From assembly GCA_965178125.1 (NCBI GenBank), contig OZ237738.1, positions 372,001 to 436,000 on the forward strand: 64,000 nt of DNA, written 5' to 3'. Position 1 is the first letter of the stretch. Each line of letters starts with the position of its first letter. Of the stretch, positions 1 to 64,000 are shown in pieces. Below the pieces are notes generated by a model that saw only the letters and a list, made by a program, of their open reading frames with translations, was not told the origin of the DNA and searched no databases. Source of the stretch: Bilabrum cf. latius. Its lineage: Eukaryota. Both the position numbers and the translations under genes were made by a program.

Positions 1-3000
1 GGAAGCCCCTGCCTTCGCCACCATGCTTGCGGAAGGTCACCATCGCATTGGACCAGGTGGGCGTGTCCACATTGGGAGGGAACACGGCAGCAGCAAACGA
101 AGGGCCAGACGTCGGCGGCTCCAACTCGACGGTACCCCTTGGCCCGAAGTTCATGCCCACGATGCGGACCATGCCAGGCCTCGTCGGCACAACGAGCTCC
201 ATGTCCGTGCCGCCGACCACGCGATCCACACGCTCGTAGTCGAGGTATGTGCCCGGGTTGCTGGCATCCTCTGGAGCGAACTGCACTTCCTGCACGATCG
301 GGGCCGCATACGTGAGGCACGGGGCGCCGCTGTCTGCGCACGAAATGGCAAGCCGACGGCCGCGATGGGCAGAGAGCTGCCTGCCGTAGGCAAGGGATGC
401 ACCCGTCTCTGCTGACAACCGCCTGGACGAGTTGCCCGCATCCGGGGTGATGATGCTCTCAGAGGTGAGGGCACCGACCTTGATCACCACCGGCACTTCG
501 GCACCGACACCAGGCGGCGTGGTACACGTGATGGCGTGGGTGGGCTCGGCGCACGCGGAGTTGTTGCTGTTGGTAGGAGTGAAAATGACCGAGACGCTGC
601 CGCAGGTAGCCTCCGTGTCACCCACAAGCACGGTGGTTTCTCCATCCCTCAAGTTACACGCCTCCACCGTGATCTCGTCGCCACCAGCCGGGCTGAACTC
701 CTGGCCCTCGAACGACTGCTGGCCGTTGCGGCCGAACACTGGCGCAATCTCGGTGAACGTGACCTTGCCCGAGGACTGCCCGCCAGCGACGATCATGATG
801 GCGCCCTGTGTGTGCGGCGTGCGGGCCACCACAGCGTCATGACCCCACACGATCGCAGTGACCTCGTGCTCGGGGCCAAAGTCAGACTCAGCGATGCCCA
901 CATTACTGGACACATACAGCCGACCGCACCCGGTCGGGTTGTCAACAGTCCGCTGCGCACCGCAGAAGTTGCTACCCACAATGTCGAGCCGTGTGAAGCC
1001 AGGAAGCTCCGAATCAGGCCGGGGATTGAGCGCTCGGATAGCGGGTGCCTCGAAGCTGGCAGGGGCCGACAGAGACTGCACCCCGAGAGCGGCAGCACCA
1101 CGACCAGATCCAGCGGTAGATGCCACCTGAGCCGACACCGGGACGTTGGCACCGGCACCTTCTGGTGAGATCGCAAACAGCACGTGCAGCGAGGTAGCCA
1201 CAGCCCCGATGGCACCCGCGTCGCAAGACAGGGTGGACCCAGCGCTGTTGAGCTGGGCCACCAGCGCCTGACGTGCCACATCTTCGTTGATCAGAGGATA
1301 TCGAAGACCAGCACCGGCAGCCACGGGCTCCCCATATCCAGGGTATCCCCAGTTAGCCAGCTGCTGCGAAGTGGGAGCACTCACAGTCGGGTAAGCAGCC
1401 AGAGCCGCAGGCGCAAGGGGCTGCACCTCCACAGCAGCCCCAGACGGAAGGGAGAATGCGAATGTCACGTCAGAGTCCGAGTCCATTAGCGCCAGATCGG
1501 TCGAGACGATCGTCACCACTTGCCCACCACGAGTGGGCAGCAGCCTGGGATGCACGCTGCGCACCGCAGGGGGTGCGTATGCGGCAGTGAGCAACGACGG
1601 CGATGAAATGCGTCCAGCGATGGACACCCGCCAGTTGGCACCGCCATCGGCTGACATGGGTGAGATGCCCGGCACCGTCTAGCACGTGATCTGGTTGTGG
1701 TCCACCAGGGTGCAATCAGCGGCAGCGTACTCAGACCCACTCGCCCCGTAGTACACGGCCTCGAGGAAAGGACCAGGGGTGGTGGCAGGACCGAAGTGCT
1801 GGCCATCGATCACCACGCTCTGGCCACCGTCCGAGCTCATCAGCTGGGCGCGAAGCACGGATGCAGGCTGGTTCGAGCCGCCTGCAACCACGCTGTCGTC
1901 AGAACCAGATACAGAGGATCCGTTGACCACGGGCCCAGTTGACGCCCCACACCCCTTGTACAGCAAGTCCAGCGCACGGACCTCTGCGGCATACGATTCG
2001 GCACGCAGCCAGCCCATACCGGCTTGCTGTTGGTCTCCGGCCGAGGACGTGGCTGCCCGCACTGTCGGGGGATGGTAGCTGGTCACAGGATCTTCGTTCT
2101 TCTGCTCACGCACGATCACGGTCCACTCGAGGGTACGACCGACACCGGGGGCGGTCACACACCTGAGCTCCTCGTGGGCCTTTGTCATCTGGCACCCGAC
2201 CGCCTCGAACTCCACCACGGCCAGTCTCTCAGCGGGAGTGAGGTCTTCGATGGGAGTTTCGTCGCCCTCATCACCATCAGTATCGTTGCCCTGGGGCACA
2301 TCGGGGCCGACAGTGCTCACGGCCTTGTAGAATACGCGGTCGATGTCAGCAGTGGTGGGACCCAGGTTGGCGCCCATCACCATGACGACCTGTCCACCGC
2401 GCGTGGAAGCATCGCGGGCACCATCGCCCTCAAACCCGATGATGCTCGGCGCGGCATACGAAGACGCTGCATCGAATACGGGGCTCCACTGGTTGCCAAC
2501 TCGCACCTGCCACCAGTGGCCGCGGCCTGCACCAGGTGCAGTCAGGCATCGGATCTGCTGCTGGTCCGTGCCCACCTCACAATCCACGGCGATGAATTCA
2601 AGGCTGAGACCTTCCGTGCGACTCATGGCGGGCGAGTTCGACGGGTCGTAGGGACCGTAACGGACCCTGGTCACGGGCTGCAGGTCGCGCGACCCTAACT
2701 GTGCGCCTGAGATCAGCACAAGCTGCGACCCGCGAGTCGAAGCGTTGAATGCCCCGTCACCAGTGACGCCAGACACGCTCGGGGTGATGTAGCTGGTGAA
2801 CGGCGACTCCTCCTGCACCAATGAAATCAAGCCTCCTACACGCACGACAAACACTACGCCCGCACCGTAGCCGGGCACAGTCTCGCACTGCAGCATGGTG
2901 TGGGCAACAAGGACAAGGCAGGTGGGCCTAAATCGAGAGAGCGGGGCACTGAGGCTGGGGGGCAAGATATCGGTCATCTTTGCTGCAGTGGCAGAGTCCA

Positions 3001-6000
3001 CGCTAGACCGTCGGCCGGTGTTGTACTGCGAGATCATGGACTCAGCCTCGGCGAGGGTGGTCCCGTTCGGCAAATACCCATAGGTCACCGAGATGATGCC
3101 AGGGTGCATCGGCTAGCCCACCGCACCATCGGAGCTGCTCCCCGGCGGGGTTGCGGCTGACACCCGCGGCACCATGGAGTCAGACTCGGTCGGATACATG
3201 CCCGCAGTGGAGCCAAGCGCGCTGGCCACACCCTGCGAGTACACATGAGAGCATGCAGACCACCCGCGAGGACAGTCGCCAGACCCAGCTGCAGGGAAGA
3301 GACCAGGCTGCTGGGACTGGGCCGTCTCATCTCCGAATGCCTTGAAGCTGCCGAGGTTTCTGCCCTGGATCGAGATGAGCTGGCGGCCTGCCGTGCTCAG
3401 CTGGCCCCCGGTCTGGGACGGGGTCTGCAGATCGGTCACCACAGGGGCAGCAAACCTGATGGCGTCATCCAGTGTCGTTGATCGGAGCGTCTGCGAATCG
3501 GTGCTTCGGCGGCTCTCCTCCACACTTGCATCCGCCACTTGAAGGATCACCCAGTTTGAGGCGCCGAAGCCCTCGCCCGTGGTGCACTCTGCTTCAGTGT
3601 GGGCCACAGTCACCGCGCAGCCGCGTCCAGTGTACGTGTACCCACTCGTGTCCCAGCTAGGGGCATACACCACCTGCAAGGCAGAGCGTGCGTTGTTGGG
3701 ACCGACAGCACCCAACGGCCCGAAGCCAGTACCGCGGATGGTGAAGGTACCTCCCCCACTGCCTGGCAGGTCCGCGGTCATCACGGTTGAGTTCAGGACG
3801 GGGGGCGCGAAGCTCACCGTGATATCTGCCTCTGAGATTCTTACGTGCTCGCCCACTTGGACCCGCACTCGCAAATTGGCCCCGAAACCCTCATCCGTGG
3901 AGGCGCAGCGGATCCTGGTGTTGATCGTGGCAACGACGCAGTCACGCGCCTGGAAGCGCTCGATGTCACCGAGCGGGCCGAATGATACCTTGATGTCGGG
4001 GTTCTTGGATGTGTTGAAGTATCCCAGGTTGGTGCCGACCACCTCGATCGCAGAGGATCCGTCCGTGCTCAGCGGCAACTCGCCCTGTACGTCATCGATG
4101 GTGATATCATTCACGTTCGTCACACCCATGCTCACAGTGGTTTGCCCAACCAGACCGCCTGAGTCAGTGGCAGTCACAGACAGGCTGTAGAACTGCTCAC
4201 GCTCGTAGTCCAGCTCACCCTCCAGCACAATCTCCTGCGTCTCTGAGTTGAATGAGAACAGCTGATCGTAGTTTGCAACAGTAGCCTAGACCTCGTGGCT
4301 GTCCCCAACATCGGGATCCACCACAACAACGGTGCCGACCACGGTGCCAACAGGGGCATCCTCGGCCACGATGTTCAAGCTAGCGGTCACAGTGGGCTCC
4401 TCGTTGGCATCTCTCAGAGGCAGGTCCACCACGAAAGTGCCAGACCCCGAGGCGTCCTCCACATTCAAGGTGATCTAGTGTGCTCTCGACACAGGCTCAG
4501 TGGGCCAGCGCGGGTCCGCAGTTGACAGTGTCGTGTCATAGTCAGGCAGGCTCTCGAAGTCCAGCCCGCTTGGGTCTCGCACCCGAAGCACCTGCCTTAC
4601 CTCAGCACCACTGGTGAACAGCGTGTGCGACGAGTTGCCATACGGCATCAGGCTGAACATCGAGTCGCTGCTGCCAGTTGCAGCCAGTGAGATGGTCACA
4701 TCGTCGCCGTCCTCATCCGTGCATCGGAGCACACCCGCTGTCTGGTTCTCAGGTGCGAGCTCTGACAGTGGCACAGGGTCGATCAAGGTAAGTACGTCGC
4801 TCTGGTTGTAGACAGGCAGGCTGTTGAGGTCCACCACCACGCCCTTGGCCTGCTCTTCCTAGATCCACTCCTGCTGCAGGCGAGCAGCCACGTCCTGCGT
4901 GCTGTGGAACACGCACCTCGGGCGTTCGTTGATGTTGTCTACAGTCACGGTCACGGTGGCCTCATCGAAGAGCTTGGCCGCGGGATCATTATCGGTGGCA
5001 CGGACGGTCAGTTGGTAAGTTATCGGGCCTGTTTCGAAGTTCAGCAACAGTGGGTTGGCGTCTGCACGAATCTGCAGTACACCAGTGTCCGGATTGATCG
5101 TGAACAGACCCGTACCAGGGTCGGACGGACTCACGGCGGTGACGCTGAATCGCAGTCGCTGTTCTGTGTCTGGGTCGCTAGCCACGATGGCAGTTCCAAA
5201 CTCCTCACCTGCATCAGTATGTTCAGCCACAGAGAACGACTGTCCCGTAGATACTGTCGGCGCATTATTCTGCTCCACAACGATGATACGAACAGATTGC
5301 GATTCTCGAACATTGCTGGCGTCAGATGCCCGGATGCTGACGGCAATCGAGGTGCCGACAGACGCAACCACGAGGTTGTTGGTGCGGATCTGTCCAGTGC
5401 TACTGTCGATCATAAAGTTGTTGCCGGTGTCACCTCCATCCTTGGTGAAAGTCACGGTCTGCCCCTCCGGGTCCACGGCCACGATGGGGTCTCCGATATC
5501 CTGACCGGCGGGCGTATTGAAGCCGACATAGCGGACAATGTGGCCATCGTTGGTACCAGAAGTCTCTACTCCGCTGAACTCGGGGCCTTCGTTGATATTG
5601 ACCACCCGAATGGCAATAGCAGTGGGCATGCCCCACAGCTGACCGCTAGATTGGTCACGAGCAGCAACCACGAACACAAGCAGTTCACTCGTCTCGAAAT
5701 CCAGCGGGCGTGCCTGGGACAGTGACAGCTGGCCCGTACCACCATCCACTTGCATGAAGTCCGAAGCAGACCCGAAGGACGTCGATGGACCGCTGATGAT
5801 GTCGATCGCTGAATAGCTCACCCCATCGCCGTCCTAGTCATTAAACGAAAGTGCCGCCCCGACGGTCTAGCCGATATCTGCGTTCTCCTGCACATCTCTG
5901 TAACCGCATACGGGCATGGTCAGGCTAGACGAGTTCATCATGTGGTCCATCACCGCCTGTTCCGAGGTGTCCAGCTGCAACCCAGTGACTTCCTCGGGGA

Positions 6001-9000
6001 TACCACTGTGGATCTCGGGTTCAAAGTTGCAGTCGATCGTGGGTGGGTCGCCCATGTCGGTCAGCAGCACGTCAAAAGCCTGGATCGTAGACGACAAGCG
6101 GTCACGCACACGCACGTACACAGTTACGGTCTCTTCGGTCTCGTAGTCGAGAGGAGACGAGTCCCGCACGGTGAGGTTGCCCTGGAGAGGGTCGATGGCG
6201 AAGGCTGTCTTGGGTCTGTCGTCCCGGCACAGCGTCACGATCTCAGAGGTAGCATTTCCTACAGGTCCAGAGTCTGTGCTCAGGGCAGCGTCCACCTCCG
6301 CATCGAGGCAAGTTTGCCTCACCTCATCCTCCACGAAGTATTGCTAGGTGGCATCGTCGAACTACACCACTTGGAACTCGAATTCGTTGCCTTCAGGGTC
6401 GGCAGCCCGAATGTACGGCCCCTGCAGAAGAGTGCCAGGGACTGCATTCTCGCCAACAATAAACCGGGTGGTGTTGGGGGTAAGGAACACAGGAGGGTCA
6501 TTGCCGTCGATCAGAAGGATACGAAGAGTACCAGTGACCACTTGGGGGGTGGTCTGGGCGCCAGTTGGCCCGCCTGCATCCGTGGCACGGAACTGCACGT
6601 TCAAAATAGGCTTCCTTTCGTAGTCGAGATTGGCCACACCGCGGGCCCTCACAACAGCCTACTATGACTGAGGGTCATGGAGGATCGAGACCTCGTCGTA
6701 TCCTTCAGTGCCTGGCGTGATCGTGATGGTCACCACGTCACCAGCGGACACGTCCTGGTCAACAAGCGAGAAACGGCCAATCTCCCGACCGGATTCTTGG
6801 TTCTCCAGCACGTTCAGAGTCGGGTTGATGGCCACAACAGGCGCGTCGTTTGCATTTAAGACATCAATCCTGAGCTGACCCTGGCAGGACAGAGGCGGCG
6901 CACCTACGTCAGTGGCGACGTATCCGACGACTCGCTCGCGAGCAGTCTCAAAGTCGAGCACACCAGCACGCTTGATGGAAACCTGTCCGGTGAATCGGTC
7001 AATCTCAAGAGTACCGTCATCGTTGCCGTACGACAGCTCCCAAAGCAGGTCTTGGCCCTCGGGCTCGTATGCATCGAGCGGCATGCCGACTGCAGAGCCG
7101 ACCACTGCCGTCTCGCTCACATTACGGGTGAGCTATGTGCAGATCGGGGGCTCGTTCACGTCCAATACCCGGATACGAGCGAATGCTGTGGAGTTCAGAG
7201 CCGGCACACCATCGTCTTGCACCAAGATCTCCAGCAGGAACTCCTCGTACAGGTCCACGTCCAGGAGAGATGAATCTCCGACGCGAAGCTCGCCACCACA
7301 ACCGGCGATGCGGAACGTGTTGCCAATGTTGCCGCCGACAATCGAGTACAGAATCGAGTCGCCACGGTCTGGATCCACGGCTCGCAGAATGCCAGACACT
7401 AGGGTTCCAGAGGGGCTCTTCTCAGGCACCTCCATCTCGGCACTGAACACCACGGGCGGGCGGTTGGCGTCCTCCAGGCGCACCGTCACCGTGGCCGAAT
7501 CAGACTGCGCACCATCTGACACTGTCGTGACAAATCGCCGGATCTGTCCGTCGTTCGTGGACAGCGACTGGGATTCCTTGACCTGAAGCACGCCGGAAGT
7601 CTGACCGATGTTCCACAGGCCCAGCGAGTCTCCAGTGCCAATCGCATACGTAAACTGAGACGTGCCATCGGGATCCGTGGCAGCCAGGGCGCCCAGATCC
7701 TATCCACTTTCTGCCGTCTCGGGTACATCCACGACCAGGTCAGGCAGCACAGGTGGCCTGTTCGCATCATTGATGTTTACAGTCACCCCACTGACACCGG
7801 CTCCAGTGCCGCCTGGGTAGTCTACCCAGGCTCGGACCTTGATGTCAACCTTAGTGATGGAGTCCTGCAGTTGGAGACGTTCGCCGCCGAACCCGGTGAG
7901 GTAGATGCCGCGCCTGTACTGGCAAGACATCCAGATGCGCACGACGGTGCTGGACCACGCGGTGAGCGTTCCGGAGCTTTGATGGCTGTATCCACTGGCA
8001 GCACCGGTTGCTTTGAACATTAGACCACCATAGGTAGGCGTGCTCAGAGGCACTCTCACCCAAACCTCCACGTAGTCGGGGCGTTGCCCCAGACCATGCG
8101 CCACCTCCTGCACGTTGCGGTTCCGCAGCGACGAGGAGCACCCTGTGCCGGACTGCATCTCGAACCAGTCAGTCTCAAAATCAGGAGCTACGGCATCGTC
8201 GGCCCAAGCTTGCACCCGGGCCTGTGCGAACTGGTTGACACAGTAGCTGCCAGTACCCCAGCCGGCTCCCTTGCCAGCGACACGGCCAGACGAGTAGTAC
8301 CTCTGGATATCTGGCGCAAGAACGTGCACGTGTGAGTCGTCGTAAGTGTACATGGTCGACGAGTGCTCGTAGTAGACGAGGTCACTGACAAGTCCACTAG
8401 GCAGTGCATACTGATGCCATCCGAGGTAACAGTTGTTCGACTCCCCCATCTGGGTCATAACGCGAACCTTGGCCGGTGTTTTGCTAAGGTCATGCGACAT
8501 TTCATAGTAAGAATCCGTGCCACGCTGAGACTGAATCTGAAACCACCCACTGTCGTAGTCAGGAGAAGCAAGGTCATCGAAGATGCGCACACGGCCGTCC
8601 ACTCGCCTGTCGGCTTGGTACGTAGTGCCGCTCTGGTCAAAGGGATTGAAGAAACCGTAGCGCCGATTGTTGTAGCCATACCTGTAACTACGGAAGGCAA
8701 ACAACTGAACATCGGTTGAGTTGAACATAGCTGCAACGCCGCCAAAGTTCTCGTTCCACAGGTCATTGAACGGCATCATGTAGATCATGGGAGCCACGAA
8801 GTCTGCATTGTTACCGCTCAAGATCTTCACCTCGCCATAGAGCTCGTGGTTGGCAAACGATTGCACGCCAGTCTCGTGACTCAATTCCACCTGAGTTAGA
8901 GTGTTGTGCTCCGATTGGACAGCAACCCAACCTGAATCGTACCTTGCTCTGCTTGAGGGAGTGCGCAGCCACAGCTTGTGCACCTTGCACCCGCTGACCC

Positions 9001-12000
9001 CAATAGCACCGGGCTCGGCAATTACTGGCACGCCATTGTGTTGAGTGACGTTGAAAGCACCGCCATCACTGGCGCTGGATCCGTCATGAACCACACCGCA
9101 AGCAGACTCGCTCACGCGCACGGCCCGAGTGTCAGCTCTGCCGGACGATGTGCCGAATGACACCGGGAAGCCGATTGGCGCCCCTTGCACGCGCATGTTG
9201 GCAGGCAGCTCATAGGTCTACTTGGAGCACAGACCGTCTCGGCGCACGGTGGACGGGCCATACTCAGTCTCTGATGCAGACACAGTGAAATTGGAAGAAT
9301 CAGGACCAGGCGTTGCGACGAAACTGATCGCCTTGATGGGCCCAGAGGGCAGCGAATGCCCGAGCACCCGCTTGAACCACATGGCTGCTGTACTGTTGTA
9401 TCCACGCACTGGAGGCATGGCCGACACGTAAACCAATAAGTCATCTGGTGACTCGGAGCGGGTTTCAGGCCGGGTCACATTCATCTCGATCTCTCGCAGC
9501 AGGCTGATCAGACCGTCCGGCCCATTGGCTCCGTGAGATGACATGTCAAACACGGCCATGCGACGAACCCTGCCGTTAATTTCATCAAAAACGACCATGT
9601 TGATGCCAGGCTGACCTGGTGAGGCCTCGGTAAAGTTGTAGTTCCTCGCCGACCCCTGAACTACGCCATTGGACTCTCCAACGATGATGGATGAGCGGAT
9701 GGGCGTGAATGTACCAGCACTGTACGTGCTATCATAGAAGTGCTACATGGCGGCATTTATGATCATCTGGCCAGGGTTTGTCCCCGTACCCCGAATACCC
9801 AAACACATGTATCCCCAGGCCTGTGTTGTTGTACCAGATGCTTGTGGATAGGAGTTGTTACATCCAAGCATATCAGCCGCTTCGTAAACATGGGCATAGC
9901 TACCGGTGCGAGGCTGCCAATACGGACCTGCGAGCGAAACTTGCAAACGTGTAGGCGTGGGGCAAAATATGGAGGGCAAAACTCGTGATCAAAGTACTAT
10001 TTGCAGTCAAGGCTGTCTTACCCCACTATGCAGAGTGTATCGACGTGAGCGTGCCGCTACCTAGCCCGCTAATGACTGTACGGACGGGTGTATAAAACGA
10101 CGAGCCAGCCCCACTCGTGGATGAAGTCGAATAGCTCCAGTAGCTGTTCCTATTGTGAAGACGGACGCTCTTCTTAGCGTTGTTATAGGTTCGTATAGCC
10201 GTCCGAGACGAGCTGTAAGAAGTGCTGTAGAATTCTGCATGGCCATCCAACCAGTACTTCGTCCACCAACGCCTGCGATACTCGATACAAATAGGAACAA
10301 CGTACACGAATAGATTACAAAGCATTCAGCGAACTCAATTAATTTATGGACTTGATCTTACGAGAAATATGCGGAACCATGGGCATAGTACGCGTAGTAG
10401 CCTTCGAAAGAACCAGCCATGATGTTGGACGGATGCACCCAGTGCGGCATGAGGCTCTGGCTCGTGGTACCAACGAACTCGCCGTGATTCCTTCGCAAGA
10501 GGTCTCTCCAGTGCGAGTGCACGGACTCTCGGCCCCTACCGAGCTTCCACTCGTCCCGGTCCATGAGGTCGTCTGCATTGGTGGCCGGGTCAGGTCCGGG
10601 CACCGCGTTCAGCCATGCCAGTACGAGGCCGTCCTCCAGACCAGAGGGGGCTGCCAGGTACAGCGCGTCAACCTCAGTGGCTGACAGGCCATGGTCAAAG
10701 AGAGAGAATTGGGCCGCATGGCCCTCGAACGAGTCGTCATCTGAGGAGGACACACCGCACGCAGCCGTGGTGGCCTTTCGACCCAGCATCAAACACCCGC
10801 CCGAGTCCATATCGGAGCCCCTGAGGATGGGAGTGCTGTGCGTCTGCTGCTCGCCGTTGATCCAGAGCCTGGGGATACCATCGCTGGAGGCCCATGACAT
10901 CACCACGTGGACCCACTCACCGGTGGCCACGTGACCTGCTGGCGAGTCGGGGAAGTCGAAGCTGGTGGAGCCGATCTATCCCTTCATGTTCTGCGAGAGG
11001 CGCACCGGGTTAGTCGACGAGGTATCAGCCGGGAAGCACAGGGAGAACTGCCGGGACGAGGACGAAAAATACGAGAAGATGCAGTCCTCCTCCATGTGCG
11101 TGGGGTCCACCCGCACCAGCACGCTGACGCTGAAGGCCTCCTCTGGCATGTCGTCGAACTCGACAATCCGGGCATGGGCTCCTCTGAAGCGAGTGGCTTT
11201 ATTCATCTCATACCCGGTGAAATCAACGAATGGGATATAAGACGAGTTCAGCAGCGACGGGCGTTCGAGACCGTTCGGCTGGACCATGTAGGGCTGCGTG
11301 TTGTGTCCGCAACTCAGGTCAATCCCACCGAAATCAGCGTATTGCCGATCTGCCCGGCGAGCCCTCCAGTCGCTGTTGGTGATCCGGAAGCTGGACGACC
11401 ACTGGGCCACAAGGTCACCGTCAAGCAGATTGGTCGGGTTACGGTAGATCATCTCGGCCTCGTACGTGGTCAGGATGGCCTTCTCGTACACAGTCACTGG
11501 GCCAACCTGGCCATAGAAAGCACTGCTGGTGCTCTGAGAAGTAGAGCCACGACTGTTGATGTACCCACCGATGGCCCAGTGGGCAGCACCCGACGCAGTG
11601 GCATGGCCCAGGTTGCCGCGGTTTGTGCACTGCCTACTGGTGGTGTCAGTGCTGTACGCATAGCTGGTCCCTTGGTACTCCCCTCCAGCGCCATTTTGCC
11701 AGGTCCGCATGTTGCCGCAGCTGCGCGGAGATGCAAAAGGACAAGGAAAGAAAATTCCTTTGTAATGCAGGTTCAGCGCAGCAAGAAATCTGTATTTACG
11801 GGACTGCTGAACTCTACTCACTTTGATCCCTCGTAGGAAAAGATGAACTGTGTCCACTTGGTTCCAGTTCGTTGGTATGAACCCCATCTGTTGTTGGGTC
11901 CCGAGTAATGCGCACCTCGAATTACGTGGCGGACTGCAGTGTTGAGAGAAAAAGTTAAGATTGGTCAGCGTATAACGTGTCGCGATGCTCGGTCACGCTC

Positions 12001-15000
12001 TATCAGATTCGTGACAAGAGCAAACTAAATAGGCTATGACTCACTTCCATTAGTTCCAGACGTGTACGCCCCAAACTCCTGCGAACTAGAGCCACTTGTC
12101 AAATGGACAGGCCACCCGGTCGTTCTGGTCCACATTTGGACCCGAATCCAGACGACAACTGTGTAGGTCTGCGTGGGAAACCAGGACTTCGGGCTGCTCG
12201 AGTCCGTTGTTGAAGACGAGTATATCTGGCATCGGCCACCCCAGTGCCGTGCATTACGCAGGCGAGACACGCGGGAGGTGGGCCTCGGGTTCTTAAGCGT
12301 GGTCAAAGACCCGCCCCAGAAATCGTTGGATGGTGCATGCCTGAGGGCGGCCCCCTTGTGGTCGCGCTCGTTCACGAAGACAGGCACCTCAATTCCACGC
12401 TGGTGCGTGCCCATCATGTCAATATCGTGGTTTCCGGTCTGATCAAACCAAGTCACGTCGCCCTGACCAGCCTGGTTGCCGGTGATGTCGTGCTCAGTCA
12501 TGCCAGACCAGAATGCGTATACGTGCCCCTTGAGCGACTCGTGCATGTCCACGTACATCTGGGCGTGCATGAGCTCGCGGGCGTCGTCGGCGTTGCGAAT
12601 AGCAACATTCAGCATGCTGAAGTGCGAGATATCGCCATCCCAATCGCTTTGAGTTGTAGAGCGCGGCCAGTTGTTGGATATGCTGCTCACTGCGCCGCCG
12701 ATGCCAAGCCAACCATCCGTCCGAAGATTGCCGTAGTTGTTACACCACGAGCCCTGCATCTCGCCTTGTACGAACATGTAAGCAGAGCCACTCGTACATG
12801 ACGACGCCTACTCGTCCCGGTTTGTAGTATATGACATGACGACATGCTCCCACCGCTGCCCTTTGTTCATGTGGTTGAATGACCTGGGCCCCCAGTTCCT
12901 GCTTTTAACGTAGAAGTTGTAGTTCCAAACACTCTGCGAGCGAAAACATGGTCAAAAGGCAGAGTGCGTGGCTGATTCTGCAGGTGATGTAAACAAACGA
13001 GAGCGAAACACAAGGAAGTTCTTACCGCGTAAGTTTGCAGCTCGTAGTAGTTGCTATCAGTTCGGTAGTGAGTCATGATTCTCCAGCTATGGTCCGTCAT
13101 TTCACCGTATCGAAGGCTACGAACCCACATGCTGTACGTGACTGCAGTGGTGGGATGGTCTGTCAGCCGAACGGCTCCCAGCTGCAGATTATAGGACCTT
13201 TCGAATGTCCAGTAGCCGTCCTCCATCTCTGCGCTCCACTTGGGCATGGTCACGATCTTGGCGGGGGGACACACCCTGGCCACAGCCTCGGCGCCTCGCA
13301 GCTCCTGCAGGCGGATCTCATCCACGTAGGACTCGACGTTGCCGTTGTCAGCCAGTGCCATCATTCGGATCTCCACCTGAGTGGGCAGCGAGAAGCCTGC
13401 ATTGCTCTGGTATTTGGCTCGGAAGGCATGCGTGATGTCGATGTTGGCGTAGAAGAAGCTGGCTGCACCGCTGGCGCCATGCCCGGGTGGGTATGCACCG
13501 TCAGCATTAGAGCGGATCACGATGTCGCAATGCTGCGCGCCAAAGCCTGTGGAGCCCTGGGGGTCAATACACACCATCACATACTTGGCTGAAGAGCAGC
13601 CAGAGTTGACACAGGAAGTGGGAGTGGGCAGTGACTGCGAGCTGGACAGCCCCGTGGCATCGAACACCTGCACCATGACAGGCACGCTCGAGATGATGTT
13701 GTTCGACCCTGAGTTGCGGATGTAGTACCGGAACGACAAGAAGTCCGGGTAGGCCGCCATGCCAGAGAGACCTGACACGCGCCTTGCAGCAGAGGTCACC
13801 ACCGAGGAAGTACCCGAAGCGGACTCGGCAGCACGCAGCTGCAACGAGCTGGCGCCCATTGAGGCGTAGTCAGTGCTGATAGCTGCGCCCTGCAGCTGGC
13901 TGGATACCCTGCTCCAAGCGTTGATAGCATTCGTGCCCTCGAAGCTCTCCTCGAACAGTACCTTGCCCTCAAAGCACTGATCAGCGCCGGTCTGAGCCAC
14001 GCGCCGACAGACGAAGCCAGTCTCGATCGAGCACCCCGCCGAGCACCCGTCACCCGCGATCTGATTGCCATCGTCACACTGCTCCTCGGGATCCCTGAAT
14101 CCATTGCCGCACGTGGTCTTGATCAGCTACCTGGGGTTGAGTACCACGCAACCGTCGATCTCGCAATCGCGAGACAGAAGGAAGGTGCGCCCGCGCACAG
14201 ATGCGTCCTCAAGCACTGTCAGGTCGGCAAGCACGTCGTCGTGGTGAGGACTAGAAGACGAAATGTCGATAGGCAAGAAGGCCTGCAGCCCCATGTTTTC
14301 TGAAGCCGAAGCTGATGCGGGCTGCAGCTCCCTGCCATTCATGGAGGAATCGATCTGCTCCGGAGTCCGCCTCACGCTCCACAGCTTGAGCTCATCGATG
14401 AACCCATACCACGTCTCGTCGTCGGGCTCGCTCATACCACGACCGACGAACATGTTAGCCCGCTACCTGGTGGTGGGGGCCTCACCTGTCAGCACCCGCG
14501 AGCCGGACAAAGTGCCGTCGAGGAACAGCTGCATCGTGGTGGTGGCTGTCGATCCAGATCCAGAGGTGGCCAGCGTCACCGCGACGTGGGTCCACCTCAT
14601 GGCAGCCGCAGAGGTCGAGGAGCGCACCACTTCCCTTGTTGCGGATGAGCTGCTCTGCACATGGAACTCGAAGTTGTACGGAGCTGATGCACCGATCCTC
14701 AGCTGCATGTCGTTGGACCCGGGACCATCGTTAGTCTCGAAGATCACCTGGCCCTCCCTGGCACTGTTGTACGGGAACACCCACGCCTCGATCGTCATGC
14801 CAGCGTTGGAGCTGGTGCCAGTGCTGGGTCCAAACGAGAAGGCAGATTGCCATCGCGCATGCTCACCGCGCCCGTCGAACTTCAGCGAGTAGTCTAGAAC
14901 GTGTGACCTGCGCGAATCATCGTAGACCCTCGTGATGTCGCTGTTGCTGATTGCACGGAGGTACATGCGGGCATCGTCAACGTATCCTACCAGCTGGGCG

Positions 15001-18000
15001 CGTCTGGGAGCACTGGGGCCAGACACAGCACCGACCACGAACGTGCCAGAGCGGAAGCTGGGCCTGACCGATCCAGTGAAAGACTCGGAGCTCAGTGCAG
15101 TGGGTGACACAGTGGTCTGCCCCACAACCGAGACGACCCGCAAGTCAGTGGGGGCCACCTGGCTACCGTCCACGAAGAGCTTCACGGAAGACGTGCTCAC
15201 GATCCCTGGCGTCTTCACCACGGCGATATGCACGTACCGCTGGAGAGGCACAACGGAAGGCGCGGATCTGACTCGAAGAGACCCACCGAGATCGATCGCG
15301 ATCCTGCCAGCCCCATCCACGCCGAGGACTGCGCCCTCGCCGCGACCCGCCAGCCCGCCGCTGCTGCCAGTGGAGTTCACACCTACCACCTCCACGATGG
15401 TGTTGTCGATGGCATCGGATGGTACTGGAGATACGCCGGGCACTGATCCGCCTGCCCAGCCGCCACTCGTAGCAGGTGTGCTAGCGTACACCCAAGCCAT
15501 CATGGTGAACCCCGCATCCCCGAGCAGGGGCATTGCGGCCAGAGACCGCACAGCATCACCGGCCTGGTTGCCCAGCTGCAATAGACCCCTGTTCCAGGCC
15601 ATGCTGTTGGTAGTTCCGATCAGCTGGCCGCCGCGCCCTACATTCTGGGACACCTCGATGTCAGTGGAGGGGTCCATCTCGTCCATCGAGTCAGCACTGC
15701 CGATCTGAGTACCGCTGCCCTCCCGCAGGGGCCAACGCACGAACAAGCCGTTGTTGTACAGCCGAACCAGCCGACTGCCGCGCAGAGCCTCTGCGACCAC
15801 GCGTACATCCACGATGAAACCCGCCCACCTCCGACCAGAGCCCAGTCGACCAATGCTGATTGGGGCTGCCGCGATCGCGGGTGCGTTCTGGGCAGCCTCG
15901 GCGGAGGTCGCGGTGGGCTTGCGCAGTTGCGTGCTGATCTCCTCACCGTTAAGGAACAGGTGCGTTCCCGCATCCTTCTTCTCTAAAGAGCGGCGGACCA
16001 CTGCCACATGGTACCACCGCCTGGGCGCCAGTGCGCTGGTACCCTGCACGCGCACATCCTGGCCATATTCGAGTGACAGCACACCACTGCGCAATGATAG
16101 GGCCACGCCGGTACCTTGCGTGGCATAGTCACTGCCAGTTGCCGAGGCACCACCAGACAGGTCAGTACCCATGATGTGACTCACACCAGACGGGATGAAG
16201 TCACCGTCGTAGTATACCCAAGCAGACATCGTGAAGGAGGCATCACCCACGAGTCCAGAGTTACTGAGGGACCTCGCGCCGTTGCCAGTGCTGCCCGATG
16301 ATCCACTGAAGTGCAGAGCGCCGTCCTTCCACACACCTCCGCCAACGCTGCCAGAGTTGCTGTGCCCCGAAGCATCCAGCAGCAAGCTGCCGCTTTGTTC
16401 CTAGGTGCGCCACCACAGGGCATATCCATCTGTAGCCATGTCATCCGCGACTTCATCGTACAAAAGCTCCGCCTCATCCGGGGTCAGGGCGCGACTGAAC
16501 ACGCGAACACGACCGACATCGCCATGGAATCCGCCGGGGACCACACCTCGGCCTCCACCAGTGGTACTGCCAGGACCAGCCAAAGCCGCGCCGATCGTGA
16601 CATCGCTCCCGATGCTGACCTGGGGTAGGCCATCCACAGCGACATCGGCAGCCTGCTGTCCGTTGACATACAGCTGGGTGCGGTTGGTGTCACGGTCATA
16701 CACTGCTGTCAGCATCACCCAAGCGGGCGCATCCTCGACCTATCCTACCACTGACACACCTGGGGGGGAGTAGTCTTCGGTTTCGGTCGAGTCGTCGGGA
16801 AGGAGCATGGCCTAGGAGCCCGGCAGAGCCGAAAACCCAGTCTGCGCCACCTCACGGGTGAGAGGAATGGCAGGCGTTCCGCTGGGCGCAGTTGGGCTCT
16901 GCAGGTACCTCAGGTCAAACGCCTGGCTGTCTTTGGCATACCCTGTGCTGAAAAGTGAAGCTGTGCTGCTCTACCGCGCGGCATCCGTGGGTGCCCTGCG
17001 AGCCAGCATGCTGACGGTCAGGCCGGTCCTCGAGAAATTGGCTCCACGCAGGCCGGGAACGCGGAGGAAACCCCCCGATCCACGCAGGCTAACGTAAGAG
17101 ATCTGGAAGGCGGTTGCAGGAAACTGCACAGTTCCTTCAACCTCGGCGGTGCGGTCGTTACCGGATAGATCAGCCACAGTCACTTGACCCAGGTTGGTGG
17201 CGATCTGGTCCGCAGTGAAGTCATACGAGGCCTCCAGGTCAGAGGTAGTGTCTGCAGACCCAGTGTCAGCATACACCTCAAACTCATCGATCACCAGCGT
17301 GCCCTCGGTGCTATTGGCAAGCTTCAGCCTCAGGGCTGTGGCAAAAGTAGGCGTGTTGAGTGCGTACAGGTGCCTCAGTGGCGAAGTGGGCTGGATCGTG
17401 TCGATCTCGACCCACGAGGTGTCCATGGTAGTCGCAGAAGGGTTCATTACGCGGGTGTACTCCAGCGTGATGTTACCCATCAGTCGGTTGGCGAACACGC
17501 CAGTGTTGTCGCGCCCGAAGGCCACCATACGGACCCGCTTGCCGCCATCAGGCAGCACCACAGCGGCATAGTAGTAGTCCCTGGACTGGGCGCGAGACTT
17601 GAACATGTCTGCCGCGGGCACAAATGCATCAAGGTCTCCATACCTGCCATCCACCAGAGACTGCTCGCTCTGTGACCGGGTGCGGTTGCTGGGGTGGAAG
17701 CCTGACGTGAACACCGGCTGCCCACGGGCGATGTTTCCAGCCTGCATGGCAGCAGGCAAAGTGAAGTCCACCTGTGGCCTCAGCTCGTCCTGGTGCAGCT
17801 GGCCCTCACCCACGCTCTGGAGACGAAGCGGGCCCGCCGTGCCCCCAGCCCCCACGATGGGCTGCAGGGTGACACGGGTCTGACGCACGGACCGGTAGGC
17901 GGCGCTGTCTACCCGCATGGAAGCGCGTGGATGGGGCGCGGGGAAGCGGGCCCCACGCGGTGCCTGCAGCGTGACGGTGAAGTGCTTGTCATCCGTGATA

Positions 18001-21000
18001 GCCTGGGCCCCGGAGGACTGCAGCGGGACCGTGATGTACTTGGGGCTCGTGTCGCCGTGCGCCCACGAGATCTCGCCGCTTGCTGCCAGGAAATGGGTGC
18101 CAGCCTCAGCACTGCCTGCCACAGTGTGGAATCCGACCACGATCTCAGGTGCAGCTGCTCCGCTGCCAGCAGATCGAGAGCGCTTTGTGATGGCTCCACC
18201 TGCAGCAGACCGGACAACCTTGACGCGAACAGCGGGAGCTGCTGCCGAAGTGACGATGCTAGCAGACTCGGTACGGACCGTAGGCATAGTGGCCCCGGTG
18301 CGAGTCTCTCGGAAGAACAGCTCGAGACCAACACCTTCCTGGGGTCCGTTGCACCCATCATCGTTGATGGCATCAGCCCCGGTATCACCAGAAGCAAACT
18401 GAGAGTCCCACGAGTTACCGCACATGGGGTGTCCCATCTCCAGCGTAGAGTAGCAGGAGCACCCGTCGTCATCCAGCATGATCGACTTGATGCCGTTCTA
18501 TTGCCTGTACATGAACTAAGACTACTCCCGGCCGTGGAAGCCGCCTTGCGCAACCACAACTGGCTGCCACACGTGCTTGTCTGCGTGCCCCGAGGCCAGG
18601 CCAGAGTTGTCCTCGAGCACGTCGTAGAGAGTCTCCTCGCCCTTACTGAATGCAAGCCAGGCCCGGTGGGCCACGTCATTGTTCGGGTCGAAGGTCCAAA
18701 TGTACGTAGTGCCTTTGCTGTCACGAGCCATCAGCTGCGTGGACTCCTCCTTCAGGAAGGAGGGCATCTTGGCGAAGCAGTAGTCCGCGTCAGGGTCACA
18801 ATCGCCGAAGTCCTCAGAGAGCACGTCGTTCTCGCCGGATGGGAACGAAGACCGCGTGTGTCCATGGTACCACCAGAACCGGGTCCAGCCGCCATCGTCA
18901 GTGTCCATGTCACACTCAGCGCGCCACCCACCCTTTGCGTCCATTGACTGGTCCCCAGCCAGGGACAGCAGGCGGGGTCCGTTCAGCAGGCCAAGCTCGC
19001 CACCCACGGCAAGCCCAGGAGCGTTGGCAGTAGCGCCGAGCCGATGCAGAGCAATCACCTCGGAGGCTGACATCGAGCTAGAGTACACGCGAGCCTGATG
19101 AACGGCACCGCGGAACCTGCGGCCGCTGTCCGTGCAGGAGGGGTTCCTGCACCCGATCAGGACACGGTGCGTGGACCTGCTGTGGGTCTGCACGGAGGAA
19201 GTGGTGCGGCTGCGCAGGACATACCCGTCCTTGTAGAGCGTGCGAGTCCTGGTGGCTGCATCCACCGTGAGCACGAGGTGAATGCGGCGGCTGCCACCGA
19301 ACGAGTCCTCTTCCTGGGGGGTGCGCTGGGACGAGCTGGTGCGGCGGCGACCATCAGACGAGTCGAGCCACTCTCCGCGGTAGAGCTCTCCAAACGTGAT
19401 GGCATCGAATGAACCGGTGGAGTCCTTGCTCTCTGCAAGGGAGATCACTGCGCCCCCACCGTTGGATGAATGGTCATTGGCAGCCGAGACCCAGGCCTCG
19501 ATGGTGAACGAGGTCAAGTCAGAAGCAAGGGCACCGCAATCTGCATGCCCAGCCCCGTCCAGCACAAGAGACCCACCGCTCACGCGTGCAGTGCCCTCCA
19601 GCGAGCACTAGAAGCCGGTGGACGAGGCAGTGCTGCCTCCCACGCGGTTCATCGAATTCACCAGAGCGGCACTCCTGCGGGTGGCAGCAGCAGACGCAGT
19701 GCTGGCGCCCTCCTCGTCCAAGGAAGATCCCCCGTCAAAGTCCCAATCAGCGGCTGCCTTGGCAAGGGCGCTGACCTCAAGGCCAATGAGTGAAGGGCCT
19801 CCGCCTGCAGCACCGTGCACTGCGACCACGTCACGCATGGACAGGGCCCGCGAGTAGAACCGCACGTCGTACAGCCTGCCGTTCCACACGTGCTCGTTGC
19901 CACTGGCGGGGTCCTGGTGGATTCCCAGCTGCAAAGGAGCGGCCTTGATGGAGGGGGGCGCGTTGGCGGACGGCTGGCCGCGGATGGCGGCGTCCGTGTC
20001 GAGCTGAGCCACTGCCTTGGCTCCGTTGATGTAGATGGTGGTGCTCTCGAGCTTCTTGCTGGAGGGAGTCCTGGTCACGCACACGTGGGTCCACTCGCCC
20101 ACGGTGCCGGCGTCCTTGGACAGCACGCGGGCCCCACGGAAATCCACGCCGAGCCGGCCGCCCTTGAACGCACCGAAGACGAGGCCTTGGTTCGTCTGAA
20201 TGCCGCTGTAGGCGCGCAGCCCCAGGATGGGCGCATAGGACAGGGACGAGGGCCACTGGGTGCCGCCTTGATATCCGTCGTACCGAAACCAAGCGCAGAA
20301 CGAGAAGGCCTGGTCGCCTTCTACAGGGACAGGGGTGTCGCTGCTGCCTGCTTGCGCTGCGCCGGCCTCTTCAGTGGTAGTGGCGGACTTGAAGAGAAAC
20401 CCACCATCGGAGGCGCTGAACTTGTACTGGCTGGTGGCGGGCAGGTCGAAGCCACGGCCGGAGTAGTCGCGCACGTCGCCATTGGGCCGGGGCGCACCCC
20501 CGCCGGGAAGCAAGTACCATGCAACCATCTGATCTCCCGTGGCTGCATCGAGGTGCGCGCGGCACGACTGCATGGGTGCCTCCCCTGCTGTCCACACGGC
20601 CACAGAGCCGAATGCCCGGCCGTAGGTGGTGCCACCCGGCACCCGATAGAGGGCGCTCACAGCGCCCGAGTCGGCTCCCGCGTAGATGGCGGCCACTCCG
20701 TTGGAATCAGGGGTCCAGTCGCAGAGTGCGGTGGTGGACGAGACACGGGCCACTGCTCCGTACCCGTCACCCCCCTGCACCGTCATGGTACTGCCCTCCA
20801 CCTGCATGCGAGGCGGCAGGACGTTGTTCACGCAGGCGTCCGAGTCTGCCCCCGTGGACATGCACGACACGGTGGCCCAGTTGAAGTTGGTGCAGGCCTG
20901 GCTGGTTGAGGCGCTGGACCCGCGCACCAGTGATGGCCCATTGGCACCCACCGCCCGGGAGGGGTACTGGATCAGGTACGCGTGGTCGTATGTGCTTGAC

Positions 21001-21770
21001 CCCCTCAGCCCGGCCGAGGACTTGCCGCTTCGCCCCGACACCATGAGCCCGATGGCACCGCGCGCCAGCCCCTCATCGGCCTCCAGCGTGGCACCACCGC
21101 TCCTCCTGCTCGCGTTGAACACAGAGGTGCCCGATGCCTGGTCCTCCACGTTGAGGTTGCCGGGCAGCAGAGCCGAGGACTGCGTGGTGGACGCAGTGGC
21201 GTACCCCACCAGAGTCATGGCTCCAGTGGGCGAGACGAAGTCGCAATGGGCGGTATTGGACATCCAAGGCTCGTAAGTTCCGGATGAGATGGCATCCACG
21301 GCCGAGAGCCAGTTGGCACAGCCGGGAAGCTTGGTTGTAGTAAAAGTTGGAGACGAGCTGCCACCCAGCACGATGGCAGGAGACAGCGAGGTCGAGTCAG
21401 TGGCGTCCTCTGCCACACCTGCCTCGGCAGTGATGGCATACTCTGTCTCGGGATCGAGCGGCGCGGCCAGCTCCTCGCCTACCCTCAGGCTGAACTGGAG
21501 GACGCTGTCTGGCGTCCCAGCCCTGTCGTCAATTGCGGCGATACCAGCGTCAAACTCGGCGACCGCCACGCCGTCTGAGCGGCGGACGACAAAAACGGAG
21601 TGACCTGGACGCGCCTTGATTGCCGTGTCGAAGTGAATCTCAATCGTCGACGGCGACAGCGCGACCGAAGTCGCACCGTCGCTCGGCAGGGATCCATCAA
21701 CCGCTAGGGAAGCGAGTGACGAAGCCGCGAGGCTTCCAGCCAGGACCGCCAAGAAGGCGGATCTCGCCAT
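1..21770 (-). CDS. Giant (>7,000 aa) secreted/cell-surface multidomain adhesion or lectin-like protein; 3' end lies beyond the window start
   Basis: ATG at 21770 with a signal peptide (MARSAFLAVLAGSLAASSLASLA). About 20 minus-strand ORFs join in frame through 28 TAG codons and 5 GT-AG introns (12934-13025, 11934-12044, 11721-11821, 10273-10361, 9928-10021). No exonic in-frame TAA/TGA was seen, and the frame stays open to base 1. Motifs: Ig-like N-terminal domain; fibrinogen-like CDMDTDDGGWT; several LamG/ConA domains (WTHVAVT, WYHVAVV); Calx-beta (~17940-18150); Cys-rich CGNG..EQCDDGN..GDGCS..C repeat (~14010-14115); pentraxin-like; cadherin repeats (LDFET, DxD, DxNxPP; ~4110-7760); IPT/TIG repeats (~1-4100). 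Confidence 0.9.
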
Positions 21771-22496
21771 GACTGTCTTGTCTTACTGCTTGCAAGTGAT
21801 TGAGGCTGCGTTCATGAACGAGGGTGAAGTTTGGAGGACAATCAAGATACTACGTTGGCAGCCACATCAAGTGCGCGTCAGGGTTCTCGGTTCTGTTCCA
21901 ATTGAGTCCAGGCAGCGGCTAGAACGCAATAGGAATCGTTACAACAAAAAATGCGCAGTACTGGATTTTGTTGCGGCTTGCAGCGCTTTGGCAGTAAGCA
22001 TCGGCCTCTAGGACGAATGAGCTGTGTGGCACGCGCGTAGTCGGAACCTACCCTCAGGGGGTCCACGACGAACGAATGTGCCACACCGACCAACAAGAAA
22101 GACGAACTTACACAGGATAATCAACGAATACCTAGCAATACGCACACAGAGAGTCTGTGAGTGCTGTGCCTGTGCAAGGGATAGGTACATGGACAGGGCA
22201 AACGTCACTGTTGGATGAAACGGCTCGGATCTACTCGGGTCAGCAGAAAGGCACAGCCATGAGTATCTGGCTGCACTTTTGTAGAAATAGGGGTGGCCTC
22301 ACTTGTGAGTCTGTATCGTAAATGCCGCTTAGGCACGGATGATGCCTCTCGCGGTCTGCCACGGCGCCACAGAAAACATTTCACCCCCCACGGTCGCATG
22401 AGGTTCCGCAAGAATTGCGCGGCAGCGAAACGCAGCTTCAAGGTCGCACGACAGCCTGAAGCGGCACCTTCGCCACATAAAGGCCGGCTCCAATCC

Positions 22497-24332
22497 ATGG
22501 CAGCCATACTTGTTATACCTCTACTATGCTTGGTGGGAGTTGATGCACTGAAGGATTCGTTGGAGTGAGGAGCAGCATTTCAACCATCGCGCTATATTGC
22601 AATAGAAGTTGTTTCGCAGCGATCCACCACTTGCTCCACGACCCGCGAGACTTGCAGGTGCTCGGTCTGTAAAGACATTGTAGCTCTACTGCAAGATGCC
22701 GACAAGCCCATCCCTGAAGATGTCGTGGAAGCGGTTGCGAAGTCTGTTTGCATTGCTGGGGATGGCGGCTTTGGGTATTCGTGCAGCGGCGCATACGCGT
22801 GCGAGAATCTCTGCGATGGTGTTTCCAAGACATGGCCGCCAGTTGTCCTCTATATTATTTCTTAGCTTGCCGATACCCCTGAGGCCGACTGCGAAGCGCT
22901 GGGATTTTGCCCAAGCAACGCCTCTATCGTGGGGTTGCCCGAGCACGGCCGCTTCGACCCGAGCTACAGGAGTGCAGCGATTCGGCCAAGCAGCTCCGCT
23001 TTGCAAGCAGAGAATGCTTCCAACGTTGTCCGAATTGGCCACATCACGGACATCCACCTTGATCTGCACTACACGGTGGGAGCGGCAACGGACTGCGGGG
23101 AGCCTTCGTGCTGCTGGCCCTCACAGGTCAAGCCGACCGGACAGAACGACTCGTGCGGGTTCTGGGGAGACCACCACGGAGACACACCGCCGGCTATGCT
23201 GGATTTCCTGATCGAGCAGGCGGGCGCCATGAACCTCACCGCAGTGTATGCCACCGGGGACGACCCCTCCCACCAGGTGTGGCAGCAGACCGGGCCCATC
23301 AACAACAACCACTCCGTGTACGTGGCGCAGCGGTACAACGCGCTCCTGGGCAAGCGCGGGCCGGGGGGCGGCCCCGTCCAGATCGTCCCCGGTCTCGGAA
23401 ATCACGCGGGCTTCCCTGTGAACTGTTTCGCCATCCCCCCCTCGGTCAACCGCAGCGACCTCTACACGATCCACGCAGACACGTACAGGCAGTACGGCTG
23501 GCTCAGTGAGGACGCCCATGCGCAGTACCTAGAGGGAGGCTTCTTCTCCATGCCCGTGCAGGGCACCAAGGGAGTGGCCATCGTTCTCAACGACAACCTT
23601 CACGTCTCGGACAACTTCTACACTGCCCTGGGACAGGACCCTGACATGGCAGGCATGCTCACGTGGCTAGAGAAACAGCTGCAAGCCGCTCGCGCCGCGG
23701 GCTAGTGGGTGCACTTGCTGTTCCACCACCCCCCTGGCAATGGGGGGACTCAGACGGGCTGGCTGGAGGACGGCGTGGTACGCCTGTCCATCGAGTATGA
23801 CGACGTGGTGAAGGCCACATTCCACGGGCACATCCACAGCTCGGACCTGAGCGTGTGGTGGAAGAATGCAACGACAGCGGCCGGCAGCACCGAGGACGCA
23901 GGGTCCCAGGTGCCATTCCTCGTCAACTACATCGGGCCCGCGCCGGTACCCAGGGGCGGCATCAACCCGTCGTTCAGGACGTACGACGTGGATGCAGACA
24001 CGGGGGAGGTGCTGGAGATGCGCGAGTTCCGCGTGAACCTCGCGTCCCAGGGGCTGCTCAATCGTGAGTCGCGGCTCCCCTTGCCCCGCCTGGAGCCCCC
24101 AGTGGTGGCCAGCCGCGATTACAACCTCCCGGACCTCAGCGCCGCCTCCTGGGCCAGCTTCGCGAATCGGATGAGGACCGACAACGCCTCTTTTTTCGCG
24201 TGGGAGCTCAACGCACAGACGGGGAACCCTGACTTGGTGTCTCACTCGGCCAAGGAACGGCTCGAGAGGGTGTGCCACATGATCGGTGGCACGAATGCCG
24301 TGAGGCAACAGTGCCAGGCAGCGGGACTGTGA
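22497..24332 (+). CDS. Acid sphingomyelinase-like metallophosphoesterase with N-terminal saposin B domain
   Basis: Signal peptide MAAILVIPLLCLVGVDA; intron 22565-22657; saposin-like CSVC...LC...C..LGFC; metallophosphatase motifs TDIHLD, TGDDPSH, GNH, HHPP, GHIH, NPSFRTY. In-frame TAG at 22863 and 23703; ends TGA. Confidence 0.9.
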
Positions 24333-24592
24333 TGGGTACAAAGCTCGCAACATGCGCTTGCATGCAGATGCGAGTCTGCCGGCTGTGTGACCCGCAGCCA
24401 TAGCTGGAGCGCGTGGGCACAATGGCGGCCCTTAAGGCTGCGTGTGCGCCTGCGCTGCCAGTCTATTGCTCTGCACAATGCCGGTGGATCCACGCGTGCA
24501 CCTTTCTAATATTGACATTGAATAGCGACGCGAATGTATTGCATGGATCATTGGATGCCACACCACTCGCCGCTGGAACTTTTATGAAAAAT

Positions 24593-25963
24593 TTACCCGT
24601 CAAGGTGGACGCGGATCCGGCCCCTCCCCTCCCCTGCCGTCCCACGCCCCCCGGCTTGCTGCCCCCTTCCTCGGCCCCTGCCCCTGCCCCTGGCAGCCTG
24701 CTATCTCGCCCTCTACCTGCCGCTGGCCTCCCTTCTTGCCGCCTCTCCGGGCAGCACCACGTGCTCTGACCCATCCGGGGCGCTCCTCAGCTGCAGCAGC
24801 CCGCACCCGATCATGTCCAGCACGTGCAAGCTCGTGGCCAGAGGAGAGGTCTTCATCTCCCTTGCCTCCAGCACCGACCGCAGCACGCGCCCGTCCTTGG
24901 ACCTCCGCAGCACCGTGGCGAGCTCAGCCCTCCCCGCGGATATAAAGCTGCAGAGCGTCTGGCAGCCCGGCACCGTCACGTAAAAACTTGCTCGCTGGGA
25001 GGCAGCGGCGGAACGGGCGCCGCTGCTGCTGGCACTGGTGCTGGGCGCTGGGACACTGAGGGCCGCCGCTGCCGCCGCATCCGTTCGGGGGACCAGGACA
25101 CCGACCTTCTTCAGGATGCCGACAGCGACACGGACTGGTACCCTGAGTGTGGGCGGCTTTGCGGCAGCCCCAGCCCCTGGCCTCGTGCTGCCCGTCGCAT
25201 TTTCAGCGGCAGGACTCGGAGCAGCCTCGGAGATCGAGGGTGCTTTGGAAGCAGTGGCTCGCGGCAGGATGGGTAGACTCGTGTCCTCAGCGGCGTGCGA
25301 CACGCAGACGGTTGCTTCGATGTCTGCCTGGCTGGCTGAGGCCCCGTCGCGGCGCCCCATAAGGCGGAACAGCCGTCCAAGCCGGAACAGGACGGCGCGC
25401 TCCGCGAGGGTTTCTGCCTTCGCTGACAGCGATGCACCGACGATTGATAGCTCTGGAATGCTGGCGAATCCTGTTTCTCCATGAACTCCAAGCGGCAGCC
25501 AAACTTCCACAAGGTCGTTCAGGAGCACCGCCACTGGTGCTGCTCCGCCAGAACCGGCCCGCGTGGCTACAGCACCACGGCCGTCGCCCAGTTTCGCTCT
25601 GGACAAGCTCTGGAGCTCTATCTTAGCGACGGCTCTTGCTTGACTCAGCAAAACAATTCTGGCTGCCGCTAGGCTGACGACTTGTTGCTTTTGTTGTCGT
25701 TGCCATCCAACCATTGTGTGCTGGTCTGCCAGCAGTTCAGACACTGGAAGCCAGGCTGCATGGCCACTCGTTGGTCCTTTAGGTACGATGGAAGAATCTC
25801 TAGATCGCTTTGTGCCTACCAAATTCGCTGCATCAGTGTGATGATGCCTTGGAAGTCCCGAGCGTATTCTCTTGGATCTGTTCCAGGCACCACCACTTCG
25901 GAGTATCGAGACTGAAGCATCGGTATCCAGCGCTACTGGCGATATCAGATATTCATGGTCCAT
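24593..25963 (-). CDS. STK19: STK19-family protein with RG-rich C-terminal tail
   Basis: C-terminal block FYVTVPG...AGRAELATVLRRSK...SLHVLDMIGCGLL matches the STK19 family. Start at ATG 25963 is inferred. Reading through TAGs at 24713 and 24701 gives an RGRGRG tail ending in TAA at 24593-24595. Confidence 0.7.
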
Positions 25964-26185
25964 AAGACCAAAATTTATTCCATGCGCAAAGCACACGACG
26001 CCGAGCAAACGGAATGCGGGCACTGTTCGCAAATGGTTCCGGTTCCCGGTTCCGGTATGCTGTGTGGCATCGGTGCCAGTGGACGCGTTCGGTATTTGCT
26101 GCACAGCGAAAGGCCTTTGGCAGTCGTGGAGTAGGAGTCATCCGAATCGTAGCCTCTTCGTCCAGATCAGCGTCTGCATTGAATC

Positions 26186-26571
26186 ATGGCAAGCAAGGGG
26201 CCAGAATTACCGCCAACGCCGGCGGGCCCTGAGCCGTCTCCCCAGCGTGGGACTGCTCCAGATACCGCGAGGCTCCACGCTGGAGACGAATGCAAGCATC
26301 TTCAACAAGCATCGTTAGATTGCAGCATTAGACACCAGGCAAACAAAGCCACAGCGTGTGCCAAACACTTTGCTGATGTGAGTATACGCATCGGAGGTGC
26401 CCCTTCCAGAACTTACACCTTGGCCTCAACTGCATCGTGTATTGTTATATCGAAACAAATGTGTGGCCTGCTACAACACCCTCGCAGTACAAAAGATGCC
26501 GTCACGAGGTTACAAGAAGAAAGCGAGAGGCCAGCAAGAAGGCAGGTTCGGGGTGGTCACTTTTCGGCTGA
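26186..26571 (+). CDS. Twin CX9C mitochondrial intermembrane-space protein (COX23/CHCHD7-like)
   Basis: Exon 1 (26186-26377) carries CKHLQQASLDC. After intron 26378-26487 (GTGAGT...CGCAG), exon 2 completes CAKHFAD|YKRC and ends SGWSLFG-TGA. Confidence 0.8.
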
Positions 26572-26936
26572 TACGTGAAAGATTTGTGACTCATTGTATT
26601 GCTACTTTGGCACCATCCCTTTTTGCTGCATGCATAGCAGCTCAAGGCAGGACATGTCGCACATCAATAATCTGACATAATTGAATTACCACCCAACATT
26701 AATTCCGTTGGGCGAAACGATGCCTGTGAAAAGGCAAACCAGCGCGTGCTGTTGGGTTCTTTATCCCTTTATATATATTTCGATCTGGTTGCATCCAATC
26801 AGGGAAACGCATTTCCAGTTGGCTCAGCCGAGGGGAATCTAGGATCGCATCCAAGATTCTAGCGCCTGTTCTTGTGCTTGCCGCACTTTCACTGAATAGA
26901 GAAGACAGCACAAAAGCTTGCGCCGAAAATTGAGAC

Positions 26937-29900
26937 ATGTCAAACACATCGGCGCTAGACCAGCTGGATGGGGCCTTCGCAGCTCGAAGCTCTGCCATGA
27001 TTGGGTCTGGCGGGAGTTCACCTGGGCGTGCACACATCGCGGCTTTGGGAGGAGATTTCGCCAACAATGCAGCAACTGCGTCTGATCGAAGTCGAATCAT
27101 TAGAACTTCATCTGGGACGAACCTAGGTGGCGTCAACTCATCCACACGACTCTCTCCTATGCTATCGTCGTCTCGAATACCTGGGCACGCCGCTGCAAGG
27201 CCTAGTCCGCTAATTAGGGGCGCATCAGGGCAAAGGCAGGGCGCATCAAGAACATCGCGATCGAGTGATGCAGTTGCATCGAACGGTGGTGCCTTGCCAG
27301 CGCGGGCGCCGCCCTCACTGCCCTCTCGTCTTGGCGGACATCACCGCACTGCCCGCAGCAGTGGTCCGGGAGCCTGGGACACCAGCTCCGGCCCATCCTC
27401 GGACTACAGCGCTCTGGGAAGGGATCGACTCGACTCAGGCCAGGGGTCCACCCGTTGGCAAGGGGTGGGTGACTCGTCCCCCAGGTCGGAGCCCGGAGCA
27501 AGTGCTCGTGCTATTGCTCGCTCTGGGACGGGGTCCACCGGCGCCGCGCTTCGCTCCGCGGCCGACCTGCGGCGGAACATGGGACTCACGGATAGGATGC
27601 TGGCGAGAGCGAGAGCAATCGAGCGAGCAGGGTCGGGCAGGAGCAGTCCCGTGGGGACTGGGACCGGCACAGGCACGGGCACAGGCACGCGGAGGCCAGA
27701 GGACCGACGGGACCGAAGCCAGAGCGGCGTCCTCTCGAGCAGATTTGGGGGAGCAAGCGACGGGCCGGAGAATTCGATTGCAAGTGGAAGGGGGGCACAC
27801 AGGCACGTTCGGAGCATGCAAGCAACTGCGCGCAGGGGCAGGTCGGGCACGGATCCTGGGCTTGGGGCAGTTCTGGGTGTGGGTGCAGGTGTAGGCCGGG
27901 GGATGGATGCCAGCGCCGAGGCGCTCGGCATGTCCCTTCACCCCGATCCCGATTACGGGCGAGAAGGTTACTTGGGCGACCGTGGTCCTAGAGATCACGA
28001 CGATGACCCGTTCGATTAGGCTCACCTGATGCAACCCACAAGCGTGGGACCCACCCGCCCGCGCCGAGACTCTCACCTCGACTAGGGCGGGCACGACGTG
28101 TCGTCCAAGATGAGGCAGCTGCAAGAAGACATGCAGAGCGTCGCGTCGTCACACCAGGCCGCACTGGACAGGCATCGGGATGCGGGGGGAAGGGCGGGTC
28201 CTGGCAGCATCCGCGGGTCGGATGTGCGTGGCAGGGGCAGGGCAGGCACGGAACTGAGCGCCACCAGCGTGGCTCAATCTCCTCTGGTGCGATCCAGCAG
28301 AGAAGAAGAAGAGGAGAAGGTGGAGGAGCAGCGTGACCTCGACCGGGCGAAGAGAGACCCCAGGTACCTGTCAGTAAACGACCCAGCTCTCGTGCTGTAG
28401 GCATCGCAGTCGTCGCAGCGGACATCTGAAGTTCAACAGTCGCACCCTCGGCCAGCCCCCGAAGACGAGGACCTCCGGTCGCATGGCCGGCATGCCGCCA
28501 TGCGGGGTGCGCGCTCAGCAACGACAGGCCCGTCCATCGCTGCGCCGCGCAACTAGCAGCCTCAGCAGAGCGTCGGAGCAGGGGCTGACAGGCAAGGAAG
28601 CGTCCATGAAGAAAAGCACAGCGGCCAAAGCGATAGCCCGGGCACTCCTGTGGCCAAGAGGCGAAAGCGTCGCAACACGAAGGAAGCCATGTGGCAGGGG
28701 GTCGTGAAGCAGTCGCACAAGCACGAGGAGCAGAGGCTGGAGGTCCTCAGGAAGAGAAGGACCAGCGATGCGGCTTAGAAGGAGAGTGTTGATGCGCGTC
28801 AGGCGGCGTTGCGGCGCGTCATGGCGGCCAAGGAAGCCAGAAACCTCGCAGGCGAGGACGACGGCGCCGATGGCGCACCCCCTGCCGCAGTGCGCCGACC
28901 GACAGCGAGCCCAGAGGAGATTGAGATGCTGCAGAAGGCGCAAGTCGTGCGCCGCGCGGTGGACCAGATGGAGCACGACACGCAGCACGGCCATTCCGAC
29001 GCGGCCGCGTCGGCCGCTGCCCATGGTGCCCGGGTGCATAGGCGTTCGTCCCGGTCTCCGACCTCTGCTGAGCGCCAGCGCAGCCACGACGGTGGTGGCC
29101 GGGGCGCACCTGCCGTCCCGCTACCGCCGGGGATGGGCGTTCAGCTGGACGGCGTCGAGGAGGAGGAAGGTTCGGGCGAGCTGAGCCTAAGCCAAGGGAA
29201 GGAGCAAGGCGAGGAGGTGGGGAGAGATGATGGGCGGGAGCACAGAGGCAGTACGGAAGCCGAAGACTTGAGTTAGCTGCTCGAGGCAGCTGCGCATGCG
29301 GAGCGCATGGGCCGCGCCGCTCGAGACGCCGCGCTCCTGGCAGCACACAGGAAGCGGGTGGCAGAGGCTCGTGCCAGGTTCGAGCGAGGGTCCTAGAAGG
29401 AGTGGGCGTCCCCGGGCAAGGACAAGGGGGCGGGTGGCAAGGCCGTGGCTAGGGCGAGGCGCAGGAGCCCCTAGAGTTCCGATGTGTCCGCACTGGGGGA
29501 GGCTCGCGCTGAAGCGGAAGAGCGGAGTGCTCAGCCAGAGGCAATTGGTAGTAGCGGGAGGGATGGTGCGGCGCAGCAGGCATCGAGCTCAGCGGCGGAG
29601 GCTTCAAGTGGTAGTGAGGTAGTGGCAGATCCTTCCAGCGGACTAGGTGTGAGCGAGTCTGCTCTCCAGCAGTCCAGCCCTCCTGAAGATGCGGACAGCG
29701 AGAAGACTGGTTTCTTGACTGACAGCAGCGACAATGGCGACGACGATGACTTGGATGATGGTGACGAGGACGAGGACGATGACGATGCAGTGAACGACAT
29801 GGACTCGAGTCGCCTGACCCCGCAGCAGCTGCAGCTGCTCATCAAGACCATGTCACCGAGCGCGGGATCAGTGGGCAGCGAAGAGGGCACCCTGCAGAGG

Positions 29901-32573
29901 TCCTCCCCGCTGGCAGCCCTGCCTCACTCGCGCAGGTCGCTGTTGGGCAGCAGTAGCGCAATGATGATCCCAGGCAGCCCGCTCCGAAACGTGGTGTCTG
30001 GCGACCATGCGGTTCTTGCTGGCGGCAGCGACCATGCGGTTCTTGCTGGCGGCAGCGACGCCGGGCTTGTCGTTGGTGGCAGCTTGCGGGGCGAGGATGC
30101 ACCTCATGAACAAAGTGGTAGCGGTGGTTCGTCGCCGGCAAACACGTGGGGTGGCGGCTTCGAGGCTCCGAACGGCGGCGGGCGAGAGCGAGAGCAAGTG
30201 CAGGCTTTCGGCAGCGAGGTGGGTGGCGGCAGCACCAGGTAGCATGGCGCTGCCAGCGGGACAATCGCCCCTCCGCAGGCACTTGGCAGCCAAGTCGAAC
30301 CCTTCCGAAGCGTTGCCGATCGAGATGCGGCCACTAGCAGCAGCGAGGGCAATGACATGCCACACAGCGCCAGGTCGGCGGCTTCGGTTCGGAGCGGGAG
30401 CGTGGTGGAGGCGGGACCCCCTCCACCCAGGCGAGGCGAAGGGCCGGCCATCCGTCGGTCTCGCCGCCCCCTGGGCATCGAAAGGAAGGTAGAGGGCCAC
30501 GGACCGCACACGGTCGGGTCCGTAGTCACCGCCCCCTCACTCTCCGGCTCCGGTGCCGCGCGGTCCGTCGCCACAGCACCCGTGAGCACGGGCCCGAGGG
30601 CCCCTGGCCCGCCAAGCAGCCCGGCCTGGTCGTACGGCGGCGGAACATAGGGAACTTAGCCTGCCCCGGAGGAGCATGATGCGCTCAGAGATGACTTGGA
30701 GCTCGTACGGCAAGCCAAGCGCTCCCAGCGGGCCAGGCTGCGGTCGGGAGGCCGGGACAAGGAGCTTCTGTAGGAGCCCCACGGGGCGAGCAACGGCCAG
30801 GGGGGTTCACCTCCTAGAGAACAATCGGGCGCCGGAAGTGCTGGATTCACCCCGGGTATGCCTCTGCTGCACCCCTCTGCCATGCAGTCGGCCAGGCCCG
30901 CGCCCTCATTACCCACACCCGGCATGTCTGGCCGCGGTGGGGTTGCCGAGCACGCCTCGCCGAGGCGCGAGCGACGGGGCGGGTCCAGCGCCCCTAGGTC
31001 CTCTGTACCCAGCGACAGCCCAGGAACGGGCCGGAGAAGCACCGTACCCGCATCATTTGACGAACAGGCCCCGACAACTGGCCCCAGCATGCCCCTGCTC
31101 TCCGAGGCAGAGATGTCCTTGTACAAGCGCACGCTGCAGCCCAAGCGCTCGGTGGGCGCCATGATCCACGCCCAGAAGATGACGCGAGAGCTGGACGAGC
31201 AGCAGGCTGCCCTGAGACACGCGGGGGAACACGCGAAGAACGGGGCCTCTTTTGCCGAACGAGATCGAGTGTCCGCCCGAGGAAGAGGAGATCTGTCTTC
31301 GCCGGGCAAGTAGGGCGGCCGCAGGGCCCGCAAAAAGGCGGTCAAGCAGTCCAAGGCGTCACGGGCCCAAGTCACCTCGCTGGTGTACGGGGTGAAACCA
31401 TCTCCCAGCCGATTGGGACGATTCCGAAGCAGCGACGGGGAGTCTGCGCCTGAGGAGGAGGACGAGGACGGCAGCATTGACGGCGACTCTGTGTCCGGCT
31501 CGGGCCGCGGAACGGCGCGGGGCTAGGAGGACCTGTCCGAGGCCGAGCTGGAGCGGCTGACTCCCCGCGAGAGGGAGGCTGCGGAGCAGGCCCTGGCCCT
31601 GCGCAGGAGGTACCGCCCTGAGTACGGGGATGTGGGGGGCCGTGGGAGGGTGGGCTACGAGGAGGAGGAGGAGGAGAAGGAGGAGGAGAGACCATCGCGG
31701 TACTCCCACTCAGATGGCACGTCGGTGCCAGCTCGCCGTGGCGCGAGGCCGCACGCTAGGCCTGACGACGAGGTCAGGAACAGGGGCAGCGGCGTACCGA
31801 GCGACGCGATCCGGGGAGGTGGGGTACCTGGGCACGAGCAAGGGCAGAGGGACGGCAGCGATAGCTCCGCCACGTCGAGACGCGCGGCGCCGCGCAAGAG
31901 CGCGATGGCTCCGTCGCCGTCAAGACGCTCAGCTGCCAGCGCCGTATCATCGCCGGCCTCCAGGCCCAGCCCCAGCCCTAGGGTCAGGAGCAGGACCAGC
32001 GATGTGAGGGAGCCTGCTGCTGCCGGTCGCGGCAGGGTGGTGTCATTCGCGGAATCTCCAGAGGTCCGCCGCATGGTCGCGCGGGATGGGCGGGCGGAGC
32101 CAGGGCCTCGTGTAAATAGTGGGGTCAGTGTGACGAGTACAGGCCCACCGGGCATGGGGGCTTCCTCATCGTCGTCGAGGCCTTCGCCGTAGCCCCTGAA
32201 GCCGTCCCCTGCACCTGCCCCTGCACCTGGCCATCGGGCGGGGTCTGTGGGTGGCGCAGGGATGCGCGACTCTGGCACTTCTGGTAGGATCGGCGGAGCT
32301 GTCGCAAACGGCGTCTCTGTTGCAAACGGCGGGGGGACTCCAGGTCGCCGAAGTGGTGGGGCTGGGGCTGTGCCCAGGCCCTCGAGGCGGAGGGGCGCCG
32401 CCCCCACCTCCACCCCATCCCCCCGCAGCACCGCTTCAGGGGAGAGCGCGTCTCCCAAGGAGGGCCTCGGCCTCACGATGCAGACGCACCAGGCCTCCGC
32501 GAACGAGGGCCTGGCTGCCCTGCTGGGTGGATCGTTCGGGGAGGGAGGCGACGAGCTCTTGCTCGAGGATTGA
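26937..32573 (+). CDS. Large (~1,878 aa) low-complexity, probably disordered protein of unknown function
   Basis: Eight plus-strand ORFs (26937, 28098, 28809, 29484, 30357, 30858, 31632, 32247) share one frame and are separated by TAG codons (more than a dozen). An in-frame TGA lies just upstream of the ATG and a TGA ends the frame. S/G/A/R/E-rich with short coiled-coil-like segments. Confidence 0.75.
30001..30054 (+). repeat. Exact 27-bp tandem duplication within the CDS (DHAVLAGGS x2)
   Basis: gcgaccatgcggttcttgctggcggca occurs twice in tandem. Confidence 0.9.
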
Positions 32574-32782
32574 GATCATGAAATAGTGCAGGCGCTTGTC
32601 GCGTCCAATAGCTTCCAGTCTATTATTTTGTTGAAACGAATGTCGCAAGCATTGACTATGCCTGGCACCAGTTCCACCACCATGACCACCACCACCCAAC
32701 ACAGCTGTCAGTACTCGTCACACTATTCCACCAGGCTTTCGCGGTTGCGACGTGGCCGCCATAAAGCCTGTCAAAGGCTGCG

Positions 32783-35700
32783 ATGTTCAATGGCGAAGCA
32801 ACAGCAAGGAAGGTTTCCAAGGGTGGGAAATCTTAGTCCCGAGGCGAGAAGGCAGATCTTTTGAGAAAAGCAAGGGAAGCCAGGCAAAACAGGGAGCGAG
32901 AACGACGGCAAGCAGCTGCTGCCACTCAAATACAGGCCAGTGTAAGGGGAAGCCTTGCGAGGCTTCATCGCGCATTGTTGCTGGTAAGCATCACTCAGAA
33001 GCGTATGGACGACATCTAGAAGGTCAAGTCTGCGATGCTGGCAGCGAAGCGGTCGTTTTCAGTGCCGTTGTCGGCGGCAGTCTCGCTGCTGCGCGGAGGC
33101 ATGCAGCTGGCCGCAGTCCTGCATCGATCGCCTGCTCGTGTACATTCAGTAGCATGCAAATCACTGGCTGGGCTGCTTGTTACCATAGCGGAGAATGCTT
33201 TGAATCCGGGGGCAGGTGCATCGTTCGTCGGTGCTGCTGGCACCAAGTCGGATGTACTCGATCGTTTCTCCATTTGTTTGCCTCCCCTGGTTGCGACTTG
33301 CATGTTTGTGCACCAATCGTTGACTCGTGTGCGCGGTGCTGCCCTGGCTCCCTTAGAGTTGGCGGTCCACGCTGTGTCGCGAGGTCTAGCCGGCCTGGCG
33401 ACGAGCAAGGCTGCTAGTCCCGAAGCAGCGTTGGTCGGCCAGAGCACTTGCGCCAGACTGGTTCAAAGTGAAAGCATCTAGAAATACGCGGCGCTGTCCG
33501 AATCGGCATTGCTCGAAACCGTTTCGATGGCCGACGGCATGGCATCGTTGAGGCGCGCCCCATGGCTGGCAGCGGTGCTCGCACTGAGCCGGGGCGCGCT
33601 CGCAGGCCCCCGCAGAGATGCTGCAGAATCACACCCCGTCGATCGAGCGGTTGCAGCTCTACTGCTCCGCATACCAGCGCTTGAGCAGCTCCTTCATGAC
33701 CCGGAGGATACCAGCGCGAGCGGGAGCAGAGCCACCTCGGCGGGGGCAGGGGCAGGGGCTGTGGCAGGGGCTGTGGCACCATCGAGCCAATCAGGCGGAG
33801 GCTGCGGGCCAGGTGAGATCGATAACGGGAAATATCTGGTAGATTTGCTATCTATAGCTACATTAGAGGGCAAGATACCGTCTGGGGTCATTGCTGCAAG
33901 CGGAAGCGGCGCGACGGGCTTGGACGGCGCTGGGGAAGAGATCGGAACTCGCCTTTTGCTTGGACTGAAGGCCGCACTTCAGGATGATAGTGGGTCCTCA
34001 GACCAGCGGGCAGGCACCTTACTGCTGCCCTAGAGCACCGATGCGGCCAGGCTTGCAGGCATAGTGCCCGGATGCTCTCCCGCAGCCGGGGGCACCACTC
34101 CTCCCAGTGGCAGCGGCAGGTCGTCCTCCGCGGCATGGATGCTCGTGAACTTCGTCGGGGTGGCGAGGCACATGGCGGACCAGAAACAGGCAAGCATCAC
34201 TGCAGAGGAGAGAGTGCCGGGGGTATCATCCGATCGGTCGCCTGTGTCTCCCATCCCGCGGTCTGCCGTCGCGGTGCTGGCCAAGCTGGCTCGCAGGGTT
34301 CCTCTGTCTCTGTGGCTGCGGCCCCGACACAGTGACCTGTTGCACCGCTGTGGGGCTCTCCCCACCGCGTTGCTGGGTGCTGATGCCGAGCAGGAGGGCA
34401 CGGGTGAGCGAGGCGGGCTTCTCGCGCGCACGATGGAAGCAGGCAGCGGGACTGCGAGCGGGGCGGGGCGCGGCAGCTCGCTGATCGACATGGTGCTGTC
34501 TGCTGGAGGCGACAGCGCTGGCCAAGGGGACGTGGATGAGGATGATTTGGAGGACTTGGACGAGGACGTGGTGGCGTTCGAGGCCGGGGATCCGGCCAAC
34601 GCGACGCGGCTGGCGAAGCGTGGTGAGCAGTCGGGCGGCGCGGGCAGCAACGTGAAGAAGGCGCTCAGGCTGGTGCAGGCCCAGCAGGCGAGAGACGCGG
34701 CTTCCTCGTCCGGGGGAGCCGACGAAGGCCTGTGCCTGCCGCTGTGGCTGCGAGGCATGGCCAGAGAGGGGATCCGCGGCAGGCTGCTGTCGAAGGAGTT
34801 TCTCCGCATCCTCGCCGATGCCTCCCTGCCGAGGCTCACGGACGCCGACCGTTTCACTGAGATTGACTTGATCGAGCTGCGGGGCGATCCGAAACGGGAT
34901 GTTTCGCTTGTGCAGATAAAGATGGGCGGAGGTGATGCGTCAGGCAAGGCTACCGAGTCTTCGTCGTCGTCCTCATCGTCGTCGGCTGCTGCAGCAGGCG
35001 AGGTGCAGGACTCCTCATCCGCCTCAGGCTCCTCGGATACCCCCGGCCATTCGCCTGGAGTGCTGCTTCTCTCTTTCATTCACAGCTGCGTGCAGGAAGC
35101 CGCGGTGGCAGACGTGGCAGCCGAGTCGATCCACGAGATGGAAGACGCGCATGCCGCCATGGTAGCGGAGGAAGGCAAGCACGCAGCTGCGAGCGAGGCT
35201 CCAGCCGCCAAGAAAGCGCGCGTGTCCGACGGTCCCGGTGGGGTCCCCAAGGGTGGGATTGGCGCTGCTTCAGGTGCAGGTGCAGGCGCGGGGGGCTCGT
35301 CATCTCCGAGGAAGGGCCGAGTGGACGGCATGTCGCTCGCTGCCAGGCTGCAGGGAGGCGGGGGTGCCGACGACGTGCTGTCGTTCCTGACGGAAGACAC
35401 ATCAGTCGCCGAGGTCGGTGCAGGGAGCCAGACGGCGACCGCCATTCGCGCTCAGGCATAGCTCGGGCCGGGCGGCACGCAGGACCTGCTGAAGCGAGCC
35501 TGGTCGGCCGTGTGGTCCTCCAGTGCGCTCCGAGCTGTGCAGCGAAATGCTCATGCCGCCGCGCGCACAGACCCGGACGCCGTTGCTGCTGTGAGCGTGG
35601 TCGTGCAGGCGCTGCGAGCGCGACTGCTGCTGCTCGACGACGACGAATTTTTCCACGAGCAGCGCGCCCTGTCCTTGGCTGCAGCACGAGACTTGATTCT

Positions 35701-37642
35701 CGCTCTCAAGCAGGTGCTGTACAGGCTCGTGTGGCAGGACTTTGAATGCATTCGGCTCCCGCTGCGACACCGCCCCGCGCTGGTACTGCAGCTGATGTAC
35801 GAGTCGCTGCACTGCTGGATGGACCTGCACGACAGGCATGGTCGGAGGCCTGGGATCGTTGCCACGTCCAGCGTCTGGCTGTGGCCGGCGGTGCCGTCCT
35901 CCTAGATATCCCCGGACGAGGAGGACGAGGACGGGGACGAGGAGGTGGGTGTGGCGGGGCCTGACCGGGGGTTTGGTGGTGTGGCGTCCGGTGCGCAGGC
36001 TGGCCCTCGCGGTGGGCCGTTTGGAGGCGGCCGTGGGGGTCCGCGGATGGGTGCTGGCGAAGCCGAGTGGGGAGGGATGATGGATCGATTTGGGCTGCGT
36101 GGATCCGGGCTCATGGAGGAGATGTCAAGGATAGGCGGGGTCGGGGGAGCGTTGGGAGGGATGCGGCGTGGGGGCGGCGGTGTGCCCCTGGGCCGTGCTG
36201 GTGCTGGTGGTGGGGTGGGAGGGGCCTCTCGTGGAACGGGACCGGCCGCCTTCCAGTCTGCGGCGGGCGCAGAAGCAGCAGCACCGACTGCCGTGTTGCG
36301 GGCCGCCCGCTCCCGCATGGTGCTGCACCACATCCCGTACGTGCTTCCATTCGAGCAGCGCGCGGCTCTGTTCAACGGTCTGCTTGACAACCTGCGGCGC
36401 AGGCCCGATGTGGCCCACTCCCAGCGGCCGGAGCTGAAGGTGTCTCGGGGCCGGCTGCTGCAGGACTCCATCGAGCAGATCCACGCGCTGGTGCGCACGC
36501 ACGGACCGTCCGTTTTGCGCGGGAGGTTTTACGTCAAGTTCGTGGACCAGCATGGCGATGCGGAGCTGGGGATCGACGCGGGCGGGCTCTCGAAGGAGTT
36601 CATCGTCGAGACCAACAAGGAGGCCGTGGATCCATCCTACGGCCTGTTCAAGCAGACGGAGGGCGGTCAGAGCATCTACCCCAACCCAGCGAGCGGCGAT
36701 CTGGTGGACCACGACGAGAACTGCTTCTACGTGATCGGTCTTCTGCTGGGCAAAGCCGTCTTTGAGGGCATCCTGGTCGAGTCGAGGTTTGCGCAGTTCT
36801 TCCTGAGGAAGCTGCTGGGTCACGCCAACCTCGTGGACGATCTGCACTCTCTTGACCAGCGTGCAGCCAGCTCGCTCGCTTCGATCAAGCGAGCCGCGAG
36901 GGGGTACCAGCAGGAGGTGGCCAGGCGAAGGGCAGCGGCATTGGCGGCGGCAGGCGGGTCCGCGGCGATGCAAGGCACTAAAGTCTCTGGAAAGGAGCAG
37001 GAGGATGGCGATGATGATGATCCGGTGGAGGCGATGTGCCTTACCTTCACGGCACCGGTGGAGGCGATGGGATCCGTTTTGAGGCAGGAACCCCTCATCC
37101 CAGGGGGAGAGGCCGTGGATGTATCTTCCCAGAACGCGGCCCGCTTCGTAGCGCTTCGGGCGCACCACATGCTGAACAAGCAGATCGCCAGGCAGACCAA
37201 GGCCTTCCTCCTCGGGTTCCGTCAGGTCGTGCCGCTGAGGTACCTGCGGATGTTCACGCCCACTGAGCTGCAGAGGGTGCTGGGAGGGGCAGAGGAGGGG
37301 GTGAGCGTGGAGGACCTGCGGGCGCATGTGAAGTACGAGGGGTACGGTCCGGAGAGCGAGACGGTGCGATCGTTCTGGTCGGTGGTGGGGGACATGTCCC
37401 CCGAGGACAGGTCGCTGCTGCTGCGGTACGTGACGAGCTGCTCGAGGCCGCCCCTGCTGGGCTTCCGGGACCTGAGCCCGCCCTTCACCGTGGCCAAGAG
37501 TCACCGACCGACCACCGACCTGCCGCCTGCCCACTCGTGCTTCAACAAGCTGGACCTGCCAGAGTACGGGAAGGACGTGGAAACGCTGCGGGCGAAGCTG
37601 CTGCTGGCCATCCGGTCTGGGGCTGGATTTGACTTGTCGTGA
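32783..37642 (+). CDS. HECT E3 ubiquitin ligase with N-terminal IQ motif (UBE3B/UBE3C/UPL6-7-like), ~1,619 aa
   Basis: N-terminus MFNGE...LLRKAREARQNRERERRQAAAATQIQASVRG; HECT domain with GIDAGGLSKEF, YVTSCSRPPLLGF and catalytic LPPAHSCFNKLDLP, ending GFDLS-TGA. Single frame through TAGs at 32834, 33017, 33479, 34031, 35459 and 35903. Confidence 0.92.
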
Positions 37643-37806
37643 TGGTCTATTTGCAGACAATGTTTCTGGTTTAGGTATTAGGTAGCTTCCACGGAGAATC
37701 AGATGTACGTAGCTTGTCGCAACAACTTGTTGAACGCTGCCAACGAGAAGCACTGTTGGTTCCGCCGGGCCTTTGCACGCGGCCCGATATACTCCCCATA
37801 AGCAAT

Positions 37807-39224
37807 ATGGCGGGGTAGGCAGCCTGGCGTCGAGCTGTCCAGTGCATCACAAAATAGTTGCGCCCGTATGGCCTTGACATTGTGCAGCCCATGGCTGGTA
37901 AGCTTGCTGCTAGCGATTCGGCGTTCAGTTGCACCTTGGCGCATCTTGCATACTCTTGGTCGCGAATTCCATCCGCCCCGCAGTCCCTTGGTACAATAAT
38001 GTTGCTAGACCTGATACAAGGTTGCCGTGTGCTGAACCAGATGCTAATACACTCTGTATAGTGGTAGGAAACACGCGGGCGCTGTGGAGACCATTCATCG
38101 AGCAAGTGGCTGTCTCTTCGCTGCCAACCGGGAGAATTAAGCCAGCATCACCAGCACCCAATCAAATAGTTCGTGCTAATTTGCTGTAGTCTGCAAACCC
38201 CCTGAATACCTTCGTGGAAGCTGTCATCCGCAACGCGGAAGATTGCATGCAGGATTTCGCCATGTCGAGTGAATGCAGCAAAGTGGCGACGCAGGTTCGG
38301 TACAGCCATAGGACTAGTCCAGGTGAGCTGATTGGTATGTAGACACTAGCATAGTAGGCGGGGCTCGCCTTTAAATCCCGGCAGTACCTGTCGATCCACC
38401 CACGGTTTGGGCCTTGGCTAGCACTGCGAGCCTGCATCATTGTGGAGGGAATCACGTACGATGAGCCGCAGCCGTCAGCACCTAGAATGCCATATAGTAC
38501 TGCCGTGGACGAAATGATGCAAGCCGCGCTAGAAAGGGCGCTTGAGCCGCCGCCAGCGCCCGAGGGTGATGGGGCATTGAGCGGTGCTGACGACGAGCTC
38601 GAGTCCGAGCATCTGCCCGCGTGGAGGCTGTGGCTTGCGCTTAGAGACGCCTGTCCATTGGGACGAGGCACAATTTCACCCCCTCCGACAGCGAGGGGAG
38701 ACCCAGGTGCGGCTACGGGGGGTGCCGCTGGTGCTGCTGCCCATCCCGGGTCTGAGCCCCAGTTGCCTGCCAGTGGCACCGGCCAGGGTGCTGTCGAAGC
38801 CGGGATAGCCGCGGGGGCAGGTCCAATTGCAGCAGCCTCATCGCGCGAGGGTGCACCTGTCGCGCCTGAACCGCTGAAGTAGGGTTCTATTCAGCCCAGC
38901 TCTGCCTCGATAGAGAGAGCAAAGGCTGGGAAGCTTCTCGCAGGATCAGATCGTGTGGAAGGTGCGGCGGGAGAAGAGCCGGCGGAAGACTGGAGGTACA
39001 GCCAGGACCAGATCGAATACCATTACACGCACAGCAAGGAGGTCCTGTCCAGGGCTGTCGGCAAGGTGATCGAGGAGTGGAGGGCGGCTGGGTTCCTCGA
39101 AGAAGGCAGCGGGGCAGCTGCGGAGGGCATGGCAGCTGCCGCTGCCACCACACATGCAAGCAGCAGCAAGGTGGGCGCCATGTCTGCAGCAGGCGCCGGC
39201 CTCGCAGCACCGGCGCCTGGTTAA
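37807..39224 (+). CDS. MMACHC: Cobalamin-processing protein CblC (MMACHC-like)
   Basis: LRPYGLDIVQPM|VPWYN (intron 37898-37983), VVGNTRALW, LIGM*TLA**AGLA, SIHPRFGPWLALRA, WLALRDACP, RYSQDQIEYHY. In-frame TAGs at 37816, 37855, 38187, 38340, 38352, 38355 and 38880; ends TAA. Confidence 0.85.
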
Positions 39225-39377
39225 AACAACGAGAGGCTGCCGCGAGTGGAATGGCATTGCAATGCGTGCGCAGGGTTCCAGACACTGTACAGACATCCAA
39301 ACAACTCAATACGGACCCCAAGTCTAGTCGACGGAGTCCGTCCGCATCACACAGCCCTCACGGCCCCCTTTTGTGCC

Positions 39378-41610
39378 TCACCTCCGTCTCGACCTGGATC
39401 CTGCCCTCTTACTGGCCGACTTCTTGGCAGATGCCTTGGGCTTCGCGCTCGCACTGGCCCTGCGGAACCCACCCACGGCCTCGCTCTCCCCGGGGCTGAC
39501 GGACGATCCAAAGGTGCGTGAGTTTCGGCGGCCCCTGGCAGCGGCACGACTCGCTGACGCGACCTTAGGGTTGGATTTGCCTTTCGATTTGCTCTGGCTC
39601 GACTTGGGTGCGGCGGGAGGGGGCGTGGCTGTGGCTGCCCTGCTCCTGCCCTTTGCGACCGGTGCCGGGGACTCTTTGCGCCCCGGAGTTCGCTTCGATT
39701 GCCTGGCCCTAGACGAGGCGCGACCAGCCGATCCCTTGCTACTACTGCTACGGGTTGGGGTTCTGCGAGTCTCCTTGTTCTTCTTCTCGGCCGAGCTCGG
39801 TCCTGAAACGAAGGTGTCACCACCATCCATTGCGTACGTTTGGCTGCCAGTTGAGCCAGGCTGCTTCGGTTCCTTCCCGCTGCCGTGGTTTCCAGCGGGC
39901 TTCCTGATCGGAGTGGTTTGCATGCTGTACCGACGACTCTTTGTATTGTTGTTGGTCTTCCTGGCTGGGGGAGAGTATATGGGATACTTGCGACTGCCCG
40001 TGCTCGACACGCTGCTGCGTCTGCTGTCCGGTTCGACAACTTCCTCCTCCTGCTCCTCTTCCTCTTCCTCCTCGCTCTCGTTCTCGCTCTCGCTCTCTTC
40101 ATCTCTCGGCCCAGGGATGGTCAGCACCTGCATCCCGATCGCATCAGCGATCCCCACGCTTGTGCCAGCACCAAAGGTCAGGCAGCTGGCCGATGTCACC
40201 AGCAGGACGCCCCACACGGTCACATCGCCGGGTGTCACCCCGCCGTACAATTTAGTGCCCATGCCGCTGGGGAACAGCGCGAAGGCCAGCCCGGGCATGC
40301 AAGCCACCGCAACCGAAACCCAGGGGTGTCTCACCTCCTCCATGCACAGGTGGGCCCGCATGATGCGCCCGTTGTACTCCGCGAAGGCCATCCCGATGGA
40401 AGTGAGCACCGCGATGGAATTCTCCGGGGAAATGAAGAAGGAGCCCGCGATGGCCGCTCCGGATAGGATCACGATGGGGAGGAGGCGCTCGAGCGCGGCC
40501 GTTGTTCCTCCAGCGACGTGACCCTCATCTTCGTCCTCGTCCTCGTCTTCGTCTTCGCTGTCGATGTGGCTGCAGCGGCGGCGGTGACGGCGGCCCCGCC
40601 TGGCCCGTGCCAGTTGGGCCGCGTGCTTGCGGTCCATTTCCCGCACCACTGTCCATATGGCCTCGAGGAGGGTGACGAGCCCGCCGGCCAGGAAGACGAC
40701 GAGACACACCTGCAGCATGGTCCAGCCCCCGAGGCTATCCTGCGGTGCGTGCCACAGCTCCTTACCGACGATCGCGGTGATGAGGTGGCCGACCACGATG
40801 AGGATGATGCCTTCGTTGGGCCCGTTGATGACCGGCAGGACGAACTTGGCCGTGTGGTACTCCTCCCAGCTGGCCGCCAGGAAGGCCACGTTTGGGGCCA
40901 CCCACATGATGGCCTGCTGCCAAGGCTCGCTGGCTCGGATAGTTGCCATCAAGATGAACGTAGAGAGCTGCGGGGATTTGCAATTGCGGCGATTAGTGCT
41001 TCAATGGACACAATCAGCTGAGAGTGTTTGAAGCTGAGTTCTGCGCATGGACGTGGGGACTGGTCGACTCACCACGCCCGAGTTGATGGCGTCACAAAAG
41101 TGATCGAAAAATGCCCCCAGTGGACTGCCTGTACCAGTTCGCCTAGCCTGTTTGCCATCCATGTTGTCAAGTGTTTGGTATGACAGCAAGCAGACGGCCG
41201 CCAAAACCGCAACCACTTGACTCGAAAGCCCCCCTTCTGCATTCACCTACCATTCCCACATTGAAACTATGTAAGAAAAGACGATGAGCGCGAGTCCAGA
41301 CAGGGTGATCGCATTTGGTCTGCGCGATGAGAAGACTCCGATCACGAATATTAAGAAGCACGAAATGCCCTCCTTGCGCGAACTCAAGTAAGCTTTAGTG
41401 CGCAAGTAACTACTCTGCGAACAACCATACGCATTCGCGCAACAAGATCCCAGCTCACGCCACTGTCAGAGGTACAAAAGCATCGACGCATCTCTACGCT
41501 AGCCCGGACAAAAAATACTTGTAGAGAAAGGATCGATCCTCAGCGTTATACTTATAGTTTCGTAACGCATGCTTTCCATGCTTGCTGATCAAAATATCAT
41601 CATCCGCCAT
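39378..41610 (-). CDS. CDP-alcohol phosphatidyltransferase (choline/ethanolamine phosphotransferase, CEPT/EPT-like) with long basic low-complexity tail
   Basis: YKYNAEDRSFLY...VAPNAITLSG; signature DNMDGKQARRTGTGSPLGAFFDHFCD; WEEYHT...NGPNEG. Introns 41320-41458 and 40968-41072; TAG at 41494 and ~41247; ends TGA. Confidence 0.9.
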
Positions 41611-41765
41611 GGCAAGCATCGTAGTTGCCGGAGCTTGCAAACGGGCCGCCAAACTCGGCGCCGCGCACTGGCGTCTGGAGGTTCCGCTATTGACCACACA
41701 GCCCCACCGGGCCTTTGCTAGCAAGTAACTCAAGGGAAATGGCAGCAAGTTCGCGCAGATGCTCC

Positions 41766-42291
41766 ATGGCGGTTGGTTCACTTATGAGAAAGCATTCGCA
41801 GAGAGCTCTTAAGAAACTGCGCGGCCACCCTGCTGTATGGAGGCATAGGCTCGGCCTACCAAAGGAACGCGCAACTCCGGAGCCCCTCAAGTGAGCCTCA
41901 CGGCTGCATACTTGTGTCGCAACTGATATTTGCTAGTTTTTATAATAATGCGCTGCTATTGCATTCTTTCTAACGCAGGTGGTCACCAAAACCAGTTGAG
42001 ATCCCTTTCCATGGTTGGGTGCCCCCGTCAGGCGAAACTCCTGACGGCGTCCCGTTCGTTGTTGACCGCACGGCGAAAGGAAAGTCTGTGCCCGTGTATA
42101 GAGATATTAGGCACGGTCGCACGAAGGTATACACTGTGTTGCGAAGGTACCGGGGCGACGAGAAGGTGCTAGCTGAGGAGCTTTCCAAGGTTTGCTACGG
42201 GGAGCCCGTCGATATCCGACCCGGCCGACTCTAGGTGCCAGGGGACCATAAAGTTCGCGTTAGAAATTGGCTGTACGGCCTCGGGTTCTGA
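41766..42291 (+). CDS. MRPL49: Mitochondrial ribosomal protein mL49 (Img2-like)
   Basis: Intron 41891-41978; PFVVDRT...SVPVYRDIRHGRTKVYTVLRRYRGD. TAG at 42232 must be read through to reach the conserved end VPGDHKVRVRNWLYGLGF-TGA. Confidence 0.88.
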
Positions 42292-43470
42292 GCGACGGTG
42301 CTCTTGAGGCAGGGAGCCGGCAGGTTGAGGCTGCTCTGCCTCACGGATGAGCTGCGGGTGCGGGGCCAAATTGAACGACTTTCTCACAAACCAGCAGCAT
42401 GCCCCACGCCCGGTTGTATGTGATTCTTTCCAGAGAATTGCTTGTGAACCAACGGAGCGCACGTCGGGGCGCAGTTACAAACCTTTTCTGCTGTGTACTC
42501 CCAGGCTGGGCTGCCACCTTGCATTTGGGCTGCCTGTGGGCTGGCTGATAGCCCATGCAGGTCCCACCGTGATTGCGCAGACGTGTTACACCATGAAAGT
42601 TGCCGGTATGAGCCCATGGTGTCGTTCTGTGTAGGAATGAGAGCGCCGTGAGGGCACCGGACGGGGTGCGACCACGTCAAGTCGGAACGTGGCCTTGCGA
42701 CTACCAGTTTGAATAAAATGCAGAAGAGATGCATCGAAGTGGTAGTTGATGGATGAAATTTGTCATTTCCGCGTCGATTATGGTTGGAGGTCTTCTGTGG
42801 AGGGAGTAATTGCTGCTTCGGGAAAACCGGGCAAGTGCTCAGCCGCGATTTCGACCCGGCGTGTCTTGTCCGTGAAGGCTTCCTGGGACAAACTCTCGAT
42901 CAAATCGGCGACTCATACAAACAATCAACTAGTTGGACCACCACGCGGTTCTGTAATGCCAGCAGGTCGCGTTCAAGAGCATGCCACTTTTTTTGGTGCA
43001 AAACAGAACTCGGAGCGAGCAAATCGTGCGGATCCGCGACCGAGCAGCACGACGCTATTCACTCTTTTAGGCAACTATTCCAAGTAATACTGAGTCTAAT
43101 CGAAGCAGACGATTTGCATTGACCTGTACCTTCACGGCTAGTACCCTACCAGCGATAATGTCATCAACACGTGCGGATTCCGTCACTCCGCTAAGCATGC
43201 CGAAACCCACTACTATATCGGTATCATTCGAGCAATCTCAGCCAAAGCTGGAATCAGTACGTGAGATAGATATAGTGTATACCTCATGCTGGCTTTGGGC
43301 TGCTAAGCAGCCTTCAAACAACCGTGCTGCATGCAATTCGTCGAGAATGCTTGAATTCGCTGTCCTACTTTGAACGCAATTCGTCTGGAAGTCGCGAAGC
43401 GCGTCCCATATGTCGACTAGTCTGGTTCTTCATTATAATTCTTGTACAGCTACCGTTTTCGCCTGCGCAG

Positions 43471-45596
43471 CGTTCGCTCAAACCGAGAAGTTGGACAGGA
43501 AGCTACCCAGCATCCTGTAGTTGCGAGCAGCGATCCATGAGCGCAAGAAGTACGTGGTCAACTCTTGGCACTTGGACGGATCGCACGGCTGGCTTCAATT
43601 GGTTGAAAATGAAGTCCCAGAAGGGCTGAAAGGCATCGCCAACCGTAGAGTGTACGCACACCACACCGCCGTGCTTCTAGACGACCCCCGGTGCTCTGTG
43701 CTGGCAGCGGGACAAATCGTTGAGTGTTCCATGGGCCCTAATCCGGCTGCTGAGTACTCAGATTAGCCTCTTGTCGCCGCTGATGTTCAGATGGTAGGAG
43801 GTGGCGCCCTCAGCGGGTCTCCACGGAGGACGGGCCCGGACCTCCCGCAGCCTCGGCACACCAAGCACCGAGGCAACTACAACTGCCCCAAGCTGGCGCG
43901 CCCGCCTCGTACGAGAACAAAGGCCAAGCGGTCTCCTCCTGAGCTCATGCGGCGCGTGCACTGCGCGTGGGAGGCAGGCCCGCTCACCGAATTGGAGGGC
44001 GAGGACGAGCGCGACTCATTCGGCGAAGCGGGACAAGTGCCCCAGCTCAAGCCGGGGGCAGCAGCAACACAAGTCGAGGCCTCCATTCTGGGCCAGTTCG
44101 ATCCTCCAATGAGCCCCCGCAGCCATGCCGGCCCCTGTGCACGGCAGCCAATCATCTGCGGGACTCCTGCCGCCGGGTGGAAGGTGCTGTCCGGCGAGTG
44201 CACCCCCATGCAGTGCACCCCAGGCGGGGCCTCCCTCGGATCATCCACCGTACAGCGCACGCCCCTCGCCCGTGTCTCCGCCAGCGGCCCGGACAGCCCC
44301 GGCGCCTGGGACGCTCTCACTGTGAGCACCCAGCTGACCAGCACAAGCGCGAGGAGCAGGGACAGGGAGGGCTCGCTGGACCGGGCCTGGACCGAGAGCG
44401 ACGGGACGTCGACCACGCCACAGCTGCTGGAAGGTGGCAGCGACAGCCTGCATGCAATTGAGTGGGCGGCGCTTCCCTCCCAAGAGGGCGCCGGGGATGT
44501 GGTGCACGCCGGTGGCGTGCCCTTCCGCAACATGCCACCCGTCCCGACCCACCATGTGCGGTTCACCAACGGCCAGCCACTTGTCCGGGTCGTGCGGTCG
44601 CCCCTCGAGGCAGATGCAGCCCCTCCCGCACCTCCAGGACTTGGTGTGCGGGTGCAAGCAAGTGCAGAGCGTGCGCCGCCCGATGTGTTCCCTACGCCCC
44701 ACATGGCCGCCCATCTGCGAGCTGCAAGTCAGGCTCGACGGGAGGTGCGCCATCCCAGGCCCTGGCCACAGCCCGCGCCTCGGGCGGATCCCGGGACGGT
44801 CCAGTCGCCGTGGACCTCAAAGGACGCCATGCACAGCGGGCCGTTTGATGAGTGCACGGCCGCTCCAGCCCCGGTGTCCCCGCACTCGCGCGGGATGAGG
44901 CGCAGCTCGCTCAGCAGTGACTACGGTGGGCTGTGGGAGCTGGCAGCCGTGGACGGCGTCGCTGGGCGCTGGCTGGAGGAGGAGCTCAAGACCGCCCATG
45001 TGATGGGTAGTAACGGCGACAATGACGCTGCCCCTGCTGCCAGCGGTGCTGGGCGAGGGGGGGCGGGCACCAGAGGAGGAGCACCAGCACCTCCACCGGC
45101 ACCCCTGCCATACGGCGAGCTGCACAGGAGGCAAAGGGAGCTCACGAAGTAGCAAAAGATGGAGCGAAGGAGCTAGCAGAGGAGGAGGAATAACATCGTG
45201 AATGGTCCCGCGGTGCAGTGCCAGTGGGGAGCCACCCAGGAGGAGGAGGAGGAGGAGGAGGAGGAGGAGGTAGAGGCGGGCAGCTGCGTAGCTACTGCCC
45301 GTCACGCAGCCGGCCAAGTCGAAGGCAACCACGGGCGCGGTGCACCGGTGGAGCAAGGCACGGTGCCAGCCCCCGCCGCCCCCAGAGCGCAGCAGGTGGC
45401 CGGGGTCCGTCTCCCGGCACAGCCGGACGACATGTCGGAGCGGGAGCGGCAGTGCCTGCTGCGGCTGCACCGCGACCACGCCGCCTCGTTCGGGGTGCAG
45501 CTGGAGCGGCTCGCTGTCGCCCTGCCGATCTCTGGCCTCATGCACCTCCAGACCTACGAGACTGCGTGGTGCCGAAGGTGCTTGGCATCCCAGTAA
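43471..45596 (+). CDS. Hypothetical protein with a divergent cold-shock/OB-fold-like domain and long disordered region (5' exons unresolved)
   Basis: Acceptor ...CCTGCGCAG at 43470. ORFs 43521, 43791 and 45198 share one frame joined by TAGs and end in TAA. VNSWH...HGWLQ...RVYAHHTAV...LAAGQIVECSM...LVAADV resembles CSD RNP1/RNP2 spacing. Confidence 0.6.
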
Positions 45597-45740
45597 ATCC
45601 CTCAGCTGGGACCCTGTGGCCCCAACAGGGCGGTTGAAAGCTCCGCATTCGTTGAAACTGTGAATCTCAAAATACACGCTACATTACTATCAGTTGCAGC
45701 TTCTGGCACTGTTTGGGCTCTACAGGAGCTCTACGGCGAT

Positions 45741-46311
45741 ATGGAGAAGCCTCAAGTATCATTTGATGAAGAGGGAAGAATAAGGGTACTGGACCCGGAG
45801 AAGTTCAGGCAGACAGAGCAGCTTGAAAGCGAATGCCGCTCCTTTGTGCAGAGTGAGGCGATTTTAGTTCCAACAGCTATGAGGCTGTCATGCTTCCAGT
45901 AGGCCACCGAATGCCACATCCCCGTTGAATTTTGTGTATCGCAGAAATAAGATAGTTTAGCGAGGGTGTTCACGGGATCTTGGAGATCCTGCGGGCCCAA
46001 GCGAAAAGTATTGAATCGGCTAAATTGCGGGTGAGGCAAGAACCGCCACCGCAACAGAGCAGTAACACTCACGACAGCCTCACATTTACATTATGATGGC
46101 TGGTTGATCCTACGAGTCGCAGGCCCTTGGACAGCGTATTTTGCATTCGAGCGAAGCCGACAACAGAAGGCGAAAAAAGGAGCAGCTGGAAGCGTTGATC
46201 GCGGAGAAATAGGCAGAGCTCGAGAGGCTTCGAGTTGAGCATGAAAGTTTGGAGGCGATCGAGAAGGAACAGGTCAAGACAATTGAGAAGATGATGAATA
46301 ACGAGATTTGA
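45741..46311 (+). CDS. IFT20: Intraflagellar transport protein 20
   Basis: MEKPQVSFDEEGRIRVLDPEKF; introns 45853-45944 and 46031-46122 (92 nt each); KIR*FSEGV...AKLR|ALGQR...LIAEK*AELERLRVEHESL; ends TGA. Confidence 0.93.
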
Positions 46312-46485
46312 AACACTGCCAGTATAGACCAATGCCAGCGGCAACGGCAACAGTCGGCGCTTGCATCCAATGTATGAAGCTGCACATGCGAGACACCCGT
46401 CCACTGGCACAGCCACAGCTTGCCAGCAGAGCACTCATCTCGGAGGCATGGCTCCTTGGACTCGCACGCCCTCGCCGAGACCCCG

Positions 46486-48201
46486 TCACTCCGCCTCGGC
46501 TTGCCGCCCCCTCGCCGTCTGCCTCCTTCGCCCCTTGGCCGCGTCGCCCTTCCCCGACGATGCCCCCGCACCTGCAGCTGCGCCGCTCTCCACAGAGCCA
46601 CCATTGGCCTGCCCCGCAGCCGCATCGAGCGTCCCGTTGCTGCCTGCCTCTGCCTACTTGCCCAGGGACACGGGAGCTGCCGAGGATGCTGCCTGCCTCC
46701 AGCGCGCCATCCACTCGTCACACACCTTGGCGGCCATGGCCACCTCCGCCTGCTCCCTGGGAAAATCGCCCCCGAGCGCGGCGGCGAGCTTGCCCCGGTG
46801 CGAGACCCACTTCACGTCTCCCCTGACCCTCGCCGCAGACAGCACCCCCAGGCGGACGAGGGCGTCGGCACCCCTCGCCAACTTGACGTTGAAGCCAGAG
46901 AGGTATGGCCGGATCACGGGCTCGATGAGCACAGCCACTTTCATAAACCAGGGGGTCAGCTCGGTGGCCACGAAGCCGGGGCACATGACCATGGACCGCA
47001 TGGTCGAGGTGGAGGAGGACGAGGAAGAGGATGGCGGCGAAGATCCCGCACCCCTGCGCTGCGACTCGCCGCCTTGTTCCCTGGCATCTGACTGTTCCCT
47101 GAGCCTCCTGTCCAGCTCCACGTTAAGCATGTCCACCACGTACTTTGCCTCCCCGTAGCTTTCGCAGTGGCGAGGGGGGGCAGGAGCTCGATGCCCTCCG
47201 TCGCCCGCTCCAGCAGTGGCACTGGACTCACTTGACGCTGCCCCCACCTGCGGGACCTGGACCGAGATGGCATCCCAGTTCCTGAAATGCTTGGAAGCCG
47301 CCCGGCTGGAGGTCCAAATCACCCTGGCACCGCCCCCGCCCGCCAGTTCCCTGTCGTCCAGCCACAAGCCCTCTCCCTCCCTCGTCAGCCCGTTGAAGGC
47401 CCAGTCGCCCCCCCCCTGAGCAAGCACGTCACGGCGGGTGGGCTGTTCCCTGTCGCGGTCGCTCTTGTCGATCCCAGAGGAGTCCACCACGGGAACGCGG
47501 CCTCGCTTGAGCACGCCCGAGGCGAGCAGCTGCTCGGTGAGGAACAGGTGGCCGAGCACGTGCGTCGAGAAGAGGAAGGGAGCGCCCCCCGTGGTGGGGG
47601 CCCGGTCGTGGGCCTCGAGCGGCTGGGGCAGCGTGTGGGGAGAGTCTCGCGAGGAGCGGCCGGTCTCCAAAAAGTAGCCGAGGTTGCCGTTCCCAAGGGC
47701 CTCGAAAAAAGTGAGAGTGCGCACGTGCGACGTGGGCATGATGCCCGCGTTGAGGTACAGGAGGTCCACGCGTGGGAGCCTCCGCTCTATTTCTTTGGCA
47801 GCCGAAGCAACAGACCCCGGACTTGAGACGTCAATTAGAATGAGGATGGGAGGCGGCGCGCCCCCTTCCTCTGCGCAAGTCTTCACGCGCACGAGCGCCT
47901 TGGTGCCGCGCTGTCGCGATCGGCAGCCCAGCGCAACCTTCACGCCACATCGTGCGAGAGTCTCTGCGAGTTCCAGGCCGATGCCGCTGTTTGCACCAGT
48001 AATGAACGCGATCAGGCCATCTGAAGAACTCCGTACCACCTGGCGCAGGCGTCTCTGCGCCAGCTTTCGCTAGGCAGCTTCATAGGAATCTAGCTCGCTG
48101 CCACGGTAGGCGAGAACCAGAGCGATCAATCCCACCAATGCAAGCAGGCCAAAAACTAAGTAGTGAACCAGACCCACAGGTTCCGTGCCATCCATCGCCA
48201 T
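46486..48201 (-). CDS. SDR-family 3-ketosteroid reductase (HSD17B7/ERG27-like) with N-terminal membrane anchor
   Basis: ITGANSGIG, DLLYLNAGIMP, FSTHVLGH, VIWTSS, YGEAK (YxxxK), CPGFVAT. The hydrophobic N-terminus joins through TAG 48070; read-through of TAG 46654 reaches TGA 46486. Confidence 0.8.
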
Positions 48202-48444
48202 GCAATTGTGGTCGGTGGATCTTAATCCGTTTGCTGCAGCCAATGATGCAGTGCACTGCCGGCACTGGCAGTGCCAGTGGCAGTGCCAGCAGCCTGAGGT
48301 GAGGTGTGCAGCATGCCTGTAATGTGATGCTGCGTGTGCAAATGTGGGGCTGGGCGGCGATCGACACGAGATGCAGTGATCAAATCCGTAAATCTGCGTC
48401 CAAACCATAAGCAAGCGCTATGCGTACCGGCCACGCAGCCGGTT

Positions 48445-50178
48445 TCATCCACTTCCGCCCCGCCCTGCTCCCATGGGCGTAGTGAGCATCGCTGTGGAGT
48501 CGAGCAGAAACTGCGCATCATCCCGCAAGCTGCTACTGCTACTGCTGCTGCTGCTGCTGCTGCTGGCCATCCCATTCGCCGCCGCGCCACCCTCCCCATG
48601 CCCCATCCCGCTACCCCCGGCGTGTGTCCTGACAACTGATGCGCCCCCCATCCCCATCCCCATCCCCATACCCATCCCCATCCGTGCAGCAGCCGTGTGC
48701 TCCGCCTCCAGCGCATCCTGTCCCGCCGCAGCCGAGCCGTCACCGCCTTCAACCGCCGACAGCCTCGCCGCGCTCAGCACCGCCACGCCGGCCTCCTCCT
48801 CCTGGCTCAGACCGTGATGCAGGGGAGACGAGGCGAGCCCCGCTGACGCCCCGGCGAGAGCGCCCGACCGCCCACCGAGCCGCTCCGCACTGGACGGATA
48901 CGCCCCCAGACGGTCCCCCGCAGCAGCCGCAAACGCCGTGCTCGTGTCGTCCCCCAGCCCGCCGCTCCCGCCATCCCCATCCCCATCCCCATCCCCCGTG
49001 CCCGCGGAGCCCCCCATCGGCCGCTGGTTGGCAGGCGACAGGATGCCCTGAAAGCCCACCACCGGGGCCCCAGCCGAAGTTCCACCCGTGGCTGTTGCCA
49101 GCGACGGGGACTTGCTGCCTTGAGCACCTGCATCAGATGGCGAGGACGAGGAGGAGGAGGAGGACTTCCCCGTTGCTGCTGCTGCTGCTCCCCTAATCCC
49201 ATGGGCTCCAGCCACAGAGGCTCCCTTGGCCCCTGCATTCGACTTGTTGCCCCCGAGGGAGATGCCCTGCGTAGACGGGCTCTGCAGGAGGCTGGGAGAG
49301 TGGGAGCTGCGACTAGGGCCAGCGCCAGCACCGGCACCGGCGCCAGACGGGAGGCCACTGCGCGGTCCCACAGGAGGCATCTCGACCATCCGCACATGCA
49401 CCTTCTGCTACTGCTGCTGCAGCTGCTGATACTGGTGACGGTGCGGGGAACCCCCGAACGCAGTGCCCGACGTGCCCCTAGAGCCGTGGCCTGGTGACCC
49501 GCCGGCCCCGTGCCCCACCTGCCTCTACCCTTGCCGCTGCTACTGCTGCGAGTAGGATCGACCGCTCAGAGTGCCCCCCGCCCCGCCCACCGTTGCCGAG
49601 TACTACTGGGCAGCCAGCCCAGCCAATCCCGCCATCCTGCCCATCGACGCCCCCTCTACCTCCCTGGCCGCCAGCCCCGCCAGCCCCGCCATACCTATCT
49701 CCGAGGCACCGGAGACCCCCCGCTGCACTGCCAGCACAGACTGCCTGGGACCCATCCCACCCGGGCCACTTCCCACACCACCCCCAGTTTCGCCCTCAAA
49801 CCTCGCCCGCTTCGCCGCCCTGCCTCCCTGCCCCGTGCTGCGGCCATCAACGTCCTCGTCCCCTTCCCCTTCCCCATCGTCGTCCATCTCCACGCTGACG
49901 TTCCCGAAGTCGCCCCGGGCCGCCTGCGCGAGTGCCTCGAGGCCTCCCACGGCGTCCCTGTCCGCACGGGACCGCCTGCCCAGCGTCGTTGACATTCCGG
50001 CTCCGAATCCGCCGCTCGATCGACCCACGGCCACGTCGCCCCCCGGCCCCGACGAGGCGGCCCCCATGGCCGCCATGGTACGTGCTGCTGCGGAGGAGGA
50101 CCCCTCCCCGGCCATGTAAGAGGACCCGTGCACCTGATAGTACTGCTACTGCTGCTATTGCTGCTATTGCTGCTGCTA

Positions 50179-50237
<59 letters not shown>

Positions 50238-51600
50238 AGGTGTGGGGGAAGGAGGCGGGGTGCGGCCTAAAGCCCGGGAGCGCGGCCCGCCCCGCAGCAG
50301 CCGCTGCTGCCCTCCTGGCCACGTGAGGGGGTTGAGGGCTGGTGTGGTGGTGCTAGACCCCACCGGCCTGGACGGGCCCCGACCCCGACCCTGACCCTGA
50401 GCTTGAGCTCTCGCCCTGCATCTGCCCCTGCCCCGCCTGGGCAGCAGCGCTGAGTGCGAGCAGGTGCTGCTGCTGCTGCTGTTGGTGCTGTTGCTGTTGC
50501 TGTTGCTGGTAGGGCTAGGGCTGGAGCTGGGGTCGAGACCCCGCAGATGTGGACGATGCGGCCTGCGGCACCTGCGCGCCGCTGCCACTCCCGCTCCCGC
50601 TCCCGCTACCCGGGGCAGGGGGGGGCATGGGCACGATGGGGCCTGCAGGCCCGGTGTGCTCCCCCGAGATGGCCGACACCAGCACGCCCGCCTCCCTAAG
50701 TGTCTTGCGCATGCGCACTCGGTGGTCGGAGAGGGCCGTGTAGGGGGTCGGGTGCACGACCTTCCTGGCGGTGCCTGCTCGGTTCTGCTTGCGCATGACC
50801 TCGAAGTGGGACGAGACAGCCACGGTCGAGGCTCCGTTCGGGTGGGTGAACACGAAGGAGAACTGGAACGGGCGGTTGGAGTGGGCGCTGGAGATCGGAA
50901 GCTGCTTGCGAACCACCCCGATGCTCAGCCGGTTCTGCTTAAACTCTGCCGCGGTGAACTTGAGTTCCTGCGGCGGCAGCGGGCCCATCCGTCGCTCGGC
51001 GACGCAGTACACCTCCGGAGTGCGCCCATCAAAATACAAAACTTCGACGTGCACTCTAGTAGGAAGCACAACTTCTTCTAGCAGACGCTGGACCATGAGT
51101 TTTCTCTCGCTTTGCAGGTGGATCGCTTCCAAATGAAGCGATCTTGCATACCTCGGGTCCAGCTCGAACTCGAACACTTTCGGAGAGCTGTTCAGATGCT
51201 CGTCGTATCCGACTCGTTCCGAAATGTAGAGAATTTCCGGTGCATCCTGCAGCGGGAAAGCCAGCAAAGGTCCCCGCAAGGCCCGCACGCGCATGGCGCT
51301 GCCAAGCGACGCCTTTCTCTCGAAAGCAACGCTGCGATCCCACATCAAGCTGTTCTCCTGCTCAAATTCCTCCTTGGTTGGAATAGGAGAGTCTGATGTA
51401 TTCCTTGCTTGCGCTTGTTGCTCGCGGCGAGCCGCGGCAAGGCGAGGAGACCGGGCAGAAGCAAGAGATGGGCCGCTCTTGGAGGATGGGGACGACGAAC
51501 CGCTCGAGGCCCCACCATCGCTCTAGTTCCCGGAACTTCTGCCGCTTCGGGTGCTTCGAGTCGTGTGCTAAGCTCTTGACTTCGCCAGCCTCGTCGGCAT
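48445..51600 (-). CDS. PolyQ-containing ~1,051 aa protein, putative transcription factor
   Basis: ORFs 50515-51348, 49603-50133 and 48445-49401 share one frame from ATG 51600 to TGA 48445, linked by TAGs. One globular beta-rich block (~50700-51330) is followed by Q-, G- and S-rich tracts. Confidence 0.7.
50143..50238 (-). repeat. Interrupted CAG/CAA/TAG trinucleotide tract (32 codons, polyQ)
   Basis: Minus strand: TAG (CAG)18 CAA TAG CAG CAG CAA TAG CAG CAA TAG CAG CAG TAG CAG, in frame with the host gene. Confidence 0.95.
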
Positions 51601-52043
51601 GGCCCCGAGTTGCACGATAAGGGTTCCTTCGAAACCGGGCAGGTGCTGGCGCAGGTGCTTGTAGAGACACTTGGCCTGAAAATCCGGCGATACAGCGAAT
51701 TTCCGCGCTTAATCAAATCTTCCACGATACTTATTGCGAGTAGCGCTCCCTATGAAAGGGTAGGTTCGGGTGCGCGTTGGGAGAGCCGGATGGAATACTT
51801 CGGGTCCCTGCTTCGGTCGCCGATCCGGTTCCTAATACAGATTCTAGTGTATTTGCGCGTTACAAACAAGTTTACCGCCGCGGTGGCCGACAGGCAAAAA
51901 TCCATGTGAAACTAGCATTCCTGCCAATTTAAATCGGATATTAAGCAACCTAACATGATACTACATCTTAAATGCACACCTAGAGCTGATTCACTCGTGC
52001 CTGCAGCCGCCTCAGGTGCGCCGGCGTATTGTGTACCGGTGCC

Positions 52044-53090
52044 TCACGGCGGCAACCCGAGCTCCTCCCGCAGCAAGGAGCGCGGCATGGCGCCAAGCAT
52101 CAAGGACGAGTTGCCCACGAACCGTCTCCACGCGTCTCCCGTCACCTTGGGGTACTCCTCCACTCGGCAGTCGCCCCAGTCGGGCCACCGTGTTGTGCTC
52201 GCCCAGTTCCAGTCGATGTAGCAAGCCGCCTGCACCGCCGGCAGCTGGATCAGCTCCTGGTACGGCTCGAACCAGTCCGAGTAGGGCGCGCCCGCCCCCA
52301 CGTGCCTGGGCGTGCTCTCCCCCAGCAGCACGGGATACCCTGCCTCTCCACCGTTGTCGATCAGGGCCCTCACGCAGCCCTTGTTCCCTGGGGAACTCCC
52401 ATCCGAGAAAATGTTCACCCCCCACCAGTCAACCAGCTCGTCTCCCGGGTAGAATGCAGATTCCTTGCCGGGGTGGTCGATGGCGTGGTCGCAAGTCGCG
52501 TCCCACACCATGGCTGTCTCGTTCACACCCATCGACCGGAGCATCGGCACCACGTGCTTCCACGCGGCCACGTAGGAATGCGGCTGGTAGCCGTTCCACG
52601 GCGCCCCGTTGAACTCGTAGCCCAGCCGCATCAGCACGGGCCGCTCCAGGTACTTGAGCGAGCGAGCGAGCGTCTCGATGGCGTGGTCGTACTCCCCATT
52701 AGCCACTGCGGCACCGTACCCCTTGCCAGAATGCGTAAAGGAGAGCCCGAACTATGGGATGACGAACGCAGCGGGGTCGTACCGGGACAAGTTTTGCTTC
52801 CACTCGATGAAACGAGCTGCAATGGCGCCCGGAGCGGTTTCGTTGATCTTGTCAAGCCCGTAGTACACCATGTACATGGCCGGCTATGAGAGTCCCGGGG
52901 ACGATAAGTTGGCAGCACCTGTCTGGCCCATGAACTGCCAGTAGTTTTGGAAAGCTTCGTCGCTTTGGCCGGCACAGTGGAGCACCTTGCCATCTCTAGG
53001 TTGCAGCAAATGGTGCTCTGCTGCAGCCTGTACGCAGACTGACGCAGAAATAATGTGAGCTACTATGCATAGTCTGCACGTGGATGCCAT
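52044..53090 (-). CDS. Secreted glycoside hydrolase family 26 (beta-1,3-xylanase/mannanase-like), intronless
   Basis: Signal peptide from ATG 53090; RLGYEFNG (acid/base Glu), FYPGDELVDWWG, PVLLGESTP (nucleophile Glu), YIDWNW...WGDCR. TAGs at 52884 and 52752; ends TGA. Confidence 0.85.
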
Positions 53091-53265
53091 GGAACCCCCG
53101 CTTGTGCGGCAGGTGCAGGTATCTTCCCAACACTGCAACCGAGACGATCGAGTCTGGATTTCAAATTGCCATAATACCACGTTACAATACTCAGGATCGT
53201 CGAAGACACGTGGAGCGCATCGGAGCAGCGGAGTAGGTCGTCGCACGGATCATACTGCAGTAAAT

Positions 53266-54770
53266 ATGATTAATCGGGTATTTTTCTCGGCAGCGAGTGC
53301 CTTGCTTATTGGTATACTCTCCATGCAAGGTGTTCTAGGAGACTTCTACGAAGGTGAGCTGGCACTCGGAACTGAAACCGCGGCTTTCGTCGATGCACAC
53401 GCTAGTTTTGACCACGTTGGCTCACCTGATGGGACCCAAACTCGTATTTGTAGCTGAGCTTAGCGGCATGTGCGCACCCAGCCATACACTGCGCTTCCAG
53501 TGTGACCTGTATCGGGGCCAACGTGGACGTGCTAGGCTTAGTCTGGTTCCAGCATCGATGCGTCGTAAAGCCGTTGAGACAGGCATTAAATCGTATAATT
53601 TGCGTGCCCGTCCCTCCCTAGTTGTATTTGGCCTGTTTGGCCTGCTACAAGGCTAGGTTCGATCGCCCTTGTGCCACCCGCGGCGACCGACCGCGACGCG
53701 CTCGCATGTCATGGGACCCTCATCGTGTTGCGACGAATGAATGACGCACTCTAGCGCATTTCTTCCCCATCGTCTCCAATATTGCAGTTCTCGGAGTTAG
53801 TCCCGACGCGTCGGATGCTCAGATCAAGAAGGCATATCGCAAGCTCAGCCGGCAGTACCACCCCGACAAGAACCCAGGGAACGCGGAGGCCGAGAGAAAG
53901 TTTCAGGAAATTGCGCAGGCCTACGGCGTTCTGTCTGACCCCGACAAGAAGATTTTGTACGACACAGGCGGCGAGAAGGCTTTGGAGGAAGAGGAGCGCA
54001 ACCAGCAGGGGGGCGGCGGGTCCCCCTTTGACGCCTTCTTCGGGGGGGGCATGCGGAGGCAGAACAACGGGGAGAAGAGACGCAGCAGCAAGAAGGGGCC
54101 GGACGCCAGGGTGGAGGTGGAGGTTGACCTGGAGGATTTCTATAACGGGGGCGAGGTCAGCGCACGCATCAGCAGGAACGTGGTGTGCAGGCGGTGCACC
54201 CAGGGGACCCCGGAGGCCCGGTCTGCGAGGTGCAGGGCATGCAAGCGGTGCCCGAACGAGACCCGCATGGTGAACCGGCGCATGGGCCCTGGCTTTATGG
54301 TGCAGATGCAGGAGGAAGTGCCCTCCAAGGAGAAGTGCAAGAACGAGGCAAAGACCCTGACGGCGGAGGTCGAGAAGGGCATGGGCGACGGGCACGAGGT
54401 GGTGTTCGAGCGAGAGAGCGAGCAGAGGCCGGGTATGATCCCCGGGGACGTGATCTTCAGGCTGAAGCAAAAGTCCCACCCCCGTTTCAAGCGCAAAGGG
54501 AACGACCTGGAGACCACCATCCACCTCACGCTGCGAGAGGCCCTGCTGGGCTTCCGCAAGGTCATCCGGCAGCTGGACGGCTCCGAGTTGGTGGTGAGTC
54601 ACGATGGAATCACGAGGCCGTTCGAGAGGCGGACCGTGTCGGGGCATGGGATGCCGGTGCACAACGTGCCCTCCACGTCTGGCGACCTGCACGTGACCTA
54701 CGAGGTCGACTTCCCGCACAAGCTCACCAGCCAGCAGACCCAGGCCATCGAGACGGCCTTCCAGTCTTGA
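53266..54770 (+). CDS. ER-luminal DnaJ co-chaperone (ERdj3/DNAJB11-like)
   Basis: Signal peptide, DFYE|VLGV (intron 53354-53787), [18 protein letters not shown], Cys-rich segment and DnaJ C-terminal domain ([26 protein letters not shown]); ends TGA. Confidence 0.92.
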
Positions 54771-54967
54771 AATTGGAACTGACGAGCGCTTTGTTTAAGA
54801 ACAAGTGTGGGTGAGGTGTTGCGTCTTGTGCGTGTAGTGGGGGTTGGTTTGTCCATTGGATTGAATCATGCAGTGTCCACACGAGCATAGGATTTCTTCG
54901 ATGGAATTGGAGCGAAGCTGGATTTGTGGACCCCATAACAATGGCCCCATCACAGTGGCAATCCGAT

Positions 54968-56148
54968 TCAACGGTCCTTCTTGCCCCCGTCCCCATCCTC
55001 GCCCTCGCCCTCGCCCTATCGCACCGGAGCGAACCCCGCGTCCACCTTCGCAGCAAAGCTTCGCACCAGGTCCAGCCCTTCCCCCTTCTGGCAGCTGGTC
55101 CGCACAAATCGGACCGTCGCCTGCTGCCCGGCCCCGCCTTGGCCCCCCTCGCTGAGCGCGACGTGAGCATGGGCTCGCAGGTTGAATGCTTCCCCCGCAA
55201 CGCCCAGCACCACCTGCTCCCCAATCCCGGCATCGTCCCCATCACCGCCATCGTCGCCCCCGGGCGCAGCGTCTCCCCGAGCGTCCCTGGCAATGTGCTG
55301 TCTGGACTCCCTCTTTCTCTCCATTTCCGCGTTGAGCTTGGCCTCGAGGTCCGCCAGGCTCTTGGCGCCCGGCTGGTCGCTCTTGGTCGCAACAACCAGC
55401 AGGGGGCAAGGCTCGTCCCGGATTGCGAAGCCGGGCGAGGTCAGGACGTGTACCAAGCAGCTGCGGGTGAATAATTGAGCTAGGTGGAAGACATCGCCGG
55501 AGTGGGTGCCGTCGGCGCAACGGATTTCCCCCCGCAGGCTGGGGGCACGTAATGCGGACACGTTGCGGGAGCAATTGCATTGAGCTCACTCAGCGGTGTC
55601 TCGCAAGTGGTCTCCCGGTAGCCTGGAATCAACAGCCAGGATCACTCCTCCAATTCTCTGCCACTGGTCTTCCATCTGAGGGCGGAGGGTCGCATGCCCC
55701 GGGAAGTCGATGTAAGCCGGTGCGCCCTCCGCCCCACCAGCGGCCACCCGGTCAACGATGGTCGATGATACCGTCTTGGGCATCTTCGAGCCTGTCAGCT
55801 GCAGCATGTAAAAGCGATTTATGCATTAATTAATGGCATGTGCACGACGTGGTAGTCTTGCCAGCATGTAGACTGGCCACCCGGCATTCTCACCGTCTGC
55901 ACCAACGCCGTCTTCCCCGCACCGCATGCGCCATACACCAAGATATCGGAACCATAATCACCAACTTGTCCGTTGTCACCTTCGGAACCAACCTGTGCGA
56001 ACCCCAGTATCAAGGCGAGCACAACAACAGCAACAAACACCAGGCTACCAAGTCCGGGAGGCACTCCGACACTTTCCGCGTACGAATCAACATCGTTGAG
56101 CCACCCCAAGCCAGGCAACCCTTTCAGCATAGATGAGATCGCCTCCAT
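54968..56148 (-). CDS. SRPRB: Signal recognition particle receptor beta subunit
   Basis: N-terminal transmembrane segment, GACGAGKT (G1), TVSST, IDFPGHATLR, LLVVATKSD. Introns 55799-55893 and 55461-55589; TAG 55016 then TGA 54968. Confidence 0.85.
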
Positions 56149-56314
56149 GCTGCTGCGCGATAAATAAGCTTCTCAAAATTGTGCAACGTGTACTCCCCGA
56201 AATTGCCCACGGTTCGCTGCGAAGCTTCGGTCTGGGGTTCGTTCGCTTTGCCGTTCTATCTTTTCCTTTGCCTGCTTTTTCCAACAAAGAAACAATAGCT
56301 ATGGCACGCTGCAA

Positions 56315-56936
56315 TCACTCCCCGAGCAAGAAATTCTCGAATGCGTCTAGCACCCCTCCCTTGTTCCCTATGATGGCGGTCGCGCGCCGCATCACCTCCC
56401 GCTGGGTGACCTCTCCTGCGTTGAAGCGAGCGAGCACGCCCATGAGCTCGCCCAGCTGATCGCTGCTCACCGTCTTCTGCAGCGTCTCGAAAAACCTCGT
56501 GGCGTCCTCCAGGCCAACGCCGTCAGCTTCCCCAGGCTCCTGCTCGCTATCGTACTCGCCACCTTCCGGCCCCCCCGCACGCTTCCCTGCCGGCTCAGCT
56601 GCACTGCCTCGCTGGTCGCGGCTGCTGCCAGTCCCCTTTGAATGCGACAGCTTGGCCCGCTGCCGAGCCGCAGTCCGCCTGGAACGCGGACCGCCTCTTC
56701 CAGCGTGCTCGCTTCCGCTTCCGACGGCACGAGCAGCTGCTCGAGCCCCAGCCTAGCGCTCGCCCGCAGACGCACCACCCGCGGCCCGACTCCCATTGGT
56801 CCTCTATGCGTCGCGGCGCCTGTGCCTGCTGGCGAGGCCAGGCTGCTCCCTCCTTCCGGCGCCGGCACGCGAGGCCACCGATAGGTGTGACGAGTGCAGC
56901 TGCGAGCTGGAGGGTGGAGGAAGATTCGGTTTCTCT

Positions 56937-56983
<47 letters not shown>

Positions 56984-57815
56984 AAAGGTCGCGCGGGTCG
57001 GGGCAAACCCCGCGCTCTGACTGCCAGCAGCAGCGGTTGCTGCTGCTCGGGCCCGGCTGCCGAAGGCCTCGCTTCGGCCCTCGCTAGCAGGGGCAGACAG
57101 AACGGCTGCCTGCTGCTCGCCCTCGCTGTCCCAGCCCTGGTCCTGGGAGTGCTCGTTTTCGCTGTCCTGCAGGGCGTACTGGCCTGCCGTGACCTCGCTC
57201 TGCTGCGCGTACTTGTGCAGCAGCTCGTCGCCGTGCTCCCTCAGGCTTGCGATGGATCGGTCCAGGTCTCGGAGCAGCTGGTCGCTCGCGTCCTCGCTTA
57301 GGAGGCTGTCGGCTGCCTAGCGGCGCCTGGCGTCATCACTGGCAGCTTTCGTTCCCGAATCGAGGAGCGCTTCGGGTTTGCGTTCGACTTGCTAGGCCGT
57401 CGGAGGTCCCGGACCCATGCTATCATCTGGCAGCGCTCGATTTCGTCTTGACCCTGCCAAAACCCTTTCATTGTCCATGCGGGCGTATCGCGCAACCTCA
57501 AGCTCTAGCTGGGCCGCGCGGCGCGCGGCATCCTCGTGAAGCTGAGCCAGTTGCTAGTTTTGTTTTCGCAAAGATTCAAGCTGCTCTTCGTGGTCTAACC
57601 TCTCGCTCTGCAAATCTGACTACAGCAGCGATATCTTGTCCTTGAGGGTCTGGATTTCCTCTTGCTGCGAGGTGGGCAGGCAATCGTCGTTAGGACAAGG
57701 CAACGGCTGGATGACCCAAAATCGGCACAGCAGCACGAAACGTCGAATCACCCACCTAAACCTTAAACTGAGTCTATATCGCATCAAATGCACCGTGGAG
57801 CGGCTGGTCTGACAT
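56315..57815 (-). CDS. Coiled-coil protein with C-terminal PAH-like helical domain (At4g15545-like)
   Basis: Absent from the ORF track because of frequent TAGs. Exon 1 MSDQPLHGAFDAI*TQFKV*, intron 57665-57755, coiled coil, (CAG)14 tract, then DATRFFETLQKTVSSDQLGELMGVLARFNAGEVTQREVMRRATAIIG...FENFLL-TGA. Start codon inferred. Confidence 0.7.
56942..56983 (-). repeat. (CAG)14 microsatellite encoding polyQ
   Basis: (ctg)14 on the plus strand, in frame with the 56315-57815 gene. Confidence 0.9.
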
Positions 57816-57966
57816 GTCAGCAGCGACGGCTGCCCCCACCGAGTGTCTCAAGTGCAACTGTCCGCAACAGCCCAAAACTGCTCGCAACCACTCGGGCTCG
57901 CTATTTGGCCCCAATAAGCTTTGTAGATAAGGCATCTGAAGCCATAGCGCTCCGAACTTGTCAAGA

Positions 57967-60900
57967 ATGGCTTCATCTTTTAAGGAGCTGCGCAAGACGG
58001 ACATTCATCACCAGTATACCCGGGGAAGGTCAGATTTGATGCCAATGACAGTATTCAAATTTTCAAGCTCGGCCAATAGCTTCTAGCGTGCACACAAGCT
58101 GCTTTCCGTCCGCAGCATATGTAGAGTTCGCATGTAGGATTTCATGACGCACAGAGATACGACGATTTACCCGAGTGCAAGACTAAACTTGATTCTGGGC
58201 CCAAATGGGACCGGCAAGAGCTCGTTCGTCGCTGCTCTTGCGCTGGGCTTGGGCGGTTCGCCCGCGGTCATGGAACGAGCCACTGATTTTTAGGCGTACA
58301 TTAGGCACACGGCGCCGAGCGCAACGATATCAGTGAGCCCCACCAGACTGACATGAAGCCCTTAGCTGCATTGCCCTGTTGCTGCCACCTTGTGGCACAG
58401 CCCAGAAGAATCCTGTTCTCCTAGGACTGCCTCCACATACTCTATTGCAGATTGATTTGGTTGAGAACTGCTAGACTGGTGCAAAAAGGACCATCCAGCA
58501 CCACATGGTGCGACAGACCAAGAAGGGCGTAGTGCACACCTACAAGATCGACGGAAAGACGGTTTCAAAGAAAGATTTGGACGCAGTTGTGCACAGTTAT
58601 GGCATTGCAGTTGACAACCTGTGCTAGTTTTTGCCGCAAGAAAAGATCAGCAAGTTCACGACGCTGAACGCGGTGCAGCTGCTGCTGGAGACTGAGAAGG
58701 CCCTGGCGGCCAGCTCTGGATTCGTTGACGTGATCGAAAAGCAGCCCGGCGACGGGAAAGGGTCGTCTGCTTCACGTGGCGTGACCCTGCACGACGAGCA
58801 CCAGGCCCTCATCGACAAGTGGAAGAGCACCGGTGTGGCCCAGAAGCGGCTGCAAGGCCTCCGCAAGGACATGGAAAGGTACCGGAACGTCCTCGATTCG
58901 CTGCAGAGCGAAAAGGAGCAGATGGAGCGCTATGAGAGGGTCAAGTCCGAGAGGGAAGTCCTCGAGCGGGTAGCGCCCCTGGTGGCCATGCGAGAGACCA
59001 GGGACCAGCGCGATCAGCTCAAGGAGGAGCACAAGCTCACCAAGGCGCAGCTCAAGGCGGCCATGATTGAGGTGCAGAGGGCTAGCGAGCAGTCCAAGCT
59101 GGCAAGGGAAGCCCAGGAGGCCAGCAAGAAGGCGGTGATGCAGCAGAAGCACATCATCAAGACGCTCCAGGCAGAGGTGGGCAAGACGGACGGGCCCGTG
59201 AAGGAGGCGGCCTCCAAGCTCAGGCAGCTGCGGGCCTCGCTCAAGGAGCAGCTAGAGGGCAAAGCCAGGAAGGAGCACGAGCTCACGGTGGCCCAGGCTA
59301 AGCTCGATGACGCCATGCGGGAGCTCGAGTCGCAGCGCAGCGTGGAGGAGCACAAGGAAGCCATCAAGAAGGTCCGAGCCATGCAGACCAAGCTGCGGCA
59401 GGAGATGAACGAGTCGGATGCGAAGCTGGATAAGGTGAGAATTCGCCTGGCTCTCGTCTACGTCGCGCCCCTTGATGCTACTGCGCATGGTTATATTTCC
59501 CACCACCAACTGGTGGCCTGCACTGCTGCATCGATCGCGCTCGCCTGCTTTGCTTTGCTTCTTCTTTTTTTTGCTGCCCTGCCGGCCTGGTGCCCACACC
59601 CGCGACTAGATCCACCCAAGACTCGCTGCATTCTCTCTCCGCCCGGCCGCGCAGCTGAACGAGTAGAAAGTCGAGCTGCGGTAGGCAGAGCAGGATGCGT
59701 AGGGCGCGCTCAAGGACATCATGCGGGAGGACGAGATTACGATGGACAACCTCCGAGCCAAGTCCAAGATCAACGTGCTGGCGGGCTCTGCGGTCGCCAG
59801 CATGGAAGCCCTCCAGAAGGTCAAGGGGCTCGATACGTCCGAAGAGAACTTTGTGTGTCCTATGATGAACCACATTTGGGTGGACGAGCGAGTCATGCGC
59901 GAGCGCGCAGGCATCAAGGAGGATGCTCCTTAGGACCAGCTGCAGAGAGCGCAGAAGACCTTGCTGCGCATGTTTGAGAGCATCATGGCCGTGGGCGACC
60001 TGACGAGCACCGTCGTTCGTCACAAGGAGCAGTGGACCGCAGTGTCGAATACCAAGGTGTCGTTCGGCATGGCCCGTGGACAGGCAGTCAAGGAGAGACG
60101 AATTGGCGTGATCGAGACGAAGCCGGAGCCTTTCGATGGCGGGGCGGCAGCGGGCGGGGCTGCCTCGGCTAGCAGCGGCTCCTCCTCCTCCTCCTCCTCC
60201 TCCTCCTCCTCCTCCTCCTCCTCCTCCTCCTCCTCCTCCTCCTCCTCGGCGGCCGCAGGGGGTGCCGCAGGGGGTGGCAAGGGAACCCGCCACAACTCCT
60301 GGGCGCTAATCCGGCCTGAGCTGCAGGAGCAGCTTCGATCCATCGGGTTCAGGACGGCCTGGGAGGAGGTCATCGACGGGCACGAGCTGGCCCGAGGCGT
60401 GCTTCGCGACAGGCTGCGGAACGTGCTCGTTGCCTTTAACAAGGGTGCGCTGCAGAAGGCCGAGCAGGTGCCTGCTGTCACCGATAGCTCAATCTCGATC
60501 GTCCAGGCGCTTCCCGCAGGTGTGACCCTTCTCACCACAGAGGGGTTCCTCGCAACAAAGGGTGAGTCCTCCGAGCTGCGCAACAGCTGCGGGTCATTTG
60601 TGCGCATCACCAACGCCTGGTGCAACTTTTCCCCGCATGGGACGATTCGTCTTGCGCACCCATCGCCCACCGTCCTACACGACTTCATGTCTGTCGCGCA
60701 GGTGATACTTTCTCGGGGTAGACGGTCGTCCGCAACGGCAGCCTCAAGGCCCAATAGCTGTGCACGCTCTTTCCACGGGTCTCCCGGGACAGGCTGGCGT
60801 CCGCGAGGCAGGAGGTGCAGGCTGCCAAGGACCAGCTCGCCGAGTTCAAGGCGAGCGACGAGATGCGGGTCGTGGCGGAAGCCCGTAGGAAGGCGCACAA

Positions 60901-62587
60901 GTCGTTCGCAAGGGCGAAGGCAGCCGAGGACCAGGCCGCACAGGCATTCAAGACCACAAAGAAGCTGCTGCAGAAGAAGAGCGACCTCGAGAGCATGATC
61001 GAGGAGCTCAAGGAGGAGCTGGAGCAGGACGAGCAGGCAGAGGTGCAGCGGATCAGGCAGTCCATCCGAAAGGCGCAGCTGGAGTTCTTCACGTCCCACG
61101 CAGGCATGCTAGGCAAGGTCCAGGCCCTGCAAGGGGGCGTCGACGGGCTGGCTCTCTCGGTAGCCAAGCTTGGGATCGCCTCTGCAGAGGCGGAGAAGGT
61201 GCAGCGGACGCTGGACCCTCTTAAGGAAGAGGCAGATCGCCTGACGGGCAAGGCCGCCGAGCTCAAGACCTAGATTGCGCGCAAGAAGGACGACTTTCAG
61301 CTGTTCAAGCAGGAGTACGACAGGGTGTGCCCCGACTATGATGCGGAGGAGGTCAACAAGATGGAGCAGAAGGCACACGACCTCACCGTGGACTTCCGCT
61401 GCAGGCTGCTCAAAGAGCAAGGCAAGGCCGAGGTGGAGGTGGAGGCCGCCCGGGGCGCGGCACCCACGTCGAGCGAGATACGGCAGGCCCTACAGGACAA
61501 GCAGGTCGAGGGCGAGTCCATCTTCGACGGCATCGGGGAGGACAACGCGGTGCAAAAGTACAAGGAGGCCCAGGCGAAGCTGGCTTCTCTTGAAAAGGAG
61601 GAGCAGGCGGCCGTCGCGGAGTAGTCCAAGGAGGCGCAAGAGGCGAGCGAGAGCCGTATCGTGTACGAGTCCAAGATCAAGGAGGTGATCCAGAGCATCA
61701 GCGCGGCGCTGACCAGGTCCTTCGAAGAGATCAACTGCAAGGGCCACGTGGAGCTGGTGAGGGACGAGGACGTCAGCCAGTACGGCGCCAAGATCATGGT
61801 GTCCTTCCGAGCCAAGGAGGCCAAGCAGGCGCTCAGCGCCACCACGCACAGCGGTGGGGAGCGTGCCGTCAGCACCGTGTCCTACCTGCTAGCCCTGCAG
61901 AAGTCCACGGCCTGCCCGTTCAGGGTGGTGGACGAGATGAACCAGGGCATGGATGCCAGCAACGAGCGGGCCATCTTCAAGCAAATCATGAGGACCTGCG
62001 GGCACGACTTGCTCGACAAGAAGCGGACGGGGGCCAGCCACGTGATTCGGACTGCTTCCTAGGAGGGCAGGCAGTACTTCGTCATCACGCCCAAGCTGCT
62101 GCCCGACCTGGCGTACGACGACCACTGCCGGGTGCACGTCATCCTGAACGGGACCCACGTCTCTCAGCCTCACCAGCTGAGCAGCTCACTGTACGACCTG
62201 TCCGCTAGCACGCTGTCTGCCCTGCCGGCGGGTCATGCGAAGGGGGCTGGGGCGGGTGTGGGGATGGGGATGGGCTCTGCGCGCGGGGGTGGTGCGGGTC
62301 GCAAGCGGCGGCGAGGCGACGAGGAGGAGGAGGACGAGGGCACGCCGGAGCCGGAAGACTGGACAGCGGATGAGTTGGAGGAAGGCGATGAAGATGAGGA
62401 CGAGTTCGAGCCTAGCAGCAAGGCCAGCTCTTCCTCCTCCTCCTCCGCTTCTTCCAAGGCAGCGTCCCAGAGCAAGTCACGCAGGACTGGTGCTGCGACA
62501 TCCAAGCAGGCGGGCAGGCTGAAGAAACGAGCCAGGAAGGAAGCCTCGGCAGGCAGCGATTTTTCGTCCTCGGATATTGATCTTTGA
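57967..62587 (+). CDS. SMC5: Structural maintenance of chromosomes protein 5
   Basis: Walker A LNLILGPNGTGKSS; VDNLC*FLPQEK; long coiled coils; signature HSGGERAVST; Walker B FRVVDEMNQGMD; QYFVITPKLLPDL. Introns 58029-58115, 58333-58450, 59435-59654 and 60562-60701; many in-frame TAGs; ends TGA. Confidence 0.95.
60180..60245 (+). repeat. (TCC)22 microsatellite encoding poly-Ser within SMC5
   Basis: Perfect TCC run in the SMC5 frame, flanked by Gly/Ala-rich sequence. Confidence 0.9.
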
Positions 62588-62638
62588 TGTTACAGCTTTG
62601 ATGTCATGTGCATTTTGCTTGTTCCTGTCAATTCATCG

Positions 62639-63224
62639 TTATTTCCTATCATTCTCTGGGTCGGACCCATACCTACCGACACGGTACGATGGTGGCTTGA
62701 AGCCAGCTCTGCAGAAATGGCATGAGTAGGACAAAATAGATGTGCGAGTGCGTTGCGAGTTGTTGCGCATCTCCCAAGAGGCGCCGGGCTTGCTCACTCC
62801 TTCATTCTGCACACACAAAGATGATGTCGCAGTTTCAAGTAGCCATGCTCGCATCCAGGACAAGGCATGAAATGATTTGCATCCTTTATTTGCTTCTGCA
62901 ACGCCATCTATCTGGTTCGCTTCCTCGCGTGGGATACCTGCGATGTTGTTGGAAATCAGCCGACAGCAGCGGGTCCTCTTGTCAGCATGTCTCACGGCCC
63001 AAGTGAGCCCAGTCAAGTGCACAACTTACCTTTTGCTTGGGCACCGCTTTCAGTACTCCTTCCTTCCACTGCTCCAGAACATCTAGCAGCGGGACATGGT
63101 CGAGCTGTTGGCCGACACCAGCTGCCGCTAACTAGAGCCCAGGGTCATGACGAGGGACAAGTCCTACATGCTGCAATAATTCTCGCGAAGCCAACGCTAA
63201 ACGACGAAATCCAGCCCTTGCCAT
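62639..63224 (-). CDS. MRPL32: Mitochondrial ribosomal protein bL32m
   Basis: Presequence MARAGFRRLALASR; VLKAVPKQK|VSHARKRTR*MA; CPGC...KLRHHLC. Two introns (~62938-63029 and ~62709-62797), two in-frame TAGs; ends TAA. Confidence 0.85.
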
Positions 63225-63369
63225 CGTTTGTACAGGCTCTCTTTGTTTGCCGATGGCTTCTGCGCTCCGAACCTATTGTGGAACGTTCGTCGTTTTGCCG
63301 TTTCGTCAAACCGAAGACTTGACAATATTATTCGAGGTAGACACAATTTTCGATGAATTATTGAGAGTT

Positions 63370-64000
63370 ATGGAAGCAAATAATAGTGCGTCCTCCAATT
63401 CTGTTCGTCAGTCCCTACAAATTGCTGAGCTATCCAAAAAGCAGGCTGAACTTGTTGCCAGGATACAGGCTCGGCAAAGCAAGGCTGCCAAGCAGCTTTG
63501 GGATCTGCAGGACTCTCGCAACTAGAAACAGCGAGTTGCTGTACACAAGTAGCAAGCCGATGCCGACATCCTTTTGCAACAAAGGAGACAGCTGGGGTAC
63601 TGGACCAGGATGACCGGTACCCGCTCGGACCCATTCCAGGAGTCCTTCAAGGACAATTGTCGCGAACTCAAAGTATGGCTGGCAGCCGTGCAGGAACTTC
63701 GAGGCGTTTTGGAATCCGACCCGGCGGCGAGCGAGTTGGAAATCGGTCGCGTGGATGGCGGCTTCGAGCGCAGCACTGTGGAATCTGCGCGCCGCCTGGC
63801 TTATCTCATGGCTGCATAGTCTCTCTCTCATCATTTGGAGGATGCAATAATTCAATGGAGGCACGAATTGGAATCATACCGCGAGCAGCACCGCCGTTTG
63901 TTTGCGCAGAAACGCCGGATGGAAGCCGTGCTCTCCTCGCTCGGAGCAGCTGCTCGCGTCAGCTTCGAGAAAGACCTGGAAGAACAGGAAGCCAGACTGC
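63370..64000 (+). CDS. Coiled-coil protein, runs off the window end
   Basis: Frame is open to 64000 through three TAGs (63523, ~63550, 63817); E/Q/K/R/L-rich helical sequence. Start could be 63253 or 63370. Confidence 0.6.

Follow-up and report, generated by a model that had tools for sequence, protein, structure and literature searches.

Nuclear genetic-code changes are rare. Those in which UAG and UAA have parted ways amount to only a handful of cases in the cited lists (PMC11687900, PMC5304391). In the passages cited, reassignment of UAG alone to glutamine is recorded for the fornicate Iotanema spirale, for Protocruzia tuzeti and for two phyllopharyngean ciliate lineages (PMC5304391; PMC11687900), and UAG is listed as leucine in the rhizarian exLh and as serine in Scotinosphaera (PMC11687900). 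Reassignment of both UAR codons to glutamine (table 6) is given there for many ciliates, Hexamita, Streblomastix, the Dasycladales/Cladophorales and, reportedly, Amoeboaphelidium protococcarum (PMC11687900, PMC6299283). Phages of the crAss-like group have been described as using a TAG-to-Gln code termed 'code 15' (PMC9523058).

The present analysis concerns a 64-kb stretch of DNA, referred to below as the window, which is approximately 60% GC and intron-poor. Judged from its sequence, this is very probably nuclear DNA in which UAG serves as an ordinary glutamine codon, including at a conserved glutamine of SMC5, and in which UAA and UGA still terminate (NCBI table 15 type). As far as the cited passages describe them, the Iotanema, Protocruzia and phyllopharyngean codes are the same in that UAG is glutamine, UAA and UGA are stops and UAG is found at conserved glutamine positions, and the presumed route is likewise a tRNA(CUA) that does not read UAA; the present case differs in its stramenopile-like, GC-rich and intron-poor setting, and its tRNA and eRF1 are putative. 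The table 6 codes, as listed, share the change from stop to glutamine and the synonymy of CAG and TAG, but UAA is reassigned there whereas it closes open reading frames (ORFs) here. In exLh and Scotinosphaera, according to the same source, UAG alone is reassigned and the UAA stop is kept, but leucine and serine score 90 and 43 log2 units below glutamine in the present data. The crAss-like phages agree in codon meaning, although the account cited concerns partial recoding of late genes in phages and not the nuclear genome of a eukaryote that has spliceosomal introns.

The SMC5 gene was resolved into the following features, in which X1 and X5 to X7 are sequencing runs and L001 is a metagenomic relative considered further below.

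57967..58028, + strand: exon 1, with ATG at 57967 and ending in phase 2; joint 58026>58114 (cut +2) in X5 and X7 contigs; CDS model open
58029..58115, + strand: intron 1, 87 nt, GT..AG; contains one TAG that is falsely in frame if read unspliced
58116..58332, + strand: exon 2, with Walker A GPNGTGKS at 58198-58221 and in-frame TAG at 58135 and 58291; Pfam AAA_23 E 6.2e-12, SMC_N E 2.2e-6
58333..58450, + strand: intron 2, 118 nt, GT..AG; joint in X5, X6 and X7 contigs, absent from DNA run X1
58451..59434, + strand: exon 3, N-terminal head block VDNLC[TAG]FLPQ followed by coiled coil; in-frame TAG at 58472 and 58625
58625..58627, + strand: TAG of codon 152, read as Gln from the homologue column, yeast Smc5, the CAG at 5188 of L001 and the spliced contigs
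59435..59654, + strand: intron 3, 220 nt, GT..AG; joint in X5 and X7 contigs
59655..60561, + strand: exon 4, coiled coil, hinge region and poly-Ser insert; in-frame TAG at 59664, 59682, 59700 and 59931
60562..60701, + strand: intron 4, 140 nt, GT..AG, phase 1; joint in X5, X6 and X7 contigs
60702..62587, + strand: exon 5, coiled coil and C-terminal head with an acidic/Ser-rich tail; in-frame TAG at 60719, 60755, 61271, 61622 and 62060; stop TGA at 62585-62587
61847-61876, + strand: signature motif HSGGERAVST, codons 1106-1115, in exon 5
61919-61954, + strand: Walker B/D-loop FRVVDEMNQGMD, codons 1130-1141, in exon 5

When spliced, the five exons yield a CDS of 1351 codons containing 13 TAG, no TAA, no internal TGA and no frameshift, and closing with a TGA. 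The identity of the gene was judged by whether structure matches belonged to SMC5 and not to SMC1-4, SMC6 or Rad50. All four PDB sequence matches to the exon 3 query were yeast Smc5 (E 1.7e-5) and all five matches to the exon 5 query were SMC5 (E 5.7e-30 to 2.2e-25), which bears out the identification made in an earlier, sequence-only reading of this DNA; the gene is evidently SMC5, the ATPase of the Smc5/6 complex. The split ABC-type head is present, with Walker A (codons 49-56) near the N-terminus and the signature and Walker B/D-loop near the C-terminus, and the earlier description of these three motifs as intact agrees with their recovery in the spliced CDS. Both the length (1351 aa) and the alignment to full-length homologues are compatible with SMC architecture. 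A full HMMER search with exon 5 returned 1909 library matches. A word-index search of longer proteins with exon 3 gave 7134 candidates, none with E <= 1e-3, because the coiled coil swamps the words. No genes for SMC5 partners (SMC6, Nse) were found within the 64-kb window.

The conserved NLCQFLPQ block lies 3' of Walker A and carries TAG at its first glutamine. The ten-codon string GTT GAC AAC CTG TGC TAG TTT TTG CCG CAA was found on the + strand at 58610-58639, as had been reported, although the end then assigned to it (58645) falls six bases past the quoted string. In a MAFFT alignment, the residue opposite this TAG is glutamine in 44 of the 52 full-length homologues, the reverse of the outcome that had been named as counting against a glutamine reading, namely orthologues not favouring Q. 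Yeast Smc5 DNLCQFLSQERV aligns to dnlcxflpqeki with Q opposite the TAG, and the corresponding codon of L001 is CAG within an otherwise identical VDNLC_FLPQEKISKF. The earlier view that this site fixes the residue as glutamine is therefore upheld by the homologue column, by yeast and by L001, but a single site is insufficient by itself. None of the remaining 12 SMC5 TAGs falls in a column where distant homologues most often have glutamine, these columns being variable or gapped, and at codon 1031 leucine is found in 24 of the 52 homologues. A table of residues opposite every TAG, which had been suggested as a check, is consequently informative against the close relative L001 but not against distant orthologues. 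The SMC_N Pfam profile, run on exon 3 with 14 residues and X at the TAG, gave 12.5-13.7 bits, its matched residues (18-59) ending before or just at the motif.

Contigs from runs X5, X6 and X7, which belong to two studies, lack all four GT..AG introns of SMC5; the RNA nature of these runs was taken from the spliced joints, the run records being silent on it. The TAG at 58625 is covered by contigs from two of these three runs and persists in both, X5 record 7 and X6 record 12, with 0 differences each. DNA run X1, on the other hand, is colinear with the genome and unspliced. All these indications are of a functional SMC5 gene that undergoes transcription, has its four GT..AG introns removed by splicing and retains intact ATPase motifs. 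The sequence-only reading had called pseudogenization implausible, and the spliced RNA-type contigs that keep the TAG, together with the lack of TAA and TGA in 1351 codons, point the same way.

TAG is used as a sense codon well beyond SMC5: each long gene in the window carries it in frame. The 11 long ORFs, which were defined as TAA-free, comprise 14,258 codons with 78 TAG, 500 CAG, 115 CAA, no TAA and no TGA. The features outside SMC5 that bear on the use of TAG are as follows.

2..9988, - strand: cadherin-repeat ORF of 3329 codons running off the window start; 15 in-frame TAG, 0 TAA, 0 TGA
12870..21782, - strand: laminin-G-like ORF of 2971 codons; 10 in-frame TAG, ends TGA
32765..37639, + strand: HECT E3 (UBE3C-like) ORF of 1625 codons; 6 in-frame TAG, the HECT profile ending at the last residue before TGA
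50143..50238, - strand: polyQ run in a 1087-codon ORF; 32 codons made up of 24 CAG, 3 CAA, 5 TAG and nothing else
53745..54767, + strand: DnaJ gene without TAG; its CAG at 53916 (KFQEIA[Q]AY) has a TAG as its counterpart in L001

The off-frames of the cadherin ORF contain 85 and 95 TGA and 11 and 11 TAA, of which its reading frame has neither, so the in-frame TAG pattern goes beyond chance. The distribution of the +4 base after TAG is like that after CAG. Conserved domains continue 3' of the TAGs in SMC5 and in a sphingomyelinase-like gene; against the PDB, a TAG of the latter lies opposite a variable Asp, and the aligned stretch of an MMACHC-like gene does not reach its TAGs. With 14 residues tried at TAG, the MMACHC Pfam profile scored best with Q (28.0 bits), followed by H (27.5).

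Further evidence on the identity of the residue was provided by L001, a syntenic metagenomic relative of 13.5 kb that is 39-84% identical. At two reciprocal sites, VVDEMN[Q]GMDASN and KFQEIA[Q]AYGVLS (J domain), a CAG of the window corresponds to a TAG in L001, with flanks that are 100% identical; with the SMC5 site, TAG is paired with Q/CAG at 3/3 sites of invariant context. Between the window and L001, 38 TAG-versus-residue pairs were counted (Q10 E6 K4 S3 A3 H2 R2 G2 L2 D1 Y1 V1 I1), over which Q ranks first of 20 by BLOSUM62 sum; by empirical likelihood Q stands above E by 28.9 log2 units, above Ser by 43 and above Leu by 90. For comparison, genuine Q codons in those alignments have Q as partner at.34, E at.13, and R, A and K at.09 each. 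The divergent relative L001 thus appears, from its own TAG codons, to have the same code. The glutamine assignment is made because the 58625 site, the reciprocal L001 sites, the polyQ run and the pair statistics agree when taken together.

That TAA and TGA remain stops is seen in the ORF ends: nine of the ten ORFs closing inside the window end in TGA and one in TAA, and all three L001 ORF ends are TGA or TAA. The TAA status is based on 64 kb plus the 13.5 kb of L001. A code in which UAG and UAA are both glutamine (the ciliate, Hexamita or ulvophyte type, table 6) would require TAA to be too rare at 60% GC to show in the window; TAA is indeed the rarest stop triplet there (166+171 occurrences), the definition of the long ORFs excluded TAA, and UAA and UAG are usually reassigned jointly according to the survey passage cited (PMC11687900). 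Approximately 18 in-frame TAA would nevertheless be expected in the 14,258 codons if TAA:TAG followed CAA:CAG (115:500, with 78 TAG), against none found, and off-frames of the same ORFs do contain TAA, as seen in the cadherin ORF. The GC3 coding signal is, moreover, lost past the flanking TAAs of the HECT, LamG, polyQ, 10361-11992 and 43374-45593 ORFs, and TAA is missing from the reading frames of the L001 ORFs although their off-frames hold 0-7 each, making joint reassignment unlikely. Context- or position-dependent ambiguous stops are known for other codons in Condylostoma and Blastocrithidia. There is likewise little probability that UAG is glutamine within genes but still terminates some of them by context or proximity to the 3' end. 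Under such a code, the sequence 3' of the last TAG in certain low-complexity ORFs (26934-32570, for example) might go untranslated, but the code is opposed by the TGA or TAA closing 10/10 window and 3/3 L001 ORFs, by the CAG-like +4 base and by the conserved domains beyond TAG in SMC5 and the sphingomyelinase-like gene.

UAG might instead stand for Glu, Lys or Leu, the glutamine match in SMC5 then being a lineage-specific substitution. Such a reading could draw on the Leu column at SMC5 codon 1031, where the L001 residue is also Leu (the one L001 TAG that aligns to Leu in the window is a further leucine pairing), on Glu as the second commonest TAG partner (6/38), and on the cadherin Pfam profile, which places S (246.6), K (246.3) and R (245.6) slightly over Q (245.1), with L (241.0) and W (240.1) clearly worse. 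It is very unlikely given the three invariant-context sites, the five TAG in a pure polyQ run and the likelihood gaps to Glu and Leu; true E, K and L codons, furthermore, self-pair at 58%, 54% and 72%, against 16%, 11% and 5% for the pairing of TAG with E, K and L. Read with the standard code, an essential gene carrying an in-frame TAG would end prematurely, which would make this SMC5 copy a pseudogene or call for repair of the TAG in mRNA by U-to-C editing. Hardly any weight is given to either, as 13 TAG stand beside no TAA, TGA or frameshift in 1351 codons, the contigs that are precisely spliced at four introns still carry the TAG unchanged, every other long window gene has the same feature and the TAGs of L001 are at other positions.

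Under the preferred reading of UAG alone as glutamine, the codon would be decoded by a tRNA-Gln of its own, whose CUA anticodon is a single base removed from that of the CUG isoacceptor, and eRF1 would have lost recognition of UAG and kept that of UAA and UGA. ARAGORN found no tRNA genes in the window or in L001, and Rfam at gathering thresholds likewise gave none; the window does not contain the eRF1 gene either. Changes between CAG and TAG would then be silent C<->T transitions, which would explain the scatter of TAG over variable sites, polyQ runs and, occasionally, invariant glutamine positions.

Regarding lineage, the named DnaJ matches among the best 120 comprise eight stramenopiles (Cafeteria being 60% identical), two Symbiodiniaceae and one MMETSP entry, and among these matches the closest named homologues appear to be stramenopiles. 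An aphelid (Amoeboaphelidium) affinity was considered and rejected, since no fungus-related organism occurs among the named DnaJ matches in the best 120 and TAA is not a sense codon here. The named sources among 10 SMC5 matches (Cercozoa sp. M6MM, Mycoemilia and Salpingoeca) are too distant to place the organism, and a Protein Atlas search with the HECT domain gave generic HECT clusters with no lineage signal. No published nuclear UAG-to-Gln case in a stramenopile, bigyran or other new protist was found in the open-access papers searched. It is conceivable, though somewhat doubtful, that this nuclear reassignment of a stop codon is the first for a lineage of stramenopile grade and is common to a clade of GC-rich heterotrophic protists that may include the window organism, L001 and probably the source of a 92% identical fragment, P0003. 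Gene callers set to the standard code truncate genes at TAG, which would explain why such a clade has escaped notice to date.

A further independent case of UAG-to-Gln would inform the questions of why UAG is lost more readily than the other stops and of whether such a loss requires low GC. If the clade interpretation is true, a UAG-only change would have arisen at high GC, and 'codon capture' under AT pressure would be excluded as its driver. A lineage that reads UAG yet stops at UAA and UGA would also provide a natural test of an eRF1 dropping one codon only. Standard-code annotation of this genome and its relatives would, with UAG read as glutamine, be wrong, and public catalogues do carry TAG-terminated fragments of these genes (P0003, P0004/P0016 and P0282).

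The TAG that the sequence-only reading had placed within a VDNLC_FLPQ-coding string is present at 58625-58627, in the ten codons GTT GAC AAC CTG TGC TAG TTT TTG CCG CAA at 58610-58639 (+). When ORFs were listed with TAG read through, SMC-like pieces were found in three plus-strand frames between 57940 and 62587. Their assignment to SMC5 was upheld by searches against all PDB chains, in which the exon-3 ORF matched yeast Smc5 only (four of four distinct sequences, E 1.7e-5) and exon 5 matched SMC5 only (five of five, E 5.7e-30 to 2.2e-25); exon 2 matched Pfam AAA_23 (E 6.2e-12) and SMC_N (E 2.2e-6). An initial prediction from GT/AG sites and frame contained three introns, and contigs of public sequencing runs were then used to test it. 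Four GT..AG joints were found in contigs of X5, X6 and X7 (two studies), including that of intron 1, absent from the prediction, whose splicing takes out one TAG otherwise counted in frame.

58029-58115 (+): SMC5 intron 1, 87 nt; joint in X5 and X7
58333-58450 (+): SMC5 intron 2, 118 nt; joint in X5, X6 and X7
59435-59654 (+): SMC5 intron 3, 220 nt; joint in X5 and X7
60562-60701 (+): SMC5 intron 4, 140 nt; joint in X5, X6 and X7
57967-58028, 58116-58332, 58451-59434, 59655-60561, 60702-62587 (+): SMC5 CDS, spliced model

X1, a DNA run of high word depth (about 97-116), follows the genome colinearly and shows none of the four joints. From the spliced joints we infer that X5-X7 are RNA; the run records do not state this. 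X5 record 7 (1855 nt) corresponds to 57926-60167 spliced, with 0 differing letters, and the TAG at 58625-58627 is likewise included in X6 record 12 (58553-882), again with 0 differences. Processed transcripts therefore retain this codon unedited. The spliced CDS of 1351 codons contains 13 TAG, 67 CAG, 8 CAA and 0 TAA, with TGA at its end only, and its Walker A (GPNGTGKS), signature (HSGGERAVST) and Walker B/D-loop (FRVVDEMNQGMD) motifs are all intact, as had been claimed. Pseudogenization had been considered implausible, and the unedited spliced contigs and the lack of TAA or internal TGA agree with this; the gene looks functional.

An X6 contig has one end at 62597, with 17 T before it, some 10 nt from the SMC5 stop (TGA, 62585-62587). 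This end resembles a poly(A) site belonging to a transcript that converges from the minus strand, and the two 3' ends would therefore nearly touch or overlap. There is also a perfect poly-Ser run in hinge-proximal SMC5 and a long acidic/Ser-rich C-terminal tail not found in the aligned homologues; assemblers broke the contigs at these repeats (60168-60262, 62288-62460).

In-frame TAG is by no means confined to SMC5, as the following ORFs illustrate.

2-9988 (-): cadherin-repeat ORF, 3329 codons, 15 in-frame TAG
12870-21782 (-): Laminin-G-like ORF, 2971 codons, 10 in-frame TAG
26934-32570: unnamed ORF, 1879 codons, 15 in-frame TAG
HECT E3 ORF, 1625 codons, 6 in-frame TAG
PolyQ protein ORF, 1087 codons, 13 in-frame TAG

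Together, 11 long ORFs with TAG read through comprise 14,258 codons, among them 78 TAG, 500 CAG, 115 CAA, 0 TAA and 0 TGA. Their off-frames are rich in TGA, with TAA also present (TGA 85 and 95, TAA 11 and 11 in two off-frames of the cadherin ORF). The sequence data show that translation of expressed genes continues across UAG. Had TAA:TAG followed CAA:CAG, some 18 TAA should lie in frame, against none seen. As the 11 ORFs were defined as TAA-free, the sequence beyond their flanking TAAs was examined, and in each confident gene third-position GC drops there from 0.70-0.75 to 0.35-0.58, indicating that coding ends at these TAAs. Of the ten ORFs that finish inside the window, nine close with TGA and one with TAA; all three complete ORFs of L001, a metagenomic relative syntenic with part of the window, end in TGA. 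As far as this limited sample goes, UAA acts as a terminator, which makes the code one of the UAG-only type.

Which amino acid is inserted was addressed by aligning the spliced SMC5, with X at each TAG, to 52 homologues of 950-1400 aa among the 150 best of 1909 proteins matched by exon 5 in a full HMMER search (E <= 1e-3); the 98 dropped fell outside this size range, almost all of them being shorter fragments. The column at codon 152, the TAG at 58625-58627, holds Q 44, V 3, T 2, C 1, S 1 and one gap, and yeast Smc5 has DNLCQFLSQERV opposite dnlcxflpqeki in a PDB sequence alignment. The other 12 TAG columns are uninformative: five consist mostly of gaps (39-52 of 52 homologues), six are variable with Q in a minority (3-6 of 52), and at codon 1031, in the coiled coil, Leu occupies 24 of 52. 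Only codon 152, the site singled out in the sequence-only reading, is thus decisive against distant orthologues, and the proposal of Gln rather than Leu or Glu holds there, as it does against the CAG of L001.

L001 (13,479 nt, 55% GC) was retrieved by a metagenome scan with the catalogue protein P0004 and matches the window over 53.7-64 kb, with at least four genes in synteny (DnaJ gene, intervening gene, SMC5, next gene), at 39-84% protein identity per segment. At all three invariant-context sites TAG is paired with Gln, the codons differing each time by C/T in their first position: the D-loop Gln, CAG at 61943 in the window, is TAG in L001 (VVDEMN[TAG]GMDASN), as is a J-domain codon that is CAG at 53916 in the window (KFQEIA[TAG]AYGVLS), and the window's TAG in the VDNLC[Q]FLPQEKISKF block is matched by CAG at 5188 of L001. 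When coding frames only were compared (SMC5 exons, DnaJ gene, downstream gene), 38 TAG-residue pairs were obtained: Q 10, E 6, K 4, S 3, A 3, H 2, R 2, G 2, L 2, D 1, Y 1, V 1 and I 1. Gln ranked first of 20 by summed BLOSUM62 score (Q 51, E 36, K 19, L -67), and by alignment-derived substitution frequencies it was better than Glu by 28.9, Lys by 30.9 and Leu by 90 log2 units. Real Gln codons in these alignments pair in the same pattern (Q.34, E.13, R.09, A.09, K.09); Glu, Lys and Leu pair with themselves at 58%, 54% and 72%. TAG use is heavier in L001 (13 TAG vs 28 CAG in one SMC5 ORF, 21 vs 30 in the gene downstream). L001 and the window coincide in a single SMC5 TAG position, and the one TAG that the two organisms share stands in GD(T/S)F(S/I)G[TAG]T(V/I)VRNG.

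Codon context and composition are consistent with Gln. The base after TAG is distributed like that after CAG, and a polyQ run at 50143-50238 (-) comprises 32 codons, 24 CAG, 3 CAA and 5 TAG, with no other. A second CAG/TAG run (48530-48565, -; two TAG triplets) was rejected since it is out of frame in the polyQ-protein ORF and reads poly-Ser (AGC/AGT); such runs are therefore evidence in a verified frame only. Pfam scores gave weak evidence: for an MMACHC-like segment with four TAGs, Q was top of 14 residues (28.0 bits; H 27.5, K 27.0, L 25.9, W 25.8) and the curated cut-off was passed only with Q, H or K; for a cadherin segment with 11 TAGs, S, K, R and Q were within 1.5 bits and L and W lowest. 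Taken as sequence comparisons, these data fit Gln as the amino acid for UAG. The MMACHC-like (cobalamin-processing) gene, 37902-38561 (+), has three TAGs in six codons (GM[TAG]TLA[TAG][TAG]AGLA) directly upstream of its conserved IHPRFGPW block. An acid-sphingomyelinase-like phosphodiesterase with a saposin-like N-terminus (22569-24329, +; PDB 5i81, E 9e-40) has two in-frame TAGs.

The closest library matches to this SMC5 are fragments. P0003 (92% identical) stops at ...AAELKT, one residue before the TAG at 61271; P0004 terminates ...VVDEMN and P0016 begins MDASNE..., the two sides of the D-loop TAG of L001. A further catalogue protein, P0282, lacks the J domain, which sits upstream of a TAG. 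Standard-code gene calls for this clade break off at TAG, so that public protein sets contain these genes as fragments only.

By analogy with other reassigned lineages, UAG but not UAA would be read by a tRNA-Gln with anticodon CUA, and eRF1 would lack UAG recognition. Such a tRNA decodes UAG but not UAA according to the discussion of PMC11687900. No tRNA gene was found by tRNA searches of the window and L001. In PMC11687900, PMC5304391 and PMC6299283, UAG-only reassignment to Gln is described in Iotanema spirale, Protocruzia tuzeti and two phyllopharyngean ciliate lineages, UAG to Leu in a rhizarian, UAG to Ser in Scotinosphaera, and UAR to Gln in several other groups including Amoeboaphelidium. 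The TAG-as-Gln reading is supported, and the window adds a further case to this known, rare type; its interest lies in the lineage, the high GC (56-69% in 2-kb steps, with no N in the sequence) and the consequence for annotation. No stramenopile nuclear UAG to Gln case was found in the openly readable literature, although a newer description is possible, the DNA runs being from 2025. Named DnaJ matches among the best 120 were Cafeteria roenbergensis (60% identity), Chrysophaeum, Hondaea, five oomycetes, two Symbiodiniaceae entries and one MMETSP entry; the best named HECT matches were Ectocarpus (39%), then Mucoromycota. These best matches, which are not a phylogeny, suggest a stramenopile, possibly of bigyran grade, without a close named relative.

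Two of the larger genes are apparently intron-free and of extracellular type. The 2971-codon gene encodes at least five Laminin_G_3 domains and a DUF4215 Cys-rich repeat. The cadherin-repeat gene (at least 3329 codons) encodes many Cadherin repeats (E 6.8e-69) and IPT/TIG, and cadherin repeats are unusual for a protist whose closest named relatives are stramenopiles.
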